Assembly: GCA_965208835.1 (NCBI GenBank)
Contig: OZ242358.1
Span: 4,320,001-4,384,000, forward strand
Origin: Candidatus Latescibacterota bacterium
GTDB taxonomy: Bacteria; Latescibacterota; UBA2968; GCA-2709665
Length of the DNA stretch: 64,000 bases
Reading direction: 5' to 3'
Shown here: positions 1-64,000 of the stretch, piece after piece
How positions within the stretch are numbered: the stretch's first letter is position 1
Layout: every line of letters starts with the position of its first letter
Made by a program: the position numbers and the translations under genes
Notes under the pieces: generated by a model
Database searches by the model: none
The model's input: only the letters and a program-made list of their open reading frames with translations
What the model was told of the DNA's origin: nothing

Positions 1-376
1 TGTCTTTCGAACCTACCAGACAGTGAACCTGATGAATGCCGAATTCGGTTCCATAACCCAGGGATGGTCGGGGGGCCTGGTTTCGCGGTACTGGACGCGG
101 CAGTTCATGTCGAATCTGATCTCCCGCCTGGAGACACTGCAGTTACAGGTTCGGGACATCCGGCCGGTCGATCACGAACTGCGGAGGATTCACGACCGGT
201 ACGAGCAGGGCCTGACCACCTTCCACGAGGCGTTTCTCGCCTTTGTCAACCAGATCGACTTCCCGACGACGGAGGGGATCGAAGGCGTGAACCTGCTCAT
301 ATTCAGAGGCAACAAACGCATGGATGAATTCCAGTTGATGTTGAGCAATCTTGCAGGACGGCAGATTCAGTTCTAG
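1..376 (+). CDS. hypothetical protein, 5'-truncated by the window edge
   Basis: The frame is open from position 2 (VFRTYQTVNL...) to TAG at 374-376; no family motif recognised. Confidence 0.6.
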   Translation, partial: VFRTYQTVNLMNAEFGSITQGWSGGLVSRYWTRQFMSNLISRLETLQLQVRDIRPVDHELRRIHDRYEQGLTTFHEAFLAFVNQIDFPTTEGIEGVNLLIFRGNKRMDEFQLMLSNLAGRQIQF

Positions 377-488
377 CACACACGAGACAAACGCAGTAGT
401 GATGCCCTGCCAGGGATGGGCAGCAGGGCCACCGGACCTCGATACGGACATAAATATAAAAAATATAAATACTTATGTGTAAACACGC

Positions 489-522
489 AAAGAAGGGTCC
501 TTAAGGATCCTTCTTTATTTTT
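489..522 (+). terminator. probable intrinsic terminator
   Basis: AAAGAAGGGTCC / GGATCCTTCTTT inverted repeat (one G-U pair) followed by a T-rich tract, downstream of the first CDS. Confidence 0.5.
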
Positions 523-750
523 GTTCGTTGACGATCCTCGAAACCCTCATATATCTTCCGAAGGGATACCGAAGCGTTTTCGTTTTTTTGAACCCGTACC
601 CTGCAACATGTGTCTTAGGTTAACGAATGGGTAAATGCCTGATCCCGCGGCCTGCAACGCGGCTTTTTTGTCAATCAAGTCTTGTATCTTAACGTTCATT
701 ACAGCCGAGATCCGAAGGGTTCAGTTCGCGGGGCCCAGGGAGAAATTTGA

Positions 751-2790
751 ATGATTCGGCTCACGGTATCGATTTGCCTCCTGGCGTTGTGCGCTCCCGC
801 CGTTGAGGCCGGACGGTCCGATCCTGCGAAGGTAGACTCGCTGCTGAATGCCGCGGCGGATACGCTGCTTGACCGCGACCGTCGCGAAGCCCTGATGAAG
901 CGTGCGCTCAGACATGACCGGTCCGGCAGAACAATGCACGCGTTGGCGCGGTTTTACATGGCGCAGGGCACGCCGGTTTCCCGCCAGACTGCCGGCCACT
1001 GGCTGCTGCGCGCCGTGATGCGTGAGCGCGAGAACCCTGACTATCGGGCAACCCATGCTGAGCTGTTATGGCGGACGTTGCAGCGTCCAGACTCCTACAG
1101 AAAGGCGCTCCAGGTTCTGGAACTGGATCCGGACCATGTAGCGGGCCTCTTCTGGGCAGGGCGTTTCGCGGTCTGGGCCTGGGAGATGACCTATTTTACG
1201 GACAGGCTCGATGACGACACTGAAGCGGCAATCGGTATGTATTCAATCCGGGGCGGCAAGACACTGACGTTCGTCGAATATCCTGACCTCACAATCGAGA
1301 GTGGAATCGGCTACCTCACCCGCGCCATCAGCCTGGACCCCGTCCACTGGCCTTCTCACCAGTACCTTGGGTTGTCTTACTACGCGGCCGATATGCCCGG
1401 ACCCCTGATCGAGCTCTTCGAGGCCTATCGACAGCGACGTCCCGAGAATTGGAACGCCCACTTTTTCGCGGGCCTGGGCTATCAGATGAAGGGCGACCTG
1501 GAGAGGGCCTATCGTTCCTATTTGGACGGCCTGGACCGGATGTCCGAAACGGCCCGCAGGTTCATGCAGTCGGTCTTCCTGATCCGGAACCCTGTGGAAG
1601 AGAAACGGGCTGAGCCACTCCCGAGCGACGAGGAAATACGCAAGTTCTGGCTGGGAAAGGACCCGATCTACCTGACATCGGTCAACGAACGCCTGCTGGA
1701 ACAGTGCCGGCGCGTGGCCTACGCAAACCTGCGGTTCTCCGATCCCACACTCGGTCGGGAAGGCTGGCAGACCGACAGGGGGCAGATCTACATCCGGTAC
1801 GGCGACCCGAACCTCCGGTACATGGATGGCCCCGGCAGGGGCCGGAAGGAAGTCTGGGACTACGGCCCGTTTACAGTAATATTCGTCCCTACGGTTACCT
1901 GGGACTCCTGGCGGTTCGTAACGGCCAGGCTTGGAAAAAAACGCCTGGAACTCGAACAACTTGTGGACGCGGTACCCGACCTCTATGAACATCCGCTGCA
2001 GTATGATGCCCCAAACCAGACGGCGCAGTTCCGGCATGACGACGGTAATACGCGCATTGAGGTGTATTACGCGCTTCCGGAAGAAAACTTGCGGCATACT
2101 GTGTCGGGGGAAGATGGAAACGCCGGAGTGGACGCCATGCAAGCGCTTTTTCTCTTCGACTCCGATTGGGATACCGTCCGGCACGGTGTCGTAAAGCTGG
2201 AGCGGATGCCGCGGGTCGTCTACGAATCCACGGAAGAGGCATTCCTGCTGGCCGGGGAACGCATGGTCCTTGACCCGGGAATGTATTTTCTTGCCGGTGA
2301 AGTCGAAGACCGGACGACGAAGCGGATAGGTACGGTACGGGAGCAGCTGCGAGTAAGGTCCTTCGGGCCGGACACGCTTGAGATCAGCGACCTGTTGATG
2401 GCGCGGCGCATTCGAAAGCGTGAGGACGTGCCGTACGGACGGGAGCAATTCGCGGTACTCCCGAATCCGCTGCAGGTGTGCCGCACGGAGGGGCAGGCCT
2501 GGTTCTATTTCGAAATCTACAATCTCTCGCGTGACGAATTTGGCGCCACGAACTACCGCATAAGCTATCAGACGCAGTCGCTGCGGGAGGGGGGAGGTGA
2601 CGGCTCCCCGGCCGGCTGGACGACGGCCGTTTCATACACGTACCGGGGCACACGGGATTGGGAGCCGCGCGATCTCCGCGTGGATATGGACGGTGCTTCG
2701 CCGGGGCCGAGGGCGTTTCGAGTTGTGGCGGAGGACCTGCACACCGGTCGACAGGCGATGGCGGAAACACGTTTCCGGGTGAGATGGTAA
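751..2790 (+). CDS. GWxTD domain-containing exported protein with TPR-like repeats
   Basis: N-terminal signal peptide, helical TPR-like region, signature GWQTDRGQIYIRYGDP, beta-rich C-terminus. Confidence 0.85.
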   Translation: MIRLTVSICLLALCAPAVEAGRSDPAKVDSLLNAAADTLLDRDRREALMKRALRHDRSGRTMHALARFYMAQGTPVSRQTAGHWLLRAVMRERENPDYRATHAELLWRTLQRPDSYRKALQVLELDPDHVAGLFWAGRFAVWAWEMTYFTDRLDDDTEAAIGMYSIRGGKTLTFVEYPDLTIESGIGYLTRAISLDPVHWPSHQYLGLSYYAADMPGPLIELFEAYRQRRPENWNAHFFAGLGYQMKGDLERAYRSYLDGLDRMSETARRFMQSVFLIRNPVEEKRAEPLPSDEEIRKFWLGKDPIYLTSVNERLLEQCRRVAYANLRFSDPTLGREGWQTDRGQIYIRYGDPNLRYMDGPGRGRKEVWDYGPFTVIFVPTVTWDSWRFVTARLGKKRLELEQLVDAVPDLYEHPLQYDAPNQTAQFRHDDGNTRIEVYYALPEENLRHTVSGEDGNAGVDAMQALFLFDSDWDTVRHGVVKLERMPRVVYESTEEAFLLAGERMVLDPGMYFLAGEVEDRTTKRIGTVREQLRVRSFGPDTLEISDLLMARRIRKREDVPYGREQFAVLPNPLQVCRTEGQAWFYFEIYNLSRDEFGATNYRISYQTQSLREGGGDGSPAGWTTAVSYTYRGTRDWEPRDLRVDMDGASPGPRAFRVVAEDLHTGRQAMAETRFRVRW

Positions 2791-2818
2791 TTTGAAATTC
2801 TTGTACTTCTCTCGCCGA

Positions 2819-2867
2819 CCCCTTCGACAACCCTTCGGCGGGCTCAGGACAACGGCTCAGGGAGCGG
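2819..2867. repeat. nested REP-like element (CCCTTCGACA...GCTCAGG type)
   Basis: cccttcgacaa-cccttcggcgggctcaggac-aacggctcaggg: one unit nested in another; degenerate relatives near 25056-25093 and 34928-34975. Confidence 0.5.
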
Positions 2868-2897
2868 CTCGGGCCGCGTGCCGGGACCACGCATACT

Positions 2898-2932
2898 AAA
2901 GAGGGCCAAAGCATTAGCCTCGGCCCTCTTTT
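2898..2932. terminator. bidirectional intrinsic terminator between convergent genes
   Basis: AAAGAGGGCC (2898-2907) / GGCCCTCTTT (2922-2931) stem with A/T tails. Confidence 0.65.
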
Positions 2933-2970
2933 CCTATTGCGGTGTAATTTGACGTTATTGCCGCGCCGCT

Positions 2971-5373
2971 CTACTCCAGGACGACGATTTCCCCTGGCGG
3001 GATCACCGTTTCACCGCCTTCGTGTGCGACCCGTGCAGGGGCGGCCCCCGTATTCCTCGCCCAGACTGCCCCGGAATCCGCCGCGTTGATTTCCAGCGCG
3101 CCGTCCGTGACCACGTTCAGGATCGCTTCCTGCAGACGGGCTTCGCCCGCCCCGAGGTTTCGCTCGAAGGCGACATTGTCTTCGTCGATTCGGGTAACGC
3201 CTGCGAAAACAGGAATTTCGCTGAGTCTTGAACGATTCGCCCTGAAGGTCAATGCGCCCTCCTTTTCACCAAAGTTCGCCACAGCCAGGTGATTGTCCGC
3301 GAGCAGGCCGATGGCGGACCGTCCCGTTTCCATGGTCACAAAGCCGATTTCGGCCGTTTTTCTGTGGCCGTGGTCCGGGGCGATGAGCGCCGTGAGTTCG
3401 GAAACGGTCCTTCCGTCGGCTACCTGGAACGGTTCGTCCACCCGGCTGAGGGTGAGGTCGTCTGCCACCGCGCGCCAGACCTGATAAAAGTGCCGATTGT
3501 GATAGACGGTCTTACCGGAACCCGCGTAGACGAAGCCCAGGCGGCCGTCGATGTTGACCCATTCCGGATGATCGTAGGTCTTGACGACGTCGCTGTCCGG
3601 ATCCGTGGTGACGTAGCTCCTGTAGCGATCGGAGCCGTCCGGCGTGTGGACGGTCCGGAACCCGTTGCAGTTTCCTTTCAGGGCGTTGAAATCTTCATTG
3701 ACGATGCGCAGGAAGCCCTGGTCGACACTCTGAACGGTAATCGCCTCATTGGCCGTGAGCCGTTCGTACGAGAGGGAGATTCCCGAGGGCAGACCGGCGA
3801 AGAGTACTTCCTGTCGAACCGAGCGCTGTGCGCGGTCCAGGATCATCGCGGCGGCAAAGCCGTCCTGATGTTCGTCCACGCGAACCGAGACCAGGTCGTG
3901 GCTGTCGGGCTTGTCCTCGACAACGATGCTGGCCAGAAACGAACCCGACGCCGGCGCGACGGTATAGAGTCCGTCCTTGTTCAGCGGAAGCGCCATGATG
4001 TCGTTTCGCCATGAGAGCGAGGTCTGACCGGCGCGATGTCTCTGGAAGGCGAATCCGGAATGAGGATAGACCTTGACACCCCTCAGGTTGCGTTCGACGC
4101 GCGACGAGGACGCCGGGTCCGGACCGTCACCGAAGATCCGATGGAAGAAATAGGTGTGGGCGGGATTGTCGATGTTATGTTCTCGAATGATCAACGGATC
4201 CTGGGGCCCATGCACGATCTCGGCGATCTGACGGTCGTGCATTCGGCCGCCGGCGCTCTCGGCGCGCTGTTCCAGGGTCTCGAGCCCCTGGCGCTCGAAA
4301 TACGCCGCCTCCGGGTCGTCCAGGTAATACGCGGCCGTCGCATGGGTGAGCGTGCCCGGGTCAGGCGGGAGATAGGGCCAGTCCATGCCCTGCACGGGAT
4401 GCATCGAGCCCGTCCGGTCTGTCGTTCGTTTGAGCTCGTCGTAAATCTCCCTCCGGTTGAACAGGGCATGGTCCGGTATCTTTGCGCCGAACGTCCCGTA
4501 GATGATGCCGAGCCGGCCGGTGAACATGACAGAACTGCCGGTGTAGCTGGGATGCACCATGCCGTGGTTTTCGGCCATATAATCCGGCAGCGCGGTGAAC
4601 GTCTGGCCGGTGAGTTCCCGTACGGTCCGACCGTCTGAAAACGGCGCGTGGTTTTTCGTGTCCTGCTGGGTTGTGGTTGTGGAAAACATCCAGCGGCGGG
4701 CTGTTTCGGCCCAGGAATCGACGTGCGGCGAGTTGCTCAGGAAACACTCAACCGACGCCAGACCGCACGATGTCCAGCCGTTCTCCTCCATCTGCGTGTT
4801 GGTGTAGACGCCGCTCTTCGGCGCCATGGCCCCGAACCGTCCGGCATAGTCTTCGTGCATGCGGGCGATCATGGTCCACGTCTCGTCGTCCATAATATTT
4901 CCCAGCAGGAGGGCGGTCAGGCCAACGTCGGAGAGATTCGTTCCGCACTGGCTCTCGGGGAAGAAGCCGCGGCCGCGTTCGCCCCATTTGGTGCCCCAGG
5001 TCCTGGGGTTGCCGAGGCTCTTCTCGGGGCGGATACAGTCCGCGGGGCCCGTGTCGTGGGTATAGCAGAGGTAGCGGATCCCCTTCAGCGCGATCTCCCG
5101 AAGCTCCTTTTTGGAGCATCCGGTGCGTTTCGCATCGTATTCAGGGGAATTGGCGAGCACGGCAAAGACAAAAGCCGGTCCGACCGTGTCGCTGCCGTAC
5201 CAGTGGGCCCCGCCGAAAAAGTGACCGCAGTTGGGCCGCTCCGGCCAGTCTTCGAAATAGCTGAGGCCAACCGGCACCCAGTTCTCCAGGATGCGCTTGT
5301 ATCGCCTGCTCAAAGGGGTTTCCCTCGCCGGCACGGAAGACCGGCGACGGTCAGTCACAATATCGGGGCGCAT
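2971..5373 (-). CDS. large hypothetical protein, possibly a polysaccharide-lyase-like enzyme
   Basis: 800-aa ORF with AAGGAG RBS; helical N-half with ENHG..HPSY and DWPY motifs, beta-rich C-half; function is inference only. Confidence 0.6.
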   Translation of the reverse strand: MRPDIVTDRRRSSVPARETPLSRRYKRILENWVPVGLSYFEDWPERPNCGHFFGGAHWYGSDTVGPAFVFAVLANSPEYDAKRTGCSKKELREIALKGIRYLCYTHDTGPADCIRPEKSLGNPRTWGTKWGERGRGFFPESQCGTNLSDVGLTALLLGNIMDDETWTMIARMHEDYAGRFGAMAPKSGVYTNTQMEENGWTSCGLASVECFLSNSPHVDSWAETARRWMFSTTTTQQDTKNHAPFSDGRTVRELTGQTFTALPDYMAENHGMVHPSYTGSSVMFTGRLGIIYGTFGAKIPDHALFNRREIYDELKRTTDRTGSMHPVQGMDWPYLPPDPGTLTHATAAYYLDDPEAAYFERQGLETLEQRAESAGGRMHDRQIAEIVHGPQDPLIIREHNIDNPAHTYFFHRIFGDGPDPASSSRVERNLRGVKVYPHSGFAFQRHRAGQTSLSWRNDIMALPLNKDGLYTVAPASGSFLASIVVEDKPDSHDLVSVRVDEHQDGFAAAMILDRAQRSVRQEVLFAGLPSGISLSYERLTANEAITVQSVDQGFLRIVNEDFNALKGNCNGFRTVHTPDGSDRYRSYVTTDPDSDVVKTYDHPEWVNIDGRLGFVYAGSGKTVYHNRHFYQVWRAVADDLTLSRVDEPFQVADGRTVSELTALIAPDHGHRKTAEIGFVTMETGRSAIGLLADNHLAVANFGEKEGALTFRANRSRLSEIPVFAGVTRIDEDNVAFERNLGAGEARLQEAILNVVTDGALEINAADSGAVWARNTGAAPARVAHEGGETVIPPGEIVVLE

Positions 5374-5481
5374 GGTGTCTCCTTATTGGTTTTAGCGGCT
5401 AAGAAAGGTGAATTTCAGCGCGGTGTCCTGTTTCCGGCAGCGTTTCCTTCCAGAAGTACCGTTTTCAATCTCCGCTCAGGT

Positions 5482-5895
5482 TCAGCGGCTCCGACCGAAG
5501 ATCTTGTCGAATATGGACCTCCGTGAAAGCCGTTCGACTTCGACCCGCGTGCTGCGGATCTCGGACGAGAGTTCTTCCACAACTCCCAGCCTTTCGGTTA
5601 TACCGTTGAGCTGCTGCTCGACTTTGATGAGCTTTTCGCCGATCAATGCCGGATCGGTAGCCTGCAAAAGCTCAACGGCCCTCCGGAATTCAACGAGGAC
5701 GCTATTTAGCGATTCAACTGCGGCCCCGGCCACCGACGCGAGATCCGAGACGTTCGCATTGGCTTCGCCGAGTCCTGTTCCCGCTCTCGCCAGTGATTGC
5801 TGGAGCTCATCGAATTGTTCCAGCCGACGGACCACTTCCGCGGCGCGTCGTTCCGTTTCACCAAGCCGTTCCTGTAGTTCTTCCAATATATCCAT
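5482..5895 (-). CDS. small coiled-coil protein, translationally coupled to the RecQ fusion
   Basis: 137 aa with heptad Leu/Glu pattern; ATG directly follows the RecQ stop; amphipathic C-terminus SIFDKIFGRSR. Confidence 0.7.
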   Translation of the reverse strand: MDILEELQERLGETERRAAEVVRRLEQFDELQQSLARAGTGLGEANANVSDLASVAGAAVESLNSVLVEFRRAVELLQATDPALIGEKLIKVEQQLNGITERLGVVEELSSEIRSTRVEVERLSRRSIFDKIFGRSR

Positions 5896-8800
5896 CTACG
5901 CTCCCAATGCCTCTGCCAGACCGGGCGTCTCATATTGCCGGACTACTCGATCGGACACGATTTTCAATCGATCGAAAACGTCGCGAATGTTCCACGTCGC
6001 GATTACCGCACTGACGCGAGGATCATCGAGTTCAACCGCCCGCTGAATCGCCTTTTCCGCCACGCATGCGTAGTCCGGCGACGCGTCGACGAAATCGAGC
6101 AGCGCGACGGTAAGCGGCGGGCCTAGATCAACAGCGCGGGTTGAGGCCAAGTCGTACATCTCGTCGATTGAGGCCTCGATATCCGTCCACCCAATCCCGT
6201 ATTTCTCGACGCCGGACCGTATCGCGGCGCTGATGCCCCTAGCGCTCACGGTTCCATCATGATCCATGCACATGGCCTCCGAAAGCGCGCGGGTCATCAG
6301 AAGCCCCGGATGATCGGGATATGTCTCAAGCGCGCGAATGCACAGTCCGCGAAGCTCACCCGCATCCATCATCGACTGCACTTTGGAAACAAGATCCCAC
6401 CAGGCGGCCAACTCGACGTCCTCGTTCAGAAGTAGTCCTTCGATGTGCTCGGCGCCAAAGCCTTCCTGAAGGTAGTCCAGCAGTCGTATGCGAATCTCCG
6501 CGTCGTCCCTCGCCTGCCGGGCAAGGAGCAAGGCCTCGCGGATCATGCCCCGCCGCGAACGTTCGACAAGGTCATAAGTAAACTCGATCAGAATCGTAGC
6601 AAGCGCAAGCGCCGCATCACGCGCCTGCACGGTGTCGATCTTGTTTACCTTGCGAACAAGCGACTTGATCCGTCCCGGCTGCGCGGCGCGAACGAATTCA
6701 AGCAGACTGTCCTTGCATCGATCGAAATCGAACGCGTCTACGTGAAGTACAAACCTGCGGGAACCGAACTCGACTTCATAGTCGTCGATCACGCCAAGTC
6801 TCAGTAGCCGGTAGATTGCCTTCTCAGCTCTGATGCGGTCATCGCCGTCTTCAAAGGGTCGTTCGATGCGTTGCCTGGAAGCGAGATCGCCCAGCGCATT
6901 CAACAGATCAGTCACATCAACGATTTCACGCGCTGCACCGCCGAATGACTGCAGGTGAAACCATAATGCCCGGGTAAGGTCATCCGCCGTTCGGGTACTT
7001 CCACTGATCACCTCGAACTTTTCGCGAAGTACTTCGAGATCGAGTTCGGGATCGATCAACTCTGAGGAGCGACCCGGGTCATATTCCGAAAACACGATTG
7101 TCGCGCGCGCGGTTTTTTGGTCTCGCCCGGCACGGCCAGCTTCCTGATAGAAGCTCTCAAGCGACATTGGCATTCCAAAATGCACAGTATATCGGATATT
7201 CGATTTGTCGATCCCCATTCCGAAAGCCTTGGTCGCGACAAGCACGGGCACTCGATTGGATTTAAAGTCGGCAGCATTTGCACGTTTTCGTGTGTCCCAC
7301 TTGTCGGCGTCCACAGACGAAGGAGGGCTGCCTGAATAGATGGTGACGTCCGCGCCCGTCGCGTGCTGCACCACACTTCGCACATCCTGCACCCCGTAGA
7401 TACGGGCGTTAACCGTTGGAACGAATACAATACCTGATGCGGTATCGGCTCCCGACGACCGAAAGAACTCCGTCCTCGGCAATCCGAATCTTCCAGGCAG
7501 CGCGTTCAGTACGCCGCGCAAGGCCGCTGACGGGTCTTCGACCGGCGAGGTGCGCACGATATCAAAGCGGATTTCAGAACGGTCAAACGAATCCGGACGG
7601 ATCAATGAATCCGAGCGATTCTTGTCGATGCCGAGGTCCAGAAGCATGTCCCGCAGGACGGCGCGCGAGGCAGTTCCTGTAAGCGCAAGGAGCGGTGGCG
7701 GATTGGATTCGCCATCTACCCCGAGCCTTCTCAGATTGTTCGCGAGGTTCAGGTACGCGGGCCTGAAGTCGTGGCCCCATTCCGATACGCAGTGCGCTTC
7801 GTCGATGACGGCCAAATTGACGAGCGTACTCTCCACCAGTGCGCGGAGCGCCGTCCGAAATCGCGGAGACTGCAATCGTTCGGGCGCGTGAAGCACAAAC
7901 AGGTACTCGCCTCGCTCGACCCGACGAAGCAGGCTTGCGCGCTCTTCCCTGCCCGCAAGGTAGCTGGTAACCGAAGCCGCCCTGTCGATTCCGTACGACC
8001 GTAATCCCTCAACCTGGTCTTCTATCAATGCGGTTATCGGGTCGACCACCAGCGTCACACCGGGCATGAGCAGACCGGCGAGCTGGTAGATGATACTCTT
8101 ACCACCGCCAGTCTGGAGCAGCACAACGCTGTCGGTCTGTCGCAGCGCGTTTAAGATCGCCTGTCCCTGCATCGGGCGGAATTCTTTTTTTCGAAATATG
8201 TTGCGAAGGAACATCCTGAGCGGCACGCGAGCCTTTTCGTAGGTCGAGACTACCGCGGCCCGTCTGCGCACATCGAACGACTGCGCGGCAGCGATCAATG
8301 CGGGGACGTACACGGGGCGAACGACGAAATCCAGTTCCTCATGTGGAATGCTGTGATACGGACTGTATGCCGATTCGGCACTTATTCGCAGCGGTTCACC
8401 GTCGGTTCCGGTTTCAGCGGCCTTGACCCACTGACCACCCCCTTCGTGACTCCAGGCTCCGAAGAATCCGTCATCCGTGCGAACGGAACACTTGGTAGGG
8501 ACCGAACAACCGCCATACAGGACGTCGATGCCTGCGAGGAACCGAAGGACGTCCAGCACGCCCGGCACGGCCGGTGTTCCCGCACCTTGGATGTGAATCT
8601 CCCAACTTCCGTCAGGTGTCAGCCAGCCGTATTCCATGGCACGAGCGACCGTAAACTGGACCCTGGCCGCGTTCGCGCAGTCGAGGGCGAGCGACGCGAC
8701 AGCCCGCTCCAAGCCACTTATTTGGTCGAATGCCGTGAGGGCTTCCCGGCAGCGAACACGGATTTTGTCGAGCATATCGCCACGGCCATTGAGTACTTCC

Positions 8801-9756
8801 GTGTTGGTGACGCGCAGGACGTCAATACCGACTGAACCCAATGCTTCATCGCGTGCTTCGTCCACCGCGACCGAGTCATCGTGTTCGGGACCGTCGATCT
8901 CTATGGCGAATGGAGGAGCTCCTGGGTGGCAGAAGAGAAAGTCTACGCGACGGACGCCGTTCCCGTATCCGCCCGAAGACTCAACCAGTCGGTCCAGCGG
9001 GGCCTGCGGGGTAAACCAGTGACCAGCTGTTGACTCAAGCGCCGCAGGCACCCACTGATTGAGAAACCAGCTTTCTGCCTGGCTCTGCAGCAGTGATACG
9101 TCCGACCCGGGATCAAAGTCGAAAGCAGGGTCTAGAATGAAACGGGCTCTTTCGGCGATCCTCGAGAGTACGGTATCAGCCGTGCAACGTAGCGACGAGC
9201 TTGTCCGCGGCACCCATCCAACGTCGGTATCTTCCCTATTGGTAACGTCCTGCCGATCCAAAAAGCCGTGGGCACGTAGCGCCTCCCGTTCAACCTCCAG
9301 AGTCGCCGGAGGCGTTTGGCCACGGCGCAGCAACTTGAGAATCAGGCCGGCGGCAAAGCGGACGTACTCGTCCACATGCCCGCGCTCTCGGCTCCGACGC
9401 GAGAAAAGAACGCATTGACTGAGGGCCCTCGTCAAACGCGCGTCCTGTCCTAGCTGTTCCTTGAGGATTCCCGGGATTGCACCTACCGAAACGTACTCCG
9501 GGATGAAGTTCAGTCGACGTACGCCCTCGATCCAATCGACCGGAAGCAGATCATGTTTCGGCACAGGCGCTCGGCGTGAGGTTGCCGCCGGCTCCGAATT
9601 GTTAGCAAGACGACGCGTCCCCCGGCACCGGGGAAACTTTGTACAACCCCAGAACCGTTCACCCGGATTGCGGCCCTTCTTCGCCGTACGAAGGGCCATT
9701 GGCGCACCACAGGAGGGGCAGCTTGGCGATTGGGGTCGGGAGATCGATTTGTTCAT
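5896..9756 (-). CDS. RecQ-family helicase fused to a topoisomerase-type C4 zinc ribbon and a DUF559/Vsr-like endonuclease domain
   Basis: CPSCGAPM...FWGCTKFPRC; VDFLF..AIEIDGPEH..RDEAL..VLRVTN; TGGGKS, DEAH, ALTGTAS, ATKAFGMGIDK, YQEAGRAGRD. Start taken at ATG 9756 (TTG 9777 is an alternative). Confidence 0.85.
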   Translation of the reverse strand: MNKSISRPQSPSCPSCGAPMALRTAKKGRNPGERFWGCTKFPRCRGTRRLANNSEPAATSRRAPVPKHDLLPVDWIEGVRRLNFIPEYVSVGAIPGILKEQLGQDARLTRALSQCVLFSRRSRERGHVDEYVRFAAGLILKLLRRGQTPPATLEVEREALRAHGFLDRQDVTNREDTDVGWVPRTSSSLRCTADTVLSRIAERARFILDPAFDFDPGSDVSLLQSQAESWFLNQWVPAALESTAGHWFTPQAPLDRLVESSGGYGNGVRRVDFLFCHPGAPPFAIEIDGPEHDDSVAVDEARDEALGSVGIDVLRVTNTEVLNGRGDMLDKIRVRCREALTAFDQISGLERAVASLALDCANAARVQFTVARAMEYGWLTPDGSWEIHIQGAGTPAVPGVLDVLRFLAGIDVLYGGCSVPTKCSVRTDDGFFGAWSHEGGGQWVKAAETGTDGEPLRISAESAYSPYHSIPHEELDFVVRPVYVPALIAAAQSFDVRRRAAVVSTYEKARVPLRMFLRNIFRKKEFRPMQGQAILNALRQTDSVVLLQTGGGKSIIYQLAGLLMPGVTLVVDPITALIEDQVEGLRSYGIDRAASVTSYLAGREERASLLRRVERGEYLFVLHAPERLQSPRFRTALRALVESTLVNLAVIDEAHCVSEWGHDFRPAYLNLANNLRRLGVDGESNPPPLLALTGTASRAVLRDMLLDLGIDKNRSDSLIRPDSFDRSEIRFDIVRTSPVEDPSAALRGVLNALPGRFGLPRTEFFRSSGADTASGIVFVPTVNARIYGVQDVRSVVQHATGADVTIYSGSPPSSVDADKWDTRKRANAADFKSNRVPVLVATKAFGMGIDKSNIRYTVHFGMPMSLESFYQEAGRAGRDQKTARATIVFSEYDPGRSSELIDPELDLEVLREKFEVISGSTRTADDLTRALWFHLQSFGGAAREIVDVTDLLNALGDLASRQRIERPFEDGDDRIRAEKAIYRLLRLGVIDDYEVEFGSRRFVLHVDAFDFDRCKDSLLEFVRAAQPGRIKSLVRKVNKIDTVQARDAALALATILIEFTYDLVERSRRGMIREALLLARQARDDAEIRIRLLDYLQEGFGAEHIEGLLLNEDVELAAWWDLVSKVQSMMDAGELRGLCIRALETYPDHPGLLMTRALSEAMCMDHDGTVSARGISAAIRSGVEKYGIGWTDIEASIDEMYDLASTRAVDLGPPLTVALLDFVDASPDYACVAEKAIQRAVELDDPRVSAVIATWNIRDVFDRLKIVSDRVVRQYETPGLAEALGA

Positions 9757-9848
9757 TTCGAGTTCGTTCAACGCCAATCAATCCCGCGCAGACGAGAACG
9801 GGTTACAACAGAAATGGCTTAGCCATCTACTGGATGGATTTATCGGGC

Positions 9849-9885
9849 ATAATAAATGCCCCTCAGACTTTCTGTCAAGGGGCAT
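9849..9885 (-). promoter_or_regulatory. sigma70-type promoter with palindromic arms (copy 1), upstream of the RecQ fusion
   Basis: Minus strand TTGACA-N18-TATTAT inside ATGCCCCT...AGGGGCAT; 31/35 identical to 13014-13048. Confidence 0.65.
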
Positions 9886-9915
9886 AACACAGGTCGACTT
9901 TAACAGCGCGTCCGT

Positions 9916-9987
9916 CTACTCCACCGCAAACAGTCGGTTGCGCGCGGGGAGGCTGACGATCTTCGAATGGTGGTGGACCCTGAGATC
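9916..9987 (-). pseudogene. duplicated, diverged 3' end of the 13822-14562 gene
   Basis: 9916-9977 matches 13822-13883 at 56/62 nt; encodes DLRVHHHSKIVSLPARNRLFAVE* versus DLKIHHYSKIVSLPARNRVFAVE*. Confidence 0.85.
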
Positions 9988-10085
9988 CCTTCTACCGGGA
10001 TCACCGTTTCGAAATTCGGTCCACGAAACGAGCGTATCGAAGCGTTAGTCTTCCTGCCGGATGGACCAGACTAGATCGCAAGAGC

Positions 10086-10114
10086 GGTCAGCAACATATC
10101 ACTCGTTGCTGACC
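10086..10114. terminator. hairpin just downstream of the putative Abi gene
   Basis: Perfect 10-bp inverted repeat GGTCAGCAAC / GTTGCTGACC; no clear U-tract. Confidence 0.4.
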
Positions 10115-10121
10115 ATGGAAT

Positions 10122-10892
10122 TTACGGACCTTCGAATGTTTCAAAAGCCCTTTTCTTATATAGGTCCAAATGTCTTTCGTCCAGAAGAACGTTGTAATCC
10201 ATGACCTCAAATAGTGAGTATCTCTCGACAAGGCGTTTGAATTTGGCTCCTCTGTCACTCAAGCAATTGTAGAAGACAACCCCTTGTTCATTACTAGACA
10301 AATGACCACGAATAAGATCCGTATAGTGCTTTTTCTCTTCGAAATCCTGCAAGAAAGAGTGTTCGTCAACGAATTTAATGGTATTGTAAAGATGCCGAAA
10401 ATAATGGTCTGCGCCCCGCAGATCGTTTTCCGCAAATTCCCTCCAGATCTCGTTGATGTCCCTGTTGGATTCGCTTTCGTACTTCGTCTTCAATCGACTG
10501 ATGTACGTACCAAAGCACTGACGTCCAGTACGATGAACTGAATCAGCAGTCTGCAATGAATCAACGATAGCAATGTGTGAGCGCAAGAGCTGAAAGAATG
10601 AACTCTCGAAATTTTGTTTCTTTGAGGTTTGGTCTTGCGCCATAAGTTGTTCTCTTTGGAGACCAAGTTCATTCTTCTGAAGGATTATCGCCAAAATTAC
10701 GCCCGCAAAGGCAAAACCGGCAAATAGCGCATTTATGGCACCGAACGTATCTCCGAATTGTCCTCGTTCCTCCAAATCTGGAAAGAGACATGAAATTGCC
10801 AGCGGATAGAGGATCCACAATCCAATGACAATTGCCGAGAAGATTAACATCCAACTCCATATTCGAGGCTTTTTTGCGGTATTTGTCACCAT
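10122..10892 (-). CDS. putative phage abortive infection protein (putAbiC-like) with two N-terminal TM helices
   Basis: GQFGDTFGAINALF, FESSFFQLL, HYFRHLYNTIKFVD, YTDLIRGHLS, FYNCL and LVERYSLF motifs. Confidence 0.75.
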   Translation of the reverse strand: MVTNTAKKPRIWSWMLIFSAIVIGLWILYPLAISCLFPDLEERGQFGDTFGAINALFAGFAFAGVILAIILQKNELGLQREQLMAQDQTSKKQNFESSFFQLLRSHIAIVDSLQTADSVHRTGRQCFGTYISRLKTKYESESNRDINEIWREFAENDLRGADHYFRHLYNTIKFVDEHSFLQDFEEKKHYTDLIRGHLSSNEQGVVFYNCLSDRGAKFKRLVERYSLFEVMDYNVLLDERHLDLYKKRAFETFEGP

Positions 10893-10917
10893 TGCCTCCA
10901 GTCAATAGCCATAGAAG

Positions 10918-11583
10918 TCAATACGCGGGGACCCCAGTCCTTTCGCCGATCCATTCGATCACAGTCGCGAATGTCGGACACTGCTTCACGATGTCATGTA
11001 TGTCTGCGTTCCTAAGAATTGCATCGCTATCCCTAATCTCGCTATAGGATCGTTTAAGGTGTTTCCGGAATAATTCCTCGACGATTCTCTTCGGAGGTTT
11101 GTCCTGATTCTGTTTTTCGGGCGGTCGCCGCCATCCGCCGGGACTCTTCGACATCTTGAGTCGGGACTGAAGTTGGTCGGTCGCCGCGAGGAGCAGAACT
11201 TCCATGTCGTGTTTCAGGGCGTTTGCGTGGAATCTAGCGATATGACTTTCGACATCCCTTCGACTCATTCCAGTCTTTTCCAATTCGCCCCGTACCAGCC
11301 GGTCTTGCACATCCTGCAATTCTCCCAAATTCCGATGTCTGTAATTGTCGGAAATGCCGCGGTTCGGATAAAGGTCTGGCAGGCTAACAACAAGATCGCA
11401 CGGATCGTTTACGAGTTTTTCCATCGCTCGTGACCCGATTTTTGTAAGGAATTTGGGCTTGTTATCGAGTTGAATTAGCTGAATGCCCCTGCCGTTTTCT
11501 CGTAGTTCCCGCCTCCATCCACCCCACAACGCCTCCAATGCACCAACGTCAGACCTACCCTCCACAAATACCCAGACTTTCAT
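10918..11583 (-). CDS. DUF4276 family (TOPRIM-like) protein
   Basis: VFVEGRSD N-terminus, DLY, HDMEVLLLA, C-terminal QCPTF; ATGA overlap with the upstream ATPase. Confidence 0.75.
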   Translation of the reverse strand: MKVWVFVEGRSDVGALEALWGGWRRELRENGRGIQLIQLDNKPKFLTKIGSRAMEKLVNDPCDLVVSLPDLYPNRGISDNYRHRNLGELQDVQDRLVRGELEKTGMSRRDVESHIARFHANALKHDMEVLLLAATDQLQSRLKMSKSPGGWRRPPEKQNQDKPPKRIVEELFRKHLKRSYSEIRDSDAILRNADIHDIVKQCPTFATVIEWIGERTGVPAY

Positions 11584-12872
11584 GCACCGGCCTCCAGTTC
11601 GCCAGAGCGGTGGAGGTCGCCAAGGGTTTCGCCTGAGACATCTTGAAGCATATTCACGAGCGTCTGCCGGTTCGCTGGACGATGCCAGACGACCTTCGCA
11701 TCGTCCTCATTCCGCGCCATTACGCCAACGGTATCAATATCGAAGCAGTTGAGCAGATCCGGGCTGTGGGTGGTTACCAGCACCTGGTTGCGCGCTGCGG
11801 CGGCCTTAATCATCTCAGCCACAACCGGCAACATACCGGGATGTAGACCCAATTCCGGTTCGTCAATTGCCAAAAATAGCAGGGGCTTCGGATTCAATAG
11901 AGCAGTCGCGAGACATAGGAATCGCAGCATGCCATCCGAAAGATCCCATAGATTCATCGACCTGTACATGCCCTTCTCGCGGACGCCAACGAGCAGTTGC
12001 GGTGGTGTGCCAAACGTAGTGTCGCAATGGATTTCTTCGAAAGCGGGATACGCCGCCCGGAGAAATTCCCGGAGTTCCTCTGCTGATGACCTGTAATCAT
12101 ATCGTGTGAGGATTTCGTGGAGAACAGTACCCAGGTTGTCGCCGTTAGCCGAAAGGGTTGTAACCGGCTTGATCTCGGCGGCCTTAGTGCGAAGTGCCGA
12201 AGATCGTGTGACATCGAACCCTGGATAGAACGCCATATTCGTAAGCAAGTAGCGTACCCAAGAGGGAACGGGAAATTCGTTGAAGAAGCGGATTTGCGAC
12301 AGCAGCAAAGCGGCATCTTGTTGGACAGAATCTTGGGCGCTACCTGCCTGGTTTGGTTCCGCGCCTTCCGACTCACGCACGACTTCAGCTGCGGTTTGGG
12401 TTTCATCGAATGATATCAGACGCCGTTGCTTATTGTCGAATATGTGTCGTCGATAGGGGGTTACTTCGAGGAATTTAAGCGGATTGTTAAATCCCTGTCT
12501 AGGATCTTGTGTTCGGAGTACTTCGTAATGCGGGCGAATCTGACCATGACCATCGACCTTAAGAACAACCTCGTATACCAGTGGTTCGCCCCATTCTAAA
12601 GGAAGAGTAACCGATGTGGATGGATTGAGAAAAGTCATTTTCCACGTAAGTTCATTTTCCGCCTTACCTGAAGTCAGAATGGAAGCCGCCCCGTAGTGCC
12701 ATCCGAAAGCAGTATTGAGAGGCACTTCACTGCATTCGCCTATCAGTTGCAGGCAATCAATAAGCGTGCTCTTGCCGACCCCGTTTGCACCAATGACCAC
12801 CGTGAGCGGCGTGAAGTCCGCCTTGAATTCGTCTAGAAGCCGGTAGCCCCCGATCTCGATTTCAGTAATCAT
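11580..12872 (-). CDS. AAA_21/AAA_15-type ABC-like ATPase
   Basis: Walker A GANGVGKS, signature LSDG, Walker B IDEPELGLHP, H-loop VTTHSP. Confidence 0.85.
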   Translation of the reverse strand: MITEIEIGGYRLLDEFKADFTPLTVVIGANGVGKSTLIDCLQLIGECSEVPLNTAFGWHYGAASILTSGKAENELTWKMTFLNPSTSVTLPLEWGEPLVYEVVLKVDGHGQIRPHYEVLRTQDPRQGFNNPLKFLEVTPYRRHIFDNKQRRLISFDETQTAAEVVRESEGAEPNQAGSAQDSVQQDAALLLSQIRFFNEFPVPSWVRYLLTNMAFYPGFDVTRSSALRTKAAEIKPVTTLSANGDNLGTVLHEILTRYDYRSSAEELREFLRAAYPAFEEIHCDTTFGTPPQLLVGVREKGMYRSMNLWDLSDGMLRFLCLATALLNPKPLLFLAIDEPELGLHPGMLPVVAEMIKAAAARNQVLVTTHSPDLLNCFDIDTVGVMARNEDDAKVVWHRPANRQTLVNMLQDVSGETLGDLHRSGELEAGA

Positions 12873-12971
12873 AGGAATAGACCTTTCATCTCAATTCCCG
12901 AAAATCTCTCCGTACTCGGCTCTGTCAGTCGAGTACATGACCCTAGAATTCGGGAACCACGCCCCGGCCGC

Positions 12972-12999
12972 AATATAGAGTCGAATACGACAGATTCAA
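12972..12999 (-). promoter_or_regulatory. candidate promoter for the ATPase operon
   Basis: TTGAAT-N16-TATATT with a GTCG-TATT-CGAC palindrome in the spacer. Confidence 0.45.
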
Positions 13000-13011
13000 G
13001 GACAACTGACT

Positions 13012-13048
13012 ACAATAAACGCCCCTCAGTCTCCCTGTCAAGGGGCAT
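13012..13048 (-). promoter_or_regulatory. sigma70-type promoter with palindromic arms (copy 2)
   Basis: TTGACA-N18-TATTGT; near-identical to 9851-9885. Confidence 0.6.
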
Positions 13049-13143
13049 GGTACTGGCGATAATCGTGCCGGCACTGCCTAATTTTCCTCAATTTACCGAA
13101 CCGGATCAACTTACGGATGGTGCGGGCGAATCGGACGCAATGT

Positions 13144-13770
13144 CTACTTCAATCTGACTTTGGGATCGTCCTCATACGCCGAGTCAATCTGGACCAGGCG
13201 CTCCAGAATCCTGCAGAACAACTCGAAGAGATCCTTCAATGCCTCGGCTTCCCTGATCACACCTGCACATTCAAAATACAACTCATCGACGCCATCGGGA
13301 AAATCGGCGCCAAAGATGCCTTCGTCGTCTTTAATCCGGAGATGTACCTTCGGCTGTTTCTGAAACAACTCCCGTATCCTCTCATCGGCCAGCAGAAGCT
13401 TGATCTTTTCCGGACTGTTGCCCTTGATCAGGAACCGGTCGTCAAAAAACCGATCGCCGATAACGATGTCCCGCATACCGAAGAGTCTACCGATCGAACT
13501 CAGGAATCCTTCGAGTGAAACATCGAAGTAGAGACCATCCTTGTTGACGAACGGCGCCCGCATCCGGGTGTACTGCACTGTCATCATCATCGTTCCCGAA
13601 TAGGTTGTCTCCGTACGGGTATCGAGGATGATCCGCCACTCACCGTGTTTGTACGTAACGGCGTTCTCTCCCCAGAAACCCCCGTCGATGAATTCACCCG
13701 CAATATCTGACGCAATCTGCCTCCAGATTTCATCCTTTGACGGGCCGAAGATCGACCTGCGTATGCTCAT
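13144..13770 (-). CDS. conserved hypothetical protein (DUF3137-like)
   Basis: FGPSKDEIWRQ, YTRMRAPFVN, GMRDI.IGD..FD..F.IKGN, DDEG.FG..FP.GVDELYF motifs; GGAGG RBS. Confidence 0.6.
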   Translation of the reverse strand: MSIRRSIFGPSKDEIWRQIASDIAGEFIDGGFWGENAVTYKHGEWRIILDTRTETTYSGTMMMTVQYTRMRAPFVNKDGLYFDVSLEGFLSSIGRLFGMRDIVIGDRFFDDRFLIKGNSPEKIKLLLADERIRELFQKQPKVHLRIKDDEGIFGADFPDGVDELYFECAGVIREAEALKDLFELFCRILERLVQIDSAYEDDPKVRLK

Positions 13771-13821
13771 TCTTCCTCCATAGCGGAGATCTTTCAGAAT
13801 GTGGACGTCTGCCGGCGTGCC

Positions 13822-14562
13822 CTACTCCACCGCGAAGACCCGGTTGCGCGCGGGGAGGCTGACGATCTTCGAGTAGTGGTGGATTTTCAGATCGGGATTT
13901 GCGGGATCGACGGCGGTGGGCGCTTCGATCACGAAGTCGGCAAAGTGCGGTGTATTGAACGCCACGAAGGCGAGCGACAGGCAGTCGACAAGCCGTTCAG
14001 GCCGTCTCGAGAGATCCGGAAAGGCGATCGGACCGGTATCGACCTGGTAGCGATCGTCCTCGCGGCGGGTGTTCATCGTCTTCACCGGACACTCGATGAG
14101 GGTGCTGAGTCTGGTATCGTCGTTTCGAACTTCGGTCTGCGAGACCAGCGGCGCGAAGCGGTAGGTTTCCTCGCGGATGGACGCGTTCGAGGGCAATTCA
14201 CGAACGCTCGCGCCTTCCACGAGGTGGAGATCATAACCGCCGAACATCGCTGAGTACGGCCGTGTTTCTCGGTAGTGGTCGTTCAAGCTAACCGGACGCC
14301 GGAAGATGAGACCGTACTTCGCGCTGAAAATCGGCAGGAAGTCGTAGTTGTCCTGCTTGAACAGGTCCTTCCGGTGAAAGGTATTCTCGCTCTTGCAGGA
14401 AGCGGTCTGATAGAACTCCTCGCTGGTCCCCGCGCTTTCGTCCAGGACCCGGGTTCGCGACTCGATCCAGAAGCGCACCTCATTGGCCGAACCTTTCCCG
14501 ATGAGGAATGAACGGCCGTAGTCCAGCGGGATCATATCGATTCCGACAGTCGGAGTCCCCAT
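13822..14562 (-). CDS. conserved hypothetical protein (anchor gene of the variable region)
   Basis: 246-aa ORF with GC-rich core-type codon usage; no family recognised. Confidence 0.7.
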   Translation of the reverse strand: MGTPTVGIDMIPLDYGRSFLIGKGSANEVRFWIESRTRVLDESAGTSEEFYQTASCKSENTFHRKDLFKQDNYDFLPIFSAKYGLIFRRPVSLNDHYRETRPYSAMFGGYDLHLVEGASVRELPSNASIREETYRFAPLVSQTEVRNDDTRLSTLIECPVKTMNTRREDDRYQVDTGPIAFPDLSRRPERLVDCLSLAFVAFNTPHFADFVIEAPTAVDPANPDLKIHHYSKIVSLPARNRVFAVE

Positions 14563-14563
14563 G

Positions 14564-15673
14564 TTATCGCCCCGTTACCGATGCCTCCCGTAGACGCCCT
14601 GGGAGCAGGTATCGATACTGCTTGAAGTCGTTGTCAATCTTTGAGCGGCAGCCTGATCGCCTCTCCTGTCCGGAGGAGCGGTAAGCCGCCAGGGCGATCT
14701 CGACCGCTGCCCTGCCGTCTTCCCCGCTGACCGGTGGACGTGTATCATTTACGATGCAGGCGATGAAATCCCTCACCTCGTCGGCAAACGCCTTCTGCCG
14801 CGGGTCCTCAACCGCCGCGTGGTCGTACACGGTCTCCCACTGCGACGCGCCATCGCGGACAACCTTGACCTTGTTGTACGGATCGACCTCCATCAAGCCT
14901 TTTTCTCCGACGAGTTCGGCGGCGCAACTGAAACCCTTCCAGCCAGGTGGTGGAAGCGCTTCGGAGTAGATGAGGTGGGCGCTGCCGCCATTCCGAAAGC
15001 CAATCATCAACATGTTGGAAGTGACGTCTCCGGGAACCTCGGTTCGCAGGGAATAGGACCGCGCGAAGACATATTCCGCCTCGCTTTCGAACCACCAGCG
15101 CAGCCTGTCGATGTTGTGTACGCCCCAACCGATGAGACCGCCCGGCCCATAGAGATCCAGGTCCGTGAACCATGCCCGGCGTGGATCGGGCTTGCGGTAG
15201 CCGGGCGTGGCGAGCGTATCCCTGCACATGAGCAGCCGGCCGATCGCGCCGTCGTCCAGCAGACGCTTGGATATGGCGCCGCCCTCCCAGTACCGGTGGC
15301 TCTGCGCGACCATGAGTTTGCAGCCCGCGCGTTCCGCGGTCCGGATGATGGCGTCACACTTTTCCAGCGTGACTTCCAGTGGTTTTTCCACGAGGACATG
15401 TTTGCCCGCTTCGAGGGCTGCAATGGCGTGATCGGCGTGAAGGGCGTGGGGCGTCGTTACGATAACCGCGTGAATATCGTCTCTCGAAACAAGAGATTCC
15501 AGACTTTCCTCATAATCCAGACCGTACTCGCCGGCGAGGCCGGGGCCGACCTCGGGCAGATCGGCGGGGTCGTTCACCGCAACGGCTTCTCCCAGAGTCA
15601 CGTCCTTGAGGGCGTCGATGTGCGTTCGCCCCATCTTGCCCGCGCCGACGATGCCAACCCGCACCCGTTCCAT
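14564..15673 (-). CDS. Gfo/Idh/MocA family oxidoreductase
   Basis: GIVGAGKMG Rossmann motif, AGKHVLVEKP, GVHNID. Probable true stop is 14634 (...SSRTGEAIRLPLKD*) after a 1-nt indel near 14672. Confidence 0.9.
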   Translation of the reverse strand: MERVRVGIVGAGKMGRTHIDALKDVTLGEAVAVNDPADLPEVGPGLAGEYGLDYEESLESLVSRDDIHAVIVTTPHALHADHAIAALEAGKHVLVEKPLEVTLEKCDAIIRTAERAGCKLMVAQSHRYWEGGAISKRLLDDGAIGRLLMCRDTLATPGYRKPDPRRAWFTDLDLYGPGGLIGWGVHNIDRLRWWFESEAEYVFARSYSLRTEVPGDVTSNMLMIGFRNGGSAHLIYSEALPPPGWKGFSCAAELVGEKGLMEVDPYNKVKVVRDGASQWETVYDHAAVEDPRQKAFADEVRDFIACIVNDTRPPVSGEDGRAAVEIALAAYRSSGQERRSGCRSKIDNDFKQYRYLLPGRLREASVTGR

Positions 15674-15720
15674 GGGAACCTCTAGAGTGATAGATGATGC
15701 AGACAGGTGGATTTATTTCA

Positions 15721-16617
15721 TCACATCAGGCGTTTGCGCCTGGCCAGATAGTTGAACAGTACCGTATCGAAAGGCATCGCGGTGTCCAGCATGACGTAGT
15801 CGATGAGACTTTCGCGGCACTCGCGGCCGAATCGCCCGGCAAGGGCGTCCATCCGGTCACTGTAATCGGAGGCGATGTGCCAGGGTTCGGTGGTGACGGC
15901 GGAGCCGGTTTCGAGATCCACGAATCGGGTCTCTCGACCGAAATCGAGGTCACGTTCCCTCGGGTCCAGGATGTGGAAGACGATGACTTCGTGCTTTCGA
16001 TGGCGGAAGTGTTTCAGGCCGGAAATCAGCGAACGGGGATCGTCCATCAGATCGGACAGAACCACGATGAGGCCCCGCCGAACGATACGTTCGGCAAGGC
16101 TGTGGAAGGTTGCTGCCAGGTCGGTGTCTTCACCCTCGGGGTTGGTATTCTGCAGCGTTTCGAGCAGGGCGTGAAGATGGGTTCCCGCTGATCTGGGCGG
16201 CAGGTAGGATCGAATGCCCCGATCGAAGGATACCAGGCCGACGGCGTCGCGCTGGCGCAGCATCAGGTACGACAGGGCGGCAGCGGTATACGTGGCGTAC
16301 TGGAACTTGGTGACGGAATTCGAGCCATAGGCCATCGACGCGCTGGCGTCCAGCAGGATGTAGGCCTTGAGATTGGTTTCTTCTTCGTATTGCTTTACGT
16401 AGAGCCTGTCGGTCTTGCCGTAGACCTTCCAGTCGACGTTGCGCGGCGGATCACCGGGTATGTACTGACGATATTCGGAAAACTCGACCGAGAATCCGTG
16501 GTACGGACTCTGGTGCAGCCCCGTAATGAAACCCTCGACCACGAGGCGGGCTACCAGGTCGAGGCCGGACAGGCGGGCGACGACTTCGGGCTGGAGATAG
16601 GTGCGAAAATCGGGCAT
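15721..16617 (-). CDS. DUF58 domain protein (MoxR-associated, VWA-like)
   Basis: GLHQSPYHGFSVEFSEYRQYIPGD, VDWKVYGKTD, LLDASASM. Confidence 0.9.
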   Translation of the reverse strand: MPDFRTYLQPEVVARLSGLDLVARLVVEGFITGLHQSPYHGFSVEFSEYRQYIPGDPPRNVDWKVYGKTDRLYVKQYEEETNLKAYILLDASASMAYGSNSVTKFQYATYTAAALSYLMLRQRDAVGLVSFDRGIRSYLPPRSAGTHLHALLETLQNTNPEGEDTDLAATFHSLAERIVRRGLIVVLSDLMDDPRSLISGLKHFRHRKHEVIVFHILDPRERDLDFGRETRFVDLETGSAVTTEPWHIASDYSDRMDALAGRFGRECRESLIDYVMLDTAMPFDTVLFNYLARRKRLM

Positions 16618-16637
16618 CGGCGTTGGGAATTGAGAGT

Positions 16638-17633
16638 TCAGGCGGTGTCTTCCAAAAGACGTTGCACGAGTTCAAGCGGCGTGACCCCCTCCGCCTCGGC
16701 ATTGAAGCTGGTGACGATACGATGGCGAAGCACCGGAACGCCGACAAACTTGACGTCTTCAACCGCGGCGGCGTACCGTCCCTCGAGGATTGCACGGGCC
16801 TTGGCGCCCAGAACGAGGAACTGAGAAGCGCGGGGGCCCGCGCCCCAGTTGACCATGCGTGATACGAAATCCGGCGCTCCGTCGGCTCCGGGCCGGGTCC
16901 TGCGGGTGAGGCCCACGGCATAGTCGATCACATAGTCGGCCACCGGAACCTTTCGGATTAGCTGCTGCAGTTCGACGATTTCCCGCGCGTCGAATACCGG
17001 CTCTATTTCCGCCGCGTAGGCGCTGGTTGTGGTGCGAACGATCTGTTTCTCCTCTTCTTCAGTGGGATAGTCGATCCACAGGTTGAAAATGAACCGGTCG
17101 AGCTGTGCTTCAGGCAGCGGATACGTGCCTTCCTGTTCGATCGGGTTCTGCGTTGCAAGCACAAAAAAGGGTTCTTCCAGGCGAAACGTATCGCCGCCGG
17201 CGGTAACTTCGTGCTCCTGCATGGCCTGCAGCAGGGCAGCCTGGGTTTTTGGCGGCGTACGGTTGACCTCGTCCGCCAGAATGATGTTCGCAAAGAGCGG
17301 ACCCTTTACGAAGCGGAAGGACTTCTGGCCCGTACGCTGGTCTTCTTCCAGCACTTCCGTGCCGGTGATATCCGACGGCATCAGGTCCGGCGTGAACTGG
17401 ATGCGGCTGAAGCTGAGGTTGAGCGCTCTGGCGAGCGTGCTGATGAGAAGCGTTTTCGCGAGTCCGGGAACCCCGACGAGCAGGCAGTGTCCGCCGCACA
17501 GGAGTGCGATGAGCAACTGGTCCACGATCTTGTTCTGACCCACGATAATCTTGCCGATTTCGTCCCTGATACGGGTGTGGGCGGTTTTCAGTCTCTCGAC
17601 GGCTTCGAGGTCGTCTGGGGGTTGTTCGGGCAT
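16638..17633 (-). CDS. moxR: MoxR family AAA+ ATPase
   Basis: GVPGLAKT, RIQFTPDLMPSD, LADEVNRTPPKTQ, ATQNPIEQEGTYPLPEAQLDRF. Confidence 0.95.
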   Translation of the reverse strand: MPEQPPDDLEAVERLKTAHTRIRDEIGKIIVGQNKIVDQLLIALLCGGHCLLVGVPGLAKTLLISTLARALNLSFSRIQFTPDLMPSDITGTEVLEEDQRTGQKSFRFVKGPLFANIILADEVNRTPPKTQAALLQAMQEHEVTAGGDTFRLEEPFFVLATQNPIEQEGTYPLPEAQLDRFIFNLWIDYPTEEEEKQIVRTTTSAYAAEIEPVFDAREIVELQQLIRKVPVADYVIDYAVGLTRRTRPGADGAPDFVSRMVNWGAGPRASQFLVLGAKARAILEGRYAAAVEDVKFVGVPVLRHRIVTSFNAEAEGVTPLELVQRLLEDTA

Positions 17634-17715
17634 GGTCGGACTATCCTTCGCTGGGTGGTCGTAACCGCTTCCGTCGATTCTCCCGGATGCCGGACGTCGG
17701 CCGGGGGGATCGCGA

Positions 17716-19074
17716 TCAGGTCTTGCGTTTCTGTTTTTTGGCTGCCGGGAACAGGATGTTGTTCAGGATGAGACGATATCCGGGCGAGTTTCTGCGCAGC
17801 GCGAGTTGCGTGGGCGGGTCTCCCACGAAGTGGCGATAGTCTTCCGGGTCGTGTCCGGCATAAAAGGTAAACGTGCCCCGGCCGACGTTTCCGTGGATGT
17901 ATTTGACCTGCTCCGTACCGCTGACTTCTCCCATGATGGTGACGGACTTTTTGATTCGACTCTTACGAAACGCCGTGGTCTGACCCAGAAATCCCCGTAC
18001 GACGGGCACGTGGTTCTGGGTGAGCATGGCGGGCACCGGATCGAATTTGGCCGAGAACTCAAACAGCGTGAATGCATCTGCGTCGGGGCCGCGGAACCGC
18101 GCCCCGGTGGCGGGCGAGACGTCGATGTCGGCGTGTTCATATTCCATGGGATCCGTGACCAGAGAAAAGTTTTCGAAGGCGATCGTCCTTGAAAAATCCA
18201 ACCTGGCCTGCGCGTCGGGATGGGGCGGGTCCCCGTCGTACACGGTATCCACGATGTCCACGCCTGCCGCGGCCAGGGCAATGTCGAAGGTGTCCGTGGC
18301 GGAACACATGGCAAATACGAATCCGCCTTCGGAGATGTATTCCAGGATTGCCCGGGCAACGGCGCCTTTTTCCACGGAGACCTTTCTGAAACCGAGGCGC
18401 CTGGCGAGGCTTTCAAACTCGGTCTGCTGACGTCGATACCAGAGTTCATGGCCGTGGCTTCGGTAGAATTTCCCGTACTGACCGGTGAAATCCTCGTGGT
18501 GCAGGTGCAGCCAGTCGTACTCGGAGAGCTTCCCTGCCAAGACCTCCTCGTCCCAGAGAATGTCGTACGGGATTTCGGCGTAGGCCAGGGCCAGTGTGAC
18601 CGCGTCGTCCCAGGGTTGTTTGCTGGGCGGTGAATAGACGGCAATTTTTGGCGCCTTCTCCAGCCGAACGGTATTCATGTTTCCCTGTTCGATCTCCGAA
18701 TAGATTCGAACGGCATCGGCTCCGGCGATGCGCTCGAAATCGACGTCGCGCAGACGCGCCTCCCCGGCCGCCGATTCCAGGTAATCCATCATAAAGGAGC
18801 CGCCGCGGTAGTTGAGCAGCCACTCCACGTCTATGCTTTGCTGCAGCGCCCAGAAAGCCAGCCCGTAAGCCTTGAGATGATTCGCCTGCCCAGGATCCAT
18901 GGGGATGAGCAGTTTGTCGGCGGCCGCATTCGAAGAGGCCCCGAACAGGCACAGACTCACCACCATGGCCCTGAGAAGATGGCCGGGGGTCGCGCGCGGA
19001 GCGCGATCGAGACTCACCGCGCCGCGCAGACGAGCGACGGATATCCTGGAGAATCTGCGATCGTGGACGGTCAC
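17716..19074 (-). CDS. conserved FCB-group exported protein with a glutamine-amidotransferase-like fold (often labelled 'asparagine synthetase B')
   Basis: LIPMD..QANHLKAYG, WLLNYRGGSF, YDWLHLHHEDFTGQYGKF, AMCSATD, GHDPEDY; start uncertain. Confidence 0.75.
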   Translation of the reverse strand: MTVHDRRFSRISVARLRGAVSLDRAPRATPGHLLRAMVVSLCLFGASSNAAADKLLIPMDPGQANHLKAYGLAFWALQQSIDVEWLLNYRGGSFMMDYLESAAGEARLRDVDFERIAGADAVRIYSEIEQGNMNTVRLEKAPKIAVYSPPSKQPWDDAVTLALAYAEIPYDILWDEEVLAGKLSEYDWLHLHHEDFTGQYGKFYRSHGHELWYRRQQTEFESLARRLGFRKVSVEKGAVARAILEYISEGGFVFAMCSATDTFDIALAAAGVDIVDTVYDGDPPHPDAQARLDFSRTIAFENFSLVTDPMEYEHADIDVSPATGARFRGPDADAFTLFEFSAKFDPVPAMLTQNHVPVVRGFLGQTTAFRKSRIKKSVTIMGEVSGTEQVKYIHGNVGRGTFTFYAGHDPEDYRHFVGDPPTQLALRRNSPGYRLILNNILFPAAKKQKRKT

Positions 19075-20901
19075 TTATCCGGGCTCCCTGGGGACGGTTT
19101 CGAGGGTTTTGATTTTCTGTCGAAGCGTTCGAACCTTTTCCCGGGCCTCCGCGGCCTCAAAGCTGTGCGGATATGCTGAAAGAACGGATTCGTACGTTTT
19201 CAACGCGTCCACGTATTGTCCGAGTTTCCGGTCGTAGATCCTGCCCACGGTCACCATTGCCCCGGGGCACAGCGGGCTCCACGGGACGTTTTCAAGCAGT
19301 TGCCGGGACGTTTGAATGGCTTCGTTGTACCTGCCGAGCGTGTCCAGAAGGGCGATCTGACTGGCCAGCGCGCGATCCATAAGCCTCGATTTCGGATGGG
19401 TTTTCGTAAACGTCCGGAACGCGGCCAGGGCCGCGTCTGTTTGCTGCCGGCGAACGAGCCTGGACGCCGCCGCAAATGACCGCAGCACCCCGTCGTCTTC
19501 TTCGTCCGCGTACTCGAGCAGGACCGAGAGCCGCAGCGCGTCGTTGAACGCGAATCGACCTGACGAGCCGGACAGCAGGCTGTCGATGACACCGCGGGCG
19601 GCGTCGATGTCGCCGGACAGGAAATGGCATTCGGCGATACCGAAACGAGCCTGCGAGGCGTCTTCCCTGCCACGTTGTTCACGGACAACGCGGGCGTAAA
19701 CCGACCGGGCTTCCGCAAGCCGGTCCGAGACGATCAATATATCCGCGATCTCGAACAGAGCGTGGTAACGCCAGGAAGTACGCCTCTTCGCTCCGGCGAC
19801 CGAGCGGAACGCGTCCAGCGCGGCAGCGGTATCGCGATAGACCCGGCGGAAGAGTCGACCCAGCCGAAAACCGGCCTCATGGGCGTAGAGCGTACGGGGA
19901 AATCTGTCGACCAGGCTCCGGTAAAGGGACGCGGCCGTGTCGACCTGCGCCAGTCCTTGGCTCGCCCTCCCCAGGCCCAGGAGCGCTTCCGGTTGTCGGG
20001 CGATGGCGTTGGAGCCGGCCAGAACCATGCGATAGGCATCGGCCGCCGTGGCGAACCGGCCGGCCTCGAAGGCGTGACGGGCGAGGCGTAACAGGTGCGT
20101 CACCTGAAGTGGACCGATACGTGGAATCGTCGCACAGACCCGTAGCGCCGGTCCCTCAAGACCTGCCGCCATGGCGTACTCCGTGAACAGGCGCAGGGCA
20201 ATCTCGTCGCCGGGATGCGTTCGGACCTCCTGGCCGAGCGTGGCGAGTATCCGGTCCTGCTGGTCGCCCTCCCGTGCGTAGTGCCTGAAGCGCGTTTCGA
20301 CCTGCCCCACTGATTGGGGCTGTTGGCGAACGAAGACGAGGTACTCGGCGACGGCGTCAGGATATCGCGCGAGCCGTTCGGCGATTTCAGCCATTTCTCC
20401 GGCGAACAGGTGCGGGTTTTTCAGGAGGTCGCGTCCCCGCCTGCAAACAGAAAGCGCCCGTGACGGAAGGTTGTATTTCAGGAAGTTGCGCGCGACACGC
20501 TCAATCGTTCCCGCATCAGCAGCACCTTCGACGATACGGTTCCAGTGTACAATTGCCGCCTTCAAGTTGCCCGTTTCCGACTGGACATCCGCCAGCCGGA
20601 GGCGGACCGTCGTGTCCTGCTGCCTCTTTTGAAGATGGGCCTCCAGGAGACGAACGGCTTCGCTGCGGCGCCCGGTACGGGAGAGAATCGATTCTATGCG
20701 AAGGAGGATGTCCGTGCGGTAAGGATACCTTCTCAGGAGTTTCCGATAGAGACGCAACGCTTCTCTCAAGTCGCCGGAGGCTACCTTTGCGTTGGCCTGT
20801 CTGAGGGTTTCCCGGGCAGTGGCGGCGGACAGATCCACCGGAGCGAACAACAGAAGCGCGGCAAGTACCGGGACGGCATTTGACGGTGTCCAAATCTTCA
20901 T
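19075..20901 (-). CDS. tetratricopeptide repeat exported protein
   Basis: Signal peptide and many TPR-like helical repeats. Confidence 0.8.
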   Translation of the reverse strand: MKIWTPSNAVPVLAALLLFAPVDLSAATARETLRQANAKVASGDLREALRLYRKLLRRYPYRTDILLRIESILSRTGRRSEAVRLLEAHLQKRQQDTTVRLRLADVQSETGNLKAAIVHWNRIVEGAADAGTIERVARNFLKYNLPSRALSVCRRGRDLLKNPHLFAGEMAEIAERLARYPDAVAEYLVFVRQQPQSVGQVETRFRHYAREGDQQDRILATLGQEVRTHPGDEIALRLFTEYAMAAGLEGPALRVCATIPRIGPLQVTHLLRLARHAFEAGRFATAADAYRMVLAGSNAIARQPEALLGLGRASQGLAQVDTAASLYRSLVDRFPRTLYAHEAGFRLGRLFRRVYRDTAAALDAFRSVAGAKRRTSWRYHALFEIADILIVSDRLAEARSVYARVVREQRGREDASQARFGIAECHFLSGDIDAARGVIDSLLSGSSGRFAFNDALRLSVLLEYADEEDDGVLRSFAAASRLVRRQQTDAALAAFRTFTKTHPKSRLMDRALASQIALLDTLGRYNEAIQTSRQLLENVPWSPLCPGAMVTVGRIYDRKLGQYVDALKTYESVLSAYPHSFEAAEAREKVRTLRQKIKTLETVPREPG

Positions 20902-23900
20902 CGGGAATCTTCGCGTTTCAGCGCGTCCTCCATTAAAGACTCGAAATAGCTTCGGATGAGTCGATGGTATTCAGCAGCGAAACCCGCATCGAGCGCATCC
21001 CGGAGTCGCCTTCGAAGCGGGTTGTCCGCTTCGCCCAGATTTGGCGGCAACGAGCCCGGACCCTGGTATGCGAGTTCGGAACCTCGCCGTGCGCGCCGAT
21101 CGCTGCTTCGGCCGCGCTCGCGAATCGATCGCTGCGCATCGAGCAGGCGCGAGAGAATTCTGCGCTGTCGTTCAAGCGTCGGTCTTCCTGCGCGCCGGCT
21201 CTTCATCTCCTGGATCACGGCCTCCATCTCGGACGCGATGTGATCCAGATCGCCGAGCAGCGCATGTCGCCGGCTGCCCATCTGCCGGTGAATTTCCCGC
21301 AACGCCTCCTGGATAGCCCTCTGTCGGGCCGCCATCCGGGCGAGGCTCATCTGCAAACCCTGATCTCCGGACGGCTCGCGCCCCGGGTTGAGCGTGGATT
21401 CACTCTGTGCGTTCAGCCCGGATTGTTGGTCTGCCAGTTCCTGCATGCGCTGAAGCATTTCTTCCAGACCCACCGAGGAACCGGAAGCAGCGATGTCCCT
21501 GGCCACCCTGCGAAGCGCCATTGCGGTTTCGTTCAGCGCGCCCATCGCGTCCTTGCCGGAAGCTGCCGCCCGGGAACCGGCCCCGGCCTGGAAATGGCCT
21601 GCGGTCTCACGGACCTTGATGAGCGCCCGACCCAGCGCGGCGCCGGTTTCAGGCGTCACAAAATAGGACCGGCGGGCGGCTTCCATCAAGTGGTTCGCCA
21701 GGCGCGTCGCGCCCGCCAGTATACGGGCCTGAGCGATCGCCAGGGGCGCCGGATCGCTTTCCCTGGAAATTTCTCCGGCCTTGCGCGCGGTCTGTTCCTG
21801 CGCGACCGAGAGTCCCAGCAGGTTGTGCGTCATCTTGTTGAGATGGCGCAACAGCGCTTCTTTCCGGCTGTTGACGAATGCCTGCCTGGCCTCGTGGAGT
21901 TTCTTCGCGAACCCTTCGAGGTCTTCGGCTATCCGGGCGCCGCCGGTTCGAGCCAACCTCTCTGCACCGCCGCGCAGGTTGCGACTGACACCCCGCATGC
22001 GTTCGGGGATGCGCTGCGCTTCAAACCGTTCCGCCAGACCTTCGAGTTCGTTCGCCGCTTCCGGGAATTCACGGATTTCTTCGGCAGTCTCCGCAAGCTC
22101 GTCCTCAAACGAGCCGGTTCGCCTTGCGATCGCATCCTGCTGTCCCGCCACGGACGATGGGACCCGCTCATCACCGAGGTTGTCAACCACGCGGCGCTGC
22201 TCACGGGACAGCGCTTCCAGGGTCTGTGCCAACGCATCCAGCGCCTGTTCCGTGCGCAGTTGCCGCAGCAGGGCAATCGTCCGCTCCAGAGACTCTTGAA
22301 ATCCTTCCTGCTCGCCGCGAAACGCCTTCAGGGCCTCCTCCACGGCTTTGGAATCGACGCGCTGCATTGCGCCGCGAAGTTCTTCCATTGCTTGCTTCAA
22401 CCGTGGCGTTTCGATTTCGGAGAGCAGTCCCTGAATCTGATTCAGTTTTTGAAGGGTTTCGTCCCCCAGAAGTCCGCTCTGTTGGAGCCTGCCGAGCGTT
22501 TCTTCGAGTTTCTCGCTCACTCTTTCAAGCTTTTCCGAGGCGGTGGCCTGGGCATCGATCGCGGTTTCAAGCTCCTTGCCGTGCTGCCATTGCATCTGTC
22601 GTTCCTTCAACAGCCGTTGCGCGATCTCCTCAATTCGTTCCCGCACCGCCTCACCCTCTTCCCGGATGGCAGTCATCCGTTCCAGACCCTCTTCGTGAGC
22701 CTGTTGCGCCTGCCGGTGGATTTCCAGCAGAGACGGAAAGCGGATGGTGAAGGCCGGTGTTTCCGTTATGCCTGGACCGGATACCCTATTGCCGTCATAC
22801 GCGCGCAGCCTGAAGACGACCCGATCGCCCGGCAGCAGGTCCAGGCCGGAGAGATCCCACACATAGGTCCGGGTGAGTTCTCCCGCGCCCGGGTTGTACA
22901 TGGGAAAGGGCAGGACCTCCTCGGTCTCGAAATCGTTCACGCGGTATCGGATTTCGATTCTTGAAACGCCGAAGTCGTCACGGGCTTCCACGAACAGGGG
23001 AACCCGCATATCTTCCCCCAGTTCGGTGTCTTTACCCGGTCGGAGCAGGCGTATTTCAGGCGGATGGTCCTGGAGGGCAACCACGCGGTATTCTACCGGA
23101 TTCGCGTTGGCGATATCGTGCGTATCAAGCAAAGCGATTATATATCGCCGATTCTGTCTGACTGTCAGATTGTATAGAGCGGAACGTCCTTCGATCTGCG
23201 CAGTTGAAGCGATACTGTCGTCGAAGACGATTTCTGCCCCGCTCAACGGAAGGCTGGATTGGACACGAAGTACGGTCGACGTTCCGGCGATCGCTACAAT
23301 GTCACCGCCATCGACGTCACGGACTTCGTCCAGCCCCGTATAAGCCGGATAACGATTGTCGTGGCGAATCTTCGTTACCATTGGCCGGGGCTTCGCGGTG
23401 ACCCTGTAAACAGGGGTTGCCGCGTCGTTCGCGCTAAGACGGTACTGGAACGACCGCGTCACGGCGGGTATCACGTGCGCGATCCTCCCGTTGCGGACCG
23501 AGATTTCAAGGGGCGCCCACGCGTCGTCTTCCCGCAACAGGAGGTGAGCCTGCAGAGGCACGACGCCGGTCACGGTCGCCGTTATCGCAAGGGGTTCTCC
23601 CGCAATGATTTCGGTGCTTCCGGGATGCAGGGAAATAAACGTCTCGGGCGGACGGACGAAGGCCGTTCCCGGCCGGGCAAGCCGGCCGGCGGCCGCGGTA
23701 AGCGATCCTGGCAGAATGGCGAAAGCCACGAGAATGACCAGGCCCAGCGCACCGCAGATGGCGGCCATCCGCAGGGGCTGAGTCCGGGCGACCAGGGGTT
23801 CCAGGTTCAGCTTCGCCAGCGCCTCATCCGCCTGAATCACCGCGGCATCGACCATCGGAGACGAATAATCGGCGTCTTTGTCGGTACCCCCGAGCTGCAA

Positions 23901-24290
23901 TGCGCTGATCAGGCGCTGCTGAAGGCCACCGAACGCGTGTTCGACCTGCAACGCGACGGCTTCCGGGGAGGGCGGAAGGTAGAGAGGGCGAAGACAGTAC
24001 AATACCCCAAGCCCGACCACAACAAGCGCGGCGGATGCCTCGAAAGCCACCTTGACCGTCGGCGAAAGATACAGGACGGTTTCCAGGAGCAGCAGAACGA
24101 CAAAGCAGGACAATGCCGCGCAGAGAGCCAGACCCGCGCCGTACAGGCTGCGGGCGGCAACCTGCCTTTTCCGAAGCGCGTTCAGCCTGCCCAGCAGGTT
24201 CAGGTACGCGTCATTTGGGGATGTTCCGGTCATAGTTGAGGGAAACGCAAGTTCGGAGGCGCGTTTACTCCGCCACCTCCGCACGGTCAA
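20898..24290 (-). CDS. DUF4175-like membrane-anchored coiled-coil protein
   Basis: Three TM helices, YPAYTG, DDFGVSR, LLPGD..F...AYD, long Q/E-rich coiled coil, terminal Y..LI.SYFE. Confidence 0.8.
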   Translation of the reverse strand: MTVRRWRSKRASELAFPSTMTGTSPNDAYLNLLGRLNALRKRQVAARSLYGAGLALCAALSCFVVLLLLETVLYLSPTVKVAFEASAALVVVGLGVLYCLRPLYLPPSPEAVALQVEHAFGGLQQRLISALQLGGTDKDADYSSPMVDAAVIQADEALAKLNLEPLVARTQPLRMAAICGALGLVILVAFAILPGSLTAAAGRLARPGTAFVRPPETFISLHPGSTEIIAGEPLAITATVTGVVPLQAHLLLREDDAWAPLEISVRNGRIAHVIPAVTRSFQYRLSANDAATPVYRVTAKPRPMVTKIRHDNRYPAYTGLDEVRDVDGGDIVAIAGTSTVLRVQSSLPLSGAEIVFDDSIASTAQIEGRSALYNLTVRQNRRYIIALLDTHDIANANPVEYRVVALQDHPPEIRLLRPGKDTELGEDMRVPLFVEARDDFGVSRIEIRYRVNDFETEEVLPFPMYNPGAGELTRTYVWDLSGLDLLPGDRVVFRLRAYDGNRVSGPGITETPAFTIRFPSLLEIHRQAQQAHEEGLERMTAIREEGEAVRERIEEIAQRLLKERQMQWQHGKELETAIDAQATASEKLERVSEKLEETLGRLQQSGLLGDETLQKLNQIQGLLSEIETPRLKQAMEELRGAMQRVDSKAVEEALKAFRGEQEGFQESLERTIALLRQLRTEQALDALAQTLEALSREQRRVVDNLGDERVPSSVAGQQDAIARRTGSFEDELAETAEEIREFPEAANELEGLAERFEAQRIPERMRGVSRNLRGGAERLARTGGARIAEDLEGFAKKLHEARQAFVNSRKEALLRHLNKMTHNLLGLSVAQEQTARKAGEISRESDPAPLAIAQARILAGATRLANHLMEAARRSYFVTPETGAALGRALIKVRETAGHFQAGAGSRAAASGKDAMGALNETAMALRRVARDIAASGSSVGLEEMLQRMQELADQQSGLNAQSESTLNPGREPSGDQGLQMSLARMAARQRAIQEALREIHRQMGSRRHALLGDLDHIASEMEAVIQEMKSRRAGRPTLERQRRILSRLLDAQRSIRERGRSSDRRARRGSELAYQGPGSLPPNLGEADNPLRRRLRDALDAGFAAEYHRLIRSYFESLMEDALKREDSR

Positions 24291-25006
24291 TGCGTGAGCG
24301 CCCAGACGACGACGTTCGTGCCCATTTTCAGGGCGGCATCCCGCTTCTCGGGCGGATCATTGTGTACGGCGGCATCGTTCCAACCGTCCCCCAGGTCGCA
24401 CTCGTAATTGTAAAACACCACAAGCCGCCCCTCGTGAAAAATGCCAAACGCCTGCGGTCGTTTGCCGTCATGTTCGTGAATTTTGGGCAGGCCGTCCGGA
24501 AACGGGAAGGGGTGTTGAAAGATGCCGAATGAAGGCGGCAATTCAACCAGTTCTTTATCGGGGAAGGTTCTGGTTATTTCACGGCGAAAGGCTTTATCGA
24601 GTCCGTAGTCGTCGTTGGCAAAGAGAAAGCCCCCGTGTTCCAGGTACGTGCGAAGGCGTACGACCTCATCTTCCGTAAATCGAATATTTCCGTGTCCGGT
24701 GAGGTACAGAACGGGATAGGCGAAAAGGTCCTCATCCATGATTTCGACTCTGGCTTCCCGTTCGGCTGTGTGGATCGTCGTTCGACTTCGGATAAAGGCC
24801 AGAAGGTTGGGAATCTCGGTAGGTCCGTTGTACCAGTCTCCGCCGCCGCCGAATTTGAGCCTCGCCATCGTGAATGATGCGGGCGGATCCAGAAGTTGTG
24901 CCGGGCAGCGGGCGGCGCCAACCGTCAGAAGGCAGAACAGAGCGCAGCTCACGCCCTTTCGGGCGTATCGTCCGGCGCCGTCTTTGTGCTTTGCTTCCGT
25001 GTCCAT
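24287..25006 (-). CDS. DUF4159 domain protein
   Basis: GGGGDWY, YLTGHG, GGFLFANDDYG, LPKIHEHDGK, DLGDGW. Confidence 0.9.
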   Translation of the reverse strand: MDTEAKHKDGAGRYARKGVSCALFCLLTVGAARCPAQLLDPPASFTMARLKFGGGGDWYNGPTEIPNLLAFIRSRTTIHTAEREARVEIMDEDLFAYPVLYLTGHGNIRFTEDEVVRLRTYLEHGGFLFANDDYGLDKAFRREITRTFPDKELVELPPSFGIFQHPFPFPDGLPKIHEHDGKRPQAFGIFHEGRLVVFYNYECDLGDGWNDAAVHNDPPEKRDAALKMGTNVVVWALTH

Positions 25007-25030
25007 CTCTCCTGAGCACAGCCTCCCGAA

Positions 25031-25531
25031 TCAGTGAAGCCCGGACCGTACGCGGGCACTTCGACAAGCCGTTTCGACAAGCCCAACGCAAGCAAATCGG
25101 CGAGACCGGATGAATGGTGATATATCTATGAGACGGGACGCGATATCGGAAGTTCCGGGATTCCGGTCAATGGGATCCGATCTGAAGCAGCGGTTTCGAC
25201 CGTCCGGTTCAGGCGCGGGGCTCTTTTCGAAGCTGAACGTGCATTCGAACTTCACATCTGCAAGGCATCTCTCGTCGATCGGAAACGCGTTGCACTGGAG
25301 CGGCCGGTTCTCGTAGATGCTGCAGACGGAGAATCCATCGTCCTGTTTGACCAGGAAGGGACACTTGAAAAGGATCTCGCAGCAGTTTCCGCACCGGTTG
25401 CATTCACCCGCAAGCAGCGTTGCCTGCTCGGCAACATAGGACTTCCGAAAGTGAGCCAGGAAGAAGCGGCGAACTTTCCCCGCGGCCTGTCGGGCCCTGT
25501 ACGGCAGCTTCATGTACGTTCTGTGTTCCAT
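25031..25531 (-). CDS. YkgJ-like cysteine-cluster (Zn/Fe-chelating) protein
   Basis: CNRCGNCC, CPFL, CSIYENRPLQC..FP. Probable true stop is 25167 (...RKPLLQIGSH*) after a 1-nt indel near 25195. Confidence 0.7.
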   Translation of the reverse strand: MEHRTYMKLPYRARQAAGKVRRFFLAHFRKSYVAEQATLLAGECNRCGNCCEILFKCPFLVKQDDGFSVCSIYENRPLQCNAFPIDERCLADVKFECTFSFEKSPAPEPDGRNRCFRSDPIDRNPGTSDIASRLIDISPFIRSRRFACVGLVETACRSARVRSGLH

Positions 25532-25580
25532 ACTGTCGCAGAGTTGAAATCAGGGAACTTCGGTCCTGTCCGCTGATGAT

Positions 25581-27065
25581 TCATTCATCGGCTTCTACAC
25601 CCGCCCGCTTCGGCAGCCGGAAGAGTTGCCGGATCTCCTGCCACTCTCCGGTTTCAAGGAAGTTCCATCCCCACAGGATAAATGGATAAGCCAGCAACAG
25701 AATACACCGGGTGATTATGCCGGACGGACTGGCATCGGGCGCAAATCCGGATACGCCGACAAATACGATACCGCCGGCGATGGCGACCTTCGCGAGCCTG
25801 GCGTACTCGTAGGCGACCGGGTAGAATCGCCGTGTGTGGAGATACAGAAAAACAACCATGACGCCGTATGCGGCCAGCGTACTCCAGGCGGCGCCGTGCA
25901 CGCCCATACGCGGGATGAGCAGGAGGTTGAATCCCACATTGACGACCGCGCCCACGCCCACGACAAGCGGAAGCATGCGTGAACGGCCCTCCGCGTATAC
26001 GCCGGCTGTCAATATAATGTACAGGCCCGATAACAGGAATGCAAGGGTTACAATGGGAATGACACCCTGAGCCGGCAGGTATTCAGCGGCATTGCTTCCG
26101 CAGCCCAGCAGAATGAGATCGCGTGCGAAGGTGGATAGCACCAGGAGCAGCAGGGTTGCTCCCGCCGCGAAGTAGGTTGTCATCCGGGCCACAACGGTAC
26201 GGGCCTCGGCTCTGTCCGGAATGGCCAGGACGCCCGGCGCCCACGCGGAGCGAAAAACACGCGTAAGCATCTGCATGGGGAGGCAGAACCGGAAGAGGAT
26301 CTGAAGGATCCCGACGGGGTCCTTTCCCAGGAAAAACATCAGCAGCAACCGGTCGGAAAGGTTTATCAGAAGCAGCGCCGCAGCCGAGGGAACGAAGGGC
26401 AGACCAAAGCGCAGAAGCTCGCGCAGTATCGATGTCGAATAGACGGGCCGGAGGACTTGGAACCCGATTGGGCAAAGCGCGAGAAAGGCAAAGGCTGAAC
26501 TGACCAGATTGCTCCAGAATATGGCGCGTACTCCGTTACCTTCCCAGACGATCAGGTAAACGGTCAGGCCAAGCTGCAGTGTGTGTTGAACGAACCGCAC
26601 AGACGCGTAGGTTCCCGATCGTTGCCGCACTCTGCACAGCGTAAAGAAGGGCTCGGACAGGGTGTCCAGCAGGAGAATGACAGCGACGACCTGGAAGATG
26701 TCGGCGTAGGATGCGGAATTGAGAAAAACGATGGCAAGGCGCGCCGCAGAATTCCATACCAGGAAAGAAAGCAGGACGCCGACTGCCATTAGTGTCCAGT
26801 ATGCCGTGCTGAACTTGAGGCGTGTGCCTTCGTCGCCGCGCTCGACAGAGAGATGGCGGACGAGCGCATGGTTCAGACCCAGGGCGTACAGGAGAACACT
26901 GAAACTGACAAACGCATACGCGAGGGCCATGTCGCCATTTTCGGATGGCGTCAGCAGGCGAGCGTATACCGGCACCAGAAGGATGCCCGTCGCCTTTCCG
27001 AGCAGGTCGCCCATTCCGTAAACGGCAGTATGTTTTGTGAGCGATTTGACGTATCGGAAGCGCAT
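25581..27065 (-). CDS. oligosaccharide flippase (Wzx/MATE-like)
   Basis: Many TM helices, LLVPVYARLLTP, LLRFGLP, DRLL, NLLLIPRMGVHGAAWST; TTG 27104 is an alternative start. Confidence 0.85.
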   Translation of the reverse strand: MRFRYVKSLTKHTAVYGMGDLLGKATGILLVPVYARLLTPSENGDMALAYAFVSFSVLLYALGLNHALVRHLSVERGDEGTRLKFSTAYWTLMAVGVLLSFLVWNSAARLAIVFLNSASYADIFQVVAVILLLDTLSEPFFTLCRVRQRSGTYASVRFVQHTLQLGLTVYLIVWEGNGVRAIFWSNLVSSAFAFLALCPIGFQVLRPVYSTSILRELLRFGLPFVPSAAALLLINLSDRLLLMFFLGKDPVGILQILFRFCLPMQMLTRVFRSAWAPGVLAIPDRAEARTVVARMTTYFAAGATLLLLVLSTFARDLILLGCGSNAAEYLPAQGVIPIVTLAFLLSGLYIILTAGVYAEGRSRMLPLVVGVGAVVNVGFNLLLIPRMGVHGAAWSTLAAYGVMVVFLYLHTRRFYPVAYEYARLAKVAIAGGIVFVGVSGFAPDASPSGIITRCILLLAYPFILWGWNFLETGEWQEIRQLFRLPKRAGVEADE

Positions 27066-27186
27066 GGATAATTTGCGGCCATCCTTCTTCGTGGGCCCAG
27101 GCAACGCCGGCTCTTTCCGGCATCTCGCGAATGCCTGTGTTATCCGGGCCCCGCCAACGTGGCACGGAGTCGATTGGATGGGAGGT

Positions 27187-29613
27187 CTACAGCATGGAGA
27201 CTGGATCGATGTCCACGTCCAGCGTTACGGCGGCGCGGCGGTTTCGTCCGTATTCCCGCACAGCGCGGCGGGCCAGGACGTTCAGGTGTCTGGAAGAAGG
27301 CGTCTTGAGCACGACCTGCCACCTGAAGCTCTTGCGAATACGGGCAAGCGGCGCCTCCGCGGGACCCATGACGTCAACGTGCGGCAGCGCCATTGCGCGC
27401 AGCGTCTCGGCGCACAGACCCGCGGTACGGGCAACATCATGCTCATGTTTTCCTTTAAAGAGTAACAGGGCCATGCGGCCGAACGGCGGATACAGCACGC
27501 TGCGGCGTCCTTCGAGTTCAAGTTCGGCAAATCTGTGAAAGTCGTGCTGCCGTGCGCACCGTACGGCTTCGCCCTGCGGCAGGTGGGTCTGAATGACGAC
27601 CTCGCCGGGAGCATGTCCGCGTCCGGCCCGGCCGCTCACCTGCGTAAGCAACTGGAACGTGCGTTCTCCTGCTCTGAAGTCCGGGAGATGAATGCCGGTG
27701 TCGGCCGAAATGACGCCCACAAGGGTTACCCCTGGAAAATCCAGGCCTTTGGCCACCATCTGCGTGCCCAGCAGAACGTCCGCATGCCCTTTCCTGAAGG
27801 ATTCGAGGATCCGGTCATGCGCTCCTTTTCTGCGGGTAGTGTCGACGTCCATGCGTAGCAGGCGCATCCCGGAGAATTGTTCTTTGAGGGCTTCTTCCAC
27901 GCGCTGCGTACCCACACCGAGCAGCTTGAGATTGGTTCCCTCACAGGCTCGGCATACGGATGGCGCCGGTGTTTGGAATGCGCAGTAGTGGCACACCATC
28001 CGCCGACCCTGGGCGTGGTATGTAAGCGTGACCCGGCAATTCGGGCATTGTACACTCTCACCGCAATCCGTACACTGCACGAACGGCGCGTAGCCTCTGC
28101 GGTTTTGCAGCAGGATGACGCGTTCCTCTTTTTCAAGACGGTCCTTCAGTTTTTCCCGCAAAATCCCCGAAAACAGCCCGCTCTCTTTCCTCATATCCAC
28201 CAGGGTGACTTCGGGCAGCGGGCGGGAGTCGATCCGTTCCGGCAGTGAGAGCAGATGGGATTTTTCCATATCGACGTTGTGAAAGGACTCGAGCGCTGGC
28301 GTCGCCGAACCCAGAACGATGGGAATATTCTCCATTTTGGCGCGCATCACCGCGACATCCCGCGCGTTGTACCGGGGTGCCGGATCCGACTGTTTGTATG
28401 CGCTGTCGTGTTCCTCGTCCACAACGATCAGGCCCAGGTTGGAAACTGGCGCAAATACTGCGGAACGAGCGCCGATGACAATGGTCCGCCGGCCCTCGCG
28501 GACGTCCCTCCATGCATCGTAGCGCTCGCTTTCCGATAGCGCGCTGTGAATGACGGCGACCCGGTTGCCGAAGTGGGACCTGAAGCGGCGTACTGTTTGC
28601 GGCGTGAGCGAAATCTCCGGTACCAGAATCAGCGCGCCAAGACCGTATCTCAGAACGCGGTCGACAGCCCGGATGTAGACCAGTGTCTTGCCGCTCCCCG
28701 TTACCCCGTGCAGGAGAAAGGAATTGAACCTGGTGGGGTTGAGCGAATCCCCGATTCTCTCCAGGGCTTTCCGTTGATGGACGGTGAGCGTGAGTCGCTC
28801 GGGCTCGGTGGGTTCCACTTCCGCGTATGGATCCCTGCGCACCTCCCGGTGGTAGATACGAACCAGTCGTCGCCCCTCCAGCGCTCTGAGGATGCCGTAT
28901 CCAATCCCCGAGCGGTTCAGTGCCGCGGCAGGCATGACGCCGCCGCTGGCGCGAAGGCGCCTGAGACATTCCGCCTGCCGGGGCGCCCGGCGTTCCAGTG
29001 CAGGGTATTCCACTTCGAACCACCGCGCATCGGGTACCAGTTGAACCATGCGCTCCTGCAGGGGCTTGACACGGGGGTCTTCGATGGTCTGACAGGTTGT
29101 CAGCAAACCCCTTCGAACCAGCGCGTATACGGCACTGCGGACACCGTTCCTGCGCAGTCGCCGCTGCAGTTGGCTGAGGCTGGCCGGTCCGCGCGTCTTC
29201 AGGTGGTCCAGAACCTGCTGTTGAAAGGGGGTAATCGGACCGGGAACAGCGCCGTTGAGGGTGGTAACGGCAATGCGCTGTCCGCTATGTGTATGGATAC
29301 CGGCGGGAAGCGCAGCGGTCAGCACTTCGGACAGCGTACAGACATAGTAGCCCGCCATCCATCGGCAAAGATCGAGGGCGTCTGGTGAGACGACGGCGTA
29401 GGAGTCAAGCAGGATGCCGATCGACTTGACGCTTTCCAGGTCGGTCCGGTCCTGAAAACCAACGACGATGCCGGTCGTCCATCTGGGACCCAGCGGAACG
29501 AGCACCCTGCTTCCTATGTGAATCCGGCGCTTCAGGTCGTCGGGAACCAGATAGGTCATTTCCCGGTCGATTGGTGTGGCGAGGGGGACAATTTGTGCGT
29601 AGTCGAAATCCAT
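27187..29613 (-). CDS. priA: primosomal protein N' (replication restart helicase)
   Basis: GVTGSGKT, LVPEISLTPQ, DEEHD..YKQ, four CxxC pairs, GTQMVAKGLDF, QVSGRAGR. Confidence 0.97.
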   Translation of the reverse strand: MDFDYAQIVPLATPIDREMTYLVPDDLKRRIHIGSRVLVPLGPRWTTGIVVGFQDRTDLESVKSIGILLDSYAVVSPDALDLCRWMAGYYVCTLSEVLTAALPAGIHTHSGQRIAVTTLNGAVPGPITPFQQQVLDHLKTRGPASLSQLQRRLRRNGVRSAVYALVRRGLLTTCQTIEDPRVKPLQERMVQLVPDARWFEVEYPALERRAPRQAECLRRLRASGGVMPAAALNRSGIGYGILRALEGRRLVRIYHREVRRDPYAEVEPTEPERLTLTVHQRKALERIGDSLNPTRFNSFLLHGVTGSGKTLVYIRAVDRVLRYGLGALILVPEISLTPQTVRRFRSHFGNRVAVIHSALSESERYDAWRDVREGRRTIVIGARSAVFAPVSNLGLIVVDEEHDSAYKQSDPAPRYNARDVAVMRAKMENIPIVLGSATPALESFHNVDMEKSHLLSLPERIDSRPLPEVTLVDMRKESGLFSGILREKLKDRLEKEERVILLQNRRGYAPFVQCTDCGESVQCPNCRVTLTYHAQGRRMVCHYCAFQTPAPSVCRACEGTNLKLLGVGTQRVEEALKEQFSGMRLLRMDVDTTRRKGAHDRILESFRKGHADVLLGTQMVAKGLDFPGVTLVGVISADTGIHLPDFRAGERTFQLLTQVSGRAGRGHAPGEVVIQTHLPQGEAVRCARQHDFHRFAELELEGRRSVLYPPFGRMALLLFKGKHEHDVARTAGLCAETLRAMALPHVDVMGPAEAPLARIRKSFRWQVVLKTPSSRHLNVLARRAVREYGRNRRAAVTLDVDIDPVSML

Positions 29614-29619
29614 TCCGGA

Positions 29620-30702
29620 TCAACGCACGGGTGGCGGCAACACGGATTCGATCTCTTCAACCCAGACATTGTGTCGGGAAATGAAGAGTCGGCGCTTCAG
29701 ACCGTGTTCTGTAGAGAGGGAAACAGGCTTGTCCTGCAGGAATATGGAGACTGCGGAGGGATCTTCGATTTCCACGCGGAAACCGTTGAGGGCCGTCCAC
29801 TTCCGCTGTGTGCCGGAAAGCAAGCGGTTATCGAAGGTGGATTCGCCGTCGCTAAATACCAGAACGCGGGTGTCCATCAACGCATCAATGCGGAGTACGA
29901 TCTTGTCTTCCCGTATGTCCGAGTACTGCTGCGGAAGCGAATAGGACGACACCACCCGCTCGCTCGGCGACCGATTTACGGCGTTGTTCGGATCACGGGA
30001 CTCAGTACGCGGGAAGTCGGCAGCCGCTTCCTCGATGGGGCTTTCGGGTGCGGCAGGAGGGACCTCGGGAACCGGCGTTGTGGAAGGCTCCGGACCGGAG
30101 TCCGCCGAACGTACCGCGTCTTCCGACTCGGGCGCCTCAGTCGATACGGGCGCTACAGGCGACGAGTCGCGTTGGAGGTACGCAGTATGCGGAGAGTCGG
30201 CAACCGATGCGTGTGAGGGGCTTTCGGGTGCGGCGGGAGGAATCTCGGGGTCCGGCGTTGTGGAATGCTCCGGACCGGAGTCCGCCGCTAGAACCGCGTT
30301 TTCCGACTCGGGTGCCTCAGTCGATACGGGCGCTACAGACGTCGAGTCGCGCCGCAGGAATACCCCGGCAATAACGGCAATTAGCGCCAGGCCGCACAAA
30401 ATCCCCAGAACGCGGCCCATCGGCAGCGATCGTTCGCGCACCCTGCTTGCAACGACCTGAGTGGTCTCCTCAAAGGGCCTGTTTTTTTCGTACTTGGCCA
30501 GCGTCTCCTCGACATCCAGGCCGACTTCCTGTGCGTATTTCTTGACAAACAGCCGAACGTAGACTTCCGGAAGGATGTCGAGGTTGCCGGATTCGATCGC
30601 ACGGAGATACTCGGGGTTGATACGCGTCCGTTCGAACAATTCCTCGAAAGAAATCCCGCTGGACTCACGATGTGCCCGTAACTCTGATGCGAATTCCCGC
30701 AT
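29620..30702 (-). CDS. RodZ-like protein (HTH, TM helix, C-terminal DUF4115-like domain)
   Basis: N-terminal HTH (LRAHRESSGIS...YLRAIESG..YVRLFVKKYA), single TM, low-complexity linker. True start ATG 30702; the longer ORF overlaps maf. Confidence 0.8.
   Translation of the reverse strand: MREFASELRAHRESSGISFEELFERTRINPEYLRAIESGNLDILPEVYVRLFVKKYAQEVGLDVEETLAKYEKNRPFEETTQVVASRVRERSLPMGRVLGILCGLALIAVIAGVFLRRDSTSVAPVSTEAPESENAVLAADSGPEHSTTPDPEIPPAAPESPSHASVADSPHTAYLQRDSSPVAPVSTEAPESEDAVRSADSGPEPSTTPVPEVPPAAPESPIEEAAADFPRTESRDPNNAVNRSPSERVVSSYSLPQQYSDIREDKIVLRIDALMDTRVLVFSDGESTFDNRLLSGTQRKWTALNGFRVEIEDPSAVSIFLQDKPVSLSTEHGLKRRLFISRHNVWVEEIESVLPPPVR
30001..30355. repeat. intragenic tandem duplication, 2 x 180 bp
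   Basis: 30001-30180 and 30181-30355 align in register (VAPVSTEAPESE..ADSGPE.STTP.PE.PPAAPESP occurs twice). Confidence 0.9.
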
Positions 30703-30716
30703 TAAAGGCTCCGGAA

Positions 30717-31322
30717 TCAGTCCTTGCAATGCCCGGCGGCATAGATCAACGACGACTCCCCCACCAGGCGTTCGAGGAGTGAGCAGAAGAGTGAAATCGG
30801 CAACCCCACGACGTTGTAGAAACATCCGGAAATGGACTGGACGAACGCGGCCGCCCTGCCCTGAAGCGCATAAGCGCCCGCCTTGTCCATAGGCTCGCCC
30901 GACTGCACATAAAGCTTGATTTCTTCCGGCGTGAGCGTTCTCATAACGACGTCCGTCACGGCCACGTCCCGAAGCGTGCGTCCGCACTCGGAGTCGATCA
31001 ATGTCAGGCCGGTATACACGCGGTGCGTTTTTCCCGAGAGTCTGCTCAGCATTCGAACTGCCTCGTCTTCACCTGCCGGCTTCTCCAGAATGTCGCCGTC
31101 CAGCACGACCACGGTATCCGCGCCAATTACGATTTCGCCGTTGAACCTCGCGGCAACCGCCCGCGCCTTTCGGCCGGAAATCTCGCGCACGTAGTCTGCG
31201 GGTGGAATCGAACTGTCCAGCGCTTCCGAAACATGGCTCGGCACAACGTCGAAGGTTAGGCCGAGCAGGCGCAACAGGTCGGACCGCCTCGGTGACGCCG
31301 AGGCCAGGATGAGTTTTTTCAT
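30717..31322 (-). CDS. maf: Maf family nucleotide pyrophosphatase
   Basis: LILASASPRR, IGADTVV, EKP, DKAGAY, NVVGLP. Confidence 0.95.
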   Translation of the reverse strand: MKKLILASASPRRSDLLRLLGLTFDVVPSHVSEALDSSIPPADYVREISGRKARAVAARFNGEIVIGADTVVVLDGDILEKPAGEDEAVRMLSRLSGKTHRVYTGLTLIDSECGRTLRDVAVTDVVMRTLTPEEIKLYVQSGEPMDKAGAYALQGRAAAFVQSISGCFYNVVGLPISLFCSLLERLVGESSLIYAAGHCKD

Positions 31323-31369
31323 GGTGGGAAAGGTGCTGCCCGATACGGCGGCGCGGGGACGGCGGCGTG

Positions 31370-31807
31370 CTAGGATTCTACCATCAGGGTAACGGGGCCG
31401 TCGTTGTGAATTTCTACCTGCATATTGGCGCCGAACTGCCCCGTCCGCACGGACACACCCTGGCTTCGCAGCACATCCACGAACTCGTTATAGTACGCCT
31501 CGGCCATCTCTGGCGGTGCGGCACCCGAATAGCCTGGACGACGGCCCTTTCGGGTATCGCCATAGAGCGTGAATTGAGAGACGACCAGAACTTGCCCCCC
31601 GATTTCAGCGAGGGAACGGTTCATCTTGCCCTGCTCGTCTTCAAATATTCGCAGGTGGATGCATTTGCCGGCCACGTACCGAATCTTATCAGGGTTGTCC
31701 CGCCGGCCGACGCCCAGAAGAATCAGCATCCCCCGGCCGATTTCGGCGGTGAGTTCCCCGTTGATGAACACCGCGGAACGGCTGACCCGTTGTACAAGCG
31801 CGCGCAC
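31370..31807 (-). CDS. dtd: D-aminoacyl-tRNA deacylase
   Basis: MRALVQRV, LRIFEDEQGKMN, VSQFTL, FGANMQV, NDGPVT. Confidence 0.97.
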   Translation of the reverse strand: MRALVQRVSRSAVFINGELTAEIGRGMLILLGVGRRDNPDKIRYVAGKCIHLRIFEDEQGKMNRSLAEIGGQVLVVSQFTLYGDTRKGRRPGYSGAAPPEMAEAYYNEFVDVLRSQGVSVRTGQFGANMQVEIHNDGPVTLMVES

Positions 31808-32001
31808 CCTGGTTCCTGGAATTCAATGAACGCCACCAAAAGGCGGGTTGCGGTGGAGAAATCCGGTATGAGGCGCAATACAACATACCGATCTGTAATT
31901 TAGCCGATTCGCGAGGGCGAGGCAAGCGAAACAACGGGCTGCGGAACCGGGGGCCGGACGCCGGCATTGAGAGTCCGGAAACCGTCACTTCGCGTCAGTT
32001 T

Positions 32002-34434
32002 CTACAACCCGTAACCTCCCCGGCGGTGTTCGACTTTTATCTGCGGAAATTCCTTGATGTAGAGCTTGAAATGAAAGCCCTTGTTGAATCCGGTGGGATA
32101 CCAGCTGAACGTGGCCCGCCAGCAGTGAAGTTCCCTGTAAACGTAAAGCGTCTGGGAAACAAGCTCGGTGTCTATCAGATCGAAGTTGACGGAATAATTA
32201 AAGCGCCAGGCGCGCGTTGGATTCAATGCCAGGTCCGCCTTCACCCACGAGCGCTTCGATGATCCGAAACCCGCGGCGAAAGACTCCCGATAGCTGAAAT
32301 AATGTCCCACGTTGAAATGCCACGGCTGCGTTGTGTCTCCGAAGTCACGGTAAATGTCGTCTTCAAAGTTAAACCCTGTTCCCGACATGGGAAGCATGGA
32401 TCTGTCGTATCGCGTTGGATCCGACTCCCGATCGGTTCGCCCGCTGAAGCGAAGGCTGGTGTTGACGCTGAGGCTGCGGAGTCGCGGGTGATACAGGTAT
32501 AGACGTCCCGATGCGTCGTAGAACGTGTGCGACATATTGAGACGAACGTCGATCCGCCGGACCGGCTTTATCGAGGCGGAGGTCCGCAGGTCGCGCCATC
32601 GTCGCTGCGGGTTGGCGTCGAAGTCGTATCCACTGGAGAAACTGGCCGTTGCGAAAGTGGATCGCCGTACTTTGCCGTCCACCTCGGTCTTGATTTCAAC
32701 GGAATTGTTGAGCCGCATGTTGAGGGTGCGCCTGGGGTCATTCCAGTCACGACGCCCGTGGAAGCCCAGGGTCGCGCCATCGACCCGTGCGGTATGGTAG
32801 TACCTGAAGTTGATCTGGGGCTGAAACCGGTGGCGGATACCTCTCAGCCGTCCGATTTGAGGCTTGAAGATACCATAGAGCGAGGTGCCGGCGGCGAGGC
32901 TGGCGTTGTAGGACTCCCTGCGCGTCCGTGTATCCGCGCTGGGGCGCGAGGAGGTCTGACTGACGCTGAGTCGGTGGGTGAGATCCAGCCAGCCGAAGGG
33001 TTTGTGCTGGCTGTTGACCCCCAGCCGGGAGTTCAGCGACAGATTGTGCGTGTTGTCGGCCCGGTCCTCGTTGCGCGTGAAGGCGTTCGTCAGGCCGCCG
33101 GAAACGTCGTAATAGAAGGCGTGGTACCAGAGGGCGTCCCGGGTTGATACGGGCTGACCGAAAATGCGCCGCCTGCCTTGTCGGAAAGAGAGACGTGGGA
33201 AACCCTGAAACCGGTTCTGGTTTTGATCCAGATCCCGGTAGTAATTGAGGTTGATATCCATGCTTCGCCTGGCTTCCGTCCAGCGCTTGTCCATGGAGAA
33301 AGACGATCGGAGCTGCCGGTTCAGGTACATGTAGAGGTTGCTGGAATTGTGAAGGTCGAAGTTGGAGCTGTTCGTGAAGTCCCCCCGCGCCCTCATGTTG
33401 AGGGTCGGGTTCAGCCGGTGCTGATGGTGGAAGTTCAAACGCCAGTCTCGGCGGGAATCACCCGAGGGCTGCCGCCCGCGTTCAAAGGACAGGTTCATAT
33501 ATCCGCTGAGTCGTCTTCGCACCGCGTAGTCGATACCCGCGTCAACGAGAAAACCGTTGCGTTCCCGAAGAGCCGTCTTCAACGTGGCGTCCCAGTAGTC
33601 GTTGGGTGCCCAATAATACCCGATATTGCTGACGTTGACGCCATCACGGCTGTTGCTGCCGATCCGGGGTGTCAGTATGCCGGAGCGCCTGCCCTGCGTC
33701 AGCGGAAACACGTAGAACGGAAGCCACAACACCGGGACTGGACCCAGGCGAAACGTAACGGAGCGGGCGATGGCCTTGTCATCCTGAATCACCTTCAGGT
33801 CGCGGCACAGAAAGTCGTAATGGGTATGGTCCCTGTCGCACGAGGACATGGATATCGTACGGGCGTGAAGTTCCCGCTGCCGATCCAGGAGGATCTGGTC
33901 GCCCCTGTAATAACGCCTCCCGTGACGCGCACGGCCGCCCTTCACGCGGCCGCGACCGGTTTCCAGGTTGTAGACCATCGACGAGCCGGTGAATCGCTCG
34001 CTGCCCCGGACAAACTCGGGCATTCCAACGGTCTTGCTCCCGGTGGAATCCGGCAGCGCCTCGGCCTCCAGGCGCTTTGCCTCCCGATGGAGGACAACAC
34101 GTCCAGCGCGCAGTTCCACGACCTTGTATTTCAGGATGACGTTTCCCGTGAAGACGACGCGGCCCGCCGCGATGTCGTCCTCGACCCGGTCGGCCGAATA
34201 TTCATAGATCAGGGAGTCCGGCGCCGACGTCTCACGGCGTACGGTATGCGGACCGGGCTCCATTTGCGCAAAGGCCGCATTGACCGGAAGCAGCAACAGG
34301 AAAACAGGCGGGCCGCAGATGCGGCGGAAAGCCTTCCAGATCGCAGTCGCCTGCTTTGGCTTTGGCGAGTTCATATTCTGGCGCCGCCGTCTGTTTCCAG
34401 GCATGGACGCAAGATATGGCACAGAAAACAGCAA
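32002..34434 (-). CDS. lptD: putative LPS assembly protein LptD (long FCB type)
   Basis: OstA-like N-domain (MVYNLETGRG), SSCD, PVLWLPF, RRSGILTP, YYWAPNDYWD, beta-barrel ending RELHCW; start uncertain. Confidence 0.8.
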   Translation of the reverse strand: MLFSVPYLASMPGNRRRRQNMNSPKPKQATAIWKAFRRICGPPVFLLLLPVNAAFAQMEPGPHTVRRETSAPDSLIYEYSADRVEDDIAAGRVVFTGNVILKYKVVELRAGRVVLHREAKRLEAEALPDSTGSKTVGMPEFVRGSERFTGSSMVYNLETGRGRVKGGRARHGRRYYRGDQILLDRQRELHARTISMSSCDRDHTHYDFLCRDLKVIQDDKAIARSVTFRLGPVPVLWLPFYVFPLTQGRRSGILTPRIGSNSRDGVNVSNIGYYWAPNDYWDATLKTALRERNGFLVDAGIDYAVRRRLSGYMNLSFERGRQPSGDSRRDWRLNFHHQHRLNPTLNMRARGDFTNSSNFDLHNSSNLYMYLNRQLRSSFSMDKRWTEARRSMDINLNYYRDLDQNQNRFQGFPRLSFRQGRRRIFGQPVSTRDALWYHAFYYDVSGGLTNAFTRNEDRADNTHNLSLNSRLGVNSQHKPFGWLDLTHRLSVSQTSSRPSADTRTRRESYNASLAAGTSLYGIFKPQIGRLRGIRHRFQPQINFRYYHTARVDGATLGFHGRRDWNDPRRTLNMRLNNSVEIKTEVDGKVRRSTFATASFSSGYDFDANPQRRWRDLRTSASIKPVRRIDVRLNMSHTFYDASGRLYLYHPRLRSLSVNTSLRFSGRTDRESDPTRYDRSMLPMSGTGFNFEDDIYRDFGDTTQPWHFNVGHYFSYRESFAAGFGSSKRSWVKADLALNPTRAWRFNYSVNFDLIDTELVSQTLYVYRELHCWRATFSWYPTGFNKGFHFKLYIKEFPQIKVEHRRGGYGL

Positions 34435-34669
34435 CCCCGAATCGACCGCAGGAACGACGGACGTTCGGTTTCCCGCCGCGAAGGACTGGCCCCGTAAATT
34501 CGATTCAAGCCGCGCCTCACCGGCACGCTCCCCCGTTTTGCAAAAGACATTTGAAGTTGACTTTTCGGCATATTTCGCGTTATTTTAGGCGTTGTGCCTG
34601 CAGCGCTGCGGGAGTCGCATCCGATCTGCAGGTAAAAGGCGCGTGAACTTTCAACTCATTTCGATTATT

Positions 34670-34755
34670 GCGGAAGTGGTGGAATTGGCAGACACGTCAG
34701 ATTTAGGATCTGGTGGGCATTGCCCGTGGGGGTTCGAGTCCCCCCTTCCGCACCA
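34670..34755 (+). tRNA. tRNA-Leu (anticodon TAG)
   Basis: GCGGAAG/CTTCCGC acceptor stem, D-loop GGAATTGGCAGAC, anticodon loop TTTAGGA, long variable arm, GGTTCGAGTCC, encoded CCA. Confidence 0.96.
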
Positions 34756-35071
34756 ACGTTGAAGCCGGACGGCGGGCTACGAAAATTCGGGCCGCGCGCT
34801 GCTGTGTTTCTGGCGCACGGCTTTTGTCTTGTACAGAAAACAGACAGCGCTGCCAGCCTCGTGTCCTGTCCCGAAAATACTTCACCATTCTGGGGGCCCC
34901 TCATCCCGTCTCGCGTTGTTATTTACATTGAGCCTGTTGAACGATGCGAGCCGAGCGACTCGACGGTCGAATGCTGGCAACCCGTTTCCGGGACAGACCG
35001 CAAATGAATATTCCGTTTTTCGGATAGTGAGTCAAGCCGAATTCTGAAAACTTCAACCCCATGGAGGGACG

Positions 35072-36352
35072 ATGGAACAGCTTGCGTTCCTGACCGAGGA
35101 GATTGTCCGGGAGATCCGGCGCCGGTTCGGCACGCCTGTTTTCGTTTATGACCAGGAGACGTTGGAGGCCCGCGCCAGAGAGGTCCTGGACTTTCCGAAC
35201 GCGTACGGATTGACCGCCAGATACGCGATGAAGGCCTTACCAACGGCGGCGGTCTTGAGAATCCTGAACCGGGCCGGGCTGCACATTGATGCCAGCAGCG
35301 GATACGAAGTGGAGCGCGCCATAGTGGCCGGCGTATCTCCGGATCAAATTCAGCTCACGGCTCAGCGTACGCCACGAAATCTGGAAAGCCTGGTAAAACA
35401 GGGTGTGAAATTCAATGCCTGTTCGTTGCAGCAGCTGAGGCACTACGGAGAACTGTTTCCGGGCCGCACGGTAACCGTACGAATCAACCCCGGTCTTGGT
35501 TCGGGGCACAGCAAGCGGACCAATGTGGGTGGCCCATCCGCCAGTTTCGGGATCTGGCATGAATATCTCGACGAGGTGCTGGCCATTGCCAGCACGTGCA
35601 ACCTGAAGATTTCGAGTATGCATACCCACATCGGTTCGGGTAGCGATCCCGAGGTCTGGGAACACTGCGCGATGATTTCCCTTCGAATCGCTGCCCAACT
35701 GCCGGAAGTGGAGGTGCTAAGCCTTGGAGGCGGATTCAAGGTAGGGCGGATGCCCGGGGAGGCGTCTACCGACCTGAAGCGGATCGGAATGCACGTTATA
35801 GAAGCGTTCCGGGCTTTTCGGAACGAGCAGGGGCGGGGACTTCGGCTGGAGGTCGAACCGGGCACCTTTCTGGTGGCCAATGCGGGAGCTCTGATCTGTT
35901 CGGTTATCGATTGTGCCGATACCGGCAAGAACGGGTACGACTTCCTTAAAGTAGACGCGGGAATGACCGAGCTGTTGCGCATCAGCCTTTACGGTGCGCA
36001 GCACCCCATCGTGACCGTGCCCGCACAGCCGGAGACGCGCCATCTGAAGGAATATCTGATTGCCGGCCACTGCTGTGAGAGCGGGGACGTGCTGACACCG
36101 GCGCCAGGAGATCCGGATGGACTGCAGCCCCGGTTTCTTGGCGAGGCGAGGGAGGGCGACCTGCTGGCGGTGGGCGGGTCAGGCGCGTACTGTTCCGGCA
36201 TGGCGTCCAAGAACTATAATTCATTCCCGGAGGCCGCCGAGGTGCTGAAGGCACCGGACGGCACGCTGCATCTGATCAGAAAACGGCAGACACTGGACCA
36301 GATTACGGTAAACGAAGTGATGCCGGGATTCCTGGAAGCCGAGCCAGGCTAG
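35072..36352 (+). CDS. lysA: diaminopimelate decarboxylase
   Basis: FGTPVFVYD, YAMKA (PLP Lys), HTHIGSG, LGGG, EPG, HCCESGD, GAYC..M..NYN. Confidence 0.9.
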   Translation: MEQLAFLTEEIVREIRRRFGTPVFVYDQETLEARAREVLDFPNAYGLTARYAMKALPTAAVLRILNRAGLHIDASSGYEVERAIVAGVSPDQIQLTAQRTPRNLESLVKQGVKFNACSLQQLRHYGELFPGRTVTVRINPGLGSGHSKRTNVGGPSASFGIWHEYLDEVLAIASTCNLKISSMHTHIGSGSDPEVWEHCAMISLRIAAQLPEVEVLSLGGGFKVGRMPGEASTDLKRIGMHVIEAFRAFRNEQGRGLRLEVEPGTFLVANAGALICSVIDCADTGKNGYDFLKVDAGMTELLRISLYGAQHPIVTVPAQPETRHLKEYLIAGHCCESGDVLTPAPGDPDGLQPRFLGEAREGDLLAVGGSGAYCSGMASKNYNSFPEAAEVLKAPDGTLHLIRKRQTLDQITVNEVMPGFLEAEPG

Positions 36353-36536
36353 CCGAAAATTACGTATCTGGGCTGCTTGATGTTGTCGTACAGTCAGATT
36401 CATACCCCGGATATTTCTCATCGATCAGCCGGCGAGACATCCTGTATCGCCGGCTGTATTTATGCCCGCCAATTCCCGGACGCCAACGCAGGCGCTCCAG
36501 CGCCGGACGGTTGGCGCCCGGCGTCTGCGAAACGCA

Positions 36537-38396
36537 TTATTCGGCAACCCGGTAGCTGTAAAGGTGGGACCCGCTGCCAAAGTAGATTCGGCCGTCCAGG
36601 ATGTCACCTCCCGGTCCGACGGGTACGGGCGATTCAGCCAGCATCCGTATTTCGTGTGTATCGGGTTCCACGATGGCGACACCCCTCGTGAAGAGGATGA
36701 AAATAGCGCCGTCAGGCGCGGTAACAAAAACCCTTGGGCCCTGCTGCGACGTCGTGGGCCCGAACTCGGACTCGAGTTCGCGCTGGTGAATCACCTTTCT
36801 GTCTACGGGATCGAAGACGAAAAAGCGCCTGCGGTCCGCGATGCCGTAGACCGTGCCGCTCGGCCCCGAGTACATATCCGTATACCCCTGAACCCCTCGG
36901 AAGACCGCCTCGTGCCAATCGAGCTGCCGTGTTTCCATGTCCATAATATAGAGTTCAGCTTCGTCGGCTTTCTGTTCACCACCCGTACCGGCGCTGGTCG
37001 TGGTGCCCCCCAAGAGCTTGTCTCCGGCGAGGGGAACCAGGCTCATGGTGGATTGGTCGGGCAGGATATCTGTATGTTCGAGCAGCGCGTGCTCACGGGT
37101 CTGTCTGTCCCAGAACAGCAGGCCGCCGCCGGTTAGCCCGTAACCAGGAGTACCGGCCAGCACCAGGGTTCTTCCGTTCGGATGCGCAAGCAGCATGTGA
37201 GGGCGGTTGATGACCTCGTGGCACTCGTATAGCAATTCCGGGTTGCAGCCAGCCTTGTCCCGCTCGGTGTGTACCCATGGCTCGGCCGGATCCCATTCCT
37301 CCAGCAGACCGTGCGTATATGCGCCGATAAAGAACATGTCGCCTTCTCTGGCGACGGTATTCCACTGCCCCAGCGCCGGACGGTTGATCCAACTGTCGGT
37401 CTCCGGATTGAAGCTGAAAAAGTGCATGGGGAACGCGGTGCCTCCGCAGATGGTGTTGTCCGGAGCCGTGGCCACGCCCATGATGTGGGCGCCTTCGCTG
37501 GTGTAGTCGAACGAGACTTCGCGGGTCTCGCCGGTACCGGGGTCTTCAACGGCAAGGGTACGCTCGACCAGGCTGCAAGCGACCATTCGTTTACCGTCGG
37601 GAAAATCGGCGTGGAACAGACCCTGGCTGCCGGCAATGATCGGTTTTTCACGTCTGTTGTCAATCCTGCCGATATCCGTACGTGTACCGCGGTAAAGTTC
37701 CATCCATCCATCCTCGGAACCACCGCTGGTATGCCCGTAAACCCTCCCGTTCAGGTCACGGTACACGGCTGCGTGGGCCTGGGTTCGTTCGCGTTCTGCA
37801 AGAAGCGGTTCCGCCCTTCCCGTTTCCGGATCAAGTGAAATTATCTGACTGGCCGTGCTGCCGATGCCGAAGAAAACCCACCCGGTTTCGTCAGCGGCGA
37901 TCGCCCGTGGGTATTGACGCCAGTTCTGGTCGTAGAGGTTTCCGTAGTCGCGGAATTCGCCGGTACGGGGGTTATATGATGCCACCGCGCTGTTCGGATA
38001 CGTTCCCGACCAGATGCGGCCGTCGTCGTCCTCGGTCATGCTCATGGCCATCTGCGGCACGGTCTTGTGGAAGAAGGTGAACGCGCGCTTCTCGGGGTCG
38101 AATTCGACAAAGTGGCTGTTGAAGTGCGTGTAATACCTGTTGCGGCTGGACAGGATGGCGGCGAACGGACCGTCGCCGCCCGGCGGATAAGGCATTGGGA
38201 ATTCGTCGGCCTCACCGGTTTCCGCGTCGATCATCAGTAACGCATATCCGCCCCGGTTGTCGTAAAGCCAGATCAGGACAACGTTGCGACCCTCGGCGTC
38301 CACGGTAACGGCCGTGCCGCGATGGTTGCTGACGGGCGTGGCGACACCGTGATGGTAAAAACCGTTTCCCATTGCTTCGGTACTGGAACCAGACAT
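36537..38396 (-). CDS. hypothetical beta-propeller protein
   Basis: Repeated D.G.I..GT and F.FDP blade-like motifs; GGAGG RBS. Confidence 0.65.
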   Translation of the reverse strand: MSGSSTEAMGNGFYHHGVATPVSNHRGTAVTVDAEGRNVVLIWLYDNRGGYALLMIDAETGEADEFPMPYPPGGDGPFAAILSSRNRYYTHFNSHFVEFDPEKRAFTFFHKTVPQMAMSMTEDDDGRIWSGTYPNSAVASYNPRTGEFRDYGNLYDQNWRQYPRAIAADETGWVFFGIGSTASQIISLDPETGRAEPLLAERERTQAHAAVYRDLNGRVYGHTSGGSEDGWMELYRGTRTDIGRIDNRREKPIIAGSQGLFHADFPDGKRMVACSLVERTLAVEDPGTGETREVSFDYTSEGAHIMGVATAPDNTICGGTAFPMHFFSFNPETDSWINRPALGQWNTVAREGDMFFIGAYTHGLLEEWDPAEPWVHTERDKAGCNPELLYECHEVINRPHMLLAHPNGRTLVLAGTPGYGLTGGGLLFWDRQTREHALLEHTDILPDQSTMSLVPLAGDKLLGGTTTSAGTGGEQKADEAELYIMDMETRQLDWHEAVFRGVQGYTDMYSGPSGTVYGIADRRRFFVFDPVDRKVIHQRELESEFGPTTSQQGPRVFVTAPDGAIFILFTRGVAIVEPDTHEIRMLAESPVPVGPGGDILDGRIYFGSGSHLYSYRVAE

Positions 38397-38614
38397 GGGA
38401 TTGCCTCCGTTGAATTCCGTGAAGGATTCGGGAGCGGTTGGACCGGGCAGGCAGGATTGTTCGATGCGACCGAATATAACAACCCGATTGGGGGAGAAAA
38501 ACCGGTTTTTGACGTCCTTTCGCGACGTCCTGGTCGGAGGGCCGGGTGCGAGCTTCCTATTTGAGATCTGGAAATCCGCGGGTCGGAACGGGAGACGCCG
38601 GAGATGACGGACCC

Positions 38615-40069
38615 TTAGGTACTGTGGGTCGGCAGGTATTCCGCAGGGACTATGGTCCCGGGGGAAGCGGTGACGCGGGCAATGGGCCGGATCTGTGCAA
38701 GCGCGAGCGTAAGCGCAGCTTCCGGATCGACCGCGGCAAGGAGCCCGCAGGCGAATAGAACGTGTTCTCGATCCAGCATCAATCGCGGCTTTCCGGGATT
38801 CAGCGAGAATGGATCAGCGGAATCCGCGAGGGCCATCTCGAGGATTTCTTCCGGCTGTTCCGACACGGTCAGTGCGCCTCCCGTTCCCACGACGGCGTTG
38901 ACGTCGGACAGGTCTTTGCCGCGCTGTACGACGACCGGCCCGCTAACTGTTCGGACGGCTTCGACCGTACCCGTATGCCGGGCAACGGCGACGCGTACCG
39001 CGGCGCGGGCAAGGGCGTGGTCGACCTTTCTGCCTTCGTTATCGACCTGCAACCGCGAAGCGCGCCCGTCAACGTCGCGGACGATTGATTCAACCCGGAC
39101 GGCAGTCAGCCCGGCGTCGGAGGCGACCGCCTCCAGACCCGCGGCGTCCAATACCGATTTCGCATTGCGTCGCATTCCCAGGTCCCCCTCGACCGTGCAC
39201 TTGGCGCGGGGTTCGGGCAAGGGGTCGGCCGAAACGCTGCCCAGGGTAGATTCGCCTGTGCAAATGGAGTGGACATCGGTCGTCGCGCCGCCCACGTCAA
39301 CCGCCACCAGCGTTCCTACCCCCGGTCGTCGGCCGTCACCGTCCGCCAAAAGCCGCGCACCGTCCAGGACGGCGGCAGGCGTGGGCATCAGAACCAGATC
39401 GAACATCCCGCTGGCGCGATCGATCCCCTTTACCTGGACGATTCGATCGATGAAGATGCGCCGGATCTCATCCCGGGCCGGTTCGACGTTCAGCACGCAG
39501 TATGACGGCATTACGTTTTCGGTGACCACAACGGGTATTCCGGCGTCCGTGAGTACGTCGCCTATCGCGGCGGAAGCGGAACGGTTACCCGCGACCACGA
39601 CCGGACAGCGAATCGGAATATCTGACAGTGTCCGCGCGTTTGCAATGATTGCCTCGCTGTTGCCGTCGTCCGTACCGCCCGTAAGCAGGATGATATCCGG
39701 ATCGTGGCGCGCGATCCGATCGGCGTCTGCGCGGGTCAGTTCACACGCAAATGTGTCGACCAACTTGGCCCCCGCGCCCAGTGCCGTCCGGCGGGCCGCC
39801 TCGGCGGTCAATTCGCGAACCAGGCCGATGGCAACCAGGCGGAGGCCGCCGGCAGCGCTGCTGCAGGCCAATCTATAGCGGAAACGCGTCTGGTCGCCCA
39901 GACGACGGTGCAGAACGTCCAGTGCTTCGGCATATCCCAGCCCGACGTCGGTCTCAACCGAGGAAGGCGCCTGGCTGGCCGCGAGAAGCCGACCCCGGGT
40001 GAGGTCGACGGCCCTCAGCTTCGTAAAGGTACTTCCGAAATCGATAAGCAGTGCAACGGGCCCGCTCAT
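38615..40069 (-). CDS. glmL: glutamate/methylaspartate mutase accessory (reactivating) protein
   Basis: IDFGSTFTK, ACSSAAGGL, LTGGTDDG, MPTPAAV, DVGGATTDVHS, TVEGDLGMR; ATGA overlap with the S-subunit gene. Confidence 0.88.
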   Translation of the reverse strand: MSGPVALLIDFGSTFTKLRAVDLTRGRLLAASQAPSSVETDVGLGYAEALDVLHRRLGDQTRFRYRLACSSAAGGLRLVAIGLVRELTAEAARRTALGAGAKLVDTFACELTRADADRIARHDPDIILLTGGTDDGNSEAIIANARTLSDIPIRCPVVVAGNRSASAAIGDVLTDAGIPVVVTENVMPSYCVLNVEPARDEIRRIFIDRIVQVKGIDRASGMFDLVLMPTPAAVLDGARLLADGDGRRPGVGTLVAVDVGGATTDVHSICTGESTLGSVSADPLPEPRAKCTVEGDLGMRRNAKSVLDAAGLEAVASDAGLTAVRVESIVRDVDGRASRLQVDNEGRKVDHALARAAVRVAVARHTGTVEAVRTVSGPVVVQRGKDLSDVNAVVGTGGALTVSEQPEEILEMALADSADPFSLNPGKPRLMLDREHVLFACGLLAAVDPEAALTLALAQIRPIARVTASPGTIVPAEYLPTHST

Positions 40070-40527
40070 GGATGGTCCCGGGGAATTCCGCCGGCACGCG
40101 CCAGGAAGTCGCACTCGAGCGCGGAGGCGATATCGTTCGCACCTGTACCTGAAGGAAAGGCCCTGTCGAATCCCATCGTCAGAAATCGCTTTTCCTCGGC
40201 GCGCCAGTCATCTGCGCAATCGTCCGGAATACCGATGAAATAGGCCAGGATCTCTCCGATACCCGCTTCAACGCAGATCTCGCGAAAGCCGCGGCACTCA
40301 GGTTCTCCGTGTCCGTGCAGAGAGTAAACCAGGATACCGTCGGCATTGGTTTCCACAGCCGCGTTGACGAAATCAGCGGGCGGAGAAAAGGCGGAAAGCG
40401 GCACGACATTGTATCCCGCCGCTTCCAGGGCATGACCCGGAATCCGTGCGCCGGCCGCGTGACGGTCCGATCCAATCACCGCGACAATCAATGTCTTCGA
40501 TACAATGGTGTGCATCGCACGCTTCAA
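40066..40527 (-). CDS. methylaspartate (glutamate) mutase B12-binding S subunit, divergent
   Basis: VIGSDRHAAG (DxHxxG), AAVETNADGILV.SL.GHGE..C.G, F..MGFDR.FP. Confidence 0.8.
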   Translation of the reverse strand: MKRAMHTIVSKTLIVAVIGSDRHAAGARIPGHALEAAGYNVVPLSAFSPPADFVNAAVETNADGILVYSLHGHGEPECRGFREICVEAGIGEILAYFIGIPDDCADDWRAEEKRFLTMGFDRAFPSGTGANDIASALECDFLARAGGIPRDHP

Positions 40528-40568
40528 GTCGTCCTTCTGCGCGGTGGATCAGCCCGCAGCCAGGCACC

Positions 40569-41765
40569 TCATTCATACGGTCGCGCCCATCGACGCACGA
40601 TGCGGCTCAGGTGTCCGAGGCGGACCCGCCCTACCTGGGGGTATACGGGAAGGAACAGGAGCTGCGACCGAAGCGCCATTGCAGATGTTGGCGCCTGGTC
40701 CGGCAGATTCCGGTCCGGATCGACCACGCATAGCGACGGTGGCCACAGATGTGCGTCGAGGCCGGCATCCCAGAGCCGCCGGCACAGATCCGCGGCGTTG
40801 CCGACCCTGACGGCGAAGAGCCAGTAAGAGTGTTTCGCGCGCCGGCCCGGGTAGGAGAGGTCCGATACGCTGCGATGGAATGCCATGGCTTCCTGCCGGC
40901 AGCCCCTGGGCTTGAGGGCATTTGAATGCAAGCGCCTGGACAACAGACGCAAGAGGGCGCCGCAGGGTTGACGGCGGATCTTCCTGAGCAGTTCCATTCC
41001 CCTGAACCCGCGTGTAGCGCGGTATCCCACGGCATCGTGCGATCTGCCCAACAGGCGGCACGCGGCGCAGAGAAGGGTATACGGCCCCGGCCTGTTGAGC
41101 AGGAGAACGACGCCGTATTTTACCAGGCGCAGGAAGAACCACCCCTTGCTCTGCACCGGATAACTGCATTGCTGCCGTCTGACTTTGTCACGAAGGACGG
41201 GATCGCCCACGAAGAGAAGGCCGCCGCCCAACGCGGTATAGTACTTGATCGGCCCGAAACTGAACATGCGCACGTCGCTGTCAGGATGACCCGTGAAGCC
41301 GTCACCCCAATACGCCTGGGCGCAGTCTTCAAACAGCACCAGGCCGTGCATTCTGGCGAAACGAACAAGGGAATCCATTGGGATGCGGGCGCCGAACAAA
41401 TGAGTCGCCAGCAGCGCGACGGTTCCCGGCGTCAGCCCGCTGCGGAGGCTTTCCGGATCGGGCTCGAGCGTCCGTGGATCCAGATCGACCGGAACGGGCA
41501 CGAGTCCGTGGCTACGGATGATTTCGAGTATATCGGGAATGGTGATGGCGGACACCAGGATTTGTGAACCGCGGGGAAACCCGGCTGCCTGGAGACAGGC
41601 ATCGAAGCCGCTGCGAAGGGAAAGAAAAAAGAGGGCTTCGTCGGGGTCGCCCGTGGTTTCCCGGCACGCGGCATGGCTTTTCGCTCGCCTGTCGCCCGAG
41701 AGGCACTGGCTCATGCCGAAAAGGAGGTCGCGCCAGCCGATATCGAGTCTCTTGCGAGGAATCAT
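40569..41765 (-). CDS. DegT/DnrJ/EryC1/StrS-like PLP-dependent aminotransferase
   Basis: THLFG, FEDCAQA, FSFGPIK..TALGGG; start placed at MIPRKRLDI (ATG 41765). Confidence 0.8.
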   Translation of the reverse strand: MIPRKRLDIGWRDLLFGMSQCLSGDRRAKSHAACRETTGDPDEALFFLSLRSGFDACLQAAGFPRGSQILVSAITIPDILEIIRSHGLVPVPVDLDPRTLEPDPESLRSGLTPGTVALLATHLFGARIPMDSLVRFARMHGLVLFEDCAQAYWGDGFTGHPDSDVRMFSFGPIKYYTALGGGLLFVGDPVLRDKVRRQQCSYPVQSKGWFFLRLVKYGVVLLLNRPGPYTLLCAACRLLGRSHDAVGYRATRGFRGMELLRKIRRQPCGALLRLLSRRLHSNALKPRGCRQEAMAFHRSVSDLSYPGRRAKHSYWLFAVRVGNAADLCRRLWDAGLDAHLWPPSLCVVDPDRNLPDQAPTSAMALRSQLLFLPVYPQVGRVRLGHLSRIVRRWARPYE

Positions 41766-42121
41766 CTCAGATTCGCTCGTTTGCCGGCGCGCGCAGGCAG
41801 GATGAAACGATATGGAGGAACTGATTTCGCATGGGGCGAGCGTACTGTCGGATCGGATCTGACCTTCCGGGCTCCAAGTATTGTATTTCCCCAACGTCAG
41901 TGAATCAATATCGCAATTCCCTCCATAATACCCATTTGCCGTTGCATCCTGCAACACATTCGTTGACTTCGAAATTACGATGCTGGAATACGGAAAGATG
42001 CCGACAGCGACGCGAAGGGATTGATGGGTAGCGAACAACATATCTCCTCAGCCGTCATCTCTTCTACGGTGCAGAATCGTATACGATGGCTCTGGTGGGA
42101 ACTCTCGTTCAATTTTCGCCA

Positions 42122-42976
42122 TCAGGCTGGCTCCTCTTCAGCCGGCGTCGCGGCTTGCTCGGGACCGGCCGGGGGTTCGAGCGGTGTCCCTTCGCGCTTT
42201 GCCATCTGATGAAACCATCGCAGCCCGATGACGGCCAGTGCGATACCGCTCGCAAACAGCCACCACGGAAGAAACTCCACAACTCCCCAATCCTCGATAG
42301 GACGGAATAGCTCCATACGCACCGAAATCAACGACAGAAAATTGTTCAGCGCGTGACCGAACAACGCGGGCAGCAACGAACCTGTCTGTACGACCCACCA
42401 GGCAAGAACAAGCCCCAGTATCAGGGCTCCCGTGAATTGCCAGGGATTCATATGCAATACGCCGAACAGCACCGCAGACCACACAATGGCACGCCACCGG
42501 GTACCGTGACCTAACAACCCGCCCAGAATAACGCCTCTGCAGAGGACCTCCTCAGTCAGTGGCGCTTGAATCGCGAGAACATAAAACGCGAGACCAAGAG
42601 GTGTTTTGCTCCCCATTAGATCGAGGAATATGTCGAGGTATACTTTGGGAACTGGAATCAGATATTGGACGAAGGTTGTAACGTTGGATATGACAATGCC
42701 GAATCCCAGGATCGAGACAGTAAGTGGGAGGTATATTCTCCACGGCACTGTCCTTAAAAGCAGGACGTCTGACCAGGGCCGACCGGATCGACGCTGTGCA
42801 TATAACACAAGGAGAGCGAAAATGGGGAGGCTTAGAATCCATCCCAGGTATTCGAAGATTCGTGTTTCATTGTCCGAGGCGGCGCCGAGGAAATGAAGCA
42901 CCATTCCCAATATGCCGGTTGCGACCACAAACAAGAAAATCAGCCAGACGGACTGCTTCAGATTCGGATACGCCAT
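42122..42976 (-). CDS. CPBP family (CAAX protease / Abi) intramembrane metalloprotease
   Basis: EEVLCRG, FGVLH, HALNN; starts MAYPNLKQ. Confidence 0.9.
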   Translation of the reverse strand: MAYPNLKQSVWLIFLFVVATGILGMVLHFLGAASDNETRIFEYLGWILSLPIFALLVLYAQRRSGRPWSDVLLLRTVPWRIYLPLTVSILGFGIVISNVTTFVQYLIPVPKVYLDIFLDLMGSKTPLGLAFYVLAIQAPLTEEVLCRGVILGGLLGHGTRWRAIVWSAVLFGVLHMNPWQFTGALILGLVLAWWVVQTGSLLPALFGHALNNFLSLISVRMELFRPIEDWGVVEFLPWWLFASGIALAVIGLRWFHQMAKREGTPLEPPAGPEQAATPAEEEPA

Positions 42977-43060
42977 GTATTCTCTCCGATCTGTACCGGG
43001 GGATACCTGCAACTCGAATGATCCTGATCCACGGCGAGTGTCGCCCCGCGTGTAGCGCCG

Positions 43061-43915
43061 TCAGACAGATTTCTCGGCCGCCGCCGTTACGACCGGTTCC
43101 GGTTCAGCCGGTGGATCCAGCGGTGTCCCTTCACGTTTTGCGATCTGATTGAACCACCACAATCCGATTATGGCCAGGACGATGCCACACGCGTTCAGCC
43201 ACCACGGAAAGGACACCAGGTTATTGAAATCATCCATCGGCCCGAATATCTCGTATCGCGCAATCGTCAATGCCAGGAAATTGTTGATCGCGTGCCCCGC
43301 GATGGCGGGCAACAGGGAACCCGTTTGAATCACCCAGAACGCAAACACAGACCCCAATACAAACGCAGCCGGAAATTGCCACGGGTTCAGATGGAATAGA
43401 GCGAAAAGCAGTGCGGACCAAAAAACGGCGAGGCTTCGGCGCTGGTTGGCCAACAGCCCAATCAGAATGACGCCCCTGAACAACACTTCTTCGATAAGTG
43501 GAGGCTGGACCGCCAGGTTATAAAAGGCGAAAGCGTAAGGCGTTTCCTTCCAAACCAGATCCCGGAATATCTCCATCATCCATTCAGGCATTGGAATCAG
43601 GTAATGTACACCGCGTTCCAAAATGGATATGGTGATCGACAAACCAACAGTGGCCACCGTAAGCGACGGGTAGAGTTTCCACGGTACCGTATTAAAGAGA
43701 AGGATGTCGGACCAGAGCCGGTCAGCTCGGCGCCGGGCGTAAACAATCACGAGAACGAAACTGACCAATATCGTTAGGGTCTGCACGTACGAATTGGACG
43801 CTAGATCATAGTCGAGTAATGTGCCCGAAATGGCAAGGAGCACCAACAATCCGAACAGGATCAGCAGTAATAGGGCCACCAGCCAGACGGATTGCTTCAA
43901 ATTCGGATACGCCAT
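43061..43915 (-). CDS. CPBP family intramembrane metalloprotease, tandem paralogue
   Basis: EEVLFRG, FALFH, HAINN; starts MAYPNLKQ with a GGAGG RBS. Confidence 0.9.
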   Translation of the reverse strand: MAYPNLKQSVWLVALLLLILFGLLVLLAISGTLLDYDLASNSYVQTLTILVSFVLVIVYARRRADRLWSDILLFNTVPWKLYPSLTVATVGLSITISILERGVHYLIPMPEWMMEIFRDLVWKETPYAFAFYNLAVQPPLIEEVLFRGVILIGLLANQRRSLAVFWSALLFALFHLNPWQFPAAFVLGSVFAFWVIQTGSLLPAIAGHAINNFLALTIARYEIFGPMDDFNNLVSFPWWLNACGIVLAIIGLWWFNQIAKREGTPLDPPAEPEPVVTAAAEKSV

Positions 43916-44475
43916 GTAATCCCTCCCTTTTGGGCGATCTGATGAACGTGGATCCAACGACCGTGCATAGAAGCACTGACGGTGGAAGTCCGTGCGTTTG
44001 CGGCTCTGACGAACGCCATGCAGCAGTCGCATTCGATGTACTGTAAAAGTGTCGAGCAGTCCTTTTCGAACTGCAAAATGCAAGCCAGATTTGAACAAGC
44101 GAATAACTTGATGTATATAAAGTATTTATTAAAGATGGTGCGGCACTTTGAAGAGAAGCGGATGTGTAGCGATATGCGTCTCGACGCTTCAAGGAAGATG
44201 CCGGTACGCCGGCGCGGACGAGAGATGAAACCCGTGTCTGCGGGCTTTTTTTGGTAGCTGGAACGCGCGCGTTAAAATGCGATGCATTTTGCATCGAATG
44301 GCGCATTCTGCAACCCCTGGCGCCGGCCGAATGACCGAGGCGTCGCGCGCCGAAGACAAATACCTGACACGGCGATGAATAGCGCTGACACGTGATGGAT
44401 TTTGGTGCGGACCAACAGGGTAGACCAAAAAAAATCCCGCTCCATCCCCCGCTTAATCCGTGATGAGCTACTTAG

Positions 44476-44642
44476 CGGCACCCCGGTTAAAGGGTGCCGG
44501 GCAGAGTCACCACTCACGCAGCTTTGAGGATGCGGGAAGGTCCTACGTATTCGCCGAGGACATGGGAGCTACCCTTGTCCCTTTGTGTCGGCTGTTTTAT
44601 TCGGTAGGCTACCCGACATACGGGTACTGCCCGAGTGGTGAC
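44476..44642 (-). ncRNA. candidate structured non-coding RNA (rod-like, 6S-like architecture, family unassigned)
   Basis: Terminal stem GTCACCACTC/GAGTGGTGAC, nested inner stems, 3' GC hairpin; begins 6-7 nt after a -10 box. Confidence 0.55.
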
Positions 44643-44648
44643 AACCGG

Positions 44649-44677
44649 AATATAGTTTCCGCTCTTGTGAATGACAA
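44649..44677 (-). promoter_or_regulatory. sigma70-type promoter for the candidate RNA
   Basis: TTGTCA-N17-TATATT; imperfect palindrome GCCCTTGT..ACAAGAGC over the -35 box. Confidence 0.6.
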
Positions 44678-44864
44678 GGGCTAATTTGCTTTTCTACAGT
44701 AACGGGTCCATCTGAGAGCGGCGAGGATGCGTACGTCGCTCACGTCGAAATACGGTATCAACGTCCTGATGCAACCAAGCCACATCAGGAGAATTGTGTT
44801 CACGCCTCGACGACTGAACTGTCTTCATTGGCGAAGGAACCCGCCACTGTGCCACGCCTCGTAT

Positions 44865-45365
44865 CTACTCCCGGCTCTCCTTCACGGATTCCCAGATCGG
44901 GTAATGAACTTCCGCCCGTTGAAACTCTCTCTGCAGCCACTGGCTGAATAAAATGTCGCGAATTTCGTTTGAAACGCGTTCGTCAAGGATTGCCGGAAAG
45001 TTCCGTTGCAGCATATACAACGCGAAACCGCCCGGCGCTTTCTCCGGTCCGAATAACTCACCTGGAGAGCCGGCAAACAGGCGGGCGGCAATGCCTTTGG
45101 GTAACTGTTCTCGCCGCACCCTGCCCAGATACCCGCCGGCAAGGCGGGTGCGCTCATCCTGTGAGAACTCCCGTGCCATTGCGCAAAAGTCGCCACCTTC
45201 CTCAATTGCCTGAAGTCCGATCTCATCGATCACGCCCCTGTCACTATGGAATATCCAGTTCACCTCCGCCTCGTCGAAATCCAGCGTGTGCTGCGCGAAG
45301 TACGGTTCGATCCTTCCGTCCACGACTTTGTCGGACAACGCACGCTCCAACCGTTTCGCCCGTGT
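44865..45365 (-). pseudogene. 5'-truncated parvulin-type peptidylprolyl isomerase of the kind found beside peptidase-ABC transporters
   Basis: GGDFCAMAREFSQD..T..AGGYLG, GELFGP, EIRDILFSQWL; in-frame stop just upstream, no good RBS, N-domain absent. Confidence 0.7.
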
Positions 45366-45644
45366 TCACGGACATCAAGCGATTACACAATGAGGTTGCG
45401 GTGACGACTGCGTGGCATGGTTCTCCCGTTTACTAACTGATGCGAGAACCGTGTACATCGAAATTGGGAGATTCTTATACGATTAATGGACACATTTCGG
45501 AGATAATTCAAGTGTTGGCGACCGCCTGAATTATTGTTATTTTGACTAAGATTCCGACCCAGAAACCGCTTCTAGATTGCCTTGTGGATGACTCTAACGA
45601 GAGAATCTCATTTCCGAGGAATTGAAAAACGGAGAGCTATCCAG

Positions 45645-48569
45645 ATGCCTCGTAACGACGAACCAACCATTAATCGAGCATTGGCCGAAGTATTGCGCGG
45701 AAGGAACGCACGTTGGCAAAACACTGGAGAGTTACTAGGTGCTGAGCAACTAGACATTCTATGCGAGGGCGGCAAACCAGATATCTTTGTGGATGACCCA
45801 TGCGGTGCCGCCGTCATCATCGAAACCGAGTTTTTTCCGGGTAATCAGGTCGAATTTGAAGCCCGCAGCCGTCTCGGAAACACTACCCAAAATACGGGAA
45901 AGACGATTGAACAGACAATTGCAGTTCGTGTACCGGACAGTCTAAGGGAGGTTAACCAATCTAAACTTAACGAAGCTATCGAGGCATCGACTCTTGAGTA
46001 TTGTCTGTATTCTCTGCGATTGTCATCGGGCGGCATTGATAGGTGGCCACCATCGGGTTGGTTAAGTGGTAATGTAGACGACCTCGCACAACTGGCTGAA
46101 ATTGCAGCGGTATCGGAGCGTGCAGTGACAACCAGTCTAGAGACTCTCGAACAGGGGATCCGAACTTGCGCCGGACGCTTTGAACAAGGGACCAGTGATC
46201 GACTTCAAGTAAGACAGCGGATCGCGCAATACCTACATCAATCAGAAGGTGAGCAGACTTGGCGGATGGCGATGGCAATTGTGACAAACGCTATAACGTT
46301 TCATACCACAATCGCTGGTACACACGGCGTGAAGACTGTGGACGAACTGCGTCTGTCAGACGGTAACTTGCCAAAAGCGACCGTACTTAGAGAATGGGAA
46401 CGGATCCTTCATGAGATTAATTATTGGCCTATATTCCACATTGCCAGGCAAGTTATGTTGGTCGTACCAAATGGTCTGGCATCCGAGATTCTCGACGAGT
46501 TGGCCGAAGTTTCCAGTAAACTTGCCGCCACCGGGATCACCCGTTCGCACGATCTATCGGGTCGGACTTTTCAGAGGCTGATTGCCGACCGTAAATTCCT
46601 AGCGACATTCTATACACTACCTGTTTCGGCAACGCTTCTAGCTGAACTTGCCATTGCAAGAATCAACATTGATTGGTCTAAAGCTATAGACATATGCCGC
46701 CTTCGAATTGGTGATTTAGCATCAGGTACCGGCACGCTCCTCGCGGCAGCGTACCACAGCGTTCTTGCTCGCTATCGCCGCCGAGGTGGGGACGACAGCA
46801 CGTTACATACAAAGATGATGGAGAATTGTCTTGTTGCGGCCGATATTATGCCGGCTGCTACTCACCTTACGACGTCGATGCTTTCGTCCGTACATCCAAC
46901 ACGTACGTTTCGGCGGACCAAAGTTCATACTCTTCCGTATGGAAAAGCGACCGAGAATCCGATTCTCCCGATCTCCCTAGGTTCACTTGATTTCTGCCTT
47001 GCCGCGGCTGGTAGAGACCTATTTGGGACACGAATCGTCGTCGCGAGTGGCAAGGGCGAAGACGAAGACTTGGAGAGTCGTGATACGGAAAATGGCGAAT
47101 TCACTCTTGCCCATAAATCGCTTGACCTGGTCATAATGAATCCCCCTTTCACAAGGCCAACTAATCATGAGCTATCGAATGTCCCGGTACCGTCGTTCGC
47201 AGGATTTGCAACCACTCATGACGAGCAACGCGCGATGTCAAAGCAACTTGGACGCATGAAACGAAAATTCGAACACGATGCCGCAGGTAATGGCAACGCA
47301 GGCTTATCCTCGAATTTCCTGGACCTCGCGCACCTGAAGTGCCGCGCAGGGGGGATACTGGCGCTCGTAATGCCTCTTTCTTTGTTAAAGGGAGATTCAT
47401 GGGCTGCGGGTCGTGGTCTGCTAGCAAGATGGTATCGTGACATAACGTTGGTTACCATCGCCGCGGCGAAGAGTAATGAAAAGTCGTTTTCAGCGGATAC
47501 GGGTATGGGCGAGGTACTGGTGATTGCACGCAAGAGCCATGCCCTAAACGCAAGACCAAGCGGAACGAAGGCGTTGTTTGTGACGTTACACAGAAGGCCA
47601 ACTGCGACAGCAGAAGCAATGGAGATCGCCCGCCACGTGCATCGGGAGTACGAAACGCGATCAAGCTCTACTCGAATCTTTGTTGGTGATCAAGTTGTCG
47701 GTACGACGTTCCGAACTGAAATGCGAAACGGAGGCTGCGGTGGTGTACGTGATCTAGAACTTGCAGAGATCGCCATAGCTCTCGTGTCCGGTAAATTAAG
47801 GTTACCAACTGTTAATTTGCCACTTAAAATGTCGACTATTCCCCTTGGTCAATTAGGATCTCGAGGTCTAGTCCATCGTGACATTAATGGCATCAACAGC
47901 GATAGATCTTTTCGAGGTCCATTTGAGATTTATCCCGCATCGCACCAACCCACTTATCCAGCATTGTGGCGCCATAACGCCGCGCGAGAAAGACAGGTGC
48001 TTCTGTTTCCTGATTCTGAAGGGCACATCAGGCCCGGAATGGAAGGCAAAGCCGCTGAGGTATGGGGTACTGCCAGTCGACTCCACTTCAATCTAGATTT
48101 TCGCCTTAATTCGCAGAGCTTAGCCGCAGCTGTAACCGAAAACAGGACAATTGGTGGAACGGCATGGCCAAATTTCCGAGCTAAGAATCTGGATCATGAG
48201 TCGGCAATCGTCCTCTGGTCAAATACGACATTGGGTCTGTTCTTGTTTTGGTGGAACGCTAACCGACAACAGGCCGGCCGAGCTAGATTGACCATTACGC
48301 AACTGCCGTCGCTATTGGTTTTGGACGCAAGGCAACTTTCGTCGACTCAGATCGCCACATCGGATTCACTGTTCGACGAGTTTGCGAATCTAATGCTCCT
48401 GCCTGCAAATGAAGCATTCTGCGACGAAGCGCGGATTGCACTTGATGAGAAATTCCTTGTCCAAGTATTGGGGTTGCCTCACTCGATACTTGAGCCGTTG
48501 GGAGTTCTACGAGACAAATGGTGCGCCGAACCGTCGGTGCATGGTGGCAAGAGTACGAAGATTTCGTGA
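45645..48569 (+). CDS. type IIG-like fused restriction-modification enzyme (PD-(D/E)XK nuclease, N6-adenine MTase, TRD)
   Basis: KPDIFV..IIETE at the N-terminus, ATFYT, DLASGTGTLL (motif I), MNPPF (motif IV), FSADTGMGE; ATG 45645 with GGAGA RBS. Confidence 0.8.
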   Translation: MPRNDEPTINRALAEVLRGRNARWQNTGELLGAEQLDILCEGGKPDIFVDDPCGAAVIIETEFFPGNQVEFEARSRLGNTTQNTGKTIEQTIAVRVPDSLREVNQSKLNEAIEASTLEYCLYSLRLSSGGIDRWPPSGWLSGNVDDLAQLAEIAAVSERAVTTSLETLEQGIRTCAGRFEQGTSDRLQVRQRIAQYLHQSEGEQTWRMAMAIVTNAITFHTTIAGTHGVKTVDELRLSDGNLPKATVLREWERILHEINYWPIFHIARQVMLVVPNGLASEILDELAEVSSKLAATGITRSHDLSGRTFQRLIADRKFLATFYTLPVSATLLAELAIARINIDWSKAIDICRLRIGDLASGTGTLLAAAYHSVLARYRRRGGDDSTLHTKMMENCLVAADIMPAATHLTTSMLSSVHPTRTFRRTKVHTLPYGKATENPILPISLGSLDFCLAAAGRDLFGTRIVVASGKGEDEDLESRDTENGEFTLAHKSLDLVIMNPPFTRPTNHELSNVPVPSFAGFATTHDEQRAMSKQLGRMKRKFEHDAAGNGNAGLSSNFLDLAHLKCRAGGILALVMPLSLLKGDSWAAGRGLLARWYRDITLVTIAAAKSNEKSFSADTGMGEVLVIARKSHALNARPSGTKALFVTLHRRPTATAEAMEIARHVHREYETRSSSTRIFVGDQVVGTTFRTEMRNGGCGGVRDLELAEIAIALVSGKLRLPTVNLPLKMSTIPLGQLGSRGLVHRDINGINSDRSFRGPFEIYPASHQPTYPALWRHNAARERQVLLFPDSEGHIRPGMEGKAAEVWGTASRLHFNLDFRLNSQSLAAAVTENRTIGGTAWPNFRAKNLDHESAIVLWSNTTLGLFLFWWNANRQQAGRARLTITQLPSLLVLDARQLSSTQIATSDSLFDEFANLMLLPANEAFCDEARIALDEKFLVQVLGLPHSILEPLGVLRDKWCAEPSVHGGKSTKIS

Positions 48570-48667
48570 TTGGTTACGAGTTCATTCCTGTTCAACGTTG
48601 GCAACCCTACTGATCAAATCCACACATATGTGTTTTTAAATCATAGTTCACCATCCAGAAAATTCCG

Positions 48668-48695
48668 TTGGCAAAAAAGTTCAAGTTGATATACT
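48668..48695 (+). promoter_or_regulatory. promoter for the SIR2-STAND gene
   Basis: TTGGCA-N16-TATACT with extended -10 TG; AAGGAGA RBS before the TTG start. Confidence 0.55.
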
Positions 48696-48724
48696 GAGCG
48701 CCTTTATTTTGCAAGGAGATAAAC

Positions 48725-51700
48725 TTGGATTTTCCTGACAATTTGATCGAGACGATAAGTTCCGGGAACTGCGTACTCTTCTTGGGCGCTGGAGCTGCAC
48801 GTGAAGCCGGTGCCCCCGTCGGCAATGAACTTGCGACACTACTGGCAGACAGATTCGAAAAGCACGATATCTCTACACATAATTTGCGAGAATTCGTAGA
48901 TGTATTAGAAACGACTTCCGGAGTTGATAGACAGGAAATCGACAAAGCAATTGTAGAAACACTTCAAAAAACATCACCGTCAAATGCCCATCTTTTTCTA
49001 CCGGGTTTTGTTTGGCAAGCAATTTTCACCACTAACTATGATCGATTAATCGAAATTGCTTACGACATTTATCGAACTTCGCGAGGTGAGCCACCCTTAC
49101 AAAGGTGCAATGTCGTAAATGGTCTCCAAGATCAAGTGCGGTTAGACAATCGTTCGTCCGTCAACCTGTACAAATTGCACGGCTGCATTTCGTCAATAGG
49201 ACAAGGCAATCCATTGGTTTTGTCTTCGAGAGATTATAGGAATACTCGCAAGAAACGTCAGCGGATGTTGCGGACATTGAAAATGTTAGCGGTAGAACAT
49301 TCTATTCTGTTCATCGGCTATTCGTTCGCGGATCAATACTTGAGTGAGTTGTTGGATGACATTCAGCAAGAATCTCCGTATCATCACCACCGAACGATGT
49401 TTCTTGTAATTCCCGAATTAACGGCGAGTTATGAAGAGTATTTCCAATCCCGGAACTTTAAACACCTGTCTGGAACATTTGGTCAATTTTGCGAAAGTCT
49501 TTCGGAGCTTGTCGAGACGGAGGCCAGAAAAAAAGCACTTACTTCGAGGATTTCTTCTGTACAGACTGTTGGAGATCGCTCAGCTTCAATTCCTACGAGT
49601 CTTAGAGTATCTTTAGACTCGCAATTGGAGATATTCCGACCCGAAGGCAGCTTTAATAGGAACCCAAAGAGATTCCTATCAGGTTTTCCACCATCCCTAG
49701 ATGACTTGAAGAGTCGGAATGATGTAACACGTGATCAACAATTCGAGCTGACCGAAAGTGTCCGAAAGGCACTGCGTACGGAGGCCTACCTTAGGCCAAT
49801 AGTGATGGTACTTGGAGCGGGCGGCGCTGGGAAGAGCACTCTTGCTGCAAGAGTTGCTTACGATATCGCAGATCAGCGGCTGGCGATTTCATGTCGGCTG
49901 AAGAATCCAGAGCAATGGAATATCGATGAAATTGTAAACTTTGCGGACAGGATTCAAGCACCGGTGCTCTTCGTTTTTGATGGAATTGAAGTGCGAAGTT
50001 GGCTTCGAGCGACAAAGGATCTTCGTCAAGCATTGACAGTCGCACGCGTAAACGCCACACTGTTGCTATCATGCCAAAAGGCAGTTTGGAACGAATGCAA
50101 AGCTAAGATGGGCAGCCAAGATATCGAGGTGTTTGATCTCCAGGATCGCCTCTCGGAAATTGAGGCCGCTAGCTTGATAGAAAAATTGACCGAAGCGAAA
50201 CTGTTGACCACGGACGCGAAGATACGCCAGCGGGAAGTCTCGAATATTGTAAATGAATGCGACGGTCATCTAGTGGCGGCGCTACTGCAAATCGTGCAAA
50301 GCGGCAAATTCAAGGCTATTGTACTCGGTGAATACGGGAATTTGTCGCATAGAGCCCAAAAGGCATATCAATTTGTCGCTCTACTACACCAACATCGCAT
50401 TTCGATTCCGGATTATCTGCTCAATTCGGTTAGCACCAACAATTGGGATATTTTCGTTGATCAAGTTATTCGCGAAGAGTCTGAGCTTGTAATTATACAA
50501 GACCTTGACGCCACATCCGGCAGACTAAGGTTCCGGAGTAGGCATCCTTTGATCGCAAGGACGATAATCGACGCCACTGTGCCAAAATTTGAAGACAGAG
50601 TGAGGATGTATCGGCGGATTTTCGCGGAGTTAGCGGCGTCAGCTGAAGACCGATCATTTGTTCTTACACTATTGACGACCGAAAGCGTTAGACGAGAGAT
50701 TCGCGAGGAACAGTATTTGGAAGAATTCTTCGATCGTGCGTTGGATCTCTTTCCCGATGATCGGGCTCTAATTCTTCAATTTGGGCGCCACGAAAACAAC
50801 GCAGGGAACTACGAAAGAGCGAGGGAGATTTTGGAATGGGGGAAAAGCATCAACCCAAGAGACAGTCACATACTTCACCAACTTGGCGTCTGTGCTCAGC
50901 GCCGCGCGAGGCGCGTGAAAGAGAAAATCGACCCTCTATTACATGACTCGTTGATCCAGGAAGCCAGGTATTATTTCCGGCAGGTCCAAGAAATCGATCC
51001 AATTTCACAATACGGATACGTCTCGGAGGCTAGGTTGGCTATAAACCTCGCTAGAAATGAAAAAGATCAGGTCCAGAAATTCGCGCTGATTTCTGAAGCA
51101 GAATCGATCATTCGTAGTGGCCTACTTCTTGTAAGGGAAGACGACCACGACATTTTGAGAGGTTGCGAGGCAGAACTATCCGACGTGGCCGGAGATACCA
51201 GTGAAGTGCTCCATCGACTGTGCGCTTTGGACGAAAAAGAAACCTTAGGATACGGGTCCTTATATCATCTTTGGGCAGCTTGTCTTGTTCGTGTGGGAAA
51301 TGTTGACGAAGCAATTGAAGTGATCAAGCGTGGCGTTAAGGACTTCCCGGGCGACGAGATGCTAATTCAGTTGATGCTTCAGATTCTCGAAGGATTTCTA
51401 TTTCGGGCTCGCAGTCGGGATGTTGCTAGTGAGTTTATCGGATATCTCCAGCGAGAGACAGAGAACATGAATATATGGATAGTCTTCCTTAAAGGCGTAG
51501 TGGAACTCTACGACACTCAATATAGGTTAGCAATGGAGTCATTCATGGAAGTGCGTCGACGTATGAACTCTCGAGCGTCAACGCGAATTCGGGATTATCT
51601 TAGGGACGAGTCCGGACACGAAATACAAAAGAGGGGGATCATTGAAATTGGACGATATGGGCGACCTTGGATAAAGGATGTAGGCACTGGTATTAAGATG

Positions 51701-51820
51701 CCCGTCGACAATTCTCAATTCTGGGAAAGGTCCGGCAAACCTCGCGATTGCGTCTTTCTGATGGGATTATCCCTTATGGGTCCAAGAGCATCGATAATCG
51801 AGAAATATCAGAATGGCTAG
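48725..51820 (+). CDS. SIR2-STAND NTPase-TPR protein (Avs/AVAST-like antiviral sensor-effector)
   Basis: LFLGAGAA, FTTNYD, YKLHG, LFIGYSFAD (SIR2); GAGGAGKS and VLFVFDG (P-loop); RSRHPLIA; TPR helices. Confidence 0.82.
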   Translation: MDFPDNLIETISSGNCVLFLGAGAAREAGAPVGNELATLLADRFEKHDISTHNLREFVDVLETTSGVDRQEIDKAIVETLQKTSPSNAHLFLPGFVWQAIFTTNYDRLIEIAYDIYRTSRGEPPLQRCNVVNGLQDQVRLDNRSSVNLYKLHGCISSIGQGNPLVLSSRDYRNTRKKRQRMLRTLKMLAVEHSILFIGYSFADQYLSELLDDIQQESPYHHHRTMFLVIPELTASYEEYFQSRNFKHLSGTFGQFCESLSELVETEARKKALTSRISSVQTVGDRSASIPTSLRVSLDSQLEIFRPEGSFNRNPKRFLSGFPPSLDDLKSRNDVTRDQQFELTESVRKALRTEAYLRPIVMVLGAGGAGKSTLAARVAYDIADQRLAISCRLKNPEQWNIDEIVNFADRIQAPVLFVFDGIEVRSWLRATKDLRQALTVARVNATLLLSCQKAVWNECKAKMGSQDIEVFDLQDRLSEIEAASLIEKLTEAKLLTTDAKIRQREVSNIVNECDGHLVAALLQIVQSGKFKAIVLGEYGNLSHRAQKAYQFVALLHQHRISIPDYLLNSVSTNNWDIFVDQVIREESELVIIQDLDATSGRLRFRSRHPLIARTIIDATVPKFEDRVRMYRRIFAELAASAEDRSFVLTLLTTESVRREIREEQYLEEFFDRALDLFPDDRALILQFGRHENNAGNYERAREILEWGKSINPRDSHILHQLGVCAQRRARRVKEKIDPLLHDSLIQEARYYFRQVQEIDPISQYGYVSEARLAINLARNEKDQVQKFALISEAESIIRSGLLLVREDDHDILRGCEAELSDVAGDTSEVLHRLCALDEKETLGYGSLYHLWAACLVRVGNVDEAIEVIKRGVKDFPGDEMLIQLMLQILEGFLFRARSRDVASEFIGYLQRETENMNIWIVFLKGVVELYDTQYRLAMESFMEVRRRMNSRASTRIRDYLRDESGHEIQKRGIIEIGRYGRPWIKDVGTGIKMPVDNSQFWERSGKPRDCVFLMGLSLMGPRASIIEKYQNG

Positions 51821-52956
51821 GCGATTGGTCTAATTCGATGGAATTATTCTGCGGAGATTGGATCCCGGGCTTTCCGGTTAGAAATATACATCGAGGTGCT
51901 TTGATGTATTGATTCGACCCAAGTTATACAATTACGTAAATCTCGTTGCCACATACGCGCATAGGAGAGTAACAATCATGCCGGCGGACCCGACACATCG
52001 GACAACGCATGAGAAGCATGAAAAACCTACCCCACAGTTGATGCAACTGCAGACCATGGAACGCTTGGAGCATCCGGAGCAAGACGATTCACAACTGAGT
52101 TCTGACCGACTGCCGAAATCGGATGCAAGCTCAAGCGGTTGAAACTCGGATGCTGACATTTCGCTGAACAGCCATCCAGATAGAATAACTGTGCAAGAGT
52201 GAGGAACTCGACGCGCAAATGAAGGCACTTGAATACAGATTCCGGGACTCCCCACTCAACATAGATCGTGTACACGAAATCGTACGGGTATGGCTCTCCA
52301 AAAGACACCCCATTCTAGCCCAACTTGAACGATAATGAAGTCGTAATACAAGAATTGCGGTATAGACTTTGTTCTCTTCAAGTGCAGATTGACAACTAGG
52401 AGGATCGACTAAAGGAAAAACAGGCATAATTTACTAAGATGAAAGATGAATGCCTGTTTCACGTTATTCAACGGCGGTTGCTCGGTCATCAGGAAGTTCG
52501 TGCGAGATTCGCCCCCCAAGTCCATTCTGCTACTTTGCACTTTGGATCGCAATCCCAATGCCCGATTGGATCATTATACCGAGCGGTTAACCGGTAACGC
52601 TTCGCACGTGCCGACAGACCGGGAACCGGCCTCTTGTTCCTGAAGGTCGCGTGTGAGACCGCCACAACCAAAGACCCTGAGTGTCCTTGCCTCCAACATC
52701 GGTTCTCCACCTCATCTTGTCCTTTCCGGCCAATATACGAAGATTAACTCAGTGTGGAAGTTGCCTTACTCTATATTCGCAGGTAGGTGGTTTGATACTA
52801 AAACCAACGACCCTAGTCGTTGCGCCAAAGGATCGCCTGTACTCTTCACAGTTCTTCCAAATCGATGCGTCGTAGTGCAAGGTCCGTACAGAATGTTACG
52901 GTTACAAATTGGTGTGTATTTCCTCAATTTCACGCATATCTTCCCGGGATTTCAAA

Positions 52957-54315
52957 ATGCGGGAACGTATTTGCTTATATAAACGCTTTGAAGGACGTTT
53001 ATCCGTTAATCCATCGATTACGTCCAACATAATTTCGTACCGCGGGAACCGCGATGCTCCTGGATTTCGATGGATGAAATACAAGGAGGGCTTCTCAACT
53101 AGCCTAGTCGAAAGCCTGATTGGAGAAATTCAGCCTTCATCGGTCTTGGACCCGTTTTCGGGCATAGGTACCACGCCACTTGTAGCGGCCGGAATGGGAC
53201 TGCGAGCTACTGGCATAGAGATCCTGCCTGTCGCAGTACTTGTGGGGCGGGCGATTGCGCTCGCTGCCAATGGATTGCGTCGCGATGCGTTTATAAAGGT
53301 CGCATCTGCCATGCTGAAGCACCTCAGGACCGAAAAACAAGCGGGGTCGGAACATGCCTTTCCCCATGTCGGCATTACGGAATATGCTTTTCCGTCAGAG
53401 ACAGAACTCGAACTTGCCAAAGCGCGTGAATTCATTAGTATCGTCGACGACCACAGTATACAAACTATGCTTAACCTCGCATGTATGAGTGTTTTGGAGT
53501 CTGTGAGCTACACAAGAAAAGACGGACAGTATCTGCGATGGTACAACCAATCACGTCGGAATGTGAAGACACGGGCAAAGAAGAGTTCGATCCCACGGTT
53601 CATAAACGCGCTCGATTTTCGCCTTTCCCAGATGGCAGAGGACATCATACCGTTGACTGTACGTTATGGGAGCGGTGAATCTAACCTGATTGCTGGGTCG
53701 ACTCTTGAGCACCTTCGGCGTATGCCTGAGGCTTCGTTTGACTTGGTAATCACATCTCCACCCTACCCAAACCGTTACGACTATACAAGGATTTATGCGC
53801 TGGAACTGGCTTGGCTCGGATATAATCAAGATGCAATCAAGTCCCTACGCCAAGAATTGTTGTCTGCCACAGTCGAGAACAGATCCAAGATAGATTGGCT
53901 GGTGAAAAATTACCGCCACGCATCACTTTTGCCATCGGCAATCCGAATGTATGAACAGCAAAGTGCAATGCACGAAGCGTTGAATATACTGCGGTCGTAC
54001 AGAAAAGAGTTAAGCAATCCAAATGTAATTCGTATGCTTGAAGGATACTTTATTGAGATGGCTATAGTAGTTGCCGAATTAGGACGAATTGTGAGTCCCG
54101 CAGGGAACGTAATTGTCGTAAGCGATAATGTTCAATACCATGGTGAAGAATTCCCAGTGGACTTCATCCTGTCCGACTTTGCAGAACAGTCGGGATTCGA
54201 ATGCAAACACATCTGGACGCTACCACGTGGAAAGGGTAACTCGAGCCAACAAATGGGCAGATTTGGACGCCGGGAGTTGCGAAAGTGTGTTTACTGGTGG
54301 TCAAGATTGAAATAA
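52957..54315 (+). CDS. N4-cytosine DNA methyltransferase, AvaI/BsoBI-system-like
   Basis: RWMKYKEGFS, LDPFSGIGTT, TSPPY.NRYDYTR.YALEL, RGKGNSSQQMG..GR..LRKCVY; no cognate endonuclease ORF adjacent. Confidence 0.8.
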   Translation: MRERICLYKRFEGRLSVNPSITSNIISYRGNRDAPGFRWMKYKEGFSTSLVESLIGEIQPSSVLDPFSGIGTTPLVAAGMGLRATGIEILPVAVLVGRAIALAANGLRRDAFIKVASAMLKHLRTEKQAGSEHAFPHVGITEYAFPSETELELAKAREFISIVDDHSIQTMLNLACMSVLESVSYTRKDGQYLRWYNQSRRNVKTRAKKSSIPRFINALDFRLSQMAEDIIPLTVRYGSGESNLIAGSTLEHLRRMPEASFDLVITSPPYPNRYDYTRIYALELAWLGYNQDAIKSLRQELLSATVENRSKIDWLVKNYRHASLLPSAIRMYEQQSAMHEALNILRSYRKELSNPNVIRMLEGYFIEMAIVVAELGRIVSPAGNVIVVSDNVQYHGEEFPVDFILSDFAEQSGFECKHIWTLPRGKGNSSQQMGRFGRRELRKCVYWWSRLK

Positions 54316-54395
54316 GGTTTCTTGGATCACCAATTGAAAAACTCCGTGGCTCCAACTCGGCCACAAGAAGAGCTAATAAGCCGGTTACTGACAAC

Positions 54396-55499
54396 ATGTA
54401 CGGAACACAATCTCTGACGAAGGTCGTATACCTTTTGGGTGCGGGTGCATCCCACGCCTGCGTCTCGCACGTTGGTTGCCCACATGGAATATTAATGAAG
54501 CATCTCGGACAACCCTTAACGGAAAAACTGCGTACGTTGCTGCAAGATGGATATTTGGACGATGACAGCCTAAACAACCTAGTGAATTCAGTTATTGATG
54601 AGACAACAGACTTTGAGCAAGTAATTACGTTTTTGGGTGAGGCCCCTTCCGAAATCCATCGTAGATTCGCCAACGAGATGAAGAGTGCTTTTGAAGCTGT
54701 GCTTCGGAGTCAGCTGCAACGCATACGTACAGAAATCAAAGACGATCCCATTGAACTATATAAGGTGTTAATCGACTTGTACAATATTGAGGAATTTCCG
54801 GAAAAACTCGAAGGAATTATTACGATAAATTACGACGAATACATCGAAAAAGCTATTGAACAGGTTAGCACTTGTTCTATTGACTTCGGATTCCGTGTAC
54901 AACCATCCAATCCAAACACCCTTAAACTTAGGCTGCTGAAACTTCATGGTTCCTTTGGTTGGCAGGACACTTGGCCGACTGCACGAGGATGTGATGGCAA
55001 TTCAACCCTTTGGATTCCGCCTGGTATTCAGAAAGCAAAACAGGCATATCCATTCAATGTCTTGTGGGGGTTGGCTCGTGAGATGTTATCTTGCAATGTC
55101 TTGCGCATCATTGGATGTCGCTTGGGACCGAATGATTGGGATCTGATTTCATTGCTGTTCACAATGCGTCACGTCAATTACGAAGAACGTCCCAGGATCG
55201 AAGTCATTGATGCTCCATCTCATGTGGAAGATTTGAAGCAGACATATCCTTATCTAGAACTAAGGTCAATATTGGAAGTTGACCGAATCGGCAGTAAATT
55301 TGTCGCGGAGTTTACGGGAACCTCGCCTCGCAGATTTGACGAGCTCGACGAAGAAGAACGAGCCGAAGTAATAAGAGCAGCTGGAACCGACCGCAATTGG
55401 TTCGAACTTTGGTTGAAATTGCTAGCTGAGACACTTTACGTTGAACTTGGTTCTGTTTTAACTACAACGAAAACGGTCGAAGCGTTCTTGGAATCCTAG
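54396..55499 (+). CDS. stand-alone SIR2-like protein
   Basis: VYLLGAGAS, ITINYD, LLKLHGS, IPPG..K, RIIGC.L..ND. Confidence 0.8.
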   Translation: MYGTQSLTKVVYLLGAGASHACVSHVGCPHGILMKHLGQPLTEKLRTLLQDGYLDDDSLNNLVNSVIDETTDFEQVITFLGEAPSEIHRRFANEMKSAFEAVLRSQLQRIRTEIKDDPIELYKVLIDLYNIEEFPEKLEGIITINYDEYIEKAIEQVSTCSIDFGFRVQPSNPNTLKLRLLKLHGSFGWQDTWPTARGCDGNSTLWIPPGIQKAKQAYPFNVLWGLAREMLSCNVLRIIGCRLGPNDWDLISLLFTMRHVNYEERPRIEVIDAPSHVEDLKQTYPYLELRSILEVDRIGSKFVAEFTGTSPRRFDELDEEERAEVIRAAGTDRNWFELWLKLLAETLYVELGSVLTTTKTVEAFLES

Positions 55500-55514
55500 G
55501 AGGAGCGAGTAATT

Positions 55515-56678
55515 ATGGAAAAGGAAGTTATTTCTTGGTCAGTGAAGGAATTGAGGGGACAATTTAGCTTGATAAGCTTTCCAGAATACCAGCGAGAGCC
55601 TAATTTGTGGACACTTGTCGAAAAACAACGGCTAATCGACTCGATGATTAGACACTTTGACATTGCGTCTCTATATCTCTATCAGCATAACGATGGTGCT
55701 ATGGACTGTGTGGACGGGCGTCAAAGAATAGGGTCGATAATGTCGTTCTTGGGTGAGAACAACGCCAACAGTGACACCAACTTTCCGTTTCGGCCATTGA
55801 ACGAAATCCTTCAAGAAGAATGTCCACCGTACCAGTCGTTAGCAGGCAAGACATTTAACGAGATCGAACAGCTGCGGAAAACTCACGATGACCCTACGGC
55901 AGCAAAGTTCGTGGATACGTTCTTAGGTTATCCGCTAACCGTGATCATGTTGTCTGACAGCAAGGCTGGGGAAGAGTTCAATCTTCAATTTACCAGGTTG
56001 AACTTGGGGACAATAATCAACTCTGGTGAGAAACTCCATGCTATGGTTGGTGACCTCAGAGATGCCTGTTTCAACCGTCTTGGCAATCATCCCTTTCTCG
56101 AAGGCACGAACATACCAACACGACGTTTTGCGCGTGAGCAGGTGGCAGCACAGATTCTAGCTCAAGTTTTTTCGTTCAGTGCCAACGGAGTATATACGAG
56201 GATTAGGCATTTTGACCTTCAACGGATATTTAAGGAACATCGTAAGTTCACCGACGACCAAGAGGAATTGGTTGAACAAATACGCAAGCTTTTTGATCTC
56301 TTGCGTGAAGCCTTTATTGGAATCGAAACTCTTCGAAATCGAGCGATAACAGTTTCGACTGTTCTACTCGCATGGCAATCGAAATTGGATGGCTCAGGAC
56401 AAGCATCGCAACTCGCGGAATTCATTGACGAATTCGTACATCGACTCAATTGGCAAGTTAAGAAAGGGCTGGACCTAGACCGCGAATACCTCTACCTAAC
56501 GACGTTTCAACACAACATCACACAGGCTTCCTCTGAGAAGTCTTCGATTGAAGCACGCGCTAAGACGTTGCAAGAGGAATTCTTTCGATGGCGCTGTGAC
56601 GGCGAACTGAAAGGTGACAGTGATTGGAGATTAAAGAATCCAACTAGTGATCCGGGTAGAGAATCCCGTTCATCGTAG
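55515..56678 (+). CDS. DUF262 (ParB/Srx-like, GmrS-type) domain protein
   Basis: PEYQRE..W...KQRLIDSM, VDGRQR, FTRLNLG; AGGAGGAG RBS overlaps the SIR2 stop; no HNH motif seen. Confidence 0.8.
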   Translation: MEKEVISWSVKELRGQFSLISFPEYQREPNLWTLVEKQRLIDSMIRHFDIASLYLYQHNDGAMDCVDGRQRIGSIMSFLGENNANSDTNFPFRPLNEILQEECPPYQSLAGKTFNEIEQLRKTHDDPTAAKFVDTFLGYPLTVIMLSDSKAGEEFNLQFTRLNLGTIINSGEKLHAMVGDLRDACFNRLGNHPFLEGTNIPTRRFAREQVAAQILAQVFSFSANGVYTRIRHFDLQRIFKEHRKFTDDQEELVEQIRKLFDLLREAFIGIETLRNRAITVSTVLLAWQSKLDGSGQASQLAEFIDEFVHRLNWQVKKGLDLDREYLYLTTFQHNITQASSEKSSIEARAKTLQEEFFRWRCDGELKGDSDWRLKNPTSDPGRESRSS

Positions 56679-56961
56679 AATGGAAGTTTAGCCGGATAAT
56701 TGGTGGTATTTGGAAGACCGGTAGCGTCTTGTGTTCGTTTATTGGCCGCATTCGGATGGTTGATTTCGGTCGTGGGAGGAGAATTTATGAGTTCTCGATT
56801 ACGGTTAAAGGTATTATAGAGAAGGGCAAGGATTATCAAAGATCCGTCGGTCCGCGATTCTCCCGCTCTGTTGACGATCCATGTATCTACCTTCAGCGGC
56901 ATTCGGGACCTCCTCAGTTTGTGTTTGTACGGCAATCCACCCTCTGCTCTGGCCCGTTACA

Positions 56962-57837
56962 TCAATTCTCAATGTCTTCACGCTTGTTGATGAGATACGC
57001 GGCAAAACACGCGCACGCTCCGAACATGAAGACGGCATCATTGATGTCTACTTCGGGAGCGCTTTCGGCAAGCAGCGCATGGCGGATGCCGCTTTCATCG
57101 TTTGTATACCCGTACAAATTGATGAAAGCCGCCTTCAAAGCTGGATGATTTAAGACACCAGCCGATTCGAGAGATTTTAGCGCTGGCCCAAGCGACTTGC
57201 CTGCTTTGGGGTCTATCGTCCGTGCCACGGATTCGACCGCGTGGATACATTCTCTAACTGTATCTGCAAATCGTCCCTCGTTGATAGCGGTAGCTGCAGC
57301 ACGCATATGGCTCCTTGCGCCTAATGGAGCCTTCTCTGCGATCGTTTCGATTGCCTTCTGCGTGGCTCTACCATATTCCTCACTGACGCGGGGTATGACT
57401 GTTGGTTTACCTCCGATTTCTTGGATAGCATAGGCGAGACGACCTTTTCGAAATGCATCTTCCAATACTTGACGAAGCATAGCGGAACAGTGTTTGTGAC
57501 TAACCATAAACTCGACTAACGTAAGGAGTTCGTGATATTTCCCTTCGAGAATTATATCTCTCAAATACCCACGGTGGCGAATAGGGGTATGTTGTATTTG
57601 GTCGTGGGGCCATTGATGAACCATGAAAAAGTAGCTACGAATAATCATAGAGATAGATGCGTCTTTGTAATAACGATCGTCATCAATCGCTTCATGACGA
57701 ATCGCCGTATCAACAACGAGCCAAACTATGTGTCTGAAATCCTTGGAAACATACCCCAATCGTATAATTCCAGGCAGTGGCGCAAGTCCCTCTCGCTGAG
57801 AGAATGTAAGCCTGCGCTTTTCCTCGCTCGGTTTCAT
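56962..57837 (-). CDS. AbiJ-NTD4 domain protein with a HEPN-like C-terminus
   Basis: LTFSQREG N-terminus; TVRECIHAVES, LYGYTNDESGIRHA. Confidence 0.75.
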   Translation of the reverse strand: MKPSEEKRRLTFSQREGLAPLPGIIRLGYVSKDFRHIVWLVVDTAIRHEAIDDDRYYKDASISMIIRSYFFMVHQWPHDQIQHTPIRHRGYLRDIILEGKYHELLTLVEFMVSHKHCSAMLRQVLEDAFRKGRLAYAIQEIGGKPTVIPRVSEEYGRATQKAIETIAEKAPLGARSHMRAAATAINEGRFADTVRECIHAVESVARTIDPKAGKSLGPALKSLESAGVLNHPALKAAFINLYGYTNDESGIRHALLAESAPEVDINDAVFMFGACACFAAYLINKREDIEN

Positions 57838-57888
57838 CTCGTCGCTCCTTGAGCTTGTTTCTGAACAATCGGCATCGGCATTTCTCCC

Positions 57889-57916
57889 AATATAAGTTGA
57901 AAACGACTCAAGTCAA
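57889..57916 (-). promoter_or_regulatory. candidate promoter for the AbiJ-like gene
   Basis: TTGACT-N16-TATATT. Confidence 0.45.
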
Positions 57917-58214
57917 AATCTGGCAATCCAAGTTAGTCGGACATCTGATCACGCGTAGAACATCAAGCTGCAATTGTGGATTGTGGCTGAACTGCCTCGT
58001 CCGTCGGGTGACTTACGATTGAATCGTTCCCATTGGATCGTATGAGTTATGGACGACCGAAACAAGACACTAGCGGATTCGACAAGATTTGGGCTCTAAG
58101 GATGATTGTGACTACGCCTGATGCGAAGGTTATTCCATGTGAGTCGTCCCATTCCTGTTGCCGACCGGGCATATGACAATAGACTTGGAGCACGCAACCG
58201 CTGTGCACGCAGCG

Positions 58215-59303
58215 AAACGCACGCCTGTTAAGTTTCTTCGGACCCAAGCGTCTCCGCCGCTTCTGCCAATGCCGCCATCGATGTGCCGTCCCGCGACACA
58301 TTGCACATGTCCCGCAGCCTGTTCAGCCCGATGGGCATCTTGTAATACTTGCAGATCATTCCCAGACACGCCGCCCCGCAGTCGGACTGATCGTTTTGCT
58401 TCAGGAGCGGAAAACGAAACGACGTTGATGTCTTGTGTTGTTCATCAGATGTCCTTGCGATCGAGACATCTGATGGGACGCCGTCAGCCGCAACGGCGTT
58501 GTTCACTACCGCCGCTTCCGCGTGGACGTGACTTCCGCCCGATTGAATCTCGCGGGACTGAGACCTGTCCGATCCAGATTCCCGGTACAATTGCCGGGCT
58601 ATTTCCCTCAAGGGCGTAAATTCAGGAATTGAATGTTCCAGGCTTTCCAGGTCGGATTTATCCAGAAAATAGATCACGCAGTGGACCCGGCTGCGGATCG
58701 TCCGTGACTCACCACCCTTGGAATCCGTCTCTTCGAAAAAATCCCCGGCGTCCAGAGTATGCGAGCTGCCGTCCTAAAAAACACGTCCAACCTGCCTCCG
58801 CCCACTATGCAGAACCGGCCGAGCGAGCGACCGGGTTCGACAAGCGTCGTTCCTTCTGAAACCTCTTCGCGTTTAAAGCTCTGAAAAAGCTTTCCCATGT
58901 CCGCCCCGGAAACGGACCCCTTCAGAAACCTCGTGAAGTCCCGATACGCGATATTTGCGACCTGATCCTTCAGATAGGCTTCCAGCTCCGGCTCCGCCTT
59001 CAACACCTTGAAGAACCCTTCGCGCGACACCTTCAGCACAACGGAATCCTCCGCGGCTCGCACCGTCGCCCGATGTCCCTGCGCCGCCAATAGCGCACCC
59101 TCGCCGAAATGATCGCCGCAATAGAGAAATCCTACGGTCTCAGGTTGACCGTCCGCATTCGGCTTGATCACTCGCAGCCGGCCCGACTTTACCATGTGGA
59201 ACGCGTCGCCAGGCGCCCCTTGTTCAATTACGACCTCTCCGAAACGAAACCGAACGGATTCCGGCTGATTCGACAACTGAGAAAAGCGGGTGAAGACGTC
59301 CAT
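58215..59303 (-). pseudogene. 3'-truncated peptidase-domain ABC transporter (two cNMP-binding domains and part of a C39 peptidase)
   Basis: GDHFGE..RATVRA (cNMP 1); after a frameshift near 58775, TLDAGDFFEE..RTIR (cNMP 2); KQNDQSDCGAACL (C39 Cys). No catalytic His region, TM domain or ATPase follows. Confidence 0.82.
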
Positions 59304-59653
59304 TGTTGCTTTCCCGTGAATGGAAGGATTATCGGCGTGTCCGGATGCAGGTCGACGCCCGACTGGATGCGGTTCGTTTGTTATCAGGGATTCTTCCTGC
59401 CGGAGACCCAGAATTTTCCGGCTCCGAGGGGCAGCCCTCTACACGGTGCTCAGACTCCAATCAACATTACCGTTCCTGAAGTCCGTGGATTCTTGCCGGT
59501 ATATACCTTATTTAATATCTATATATACTATATATAATATTCTTATGCGCATTGTCGACCTATCGTGAGGCCTGAGGCCCCCTTACCGATGTGAGGAGAT
59601 TGGAGCCACGAGCAACCGATCAGACCCTACACTGCATCCAGCCGGGGTTCGGC

Positions 59654-60526
59654 TTATGGTTCCTGGTGCTCGGAAATGCGTTGGGTCTCTTTCGAAATCC
59701 GGCTAAACCACCACAGTCCAAGTGCTGTGAGCGCTATCCCTGATACACTCCACCACCAGGGATTGAATGCAACTTCGTTAATGTCTCCTGAAATGTCCAG
59801 ATGATGCGTGTAAAAATGCAGCATGGTCACAGCGATGAGGTTGTTCAGAGCGTGCCCGAACAACGCGGGCAACAGTGACCCGGTACGGATTACCCACCAG
59901 GCCAATACCAACCCGGATAGAATGATAGGCACAAGATGCCAGAGGTCCAGGTGCAACATACCGAAAAGAACTGCTGACCAGACAATTGCATGAATTCTTG
60001 TATAGTTCGCCAACAGGCCGCTCAGGATTATCCCCCTGAAAAGCAACTCTTCGCCCAATGGTGCGACTAAGACTGCCCCGAACAACGCAGACAAGAAGGA
60101 TGTTCTGCTCAAGATTCCCGAACGATAGACTTCCTGCATCCACTCCGGCATAGGTACGATGCCAATCACGACTTTCATCAATTCAGAATCAAGCATCCCC
60201 AGGCCCACTACTGAAATTGCAACGCAGGGCCATACCCGCAAATCGAAATCTCTGTTGAAGAGACGCCGAACGTAATCCCAATCCAGATCGGTTCGACGGT
60301 ACACGTAACCCAGAATTACGGCGAAGCTCACCAATGCCAGGGTTCCCAATGCGAAATCGTCCTCGAACTGCCATCCCGAAATCGCCGCAGCCAATGCCAG
60401 CACTACGAACGCGAGCATGAGCAGAAACAGTAACCAGATCGTCTGCTTCAAGTCCGGATATGCCTTAGAGATCTCGTCAGAATCTGTGGCCGTCATAGAT
60501 CGATCGCAGTCTGCGTTTACTGGCAT
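59654..60526 (-). CDS. CPBP family intramembrane metalloprotease
   Basis: AYPDLKQ, EELLFRG, FGMLH, HALNN. Confidence 0.9.
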   Translation of the reverse strand: MPVNADCDRSMTATDSDEISKAYPDLKQTIWLLFLLMLAFVVLALAAAISGWQFEDDFALGTLALVSFAVILGYVYRRTDLDWDYVRRLFNRDFDLRVWPCVAISVVGLGMLDSELMKVVIGIVPMPEWMQEVYRSGILSRTSFLSALFGAVLVAPLGEELLFRGIILSGLLANYTRIHAIVWSAVLFGMLHLDLWHLVPIILSGLVLAWWVIRTGSLLPALFGHALNNLIAVTMLHFYTHHLDISGDINEVAFNPWWWSVSGIALTALGLWWFSRISKETQRISEHQEP

Positions 60527-60849
60527 GATTCGTCCTGCTTTCTTTTCGTACCGTCAGGCCGTCTCAGTCCGTCGGTGACGTTAGAATCCTGGCCTGGTTC
60601 AACTCCGCCGGGACCCGACTCAAATAACCCGCGGACTGCGGTCACCATTCGCGCTGCAGCTACATAGAACTTTTTTCGGAAGACTATAAACGAGACTGCC
60701 TGAACAACCAGGACCGCCATCAGGATCGCAAGATCGAATTGAATGACGTATCTGAGAATCAGCAAAGCAGGCACAACGGAGAATAACACGTATAATACGG
60801 CCGCGAGAACCCAACCTCTCCACGTTCCCCCCGAGAGGACATCCTTCAT
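60517..60849 (-). CDS. small two-TM membrane protein (candidate immunity or accessory protein)
   Basis: GGAGG RBS, two hydrophobic helices, overlaps the next start. Confidence 0.6.
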   Translation of the reverse strand: MKDVLSGGTWRGWVLAAVLYVLFSVVPALLILRYVIQFDLAILMAVLVVQAVSFIVFRKKFYVAAARMVTAVRGLFESGPGGVEPGQDSNVTDGLRRPDGTKRKQDESCQ

Positions 60850-60948
60850 CCAGAACCTCCAGTGTTGTGTCTATTGGTCTTTTCTATGAATCAATGGACG
60901 ATTGTCTGATTTGTTTGCGTCACAATCTAAGAACCCGGCGATCAGCGG

Positions 60949-61863
60949 TTAGCCGCCATCTCCTGGCGTATCACCCGTCTCAATCCTATTGGAGCTGGCT
61001 AATTGAGGTTTGTTCGATATCCGATGAAACCACCAGAGTCCAAACGCCGCCAATATAACGCCAGCGCCTGTCCACCACCATGGATTGAAAACCACGTCGT
61101 TCAGGTCCTCCGAGACCGCGACATAGGGAACGTCAACGCGCATAAACGTCGTGGATAGCAGATTGTTAAATGCATGTCCAACAACCGCAGGCCACAGAGA
61201 TCCCGTGCTTATCGTCCACCACGCAAACAAAATGCCATATATAAAGGCAGGCGAGAATTGCCATGGGTTCAGATGACTCACGCCAAACAGTATCGATGAC
61301 CAGATAATCGCACAAGTCCTGGAATGGTTCGACAACAGGCCAAACAAGATTATACCTCTAAAGAGAAGCTCTTCGACATACGGTGCGACAATGGCGGCGT
61401 GGAAAAGGGCTGACGGGAAGGAAGTTTCGCGCCCAACCGTTGATTTAATGAGTTCCTGGAATAATTCTGGCATAGGAATTACGGAAATTACAACTTTGTT
61501 CAATTCAAAGAGAACCAACGACGTTCCGCAAATCGACATTGCGACGCCGGTCCAGAGTTGCCAATCAGAACTTGCATTCCCTGGAAACAAGAGACTTGCC
61601 CACCGTCGATCCGTACGACGGGAAATGTACAATAATACTAGCAGATAAACTGCCAATTTGGTAATGCCCAGCAGGTAGTTGTTATGTTCAAGGGGTTGGC
61701 TACTGATGATACTTGCTACGTAAATGAGAATTCCGAATCCCGACTCCGTCAGGGTCAACAGTACAAGCAACCAAATGGCCTGCTTTAGGTTCGGATACGC
61801 CATTGAGCTCTCGCAAGATTTCCTATTCGGGTTTAACTGATCGCCGCCCGCGCGTTCAAACAT
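60949..61863 (-). CDS. CPBP family intramembrane metalloprotease
   Basis: MAYPNLKQ (alternative start 61803), EELLFRG, FGVSH, HAFNN. Confidence 0.9.
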   Translation of the reverse strand: MFERAGGDQLNPNRKSCESSMAYPNLKQAIWLLVLLTLTESGFGILIYVASIISSQPLEHNNYLLGITKLAVYLLVLLYISRRTDRRWASLLFPGNASSDWQLWTGVAMSICGTSLVLFELNKVVISVIPMPELFQELIKSTVGRETSFPSALFHAAIVAPYVEELLFRGIILFGLLSNHSRTCAIIWSSILFGVSHLNPWQFSPAFIYGILFAWWTISTGSLWPAVVGHAFNNLLSTTFMRVDVPYVAVSEDLNDVVFNPWWWTGAGVILAAFGLWWFHRISNKPQLASSNRIETGDTPGDGG

Positions 61864-61900
61864 GTCACCTCCCGGTTCCTTTCAATAGCGTCTGGCTGTC

Positions 61901-62521
61901 TCAATCTGGCGGGCATTGCCCTTCAGGCCAGACAAAGCAACCAGGTTCAGACGGGTGATCTTGAATCAAGGCATCCTTTCCATATCGGCGTAGCTTCAAG
62001 AAAATCATGATATCTCCAGAACACACAGAGACTGTCCCGCTGAAAAGCAACAGAGACCAGATGGCGGGATCCAACCAGAACAACAAACCGGCAGCCAGTG
62101 TCGTAACGATCAATGGAAAGATCAGGACGATTCGGTGAACGCGAATTGTCAGTGGCCTATCGTAGTGACAATAGAAAGCCGCAAATTTCCAATTAGCCCC
62201 GAATCGTATCGAATTGAATGGCACCTTGCCCCATTGCAACGCGGCAACGGCGTGCAATGCTTCGTGAACTGCAATCAGCAAGACAACACTTCCGATTAAC
62301 ATCCACCTTTCTACGTTTTCCAGACTGAACTGAATCTTCAATTGCGACAAATGTGCCCCCAAGAAGCAAAAATTGAACGCCAAAAAAAACAAGATGATTC
62401 CAAGAGTGATCGCATTGACCTTGCTCACACGGATTTCGATGACCTCCCGGCCCATCTCCTTGGACGGCTCTTGACCTGCGGAGCACATTTCATTTTCCGC
62501 CGACATCGGATTCTCCATCAT
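61901..62521 (-). CDS. DUF3267 family putative membrane zincin peptidase
   Basis: HEALH (HExxH) in a TM segment, FG.NW...FYCH, CSGD, IQDHPSEPG. Confidence 0.8.
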   Translation of the reverse strand: MMENPMSAENEMCSAGQEPSKEMGREVIEIRVSKVNAITLGIILFFLAFNFCFLGAHLSQLKIQFSLENVERWMLIGSVVLLIAVHEALHAVAALQWGKVPFNSIRFGANWKFAAFYCHYDRPLTIRVHRIVLIFPLIVTTLAAGLLFWLDPAIWSLLLFSGTVSVCSGDIMIFLKLRRYGKDALIQDHPSEPGCFVWPEGQCPPD

Positions 62522-62632
62522 TGTAAATTACACGAAACCGGACCGCCAGGCATTCGATCTGAGGTGTCCTCATCCTTCCTGCTTCGACAATCTAAGGAAA
62601 AGCCCCTCGAAAGCCCGCCTGGAAGTCCGTAG

Positions 62633-62672
62633 GTCCGGTTTCCACCGAACGTGCTTTCGGTGGAAACCAGAC
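62633..62672. terminator. long hairpin between the precursor genes and the protease genes
   Basis: GGTTTCCACCGAA / TTCGGTGGAAACC perfect 13-bp stem, extendable; no clear U-tract. Confidence 0.55.
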
Positions 62673-62715
62673 CCGTCAACCTTGTGACTCTTAACTGCTC
62701 ATCTCTATCAACGAA

Positions 62716-63021
62716 TCAGACTGACAGATTCGACAGGCCGTCGGCCATGCCACTGGTCAGTTGATCGTAGGCATCCGAGACGAAATTTACCGCATCCTTA
62801 GCCCTATCGTAGTACCAAATGGCGGCTTCAACGACATCCTGAGGTCTTGTCACTGCTACGACCACGAGCCCTGCCACAATCCCTACGACGACGGGATGTC
62901 CTCCCGAGACTTGTGCCATCGTATGCTCACTCAGATCTTCCCGTCTTGCAGGCAACGCCTGACAGGAGATGAGCACGCTGTCTCTATCGGTCGCCGCCGG
63001 ATAAGCCAATGCTTGTGTCAT
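62716..63021 (-). CDS. double-glycine leader peptide precursor P3
   Basis: AGGAGG RBS; leader ends EDLSEHTMAQVSGG; 60-aa core with a hydrophobic N-terminus. Confidence 0.75.
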   Translation of the reverse strand: MTQALAYPAATDRDSVLISCQALPARREDLSEHTMAQVSGGHPVVVGIVAGLVVVAVTRPQDVVEAAIWYYDRAKDAVNFVSDAYDQLTSGMADGLSNLSV

Positions 63022-63240
63022 GATGTCCTCCTGGAGAGTTATTCCTATTTATCGTTTTTCAACCCAATGGCCTGAATCTCGTGTTACGGAGACGGTGCCT
63101 GTTTATGGAGGCTATTGGGTTCGAGAATCGTGCTTTGCTCTACGGTTTCGTAAGAGCTTCGTGACCATATCTGCGAAGTCGCCGGCATCGGCAGTCGAGA
63201 TCGAGAAACAGAACAGGTTACGTCCTGGGCGGCGTGACCA

Positions 63241-63441
63241 TCAGTCCGTTTCGTCGAAGTATTCGAAAATGGCTTCTGCAATTGCGCTCGCCATTGCCGT
63301 CAAATTAGTGCCCATCCCGATGGGTATGAACCCTCCCGATGTCGTCGCCATCTCATAACTGGCTAATGCGATTTCCCGTCCTGGGAGTTGCGCACAAGCC
63401 ACAGAACCGCGCACTGGCATTGATTGAATTCGATCGGTCAT
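63241..63441 (-). CDS. double-glycine leader peptide precursor P2
   Basis: GGAGGTG RBS; 37-aa leader ending EMATTSGG; core FIPIGMGTNLTAMASAIAEAIFEYFDETD. Confidence 0.75.
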   Translation of the reverse strand: MTDRIQSMPVRGSVACAQLPGREIALASYEMATTSGGFIPIGMGTNLTAMASAIAEAIFEYFDETD

Positions 63442-63578
63442 TTTGTCACCTCCTATCTTCACCCTTTCAGAAATTCGTAAGTATGCCCTGTGGACTTCGC
63501 TTGCAGATCATCAAAGACCACGCATTTGCAGCGGTGATCGCAAAGGGAATTTGCTTTGCGTCAGTTCAGGTTCCAAGG

Positions 63579-63782
63579 TCATTCCTCGTCGTCGAAGTAC
63601 TCGACAATGGCCTCAGCAATTATTTTGCTAACGTACAGGATCATGAAGGAAGGACCTGTGGGTAACATGAGACCTCCCGATGCATTCATCATCTCACGAC
63701 GTGCCAGGCCGATTTCCCGTCCTGGAAGTCGGGTGCAGGTCACGGCGCCGTGTACTGGCATCGATAGAACTCGATCAGTCAT
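63579..63782 (-). CDS. double-glycine leader peptide precursor P1, paralogue of P2
   Basis: AAGGAG RBS; 37-aa leader ending EMMNASGG; core LMLPTGPSFMILYVSKIIAEAIVEYFDDEE. Confidence 0.75.
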   Translation of the reverse strand: MTDRVLSMPVHGAVTCTRLPGREIGLARREMMNASGGLMLPTGPSFMILYVSKIIAEAIVEYFDDEE

Positions 63783-63860
63783 TTCGTCAACTCCTTTCTA
63801 CTCGACAATTTCGATGTACAGGTGAGTTTCGCAATATCTGGTCGGAATCCTCCCAAACGG

Positions 63861-64000
63861 TTACAGCGCCGGACCTGAAGCGTCCGCTTCCGGCGTGTTC
63901 GTGCCCAGGTCTATGCCGAACAGGTCCCTCAGGATGTCCCGCCAGCGTATGGCGCCACCGGAGACCTGCGCAGTCTGTCCTGTACTCAAGTCCTCCGTCC
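63861..64000 (-). CDS. double-glycine leader peptide precursor P0, 5'-truncated by the window edge and absent from the ORF track
   Basis: Manual translation from 63998: TEDLSTGQTAQVSGG-AIRWRDILRDLFGIDLGTNTPEADASGPAL*. Confidence 0.75.
   Translation of the reverse strand, partial: TEDLSTGQTAQVSGGAIRWRDILRDLFGIDLGTNTPEADASGPAL

Follow-up and report, generated by a model that had tools for sequence, protein, structure and literature searches.

A structured RNA with its own predicted promoter lies upstream of two CPBP protease genes

The minus strand of the 64,000-nt stretch of Candidatus Latescibacterota DNA analyzed here (the window) carries a structured RNA with its own predicted promoter, located 5′ of two CPBP membrane-protease genes. 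The first of these, encoding an Rce1-like intramembrane protease (positions 43061 to 43915, minus strand; PF02517, E = 5e-19), is the likely regulated cargo, and it is followed by a paralogous second CPBP gene (42122 to 42976, minus strand; PF02517, E = 1e-19). The other neighbor of the RNA is a gene encoding a PPIase-domain protein. A sigma-70-like promoter was predicted at 44649 to 44677 (minus strand), with the −35 element TTGTCA (44677 to 44672), a 17-nt spacer, and the −10 element TATATT (44654 to 44649), matching the consensus at 10 of 12 positions and giving a predicted +1 at 44642. Both the elements and the start agree with the original prediction. No other minus-strand promoter-like site was found across 43800 to 45700, and in the wider RNA family described below, 40 of 63 loci had a promoter-like site at a constant spacing from the 5′ end of the RNA, against 1.2 expected for random positions.

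The RNA had originally been placed at 44476 to 44677. The 5′ side of this interval held, but the 3′ limit was too short: the conserved unit reaches past 44476 to a G-rich arm and a run of eight U residues (U8) at 44449 to 44427. Among 14 orthologues, conservation extended to the U-run (44434 to 44427) and dropped sharply right beyond it; a run of at least six T residues was kept, together with the terminator-like arm, in 13 of the 14. We predict that the RNA ends, or is read through, at U8, and the 5′ end near 44642, the 3′ end, and any processing are likewise predictions of the model. The size of the RNA would be approximately 165 to 216 nt.

Covariation supports the fold and identifies a conserved cross-helix

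The flagged region is a conserved, promoter-driven folded RNA. The minimum free energy of 44470 to 44645 (minus strand) was −79.6 kcal/mol. A set of 200 dinucleotide shuffles averaged −55.4 ± 4.6 kcal/mol, and none of them folded as well (z = −5.26). The plus-strand fold was weaker (z = −3.9). Folding of both strands and covariation among collected homologues had been named as checks when the RNA was first proposed, and both came out in its favor: every stem of the original structure was found on the minus strand, and among 80 distinct homologues 91% of cells paired, with changes on both sides in 41 of 46 pairs, whereas slid controls of the same alignment reached only 36 to 45% pairing. This alignment was fitted to a model of the originally proposed structure; model-free MAFFT alignments gave an agreeing result, with 34 to 44% pairing in the slid controls of the 63-sequence MAFFT alignment.

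At the 5′ end, arm a (a1, the 5′ decoy; 44627 to 44642, on the minus strand like all features below) is complementary to a′, the variable antisense barcode at 44506 to 44521, with which it forms the outer stem. This a:a′ helix paired in 83 to 86% of cells (MAFFT, 63 sequences) with double-sided changes in 10 of 10 counted pairs, and the locus's own pair was the best partner for 22 of 23 distinct barcodes. Arm a is followed by a local hairpin (44626 to 44621 with 44615 to 44610; 79 to 80% of cells paired, little covariation), which overlaps an invariant or nearly invariant block at 44619 to 44609. The block forms the 5′ strand of a helix termed P1. Another potential partner of the block is b′, an unpaired C/U-rich segment at 44526 to 44537 that is likewise conserved. 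Their pairing, a candidate b1:b′ helix, is possible but lacked covariation, and the 83% of cells that paired, against 82% in shuffles, reflect conservation only.

Between P1 and b′ lies hairpin 1 (44542 to 44608), consisting of three stacked stems, a conserved A-rich internal loop (44601 to 44593 opposite 44552 to 44547), and a conserved apical stem-loop. Its nested stems (44608-44604/44546-44542, 44592-44588/44557-44553, 44580-44576/44562-44558, and 44574-44572/44566-44564) paired in 86 to 99% of cells, with compensatory changes. Invariant positions among the 63 sequences fell mainly in unpaired loops and in the core of P1.

An alternative pairing of 44633 to 44627 with 44504 to 44498 had also been proposed. 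It is present in this copy but was not conserved across the family (64.4% of cells compared to 62.9% in shuffles, with only six doubly changed cells), and the conserved long-range helix is instead P1, which joins 44617 to 44609 with 44504 to 44496. In the 63 sequences, 97% of P1 cells paired and double-sided changes occurred at 4 of its 9 pairs; one of its pairs reads AU in 26, CG in 16, GC in 5, GU in 5, UG in 4, and UA in 3. If both formed together, P1 and a:a′ would cross in a pseudoknot joined by a linker of 1 nt. The 3′ strand of P1 (44496 to 44504) overlaps the 5′ strand of a 3′ hairpin (44476 to 44499), and the two are mutually exclusive, although the 3′ hairpin also covaries (86.6% of cells paired; 7 of 8 pairs doubly changed). 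No U-run directly follows the 3′ hairpin in the sequence. At the 5′ foot of P1, the first base is G, mostly preceded by U, and a nearly invariant CC lies two bases after P1, the base between being variable; these features are at most suggestive of RNase P cleavage at the P1 5′ end.

A central antisense block has two mutually exclusive partners

When arm a was blocked in silico, the window copy refolded into a single rod made up of b′:b2, a′:a2, and the 3′ hairpin, with −89.5 kcal/mol compared to −105.2 kcal/mol unconstrained, a preference of approximately 16 kcal/mol for the fold with a:a′. Here a2 (44460 to 44466) is a downstream degenerate copy of arm a, only 7 nt long in the window copy, that pairs with the 3′ end of a′ (44513 to 44507 with 44466 to 44460). 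The element b2 (44427 to 44449) comprises the G-rich arm (44449 to 44435) and U8, and forms with b′ a long-range, terminator-like helix (44537 to 44526 with 44449 to 44435, followed by U8) in which b′ provides the 5′ arm; a simple terminator scan did not call it. An ATG at 44445 lies within b2. We considered it as the start of a small-protein gene (a 57-codon frame) and rejected this reading, as the orthologues agree in no more than the first six codons, after which their frames differ.

The same two options recurred across the family. In full-leader minimum-energy folds of the 63 sequences, a:a′ was formed in 35 and a′:a2 in 26. When 3′ domains were considered, 42 of 63 folded as the b′/a′ downstream rod, a′ paired downstream in 54, and the block equivalent to b′ paired downstream in 44. 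As is usual for riboswitches, the RNA combines a conserved, sensor-like core with a mutually exclusive expression platform, in which P1 competes with the 3′ hairpin and a:a′ with a′:a2.

The a2 element was locus-specific: pairing of a′ with its own a2 averaged −15.1 kcal/mol compared to −11.6 kcal/mol with those of other loci, and none of 20,000 permutations reached the observed mean in either of two sets (19 and 23 loci), while a sense-strand control showed no difference. The pairing was nevertheless much weaker than a:a′ (−15.1 versus −22.4 kcal/mol), and the own a2 was the best in its row in only 7 of 23 loci. For b′, complementarity to positions +38 to +113 was −11.8 kcal/mol compared to −9.2 kcal/mol for random windows (Wilcoxon, 2e-6, with loci that are not independent), and 20 of 63 loci fell within the best 5% of their own controls. 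The b′ partner lay in the start region, at most 12 nt from the called start, in 27 of 50 loci, where the ORF calls are crude.

The RNA belongs to a multi-copy family upstream of heterogeneous cargo genes

Matches were found in 64 of 151 genomes of a sample of the phylum, with 1 to 14 copies per genome that each carry a distinct barcode helix. The genome to which the window belongs has four copies. The orthologue was present in 13 of 14 same-genus genomes at 86 to 97% identity, in addition to paralogues, and at the orthologous loci a homologous CPBP gene lies downstream of the RNA (at locus L014, likewise with a PF02517 match). It had been suggested at the outset that many dispersed copies would indicate a MITE; the copies found here are not of that sort, being 70 to 78% identical among paralogues, with helices that differ by compensatory changes. 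One relative carries four identical copies at the start of a 2.7-kb repeat with an IS1-family transposase. BLAST searches with the RNA gave only 30-nt chance matches among phage records (E = 2) and no match among plasmid records.

Of 58 family loci, 52 had the downstream 600 nt dominated by a same-strand ORF, usually located approximately 30 to 130 nt from the RNA; for the window copy, the next gene is about 510 nt away. The cargo is heterogeneous and leans to surface or host-interaction proteins (CPBP, OMP, LRR, WD40, Sel1, subtilases, M8-like proteins, and many lipoproteins), and it shows no common pathway that would indicate one metabolite or ligand.

At the gathering threshold, a search of the full window against Rfam returned a tRNA (34670 to 34752) only. 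A relaxed search of the region gave sRNA-Xcc1 (RF02221) at 24.6 bits and a chance viral pseudoknot, and nothing else; with E = 0.084 in a 751-nt search, the RF02221 match did not reach the gathering score of 53 bits. The two highest scores of RF02221 in the genome, 35.5 and 26.1 bits, fell on two other members of the family. With this model, E = 10 was reached at only 2 of 20 additional loci from Latescibacterota. Of 17 alphaproteobacterial loci with the same 20-nt core, 13 scored 27.6 to 44.3 bits. No strong Rfam match was obtained for the RNA, but its core is related to RF02221 below threshold, and full novelty is not supported. In a limited literature collection, we found neither the long leader form nor any Latescibacterota regulatory RNA.

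A bistable leader is the preferred reading

We consider it probable, if by no wide measure, that the RNA acts in cis on the two CPBP genes, as a bistable leader of the C4/sRNA-Xcc1 type. Observed at these loci are the helices and their covariation, their mutual exclusivity, the locus-specific a/a′/a2 triplet, and the co-orientation with downstream genes. The original prediction had left a choice between a new sRNA and a cis-switch controlling the CPBP genes, and it is the cis-switch that is favored by the same-strand ORFs, the two exclusive folds, and the lone promoter-like site.

In the proposed mechanism, transcription would start from the RNA's own promoter near 44642 and end, or read through, at U8. 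The central antisense block, b′ plus a′ (44537 to 44506), would choose between two exclusive partners. In state 1, corresponding to the rod first described, a′ would pair with the decoy arm a; the terminator would be absent because the G-rich arm stays free, and in paralogues the ribosome site would be open and the cargo expressed. In state 2, a′ would pair with a2 and b′ with the G-rich arm, and together with the 3′ hairpin these helices would build one long rod ending in U8, which would act as a terminator in the window copy and bury the Shine-Dalgarno sequence and start codon in paralogues. Formation of P1 would exclude the 3′ hairpin and give an sRNA-Xcc1-like junction fold. That state 1 is the ON state is what we infer from this arrangement. 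By analogy with phage C4 RNA, the preferred trigger would be a cut at the P1 5′ end, possibly by RNase P; with arm a thereby cut off, the antisense block would become available to silence its own message. The variable a/a′/a2 barcode would prevent cross-talk among the cassettes of one genome.

Several results speak against a bistable leader. The window copy favors state 1 in silico by the margin given above, its a2 is short, and a′:a2 is far weaker than a:a′ and often not the best match among loci. Downstream pairing of b′ was not seen at every locus, the terminator scan was blank for the long-range terminator, the C4 model RF01695 had no match in the genome, and the link to sRNA-Xcc1 is sub-threshold. 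With the CPBP start about 510 nt past the U-run, the genes could own an unrecognised promoter. Finally, unpaired loop bases are very strongly conserved, which would be expected of a ligand or protein sensor more than of a plain antisense device.

This last point leads to a reading to which we attach a minor but appreciable probability, namely a riboswitch-like or protein-binding sensor leader. Its Xcc1-like junction (P1, hairpin 1, and the A-rich loop) would bind a small molecule or protein, and binding would stabilize P1 over the 3′ hairpin and so decide between the downstream rods, leaving a, a′, and a2 as the expression platform only. The concentration of invariant positions in loop bases and the P1 core fits such a sensor, as does the occurrence of the same loop in the sRNA-Xcc1 consensus across phyla; covariation in both P1 and the 3′ hairpin, two helices that cannot form together, is consistent with it too, and a cargo biased to surface and host-interaction proteins would suit one common signal. 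The cargo, however, has no shared pathway indicating a metabolite, a locus-specific barcode is not a riboswitch feature, and no Rfam riboswitch model matched in the full window or the region.

A stand-alone trans-acting sRNA ending at U8, with targets elsewhere and downstream genes that are incidental, appears unlikely. The RNA has its own promoter and a terminator-like end, and the distance from the window copy to the next gene would be unsurprising for such an sRNA; sRNA-Xcc1 has been presented as trans-acting, according to a title cited in PMC12189769, and Acinetobacter C4 relatives, multi-copy and chromosomal with variable a′, are described as abundant stand-alone transcripts (PMC5320573). 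Against this, same-strand ORFs follow most family loci, usually at short range, and the antisense block is complementary, in a locus-specific manner, to its own downstream region.

That the unit is a repeat at the DNA level, either a MITE or a mobile-element end, and not a functional RNA, we regard as very improbable. Under this reading, the arms would represent terminal inverted repeats, and a/a2 would reflect a target duplication; consistent with it, direct repeats (arm a and a2) flank a unit with inverted arms, and the family is multi-copy, with the transposase-associated copies in one relative. However, the arms change between copies by compensation, the internal helices covary, the copies are far from near-identical, the orthologue stays beside the CPBP genes across the genus, the promoter keeps a constant distance, and the fold is stronger on the transcribed strand. 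The flanking inverted arms also brought a retron ncRNA and an IS110 bridge or seek RNA into consideration; both were rejected, as the neighbors include no reverse transcriptase or recombinase and the loops are conserved, not programmable.

The 6S likeness raised in the original prediction did not survive, and a short RNA of the 6S type, sequestering RNA polymerase by open-promoter mimicry, is the least credible reading of all: the RNA is rod-shaped with a bubble inside, and the genome formally leaves room for a 6S RNA in that the 6S model (RF00013) finds none there, but this model gave no match in the region even at E = 10, several divergent copies with barcode helices of their own occur per genome, a conserved cross-helix P1 and a leader context are present, and the bubble contains structured, sequence-conserved elements, not an open-promoter mimic.

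Implications of the proposed two-state leader

Although sRNA-Xcc1 and C4-like RNAs have catalogue entries, very little is understood of what they do beyond phage P1. The locus described here is a long form with a full readable circuit (promoter, decoy, scaffold, antisense block, target, and cargo), from an uncultured phylum, conserved genus-wide and copied ahead of genes for membrane, secreted, and eukaryote-like proteins. Should the two-state model prove correct, it would provide a testable mechanism for a leader family known under other names in several published organisms, explain how many copies per genome coexist without cross-talk through locus-specific barcodes, and offer a handle on symbiont control of host-interaction genes.

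More speculatively, and on balance doubtfully, the Xcc1-like core could be a sensor common from Xanthomonas to Latescibacterota, its A-rich loop and P1 binding one factor or ligand, which has been wired to barcoded antisense arms as a portable OFF/ON cassette. Sponge symbionts and other host-associated bacteria could then coordinate secreted, lipid-anchored, and eukaryote-like proteins, with each gene's switch insulated from its paralogues, and the cassette would be more than a C4 descendant, representing a modular RNA regulator of a new class.

Comparison with known RNAs

With 6S RNA, the RNA shares the rod with an internal bubble and a similar size range, and differs in being multi-copy, in its leader context, and in the cross-helix P1. 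Brt1-9 of Bartonella are described as RNAs of approximately 200 nt, highly structured and present in multiple copies, each of which immediately precedes a gene with poor transcription, and have been proposed to act as cis riboswitch and trans sRNA at once (PMC5387305). Going by that description, size, structure, copy number, and position upstream of genes agree; a difference lies in the cargo, which for Brt1-9 consists of a single family of helix-turn-helix regulators and for the RNA described here is heterogeneous.

C4 RNA of phages P1 and P7 is likewise an antisense RNA co-transcribed with its target. As described in PMC5320573, b′ occludes the ribosome site, a′ binds upstream of that site and so confers specificity, and RNase P cuts out the active RNA at the P1 5′ end; a c4-a1b1 motif is tabulated elsewhere (PMC2864571). 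The RNA here resembles C4 in the predicted placing of b′ over the ribosome site and a′ just upstream, in the locus-specific a′:a2 pairing, and in the order b′-a′ opposite a2-b2, which fits the description as far as it goes. Of the C4-type upstream target copy, a1 is present as arm a and covaries, and its b1 counterpart would be the candidate pairing with b′ described above. The RNA differs from C4 in that b2 of the window copy is a terminator-like arm and not a working ribosome site, that a′ and b′ form one contiguous strand and not two hairpin loops, and that the cargo consists of surface and host-interaction genes in place of a phage antirepressor. RF01695 had no match in the genome at E up to 10, nor in the region.

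As judged from sequence and model alignments, the core of the RNA is a distant, enlarged, uncatalogued relative of sRNA-Xcc1. Common to both are a 9-bp P1 that closes the junction, a C-rich tail following P1, and, in hairpin 1, the A-rich asymmetric internal loop, which aligns to the model consensus with bases that are invariant in the 63 sequences. The RNA here is longer than the 87 nt of sRNA-Xcc1, its hairpin 1 is approximately 32 nt larger, and a 5′ decoy arm, the 3′ hairpin, a2, and the terminator/RBS arm have been added. The b′-a′ antisense block appears to replace the second hairpin, at whose position only a 4-bp candidate was found (88% paired, few double changes), the space being occupied by b′ and a′. 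The hosts differ as well, sRNA-Xcc1 being known from Xanthomonas campestris, integron cassettes, Xylella islands, and APSE phage, and the RNA here from Latescibacterota. Copies of sRNA-Xcc1 are described upstream of symE in Xanthomonas cassettes (bioRxiv 10.1101/2025.06.18.660453) and upstream of a gene for an ORF6N protein in APSE (10.1101/2020.03.17.996009), and a gene-upstream position is thus common to these published copies and the RNA described here.

A conserved multi-copy family of folded leader RNAs

The minus-strand sequence read exactly as the original prediction had described it, with a promoter, a start near 44642 and stems at the positions claimed. The promoter-like site TTGTCA-17-TATATT (44677-44649, minus strand) matched 10 of the 12 consensus positions and was the sole such site on the minus strand within 43800-45700; judged from sequence, transcription would start at about 44642. 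On the same strand, the 16-nt 5' arm (arm a, 44642-44627) pairs with 44521-44506 (a') in an outer stem, which encloses a small hairpin (44626-44610) and four nested stems (44608-44542), and a 3' hairpin lies beyond it (44499-44476). Both strands were folded, as had been proposed with the prediction. The fold of the minus strand (-79.6 kcal/mol) was not reached by any of 200 shuffled sequences (-55.4 ± 4.6 kcal/mol; z -5.26), while the opposite strand folded more weakly (z -3.9).

In a DNA search of 40 relatives, 13 of the 14 same-genus genomes contained an orthologue over the full length, at 86-97% identity. Shorter matches (69-84%), starting almost exactly at the predicted +1, were present in the window's own genome and a sister family. 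A covariance model was built from 37 of these sequences (alignment A1, omitting 3 exact duplicates, 1 partial match and 1 5'-divergent copy). It recovered four copies in the own genome, the window copy at 181.7 bits and the others at 141, 50 and 38 bits, and, with rough E-values, matched 64 of the 151 genomes in a phylum sample, at 1 to 14 copies per genome and in 14/14 of the genus. The stems were then scored on a model-free MAFFT alignment (A3) of 63 non-identical members out of the 81 model matches, omitting 8 near-identical orthologues, 8 other near-duplicates and 2 short copies. Stems paired in 83-99% of cells, compared to 34-44% for slid controls, and both sides had changed in 29 of the 36 counted pairs, so that covariation among the homologues supported the predicted stems, although family statistics are overstated since the members are mutually related. 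For the whole structure as first drawn, 91% of cells were paired and 41/46 pairs doubly changed among 80 distinct sequences, on a model-fitted alignment biased that way. In 40 of the 63 loci, the start of the RNA was preceded at a constant distance by a promoter-like site (1.2 expected). We conclude that the window feature is a conserved multi-copy RNA family.

Three MAGs labelled Gemmatimonadota (L066, L071 and L052) carried the orthologue at 185 bits, plus paralogues. These public labels look inconsistent, because the MAGs correspond to same-genus genomes of the window's Latescibacterota lineage.

A longer RNA unit with two alternative pairings

Similarity among the 14 orthologues extended beyond the 3' hairpin and collapsed after a U-run (U8, 44434-44427, minus strand; at least six T in 13 of the 14); the RNA unit is longer than first marked. 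Orthologue similarity delimited two further minus-strand elements, a short conserved block (a2, 44466-44460), which can pair with part of a', and a G-rich arm (b2, 44449-44435). A small protein starting from the ATG at 44445 was rejected, as it heads no conserved protein.

When its 5' arm was barred from pairing, the window RNA refolded (-89.5 versus -105.2 kcal/mol), with the conserved C/U-rich b' (44537-44526) on b2 and 44513-44507, part of a', on a2. The predicted rod is capped by the 3' hairpin and followed directly by U8, giving a terminator-like structure, and the equivalent rod predicted in paralogues buries a Shine-Dalgarno sequence and start codon. In many of the cargo genes (the ORFs downstream of leader copies), the initial ATG is followed by CGN, complementary to the conserved b', and the b' partner lay at most 12 nt from the called start in 27 of 50 loci, by ORF calls that are crude in this GC-rich DNA. 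Complementarity of b' to +38..+113 reached -11.8 kcal/mol, compared to -9.2 in random windows of the same locus, with 20/63 loci in the best 5% (Wilcoxon 2e-6, overstated because the loci are related). When the 3' domain was folded in isolation (n = 63), a' took a downstream partner in 54 members and b' did so in 44, with 42 showing the two pairings together.

Arm a and a' vary from copy to copy, yet always match each other, and in this sense form a barcode. Pairing of a' with its own a averaged -22.4 kcal/mol versus -9.8 with other loci, the own partner being best for 22 of the 23 distinct barcodes. The block a2 is a weaker third copy matching its own a' (-15.1 versus -11.6 kcal/mol; own best in 7/23), and none of 20000 permutations was as low. 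An earlier hand-picked set of 19 loci gave the same a2 result, with no effect in a sense-strand control. Since both a and a2 are matched to their locus, the central block [b' a'] can pair either upstream, with [a], or downstream, with [a2 b2]. Minimum-energy folds of the 63 full leaders chose upstream pairing in 35 and downstream pairing in 26; the window copy favoured the former, arm a on a'.

Leader copies precede diverse cargo genes

A same-strand ORF dominated the downstream 600 nt in 52 of 58 loci, with the window-copy orthologues counted once. The window cargo, also found behind an orthologue, comprises two CPBP/Rce1-like proteases (E 5e-19 and 1e-19). The domain scan, which covered 43 cargo proteins in all, also identified an outer-membrane beta-barrel, several LRR, WD40 and Sel1 proteins, subtilases, leishmanolysin-like, dockerin and fn3/Big_1 proteins and a MunI restriction enzyme; many further proteins without a family had lipoprotein-type signal sequences, as read by eye. 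Of the three further copies in the own genome, one lies ahead of an 82-aa unknown, another ahead of an fn3 protein and the third ahead of a heparinase-like protein.

The CPBP genes (42122-43915, minus strand) are tandem paralogues whose N-termini are almost the same. For the first gene, calling the longest ORF (345 aa, from TTG 44098) makes it too long, the conserved start being 43915, and a non-conserved spacer of about 510 nt (43916-44426, minus strand) separates it from the U-run. In the orthologues L014, L017 and L020 this spacer is about 330 nt shorter, and its ORFs (79 and 166 aa) are unshared. Just upstream of the RNA, 45582-51820 (plus strand) has lower GC (0.43-0.52 versus about 0.6 nearby) and two large genes, one for a protein of 995 aa that matches nothing in Pfam and has, by eye, a putative NPPF-type methyltransferase motif, the other for a 1031-aa SIR2-like/STAND NTPase/TPR protein; the region looks like a defence island. 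In a relative (G040), four identical leader copies (L041-L044) each start a 2.7-kb exact repeat that also encodes a 210-aa unknown and a 279-aa IS1-family DDE transposase, and the leader-cargo cassette therefore rides a mobile unit there.

Relation to known RNAs and a proposed switch

The likeness to 6S RNA raised in the original prediction was not supported, as model RF00013 had no match in the own genome; nor did the C4 model RF01695. A strong Rfam match would have removed the claimed novelty, and no family reached its threshold for the RNA. The sole relaxed match was sRNA-Xcc1 (RF02221, 24.6 bits against a cut-off of 53), whose alignment revealed a long-range helix missed at first, 44617-44609 with 44504-44496 (minus strand), equivalent to P1 of the Xcc1 model. 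On A3, P1 was paired in 97% of cells, with both sides changed in 4 of 9 pairs (one pair being AU 26, CG 16, GC 5, GU 5, UG 4 and UA 3). P1 and the 3' hairpin have six bases in common and are mutually exclusive, yet both covary; the a:a' helix crosses P1, the two being joined by a 1-nt linker.

The bases that stay invariant in the family make up the P1 core and hairpin 1's A-rich internal loop, the latter also aligning to the sRNA-Xcc1 consensus. A 20-nt core motif (at least 120 stretches) occurred, among the matches listed, in Acetobacteraceae, Sphingomonadales, Caulobacteraceae, Kaistia, a Nocardia and a Chlamydiae MAG, and 13 of 17 loci having it scored 27.6-44.3 bits with RF02221. The Latescibacterota model spanned its full length in 51/54 loci, a test not blind since they were chosen by motif; alphaproteobacterial loci so selected scored 21-54 bits. 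The two best RF02221 matches in the own genome were two other family copies (35.5 and 26.1 bits), and only 2 of 20 further Latescibacterota loci reached E 10. Based on the sub-threshold score, the shared P1 and loop and these own-genome matches, sequence comparison therefore indicates that the family is a distant, enlarged sRNA-Xcc1 relative, outside membership by Rfam's criterion.

The top own-genome match to RF02221 is a short family form of 131 nt (G000:C1:1108144-1108274, minus strand; L172:1501-1631), without the apical part of hairpin 1; the 141-bit copy is about 10 kb away. The short form lies 5' of an fn3-domain protein gene, and in its downstream region some 25 nt are duplicated beside two Shine-Dalgarno-like sites.

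Published accounts place sRNA-Xcc1 upstream of symE in Xanthomonas cassettes (bioRxiv 10.1101/2025.06.18.660453) and of an ORF6N gene in APSE phage (10.1101/2020.03.17.996009), and in five copies spaced at about 385 nt within a Xylella island, adjoining RNAs that carry C4 and isrK annotations in another strain (PMC12189769). Other accounts describe multi-copy C4-like RNAs in Acinetobacter (PMC5320573) and Brt RNAs in Bartonella (PMC5387305). In the literature searched, we found no account of the long leader form, nor of any Latescibacterota regulatory RNA. The feature is real, and represents a new form of an RNA type that is already known, though poorly understood.

In phage P1/P7 C4 RNA, as described, b' blocks the ribosome site, specificity comes from a' just upstream, and RNase P releases the active RNA from a longer precursor by a cut at the P1 5' end (PMC5320573); a table by Weinberg et al. 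lists an upstream a1b1 element (PMC2864571). From this C4-type design and the a1b1 precedent, we propose the following order of events. The nascent leader would first make a masked rod, with arm a as a decoy on a', leaving the terminator or ribosome-site rod unformed and the cargo ON. Arm a would then be removed or displaced as the RNA shifts into the P1 fold, perhaps accompanied by a cut before 44617, and the antisense block b' + a' would close on a2/b2, turning the cargo OFF, while the barcodes would insulate paralogous cassettes from each other. The first P1 base is G, mostly preceded by U, and CC two bases past P1 is nearly invariant, with the base between varying freely; this is consistent with, though only suggestive of, cleavage before P1. 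The analysis establishes the helices and the fact that they exclude one another, as well as the barcodes and the surrounding context; the direction, processing and trigger of the switch are inferred. The main rival reading gives the invariant core a sensor role, recognising a ligand or protein. By analogy, the leader most likely works as a C4-type antisense design, its b'-a' order opposite a2-b2 in the message being the same design as that of phage P1/P7 C4 RNA.

Follow-up and report, generated by a model that had tools for sequence, protein, structure and literature searches.

In the window analysed here, the whole 64,000-nucleotide stretch of a Candidatus Latescibacterota genome, four small genes (P0–P3) encode peptides that, judged by their leaders, belong to a previously unnamed leader family, new within the known class of double-glycine (GG) leader peptides. 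The genes lead a conserved operon that spans about 20 kb. We think it fairly probable that their products are exported, probably unmodified peptides similar to class II microcins or bacteriocins, accompanied by cognate immunity genes and orphaned in this genome, where a 12.9-kb defence island has replaced 3.7 kb of exporter genes. The features of the locus are listed in Table 1.

Table 1 Features of the peptide locus and its surroundings, in window coordinates.
Feature	Coordinates	Strand	Remarks
P0 precursor gene	63861-64064 (63861..64000 inside window)	minus	leader profile E 2.4e-14
P1 precursor gene, 67 aa	63579..63782	minus	leader profile E 9.3e-20
P2 precursor gene, 66 aa from ATG at 63441	63241..63441	minus	
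P3 precursor gene, 101 aa	62716..63021	minus	
DUF3267 putative membrane zincin, HEALH motif	61901..62521	minus	PF11667, 56 bits, over cut-off
CPBP/Rce1-like intramembrane protease A	60949..61863	minus	PF02517, 74 bits
Small membrane protein, 110 aa	60517..60849	minus	tblastn 41-85% identity in related loci
CPBP/Rce1-like intramembrane protease B	59654..60526	minus	profile matches
cNMP-binding/C39 ABC exporter remnant	58243..59303	minus	frameshift near 58675, ends after ~residue 353
Anti-phage defence island, 12.9 kb, lower GC	45361..58241	.	
PpiC-like gene 3′ remnant	44865..45350	minus	residues 105-256 of intact paralogue
CPBP protease C, tail of conserved operon	43061..44098	minus	
CPBP protease D, tail of conserved operon	42122..43012	minus	

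The four precursor genes are co-oriented, as the first-pass annotation had described, and the strong ribosome-binding sites that it noted are seen ahead of all of them, P0 included: Shine-Dalgarno-like sites stand 5–8 nt 5′ of every ATG (AAGGAG for P1, AGGAGGTGA for P2, AGGAGGA for P3 and AAGGAGGTGA for P0). Leaders of 37–41 aa with SGG ends were likewise found, with 37 aa in P0 (ending QTAQVSGG), P1 (EMMNASGG) and P2 (EMATTSGG) and 41 aa in P3 (TMAQVSGG). The proposed motif C-x2-LP(G/A)R is common to the leaders of P1, P2 and P3; the P0 leader is devoid of Cys and has Pro in its place. Read from the translations, the cores of P1, P2 and P3 also share E-A-x3-Y-[FY]-D, and all four cores are indeed acidic and free of Cys, with net charges of −5 (P1 and P2), −4 (P3) and −2 (P0). 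The 30-aa core of P0 is amphipathic, that of P1, also 30 aa, is hydrophobic with an acidic C-terminus, and P2 is a paralogue of P1. The 60-aa core of P3 consists of a hydrophobic helix followed by an acidic helical part; its low-confidence AlphaFold2 model (16-row alignment, mean pLDDT 51, pTM 0.21) gives a rough helix pattern only, at residues 26–37, 43–58 and 60–99. In a language-model search, P3 lay nearest to clusters named ‘Bacteriocin’, with scores of 0.84–0.87, which are under the 0.9 mark. A protein-atlas search with P1 returned no usable match, and a search against Rfam (E up to 1, L003 1–3200) gave one sub-threshold sRNA match only, at 20 bits versus 49.5. Among 20 public sequencing runs, none that carries the sequence was listed as an RNA run. 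The array had been expected to continue beyond the window, but P0 is its last member, and no leader match was found in the 18 kb beyond. P0 starts at position 64064 in window numbering (L003 2064), and no more than its initial 64 bases fall outside the window. Next come a GtrA-like gene, which is divergent, and a TMEM260-like gene for a membrane protein.

A leader profile recovered P0–P3 at E 1e-13 to 1e-19 and gave no other match genome-wide. The same profile matched 40 of the 52 other genomes of the order, which comprises sponge-associated Latescibacterota, and gave one weak match among 115 genomes elsewhere in the phylum; the leader family is confined to a single order. Within the genus, each of the 14 other genomes has an orthologous array. 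The idea of an undescribed family in a little-studied lineage held up, as the leader has no Pfam or NCBIfam match above cut-off and the relatives carry titles of Candidatus Latescibacterota MAGs or were binned as Gemmatimonadota. The NHLP (TIGR03793) and Nif11 (TIGR03798) leader models found no match in P0–P3 at E up to 1, nor in four relatives’ peptides at E up to 0.1. With the lactobin A/cerein 7B model (TIGR03949), P2 scored 15.3 bits (E 0.013), under the cut-off of 21.5, and P0, P1 and P3 had no match. A literature search for Latescibacterota together with double-glycine found no record, and surveys of biosynthetic gene clusters in sponges could include clusters of this kind under the general label ‘bacteriocin’; in the Latescibacterota literature on microcins or bacteriocins, nothing among the matches listed was specific to the family. 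Current Pfam and NCBIfam models would overlook this order-wide and well-delimited leader family.

The conservation within the leader is bipartite. In 36 aligned leaders, the glycines at −2 and −1, Leu at −19 and the initial Met (M1) are invariant and Leu −12 is at least 90% conserved, while position −11 is mostly Ala or Ser, −7 mostly Met and −4 Ala, Thr, Val or Ile; position −8 is Glu in the P1/P2 type and polar in P0 (Gln) and P3 (Thr). Substrates of peptidase-containing ABC transporters have Gly-Gly, or else G-A or G-S, at −2/−1. The GG-leader consensus reads L(−12) S x x E(−8) L(−7) x x I(−4) x G G, and the residues upstream of GG in the family fit this hydrophobic/acidic pattern. Further towards the N-terminus stands a module with the invariant Leu −19, common Pro −18 and Arg −16, and Cys −22 in 25 of the 36 leaders. 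The description of the leader as Cys-containing is therefore right for these 25 and not universal, and every P0-type leader is without this Cys. A lipoprotein reading of this Cys was rejected, since it does not follow a hydrophobic signal region and its preceding residues misfit the lipobox consensus. Conservation of GG in homologues is also borne out, with GG at the last two profile positions in 76 of 93 distinct precursors and G-A, G-T or D-G-like ends in the remainder. Under this one leader profile, at least eight unrelated core types were recovered across the order. Net acidity is found in 75 of the 93 cores, with values of −10 to −13 reached in the sister family; many cores begin with a stretch rich in Pro-x-Gly, some relatives’ peptides end in poly-Cys C-terminal tails, and the different core types share no conserved Ser/Thr pattern.

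In the relatives, the operon runs from the peptide genes through DUF3267, CPBP and 110-aa genes to a full-length exporter, an HlyD gene, a PpiC-like gene and further CPBP genes, of which two form the tail in most genomes of the genus. This order, with the exporter intact, is kept in 14/14 other genomes of the genus (5/5 and 9/9 loci). In other genera, a near-full-length exporter stands within 20 kb in 17/19 loci, with the exporter in pieces in one further locus and absent from another. The expected co-occurrence with C39 ABC transporters is thus seen in all 14 other genomes of the genus and in 17–18 of the 19 other loci. The exporter combines cNMP_binding, Peptidase_C39, ABC_membrane and ABC_tran domains, and the Gln, Cys, His and Asp of its C39 domain are invariant in 13 sequences (alignment A4, positions 303/309/382/398). 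Against TIGR01193, ‘peptide cleavage/export ABC transporter’ (cut-off 523.85), a paralogue encoded elsewhere in this genome scored 530.7, the locus-linked orthologue of one relative 501.4 and the window remnant 33.5; the HlyD protein of the paralogous system passes TIGR01843. A complex prediction for the N-terminal 445 residues of the exporter (A4) with P1 (A2) scored 0.00 in both of its runs, which were without controls. TIGR04500, ‘putative peptide maturation system protein’, is related to the PpiC-like protein, whose scores of 87.5 and 79.1 bits miss the cut-off of 180. This likeness hints at maturation steps, against a reading of the peptides as unmodified.

The genes between the peptides and the exporter are candidates for immunity functions. 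The identity of the DUF3267 gene follows the P3 type across relatives, and in one relative’s contig P3 and the DUF3267 gene are swapped together, which makes its product a candidate immunity or processing protein cognate to P3. Similarly, CPBP protease A is a candidate immunity protein by its family membership. An immunity function against bacteriocins has been described for CPBP (Abi/CAAX) proteins (Kjos 2010 and Lux 2007, cited by PMC9298176), and the same source reports SilX as a CPBP protease that can instead process signal peptides. One locus of a relative (L045) carries three tandem modules, each of two peptides and one CPBP gene, and in several sister-family loci the CPBP or DUF3267 gene is absent between peptide and exporter.

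On this basis, a mode of action can be proposed. The last ~15 leader residues would act as a double-glycine signal of the canonical type, in which GG at −2/−1 follows a residue that is small or hydrophobic at −4, a hydrophobic one at −7, Glu or another polar residue at −8 and Leu at −12; the family-specific N-terminal module, commonly C-x2-L-P-x-R, would precede this signal. In an intact operon, the C39 cysteine-peptidase domain of the cNMP-bearing ABC transporter would cleave after GG, and the transporter together with the HlyD-type adaptor would carry the core over both membranes. The DUF3267, CPBP and 110-aa membrane proteins might shield the producer, and the PpiC-like protein could help maturation or export.

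Class II microcins such as MccV, exported by CvaAB/TolC, are among the closest in design. As described in PMC12219008 and PMC10233263, they share with our operon a peptidase-containing ABC transporter with an HlyD-type membrane-fusion protein, adjacent membrane immunity genes (here candidates) and cores that are often neutral or anionic and hydrophobic. The pairing of a peptidase-containing transporter (PCAT) with a membrane-fusion protein that marks class II microcins is found in the relatives, where the exporter is followed by the HlyD gene. The acidic cores, which the first-pass annotation had set against the usually cationic cores of class II bacteriocins, do not point to anything exotic, as most microcins are neutral or anionic because receptors are used, according to PMC10233263. 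In contrast to class II microcins, whose signals span 15–19 aa, the leaders here measure 37–41 aa, about twice as much, with an extra N-terminal module; moreover, the exporter here has an N-terminal cNMP-binding domain and a PpiC-like gene lies within the operon. Microcin immunity proteins are small (216 aa or fewer), whereas the candidates here are CPBP and DUF3267 proteases. Finally, class II microcins are proteobacterial peptides with activity, while the present peptides come from Latescibacterota and their antibacterial activity is presumed. Our reading would extend microcin-like systems to this phylum, whose symbionts were without such peptides in the literature searched.

Other known systems share parts of this picture. 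Class IIb and multi-peptide loci of Gram-positive bacteria (plantaricin, Blp-type) also have tandem GG-leader peptides with adjoining CPBP (Abi/CAAX) genes and repeated modules of a peptide pair and a CPBP gene, as in L045, and P2 weakly matches the lactobin A/cerein 7B family below its curated cut-off. However, their cores are cationic and not acidic, their leader is shorter, and the HlyD-type type I secretion adaptor here is of Gram-negative style. NHLP/Nif11 systems with NHLM-type exporters (TIGR03796/03797, TIGR03794, TIGR03896) resemble the family in having diverse cores under one long GG leader and in cNMP-binding ‘bacteriocin-type transport-associated’ domains, and TIGR03796 is the best equivalog-level match of the exporter. 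Unlike them, the leaders here match no NCBIfam or Pfam leader model, NHLP and Nif11 leaders being about twice as long; the NHLM cut-offs are missed (exporter 575 versus 853, HlyD 52.6 versus 156) and the locus has no linked modification enzyme. HetC of Nostoc PCC 7120 has the same order of cNMP-binding, C39 peptidase, ABC membrane and ATPase domains (PMC10986499), but no GG-peptide gene lies near HetC, while the presumed substrates here stand directly upstream of the exporter. A HetC-type cNMP exporter paired with adjacent substrates may therefore offer a tractable system for the role of the nucleotide-binding domain.

The likeness to HetC also suggests another function, in which the peptides are exported signals, between cells or between symbiont and host, or other non-toxic extracellular factors such as metal- or mineral-binding acidic peptides, whose release the exporter’s nucleotide-binding domain would control, as has been suggested for HetC. 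We regard this as unlikely. In vitro, ppGpp is bound by the cNMP domain of HetC, and the presumed cargo of HetC is a signalling peptide (PMC10986499), so the common cNMP, C39 and ABC architecture argues in this direction, as do the acidity of most cores (down to −13 in the sister family), the sister-family loci without an immunity-like gene between peptide and exporter, and poly-Cys tails that resemble metal- or lipid-binding motifs more than pore-formers. In view of this acidity and of the sister loci without CPBP/DUF3267 genes, at least part of the family may be non-toxins. Against a signalling role for the peptides, no two-component sensor gene is found among the ORFs listed beside the array in this genome, and three to six membrane-protease or small membrane genes always stand between peptides and exporter in the genus. 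In addition, the duplication of peptide-plus-CPBP modules as units is the pattern of toxin-immunity cassettes, and antagonistic peptides typically show a rapid, modular turnover of cores behind a shared leader. Alternatively, and improbably in our view, the family might be an order-specific, non-bacteriocin secretion system of sponge-symbiont Latescibacterota, its N-terminal C-x2-LPxR module being read either by the exporter’s nucleotide-binding domain or by its PpiC-like partner; a changing repertoire of hyper-acidic, Trp-ended or poly-Cys-tailed cargo would then serve metal or mineral binding or host interaction, and the CPBP enzymes would process Cys-rich C-termini and not confer immunity.

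The first-pass annotation had left bacteriocin, RiPP and signal as options, and of these the bacteriocin and signal readings fared better. As RiPP precursors, which we hold to be quite unlikely, the peptides would use the N-terminal leader module to recruit the PpiC-like, DUF3267 or CPBP proteins as tailoring or second-site processing enzymes. The leader does exceed the length needed for export alone and its N-terminal module is conserved, the DUF3267 protein keeps HExxH under the Pfam name putative zincin peptidase, Pfam assigns the CPBP proteins to its Rce1-like (CAAX protease) family, and the Pro-x-Gly-rich stretch opens many cores. The PpiC-like protein is related to TIGR04500, a family among the genes associated with graspetide loci (PMC8939145), but its scores are far under the cut-off. 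Moreover, neither the listed ORFs of the operon and its flanks here nor the relatives’ tblastn maps, drawn with ten query proteins only, hold an ATP-grasp, radical-SAM, YcaO or lanthionine-synthetase-type tailoring gene; the window cores are without Cys, and the core types have no Ser/Thr pattern in common. Because no modifying enzyme is conserved upstream, where the first-pass annotation had proposed to look for one, RiPP is the weakest of the three options. It is extremely unlikely that the small ORFs are not real genes but chance frames or decaying remnants of a non-functional locus. The destroyed cognate exporter would suit such decay, and one P2 orthologue pair has a dN/dS of 0.84, based on 19 changes; however, the other 14 of the 15 pairs show 0.21–0.51 in the gene frame, whereas mere remnants would require frame-independent conservation. 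The four frames are intact with strong ribosome-binding sites, the orthologous arrays recur throughout the genus, and the P3 region differs at 5 of 1562 bases (99.7% identity) from that in another study’s contig.

In this genome, the four peptide genes have lost their exporter. A tblastn search traced residues 8–179 and 307–353 of the exporter only, and the remnant, being cut off, has neither the membrane domain nor the ATPase and also lacks the catalytic His and Asp. The defence island takes the place of the remaining exporter gene, of the HlyD gene and of the 5′ portion of the PpiC-like gene; of the PpiC-like protein, tblastn traced residues 105–256 only. A related 44-kb contig from a sponge metagenome shows the intact form: it joins position 45360 to 58242 via 3720 other letters, which is the size expected of the missing genes. 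No direct or inverted repeats were found at the island ends, and no tRNA genes in window positions 40000–64000. With most of the exporter gene, the HlyD gene and the beginning of the PpiC-like gene lost to the island, the locus retains four orphaned peptide genes, which are now either silent cargo or dependent on the one paralogous exporter, encoded at 1.58 Mb. The replacement is recent and well resolved, with an island in the exporter’s place and toxin-like and immunity-like genes remaining. The locus may thus serve as a natural case in which to follow how fast orphaned peptide genes decay, or their takeover by a paralogous exporter. Both the exporter loss and the ~20-kb operon context were absent from the first-pass annotation.

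The minus-strand peptide genes P0 to P3 follow one another in head-to-tail order at the right end of the window, in a genome that consists of one contig of 5.18 Mb; the start of P0, read from the adjoining stretch, is located 64 bases past the window end. Shine-Dalgarno-like sites (AAGGAG, AGGAGGTGA, AGGAGGA and AAGGAGGTGA for P1, P2, P3 and P0) are found 5–8 nt upstream of all four start codons. The leaders comprise 37 aa in P0, P1 and P2 and 41 aa in P3, with the motif C-x2-LP(G/A)R common to P1–P3 and a Pro replacing the Cys in P0, and the cores (29–60 aa) contain no Cys and have net charges of -5, -5, -4 and -2 for P1, P2, P3 and P0. The first-pass annotation had thus described positions, ribosome-binding sites, SGG leaders and acidic, Cys-free cores correctly. 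Its assumption that the array continues past the window did not hold, as the leader profile matched only P0–P3 in the adjoining 20 kb and in the whole genome. The upstream neighbours of P0 are divergent genes, one GtrA-like and the other for a TMEM260-like membrane protein. Approximately 290–460 nt upstream of P0, two strong terminator-like hairpins lie in tandem on the minus strand (64354-64520, outside the window; 2354-2520 of the adjoining stretch L003), where no obvious gene end is present; Rfam gave only a sub-threshold sRNA match for this region (20 bits against 49.5).

It is very improbable that P0–P3 are not genes. Orthologous peptide arrays are present in 14/14 other genomes of the genus, and dN/dS (whole gene, annotated frame) was 0.21–0.51 in 14/15 orthologue pairs; a single P2 pair reached 0.84, from only 19 changes. 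In addition, an independent study yielded a contig that is 99.7% identical over P3 and its flank, differing at 5 of 1562 bases. Judged from these sequences, chance ORFs can be regarded as excluded for practical purposes.

A search against Pfam yielded nothing for P0–P3 except a chance-level viral match for P3 (E 0.2). NCBIfam gave weak matches for P2 only, of which even the best, the class IIb lactobin A/cerein 7B family, stayed below its cut-off (15.3 bits against 21.5), and zero matches for four peptides of relatives. As no model of either collection matched above cut-off, the earlier proposal of an undescribed peptide family is supported. A word-indexed search with P1 returned only nine proteins (52–99% identity), in which the leader is conserved and the core varies more. 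In a leader-only profile of 36 sequences, M1, L-19, G-2 and G-1 are invariant and L-12 is at least 90% conserved. Against 1.84 billion representative proteins, this profile gave 69 matches at E<=0.001 and 6 at E<=1e-10. All 50 matches retrieved for inspection are 54–160 aa long, with the leader at the N-terminus in most and after a short extension in the rest; 12 of the 19 unretrieved matches, longer proteins hit in at least three short stretches, are presumably spurious. The last 12 leader residues fit the classical double-glycine consensus, with L-12, A/S-11, E-8 in P1 and P2, M-7, GG at the end and position -4 occupied by a small or hydrophobic residue; the N-terminal 20–25 residues are a family-specific extension.

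Within the phylum, the profile matched 42/168 genomes, including 17/21 of the window's family, 23/31 of the sister family in the same order and 1/115 in all other families (a partial match, E 2.7e-4). The search of related genomes proposed by the first-pass annotation therefore concentrates the family in one order of Latescibacterota. Five related records are titled as MAGs of Candidatus Latescibacterota or as Gemmatimonadota bins, and public runs containing parts of the window include sponge metagenomes.

The genes following P3 on the same strand, from DUF3267 to the cNMP-binding ORF and the frame that it overlaps, are listed in order in the table. In 14/14 other genomes of the genus (5/5 and 9/9 loci in two surveys) the gene order is uninterrupted: the peptides are followed by the DUF3267, CPBP and 110-aa genes, a full-length exporter, HlyD, the PpiC-like gene and, at the end, additional CPBP genes, of which most genomes have two. 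Among 20 stretches retrieved from other genera, 19 had a leader match, and an exporter within 20 kb was near-full-length in 17/19, in three pieces in one and absent in one, in line with the expected co-occurrence with C39 transporters. The exporter shows the domain order cNMP_binding, Peptidase_C39, ABC_membrane, ABC_tran. Gln303, Cys309, His382 and Asp398 are invariant in 13/13 aligned exporters; we take these to be the oxyanion Gln and catalytic triad of C39 peptidases. In one sister-family genome (L044, 15765-20000) the linked exporter matched as three segments, covering residues 20-112, 97-787 and 785-999, with a gap of ~1.3 kb, and is possibly another disrupted exporter. A related metagenome contig has 1256 extra letters between CPBP-B and the 110-aa gene (60515-60599), which fits the variable DUF3267 gene number among relatives.

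Features of the peptide operon, its exporter remnants and the defence island (window coordinates)
Feature	Position	Strand	Remark
P0	63861-64064	minus	67 aa; leader end QTAQVSGG
P1	63579-63782	minus	67 aa; leader end EMMNASGG
P2	63241-63441	minus	66 aa from ATG at 63441; leader end EMATTSGG
P3	62716-63021	minus	101 aa; leader end TMAQVSGG
DUF3267 putative zincin	61901-62521	minus	first downstream of P3
CPBP/Rce1-like protease	60949-61863	minus	after DUF3267
110-aa membrane protein	60517-60849	minus	
Second CPBP	59654-60526	minus	
cNMP-binding ORF	58674-59303	minus	overlaps second frame
Second frame	58228-58677	minus	first 57 residues of C39 peptidase domain
Exporter residues 8-179	59294-58788		
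Exporter residues 307-353	58416-58276		different frame
PDC-S32/AbiJ_NTD4 protein	56962-57837		
GmrSD_N/NsnA-like protein	55515-56678		
SIR2-like protein	54285-55499		second SIR2
Type II methyltransferase	52909-54315		363 bits to PDLC03224
SIR2-STAND NTPase-TPR protein	48725-51820		
Methylase-like ORF	45582-48569		995 aa
PpiC-like protein residues 105-256	45341-44886		
Trailing CPBP gene	43061-44098		
Trailing CPBP gene	42122-43012		

Using the exporter and PpiC-like proteins encoded at 1.58 Mb as queries, we recovered only fragments in the window. The exporter remnant is without the catalytic His and Asp, the membrane domain and the ATPase and is also frameshifted, the HlyD gene is absent and only part of the PpiC-like gene is left; the peptide and membrane genes are intact. 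The defence island at 45361-58241 spans 12.9 kb of lower GC content (45–51%), and no integrase, tRNA or flanking repeats of the island were found. A 44-kb sponge-metagenome contig, at least 90% like the window, links 45360 to 58242 via 3720 other letters, the size calculated for the missing exporter genes (~3.7 kb), and makes the replacement of the exporter by the island directly visible.

With the cognate exporter disabled and HlyD gone, P0–P3 can exit the cell only if the paralogous exporter accepts them. This 1021-aa protein at 1.58 Mb, the genome's one C39 match besides the remnant, has HlyD and a 257-aa PpiC-like gene behind it and is ~59% identical to the locus-linked orthologues of the genus. 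It passes the NCBIfam model 'peptide cleavage/export ABC transporter' (530.7 bits against 523.85), for which a locus-linked orthologue of a relative scores just below cut-off (501.4), and falls below the NHLM equivalog cut-off (575 against 853). The HlyD protein encoded with it exceeds the cut-off of the model for type I secretion adaptors. The paralogous locus (7767-17241 of L006, which covers genome positions 1568001-1588000) encodes the genome's only C39 exporter that is intact, a protein with two cNMP stretches; genes for a CPBP and a TPR protein lie upstream, together with transposase-like ORFs. One small ORF of this locus (16795-17241) has a leader ending in RVWGG, unlike those of P0–P3, followed by a Gly/Pro-rich core.

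The operon resembles class II microcin systems, for which PMC12219008 describes a double-glycine signal cut in export by a peptidase ABC transporter, a membrane-fusion protein and adjoining membrane immunity genes. The most likely reading, which we infer by analogy, is that in the intact operon the double-glycine signal would be cut by the peptidase-containing transporter during export, that the core would pass through HlyD and might kill, and that the adjacent membrane genes would provide immunity. PMC9298176 reports a bacteriocin immunity role for CPBP/Abi proteins, although one of them, SilX, acts in signal processing instead. Most microcins are neutral or anionic because of their entry via receptors (review, PMC10233263), so the acidic cores are no argument against the microcin-like reading. 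Three observations favour toxin-immunity in the genus: the membrane genes always lie between peptides and exporter; one locus (L045, 7474-13802) carries, upstream of the exporter, three tandem modules, each with two peptide genes, one P0-like and one Cys-tailed, and one CPBP gene; and in a related contig 1255 other letters replace 61884-63188, exchanging P3 and the following DUF3267 together. Among relatives, DUF3267 identity follows the P3 subtype (71–89% for the same, 43–44% for the other), a trend that shared ancestry could also explain.

The main alternative, that the family comprises signalling or other non-toxic extracellular peptides, draws on the exporter architecture, which matches HetC, a transporter that binds ppGpp through its cNMP domain and has no identified substrate (PMC10986499), and on the many extremely acidic sister-family cores without an adjacent immunity-like gene; we consider it unlikely. 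It is likewise doubtful, to a somewhat greater degree, that P0–P3 are RiPP precursors: the long leader and a sub-threshold likeness of the PpiC-like protein to TIGR04500 'putative peptide maturation system protein' speak for it, but no recognised modification enzyme is present among the ORFs listed around the array.

Our literature searches found nothing linking Latescibacterota with double-glycine peptides, and the records seen for microcin or bacteriocin with Latescibacterota contained nothing on the leader family; such loci might appear under generic labels in the supplements of BGC surveys of sponges. Systems that combine double-glycine-leader peptides, a C39 ABC exporter, HlyD and CPBP genes are well known. 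New are the leader family in its bipartite 37–41-aa form, restricted to one order of Latescibacterota, the conserved PpiC-like partner in the operon and the unusual core repertoire. The finding is solid and extensible and includes a neat natural loss event; it will not surprise a specialist.

Across the order, at least eight unrelated types of core occur behind one and the same leader: the P0 type, which has two variants, the P1 and P2 types, cores with ARPR at their end, hydrophobic IFPAVVLP cores, the P3 type, which has a membrane-like helix, cores whose C-terminus is a run of Cys, and the hyper-acidic CILPGED...SEWWASW type of the sister family. The core is net acidic in 75 of 93 distinct precursors, neutral in 9 and basic in 9. 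In one sister-family genus (L033-L042, L051) the cores carry charges of -7 to -13, start with Cys-Ile-Leu-Pro-Gly-Glu-Asp and have Trp-rich ends; directly after the acidic peptide there is often a longer second peptide, whose leader-like part has G-I-D-G at its end, and the exporter comes next without an intervening CPBP gene. Cys-tailed members occur in relatives (L009 387-662, L011 1942-2205, L019 2114-2383, L045 10688-11074 and 12551-12913, L046 10263-10598), where a hydrophobic helix precedes 3–7 C-terminal Cys and then KK, KR or DD. Their genes adjoin CAAX-protease-like (CPBP) genes, and their core ends may resemble the C-terminal Cys lipidation motifs on which Rce1-type enzymes act.
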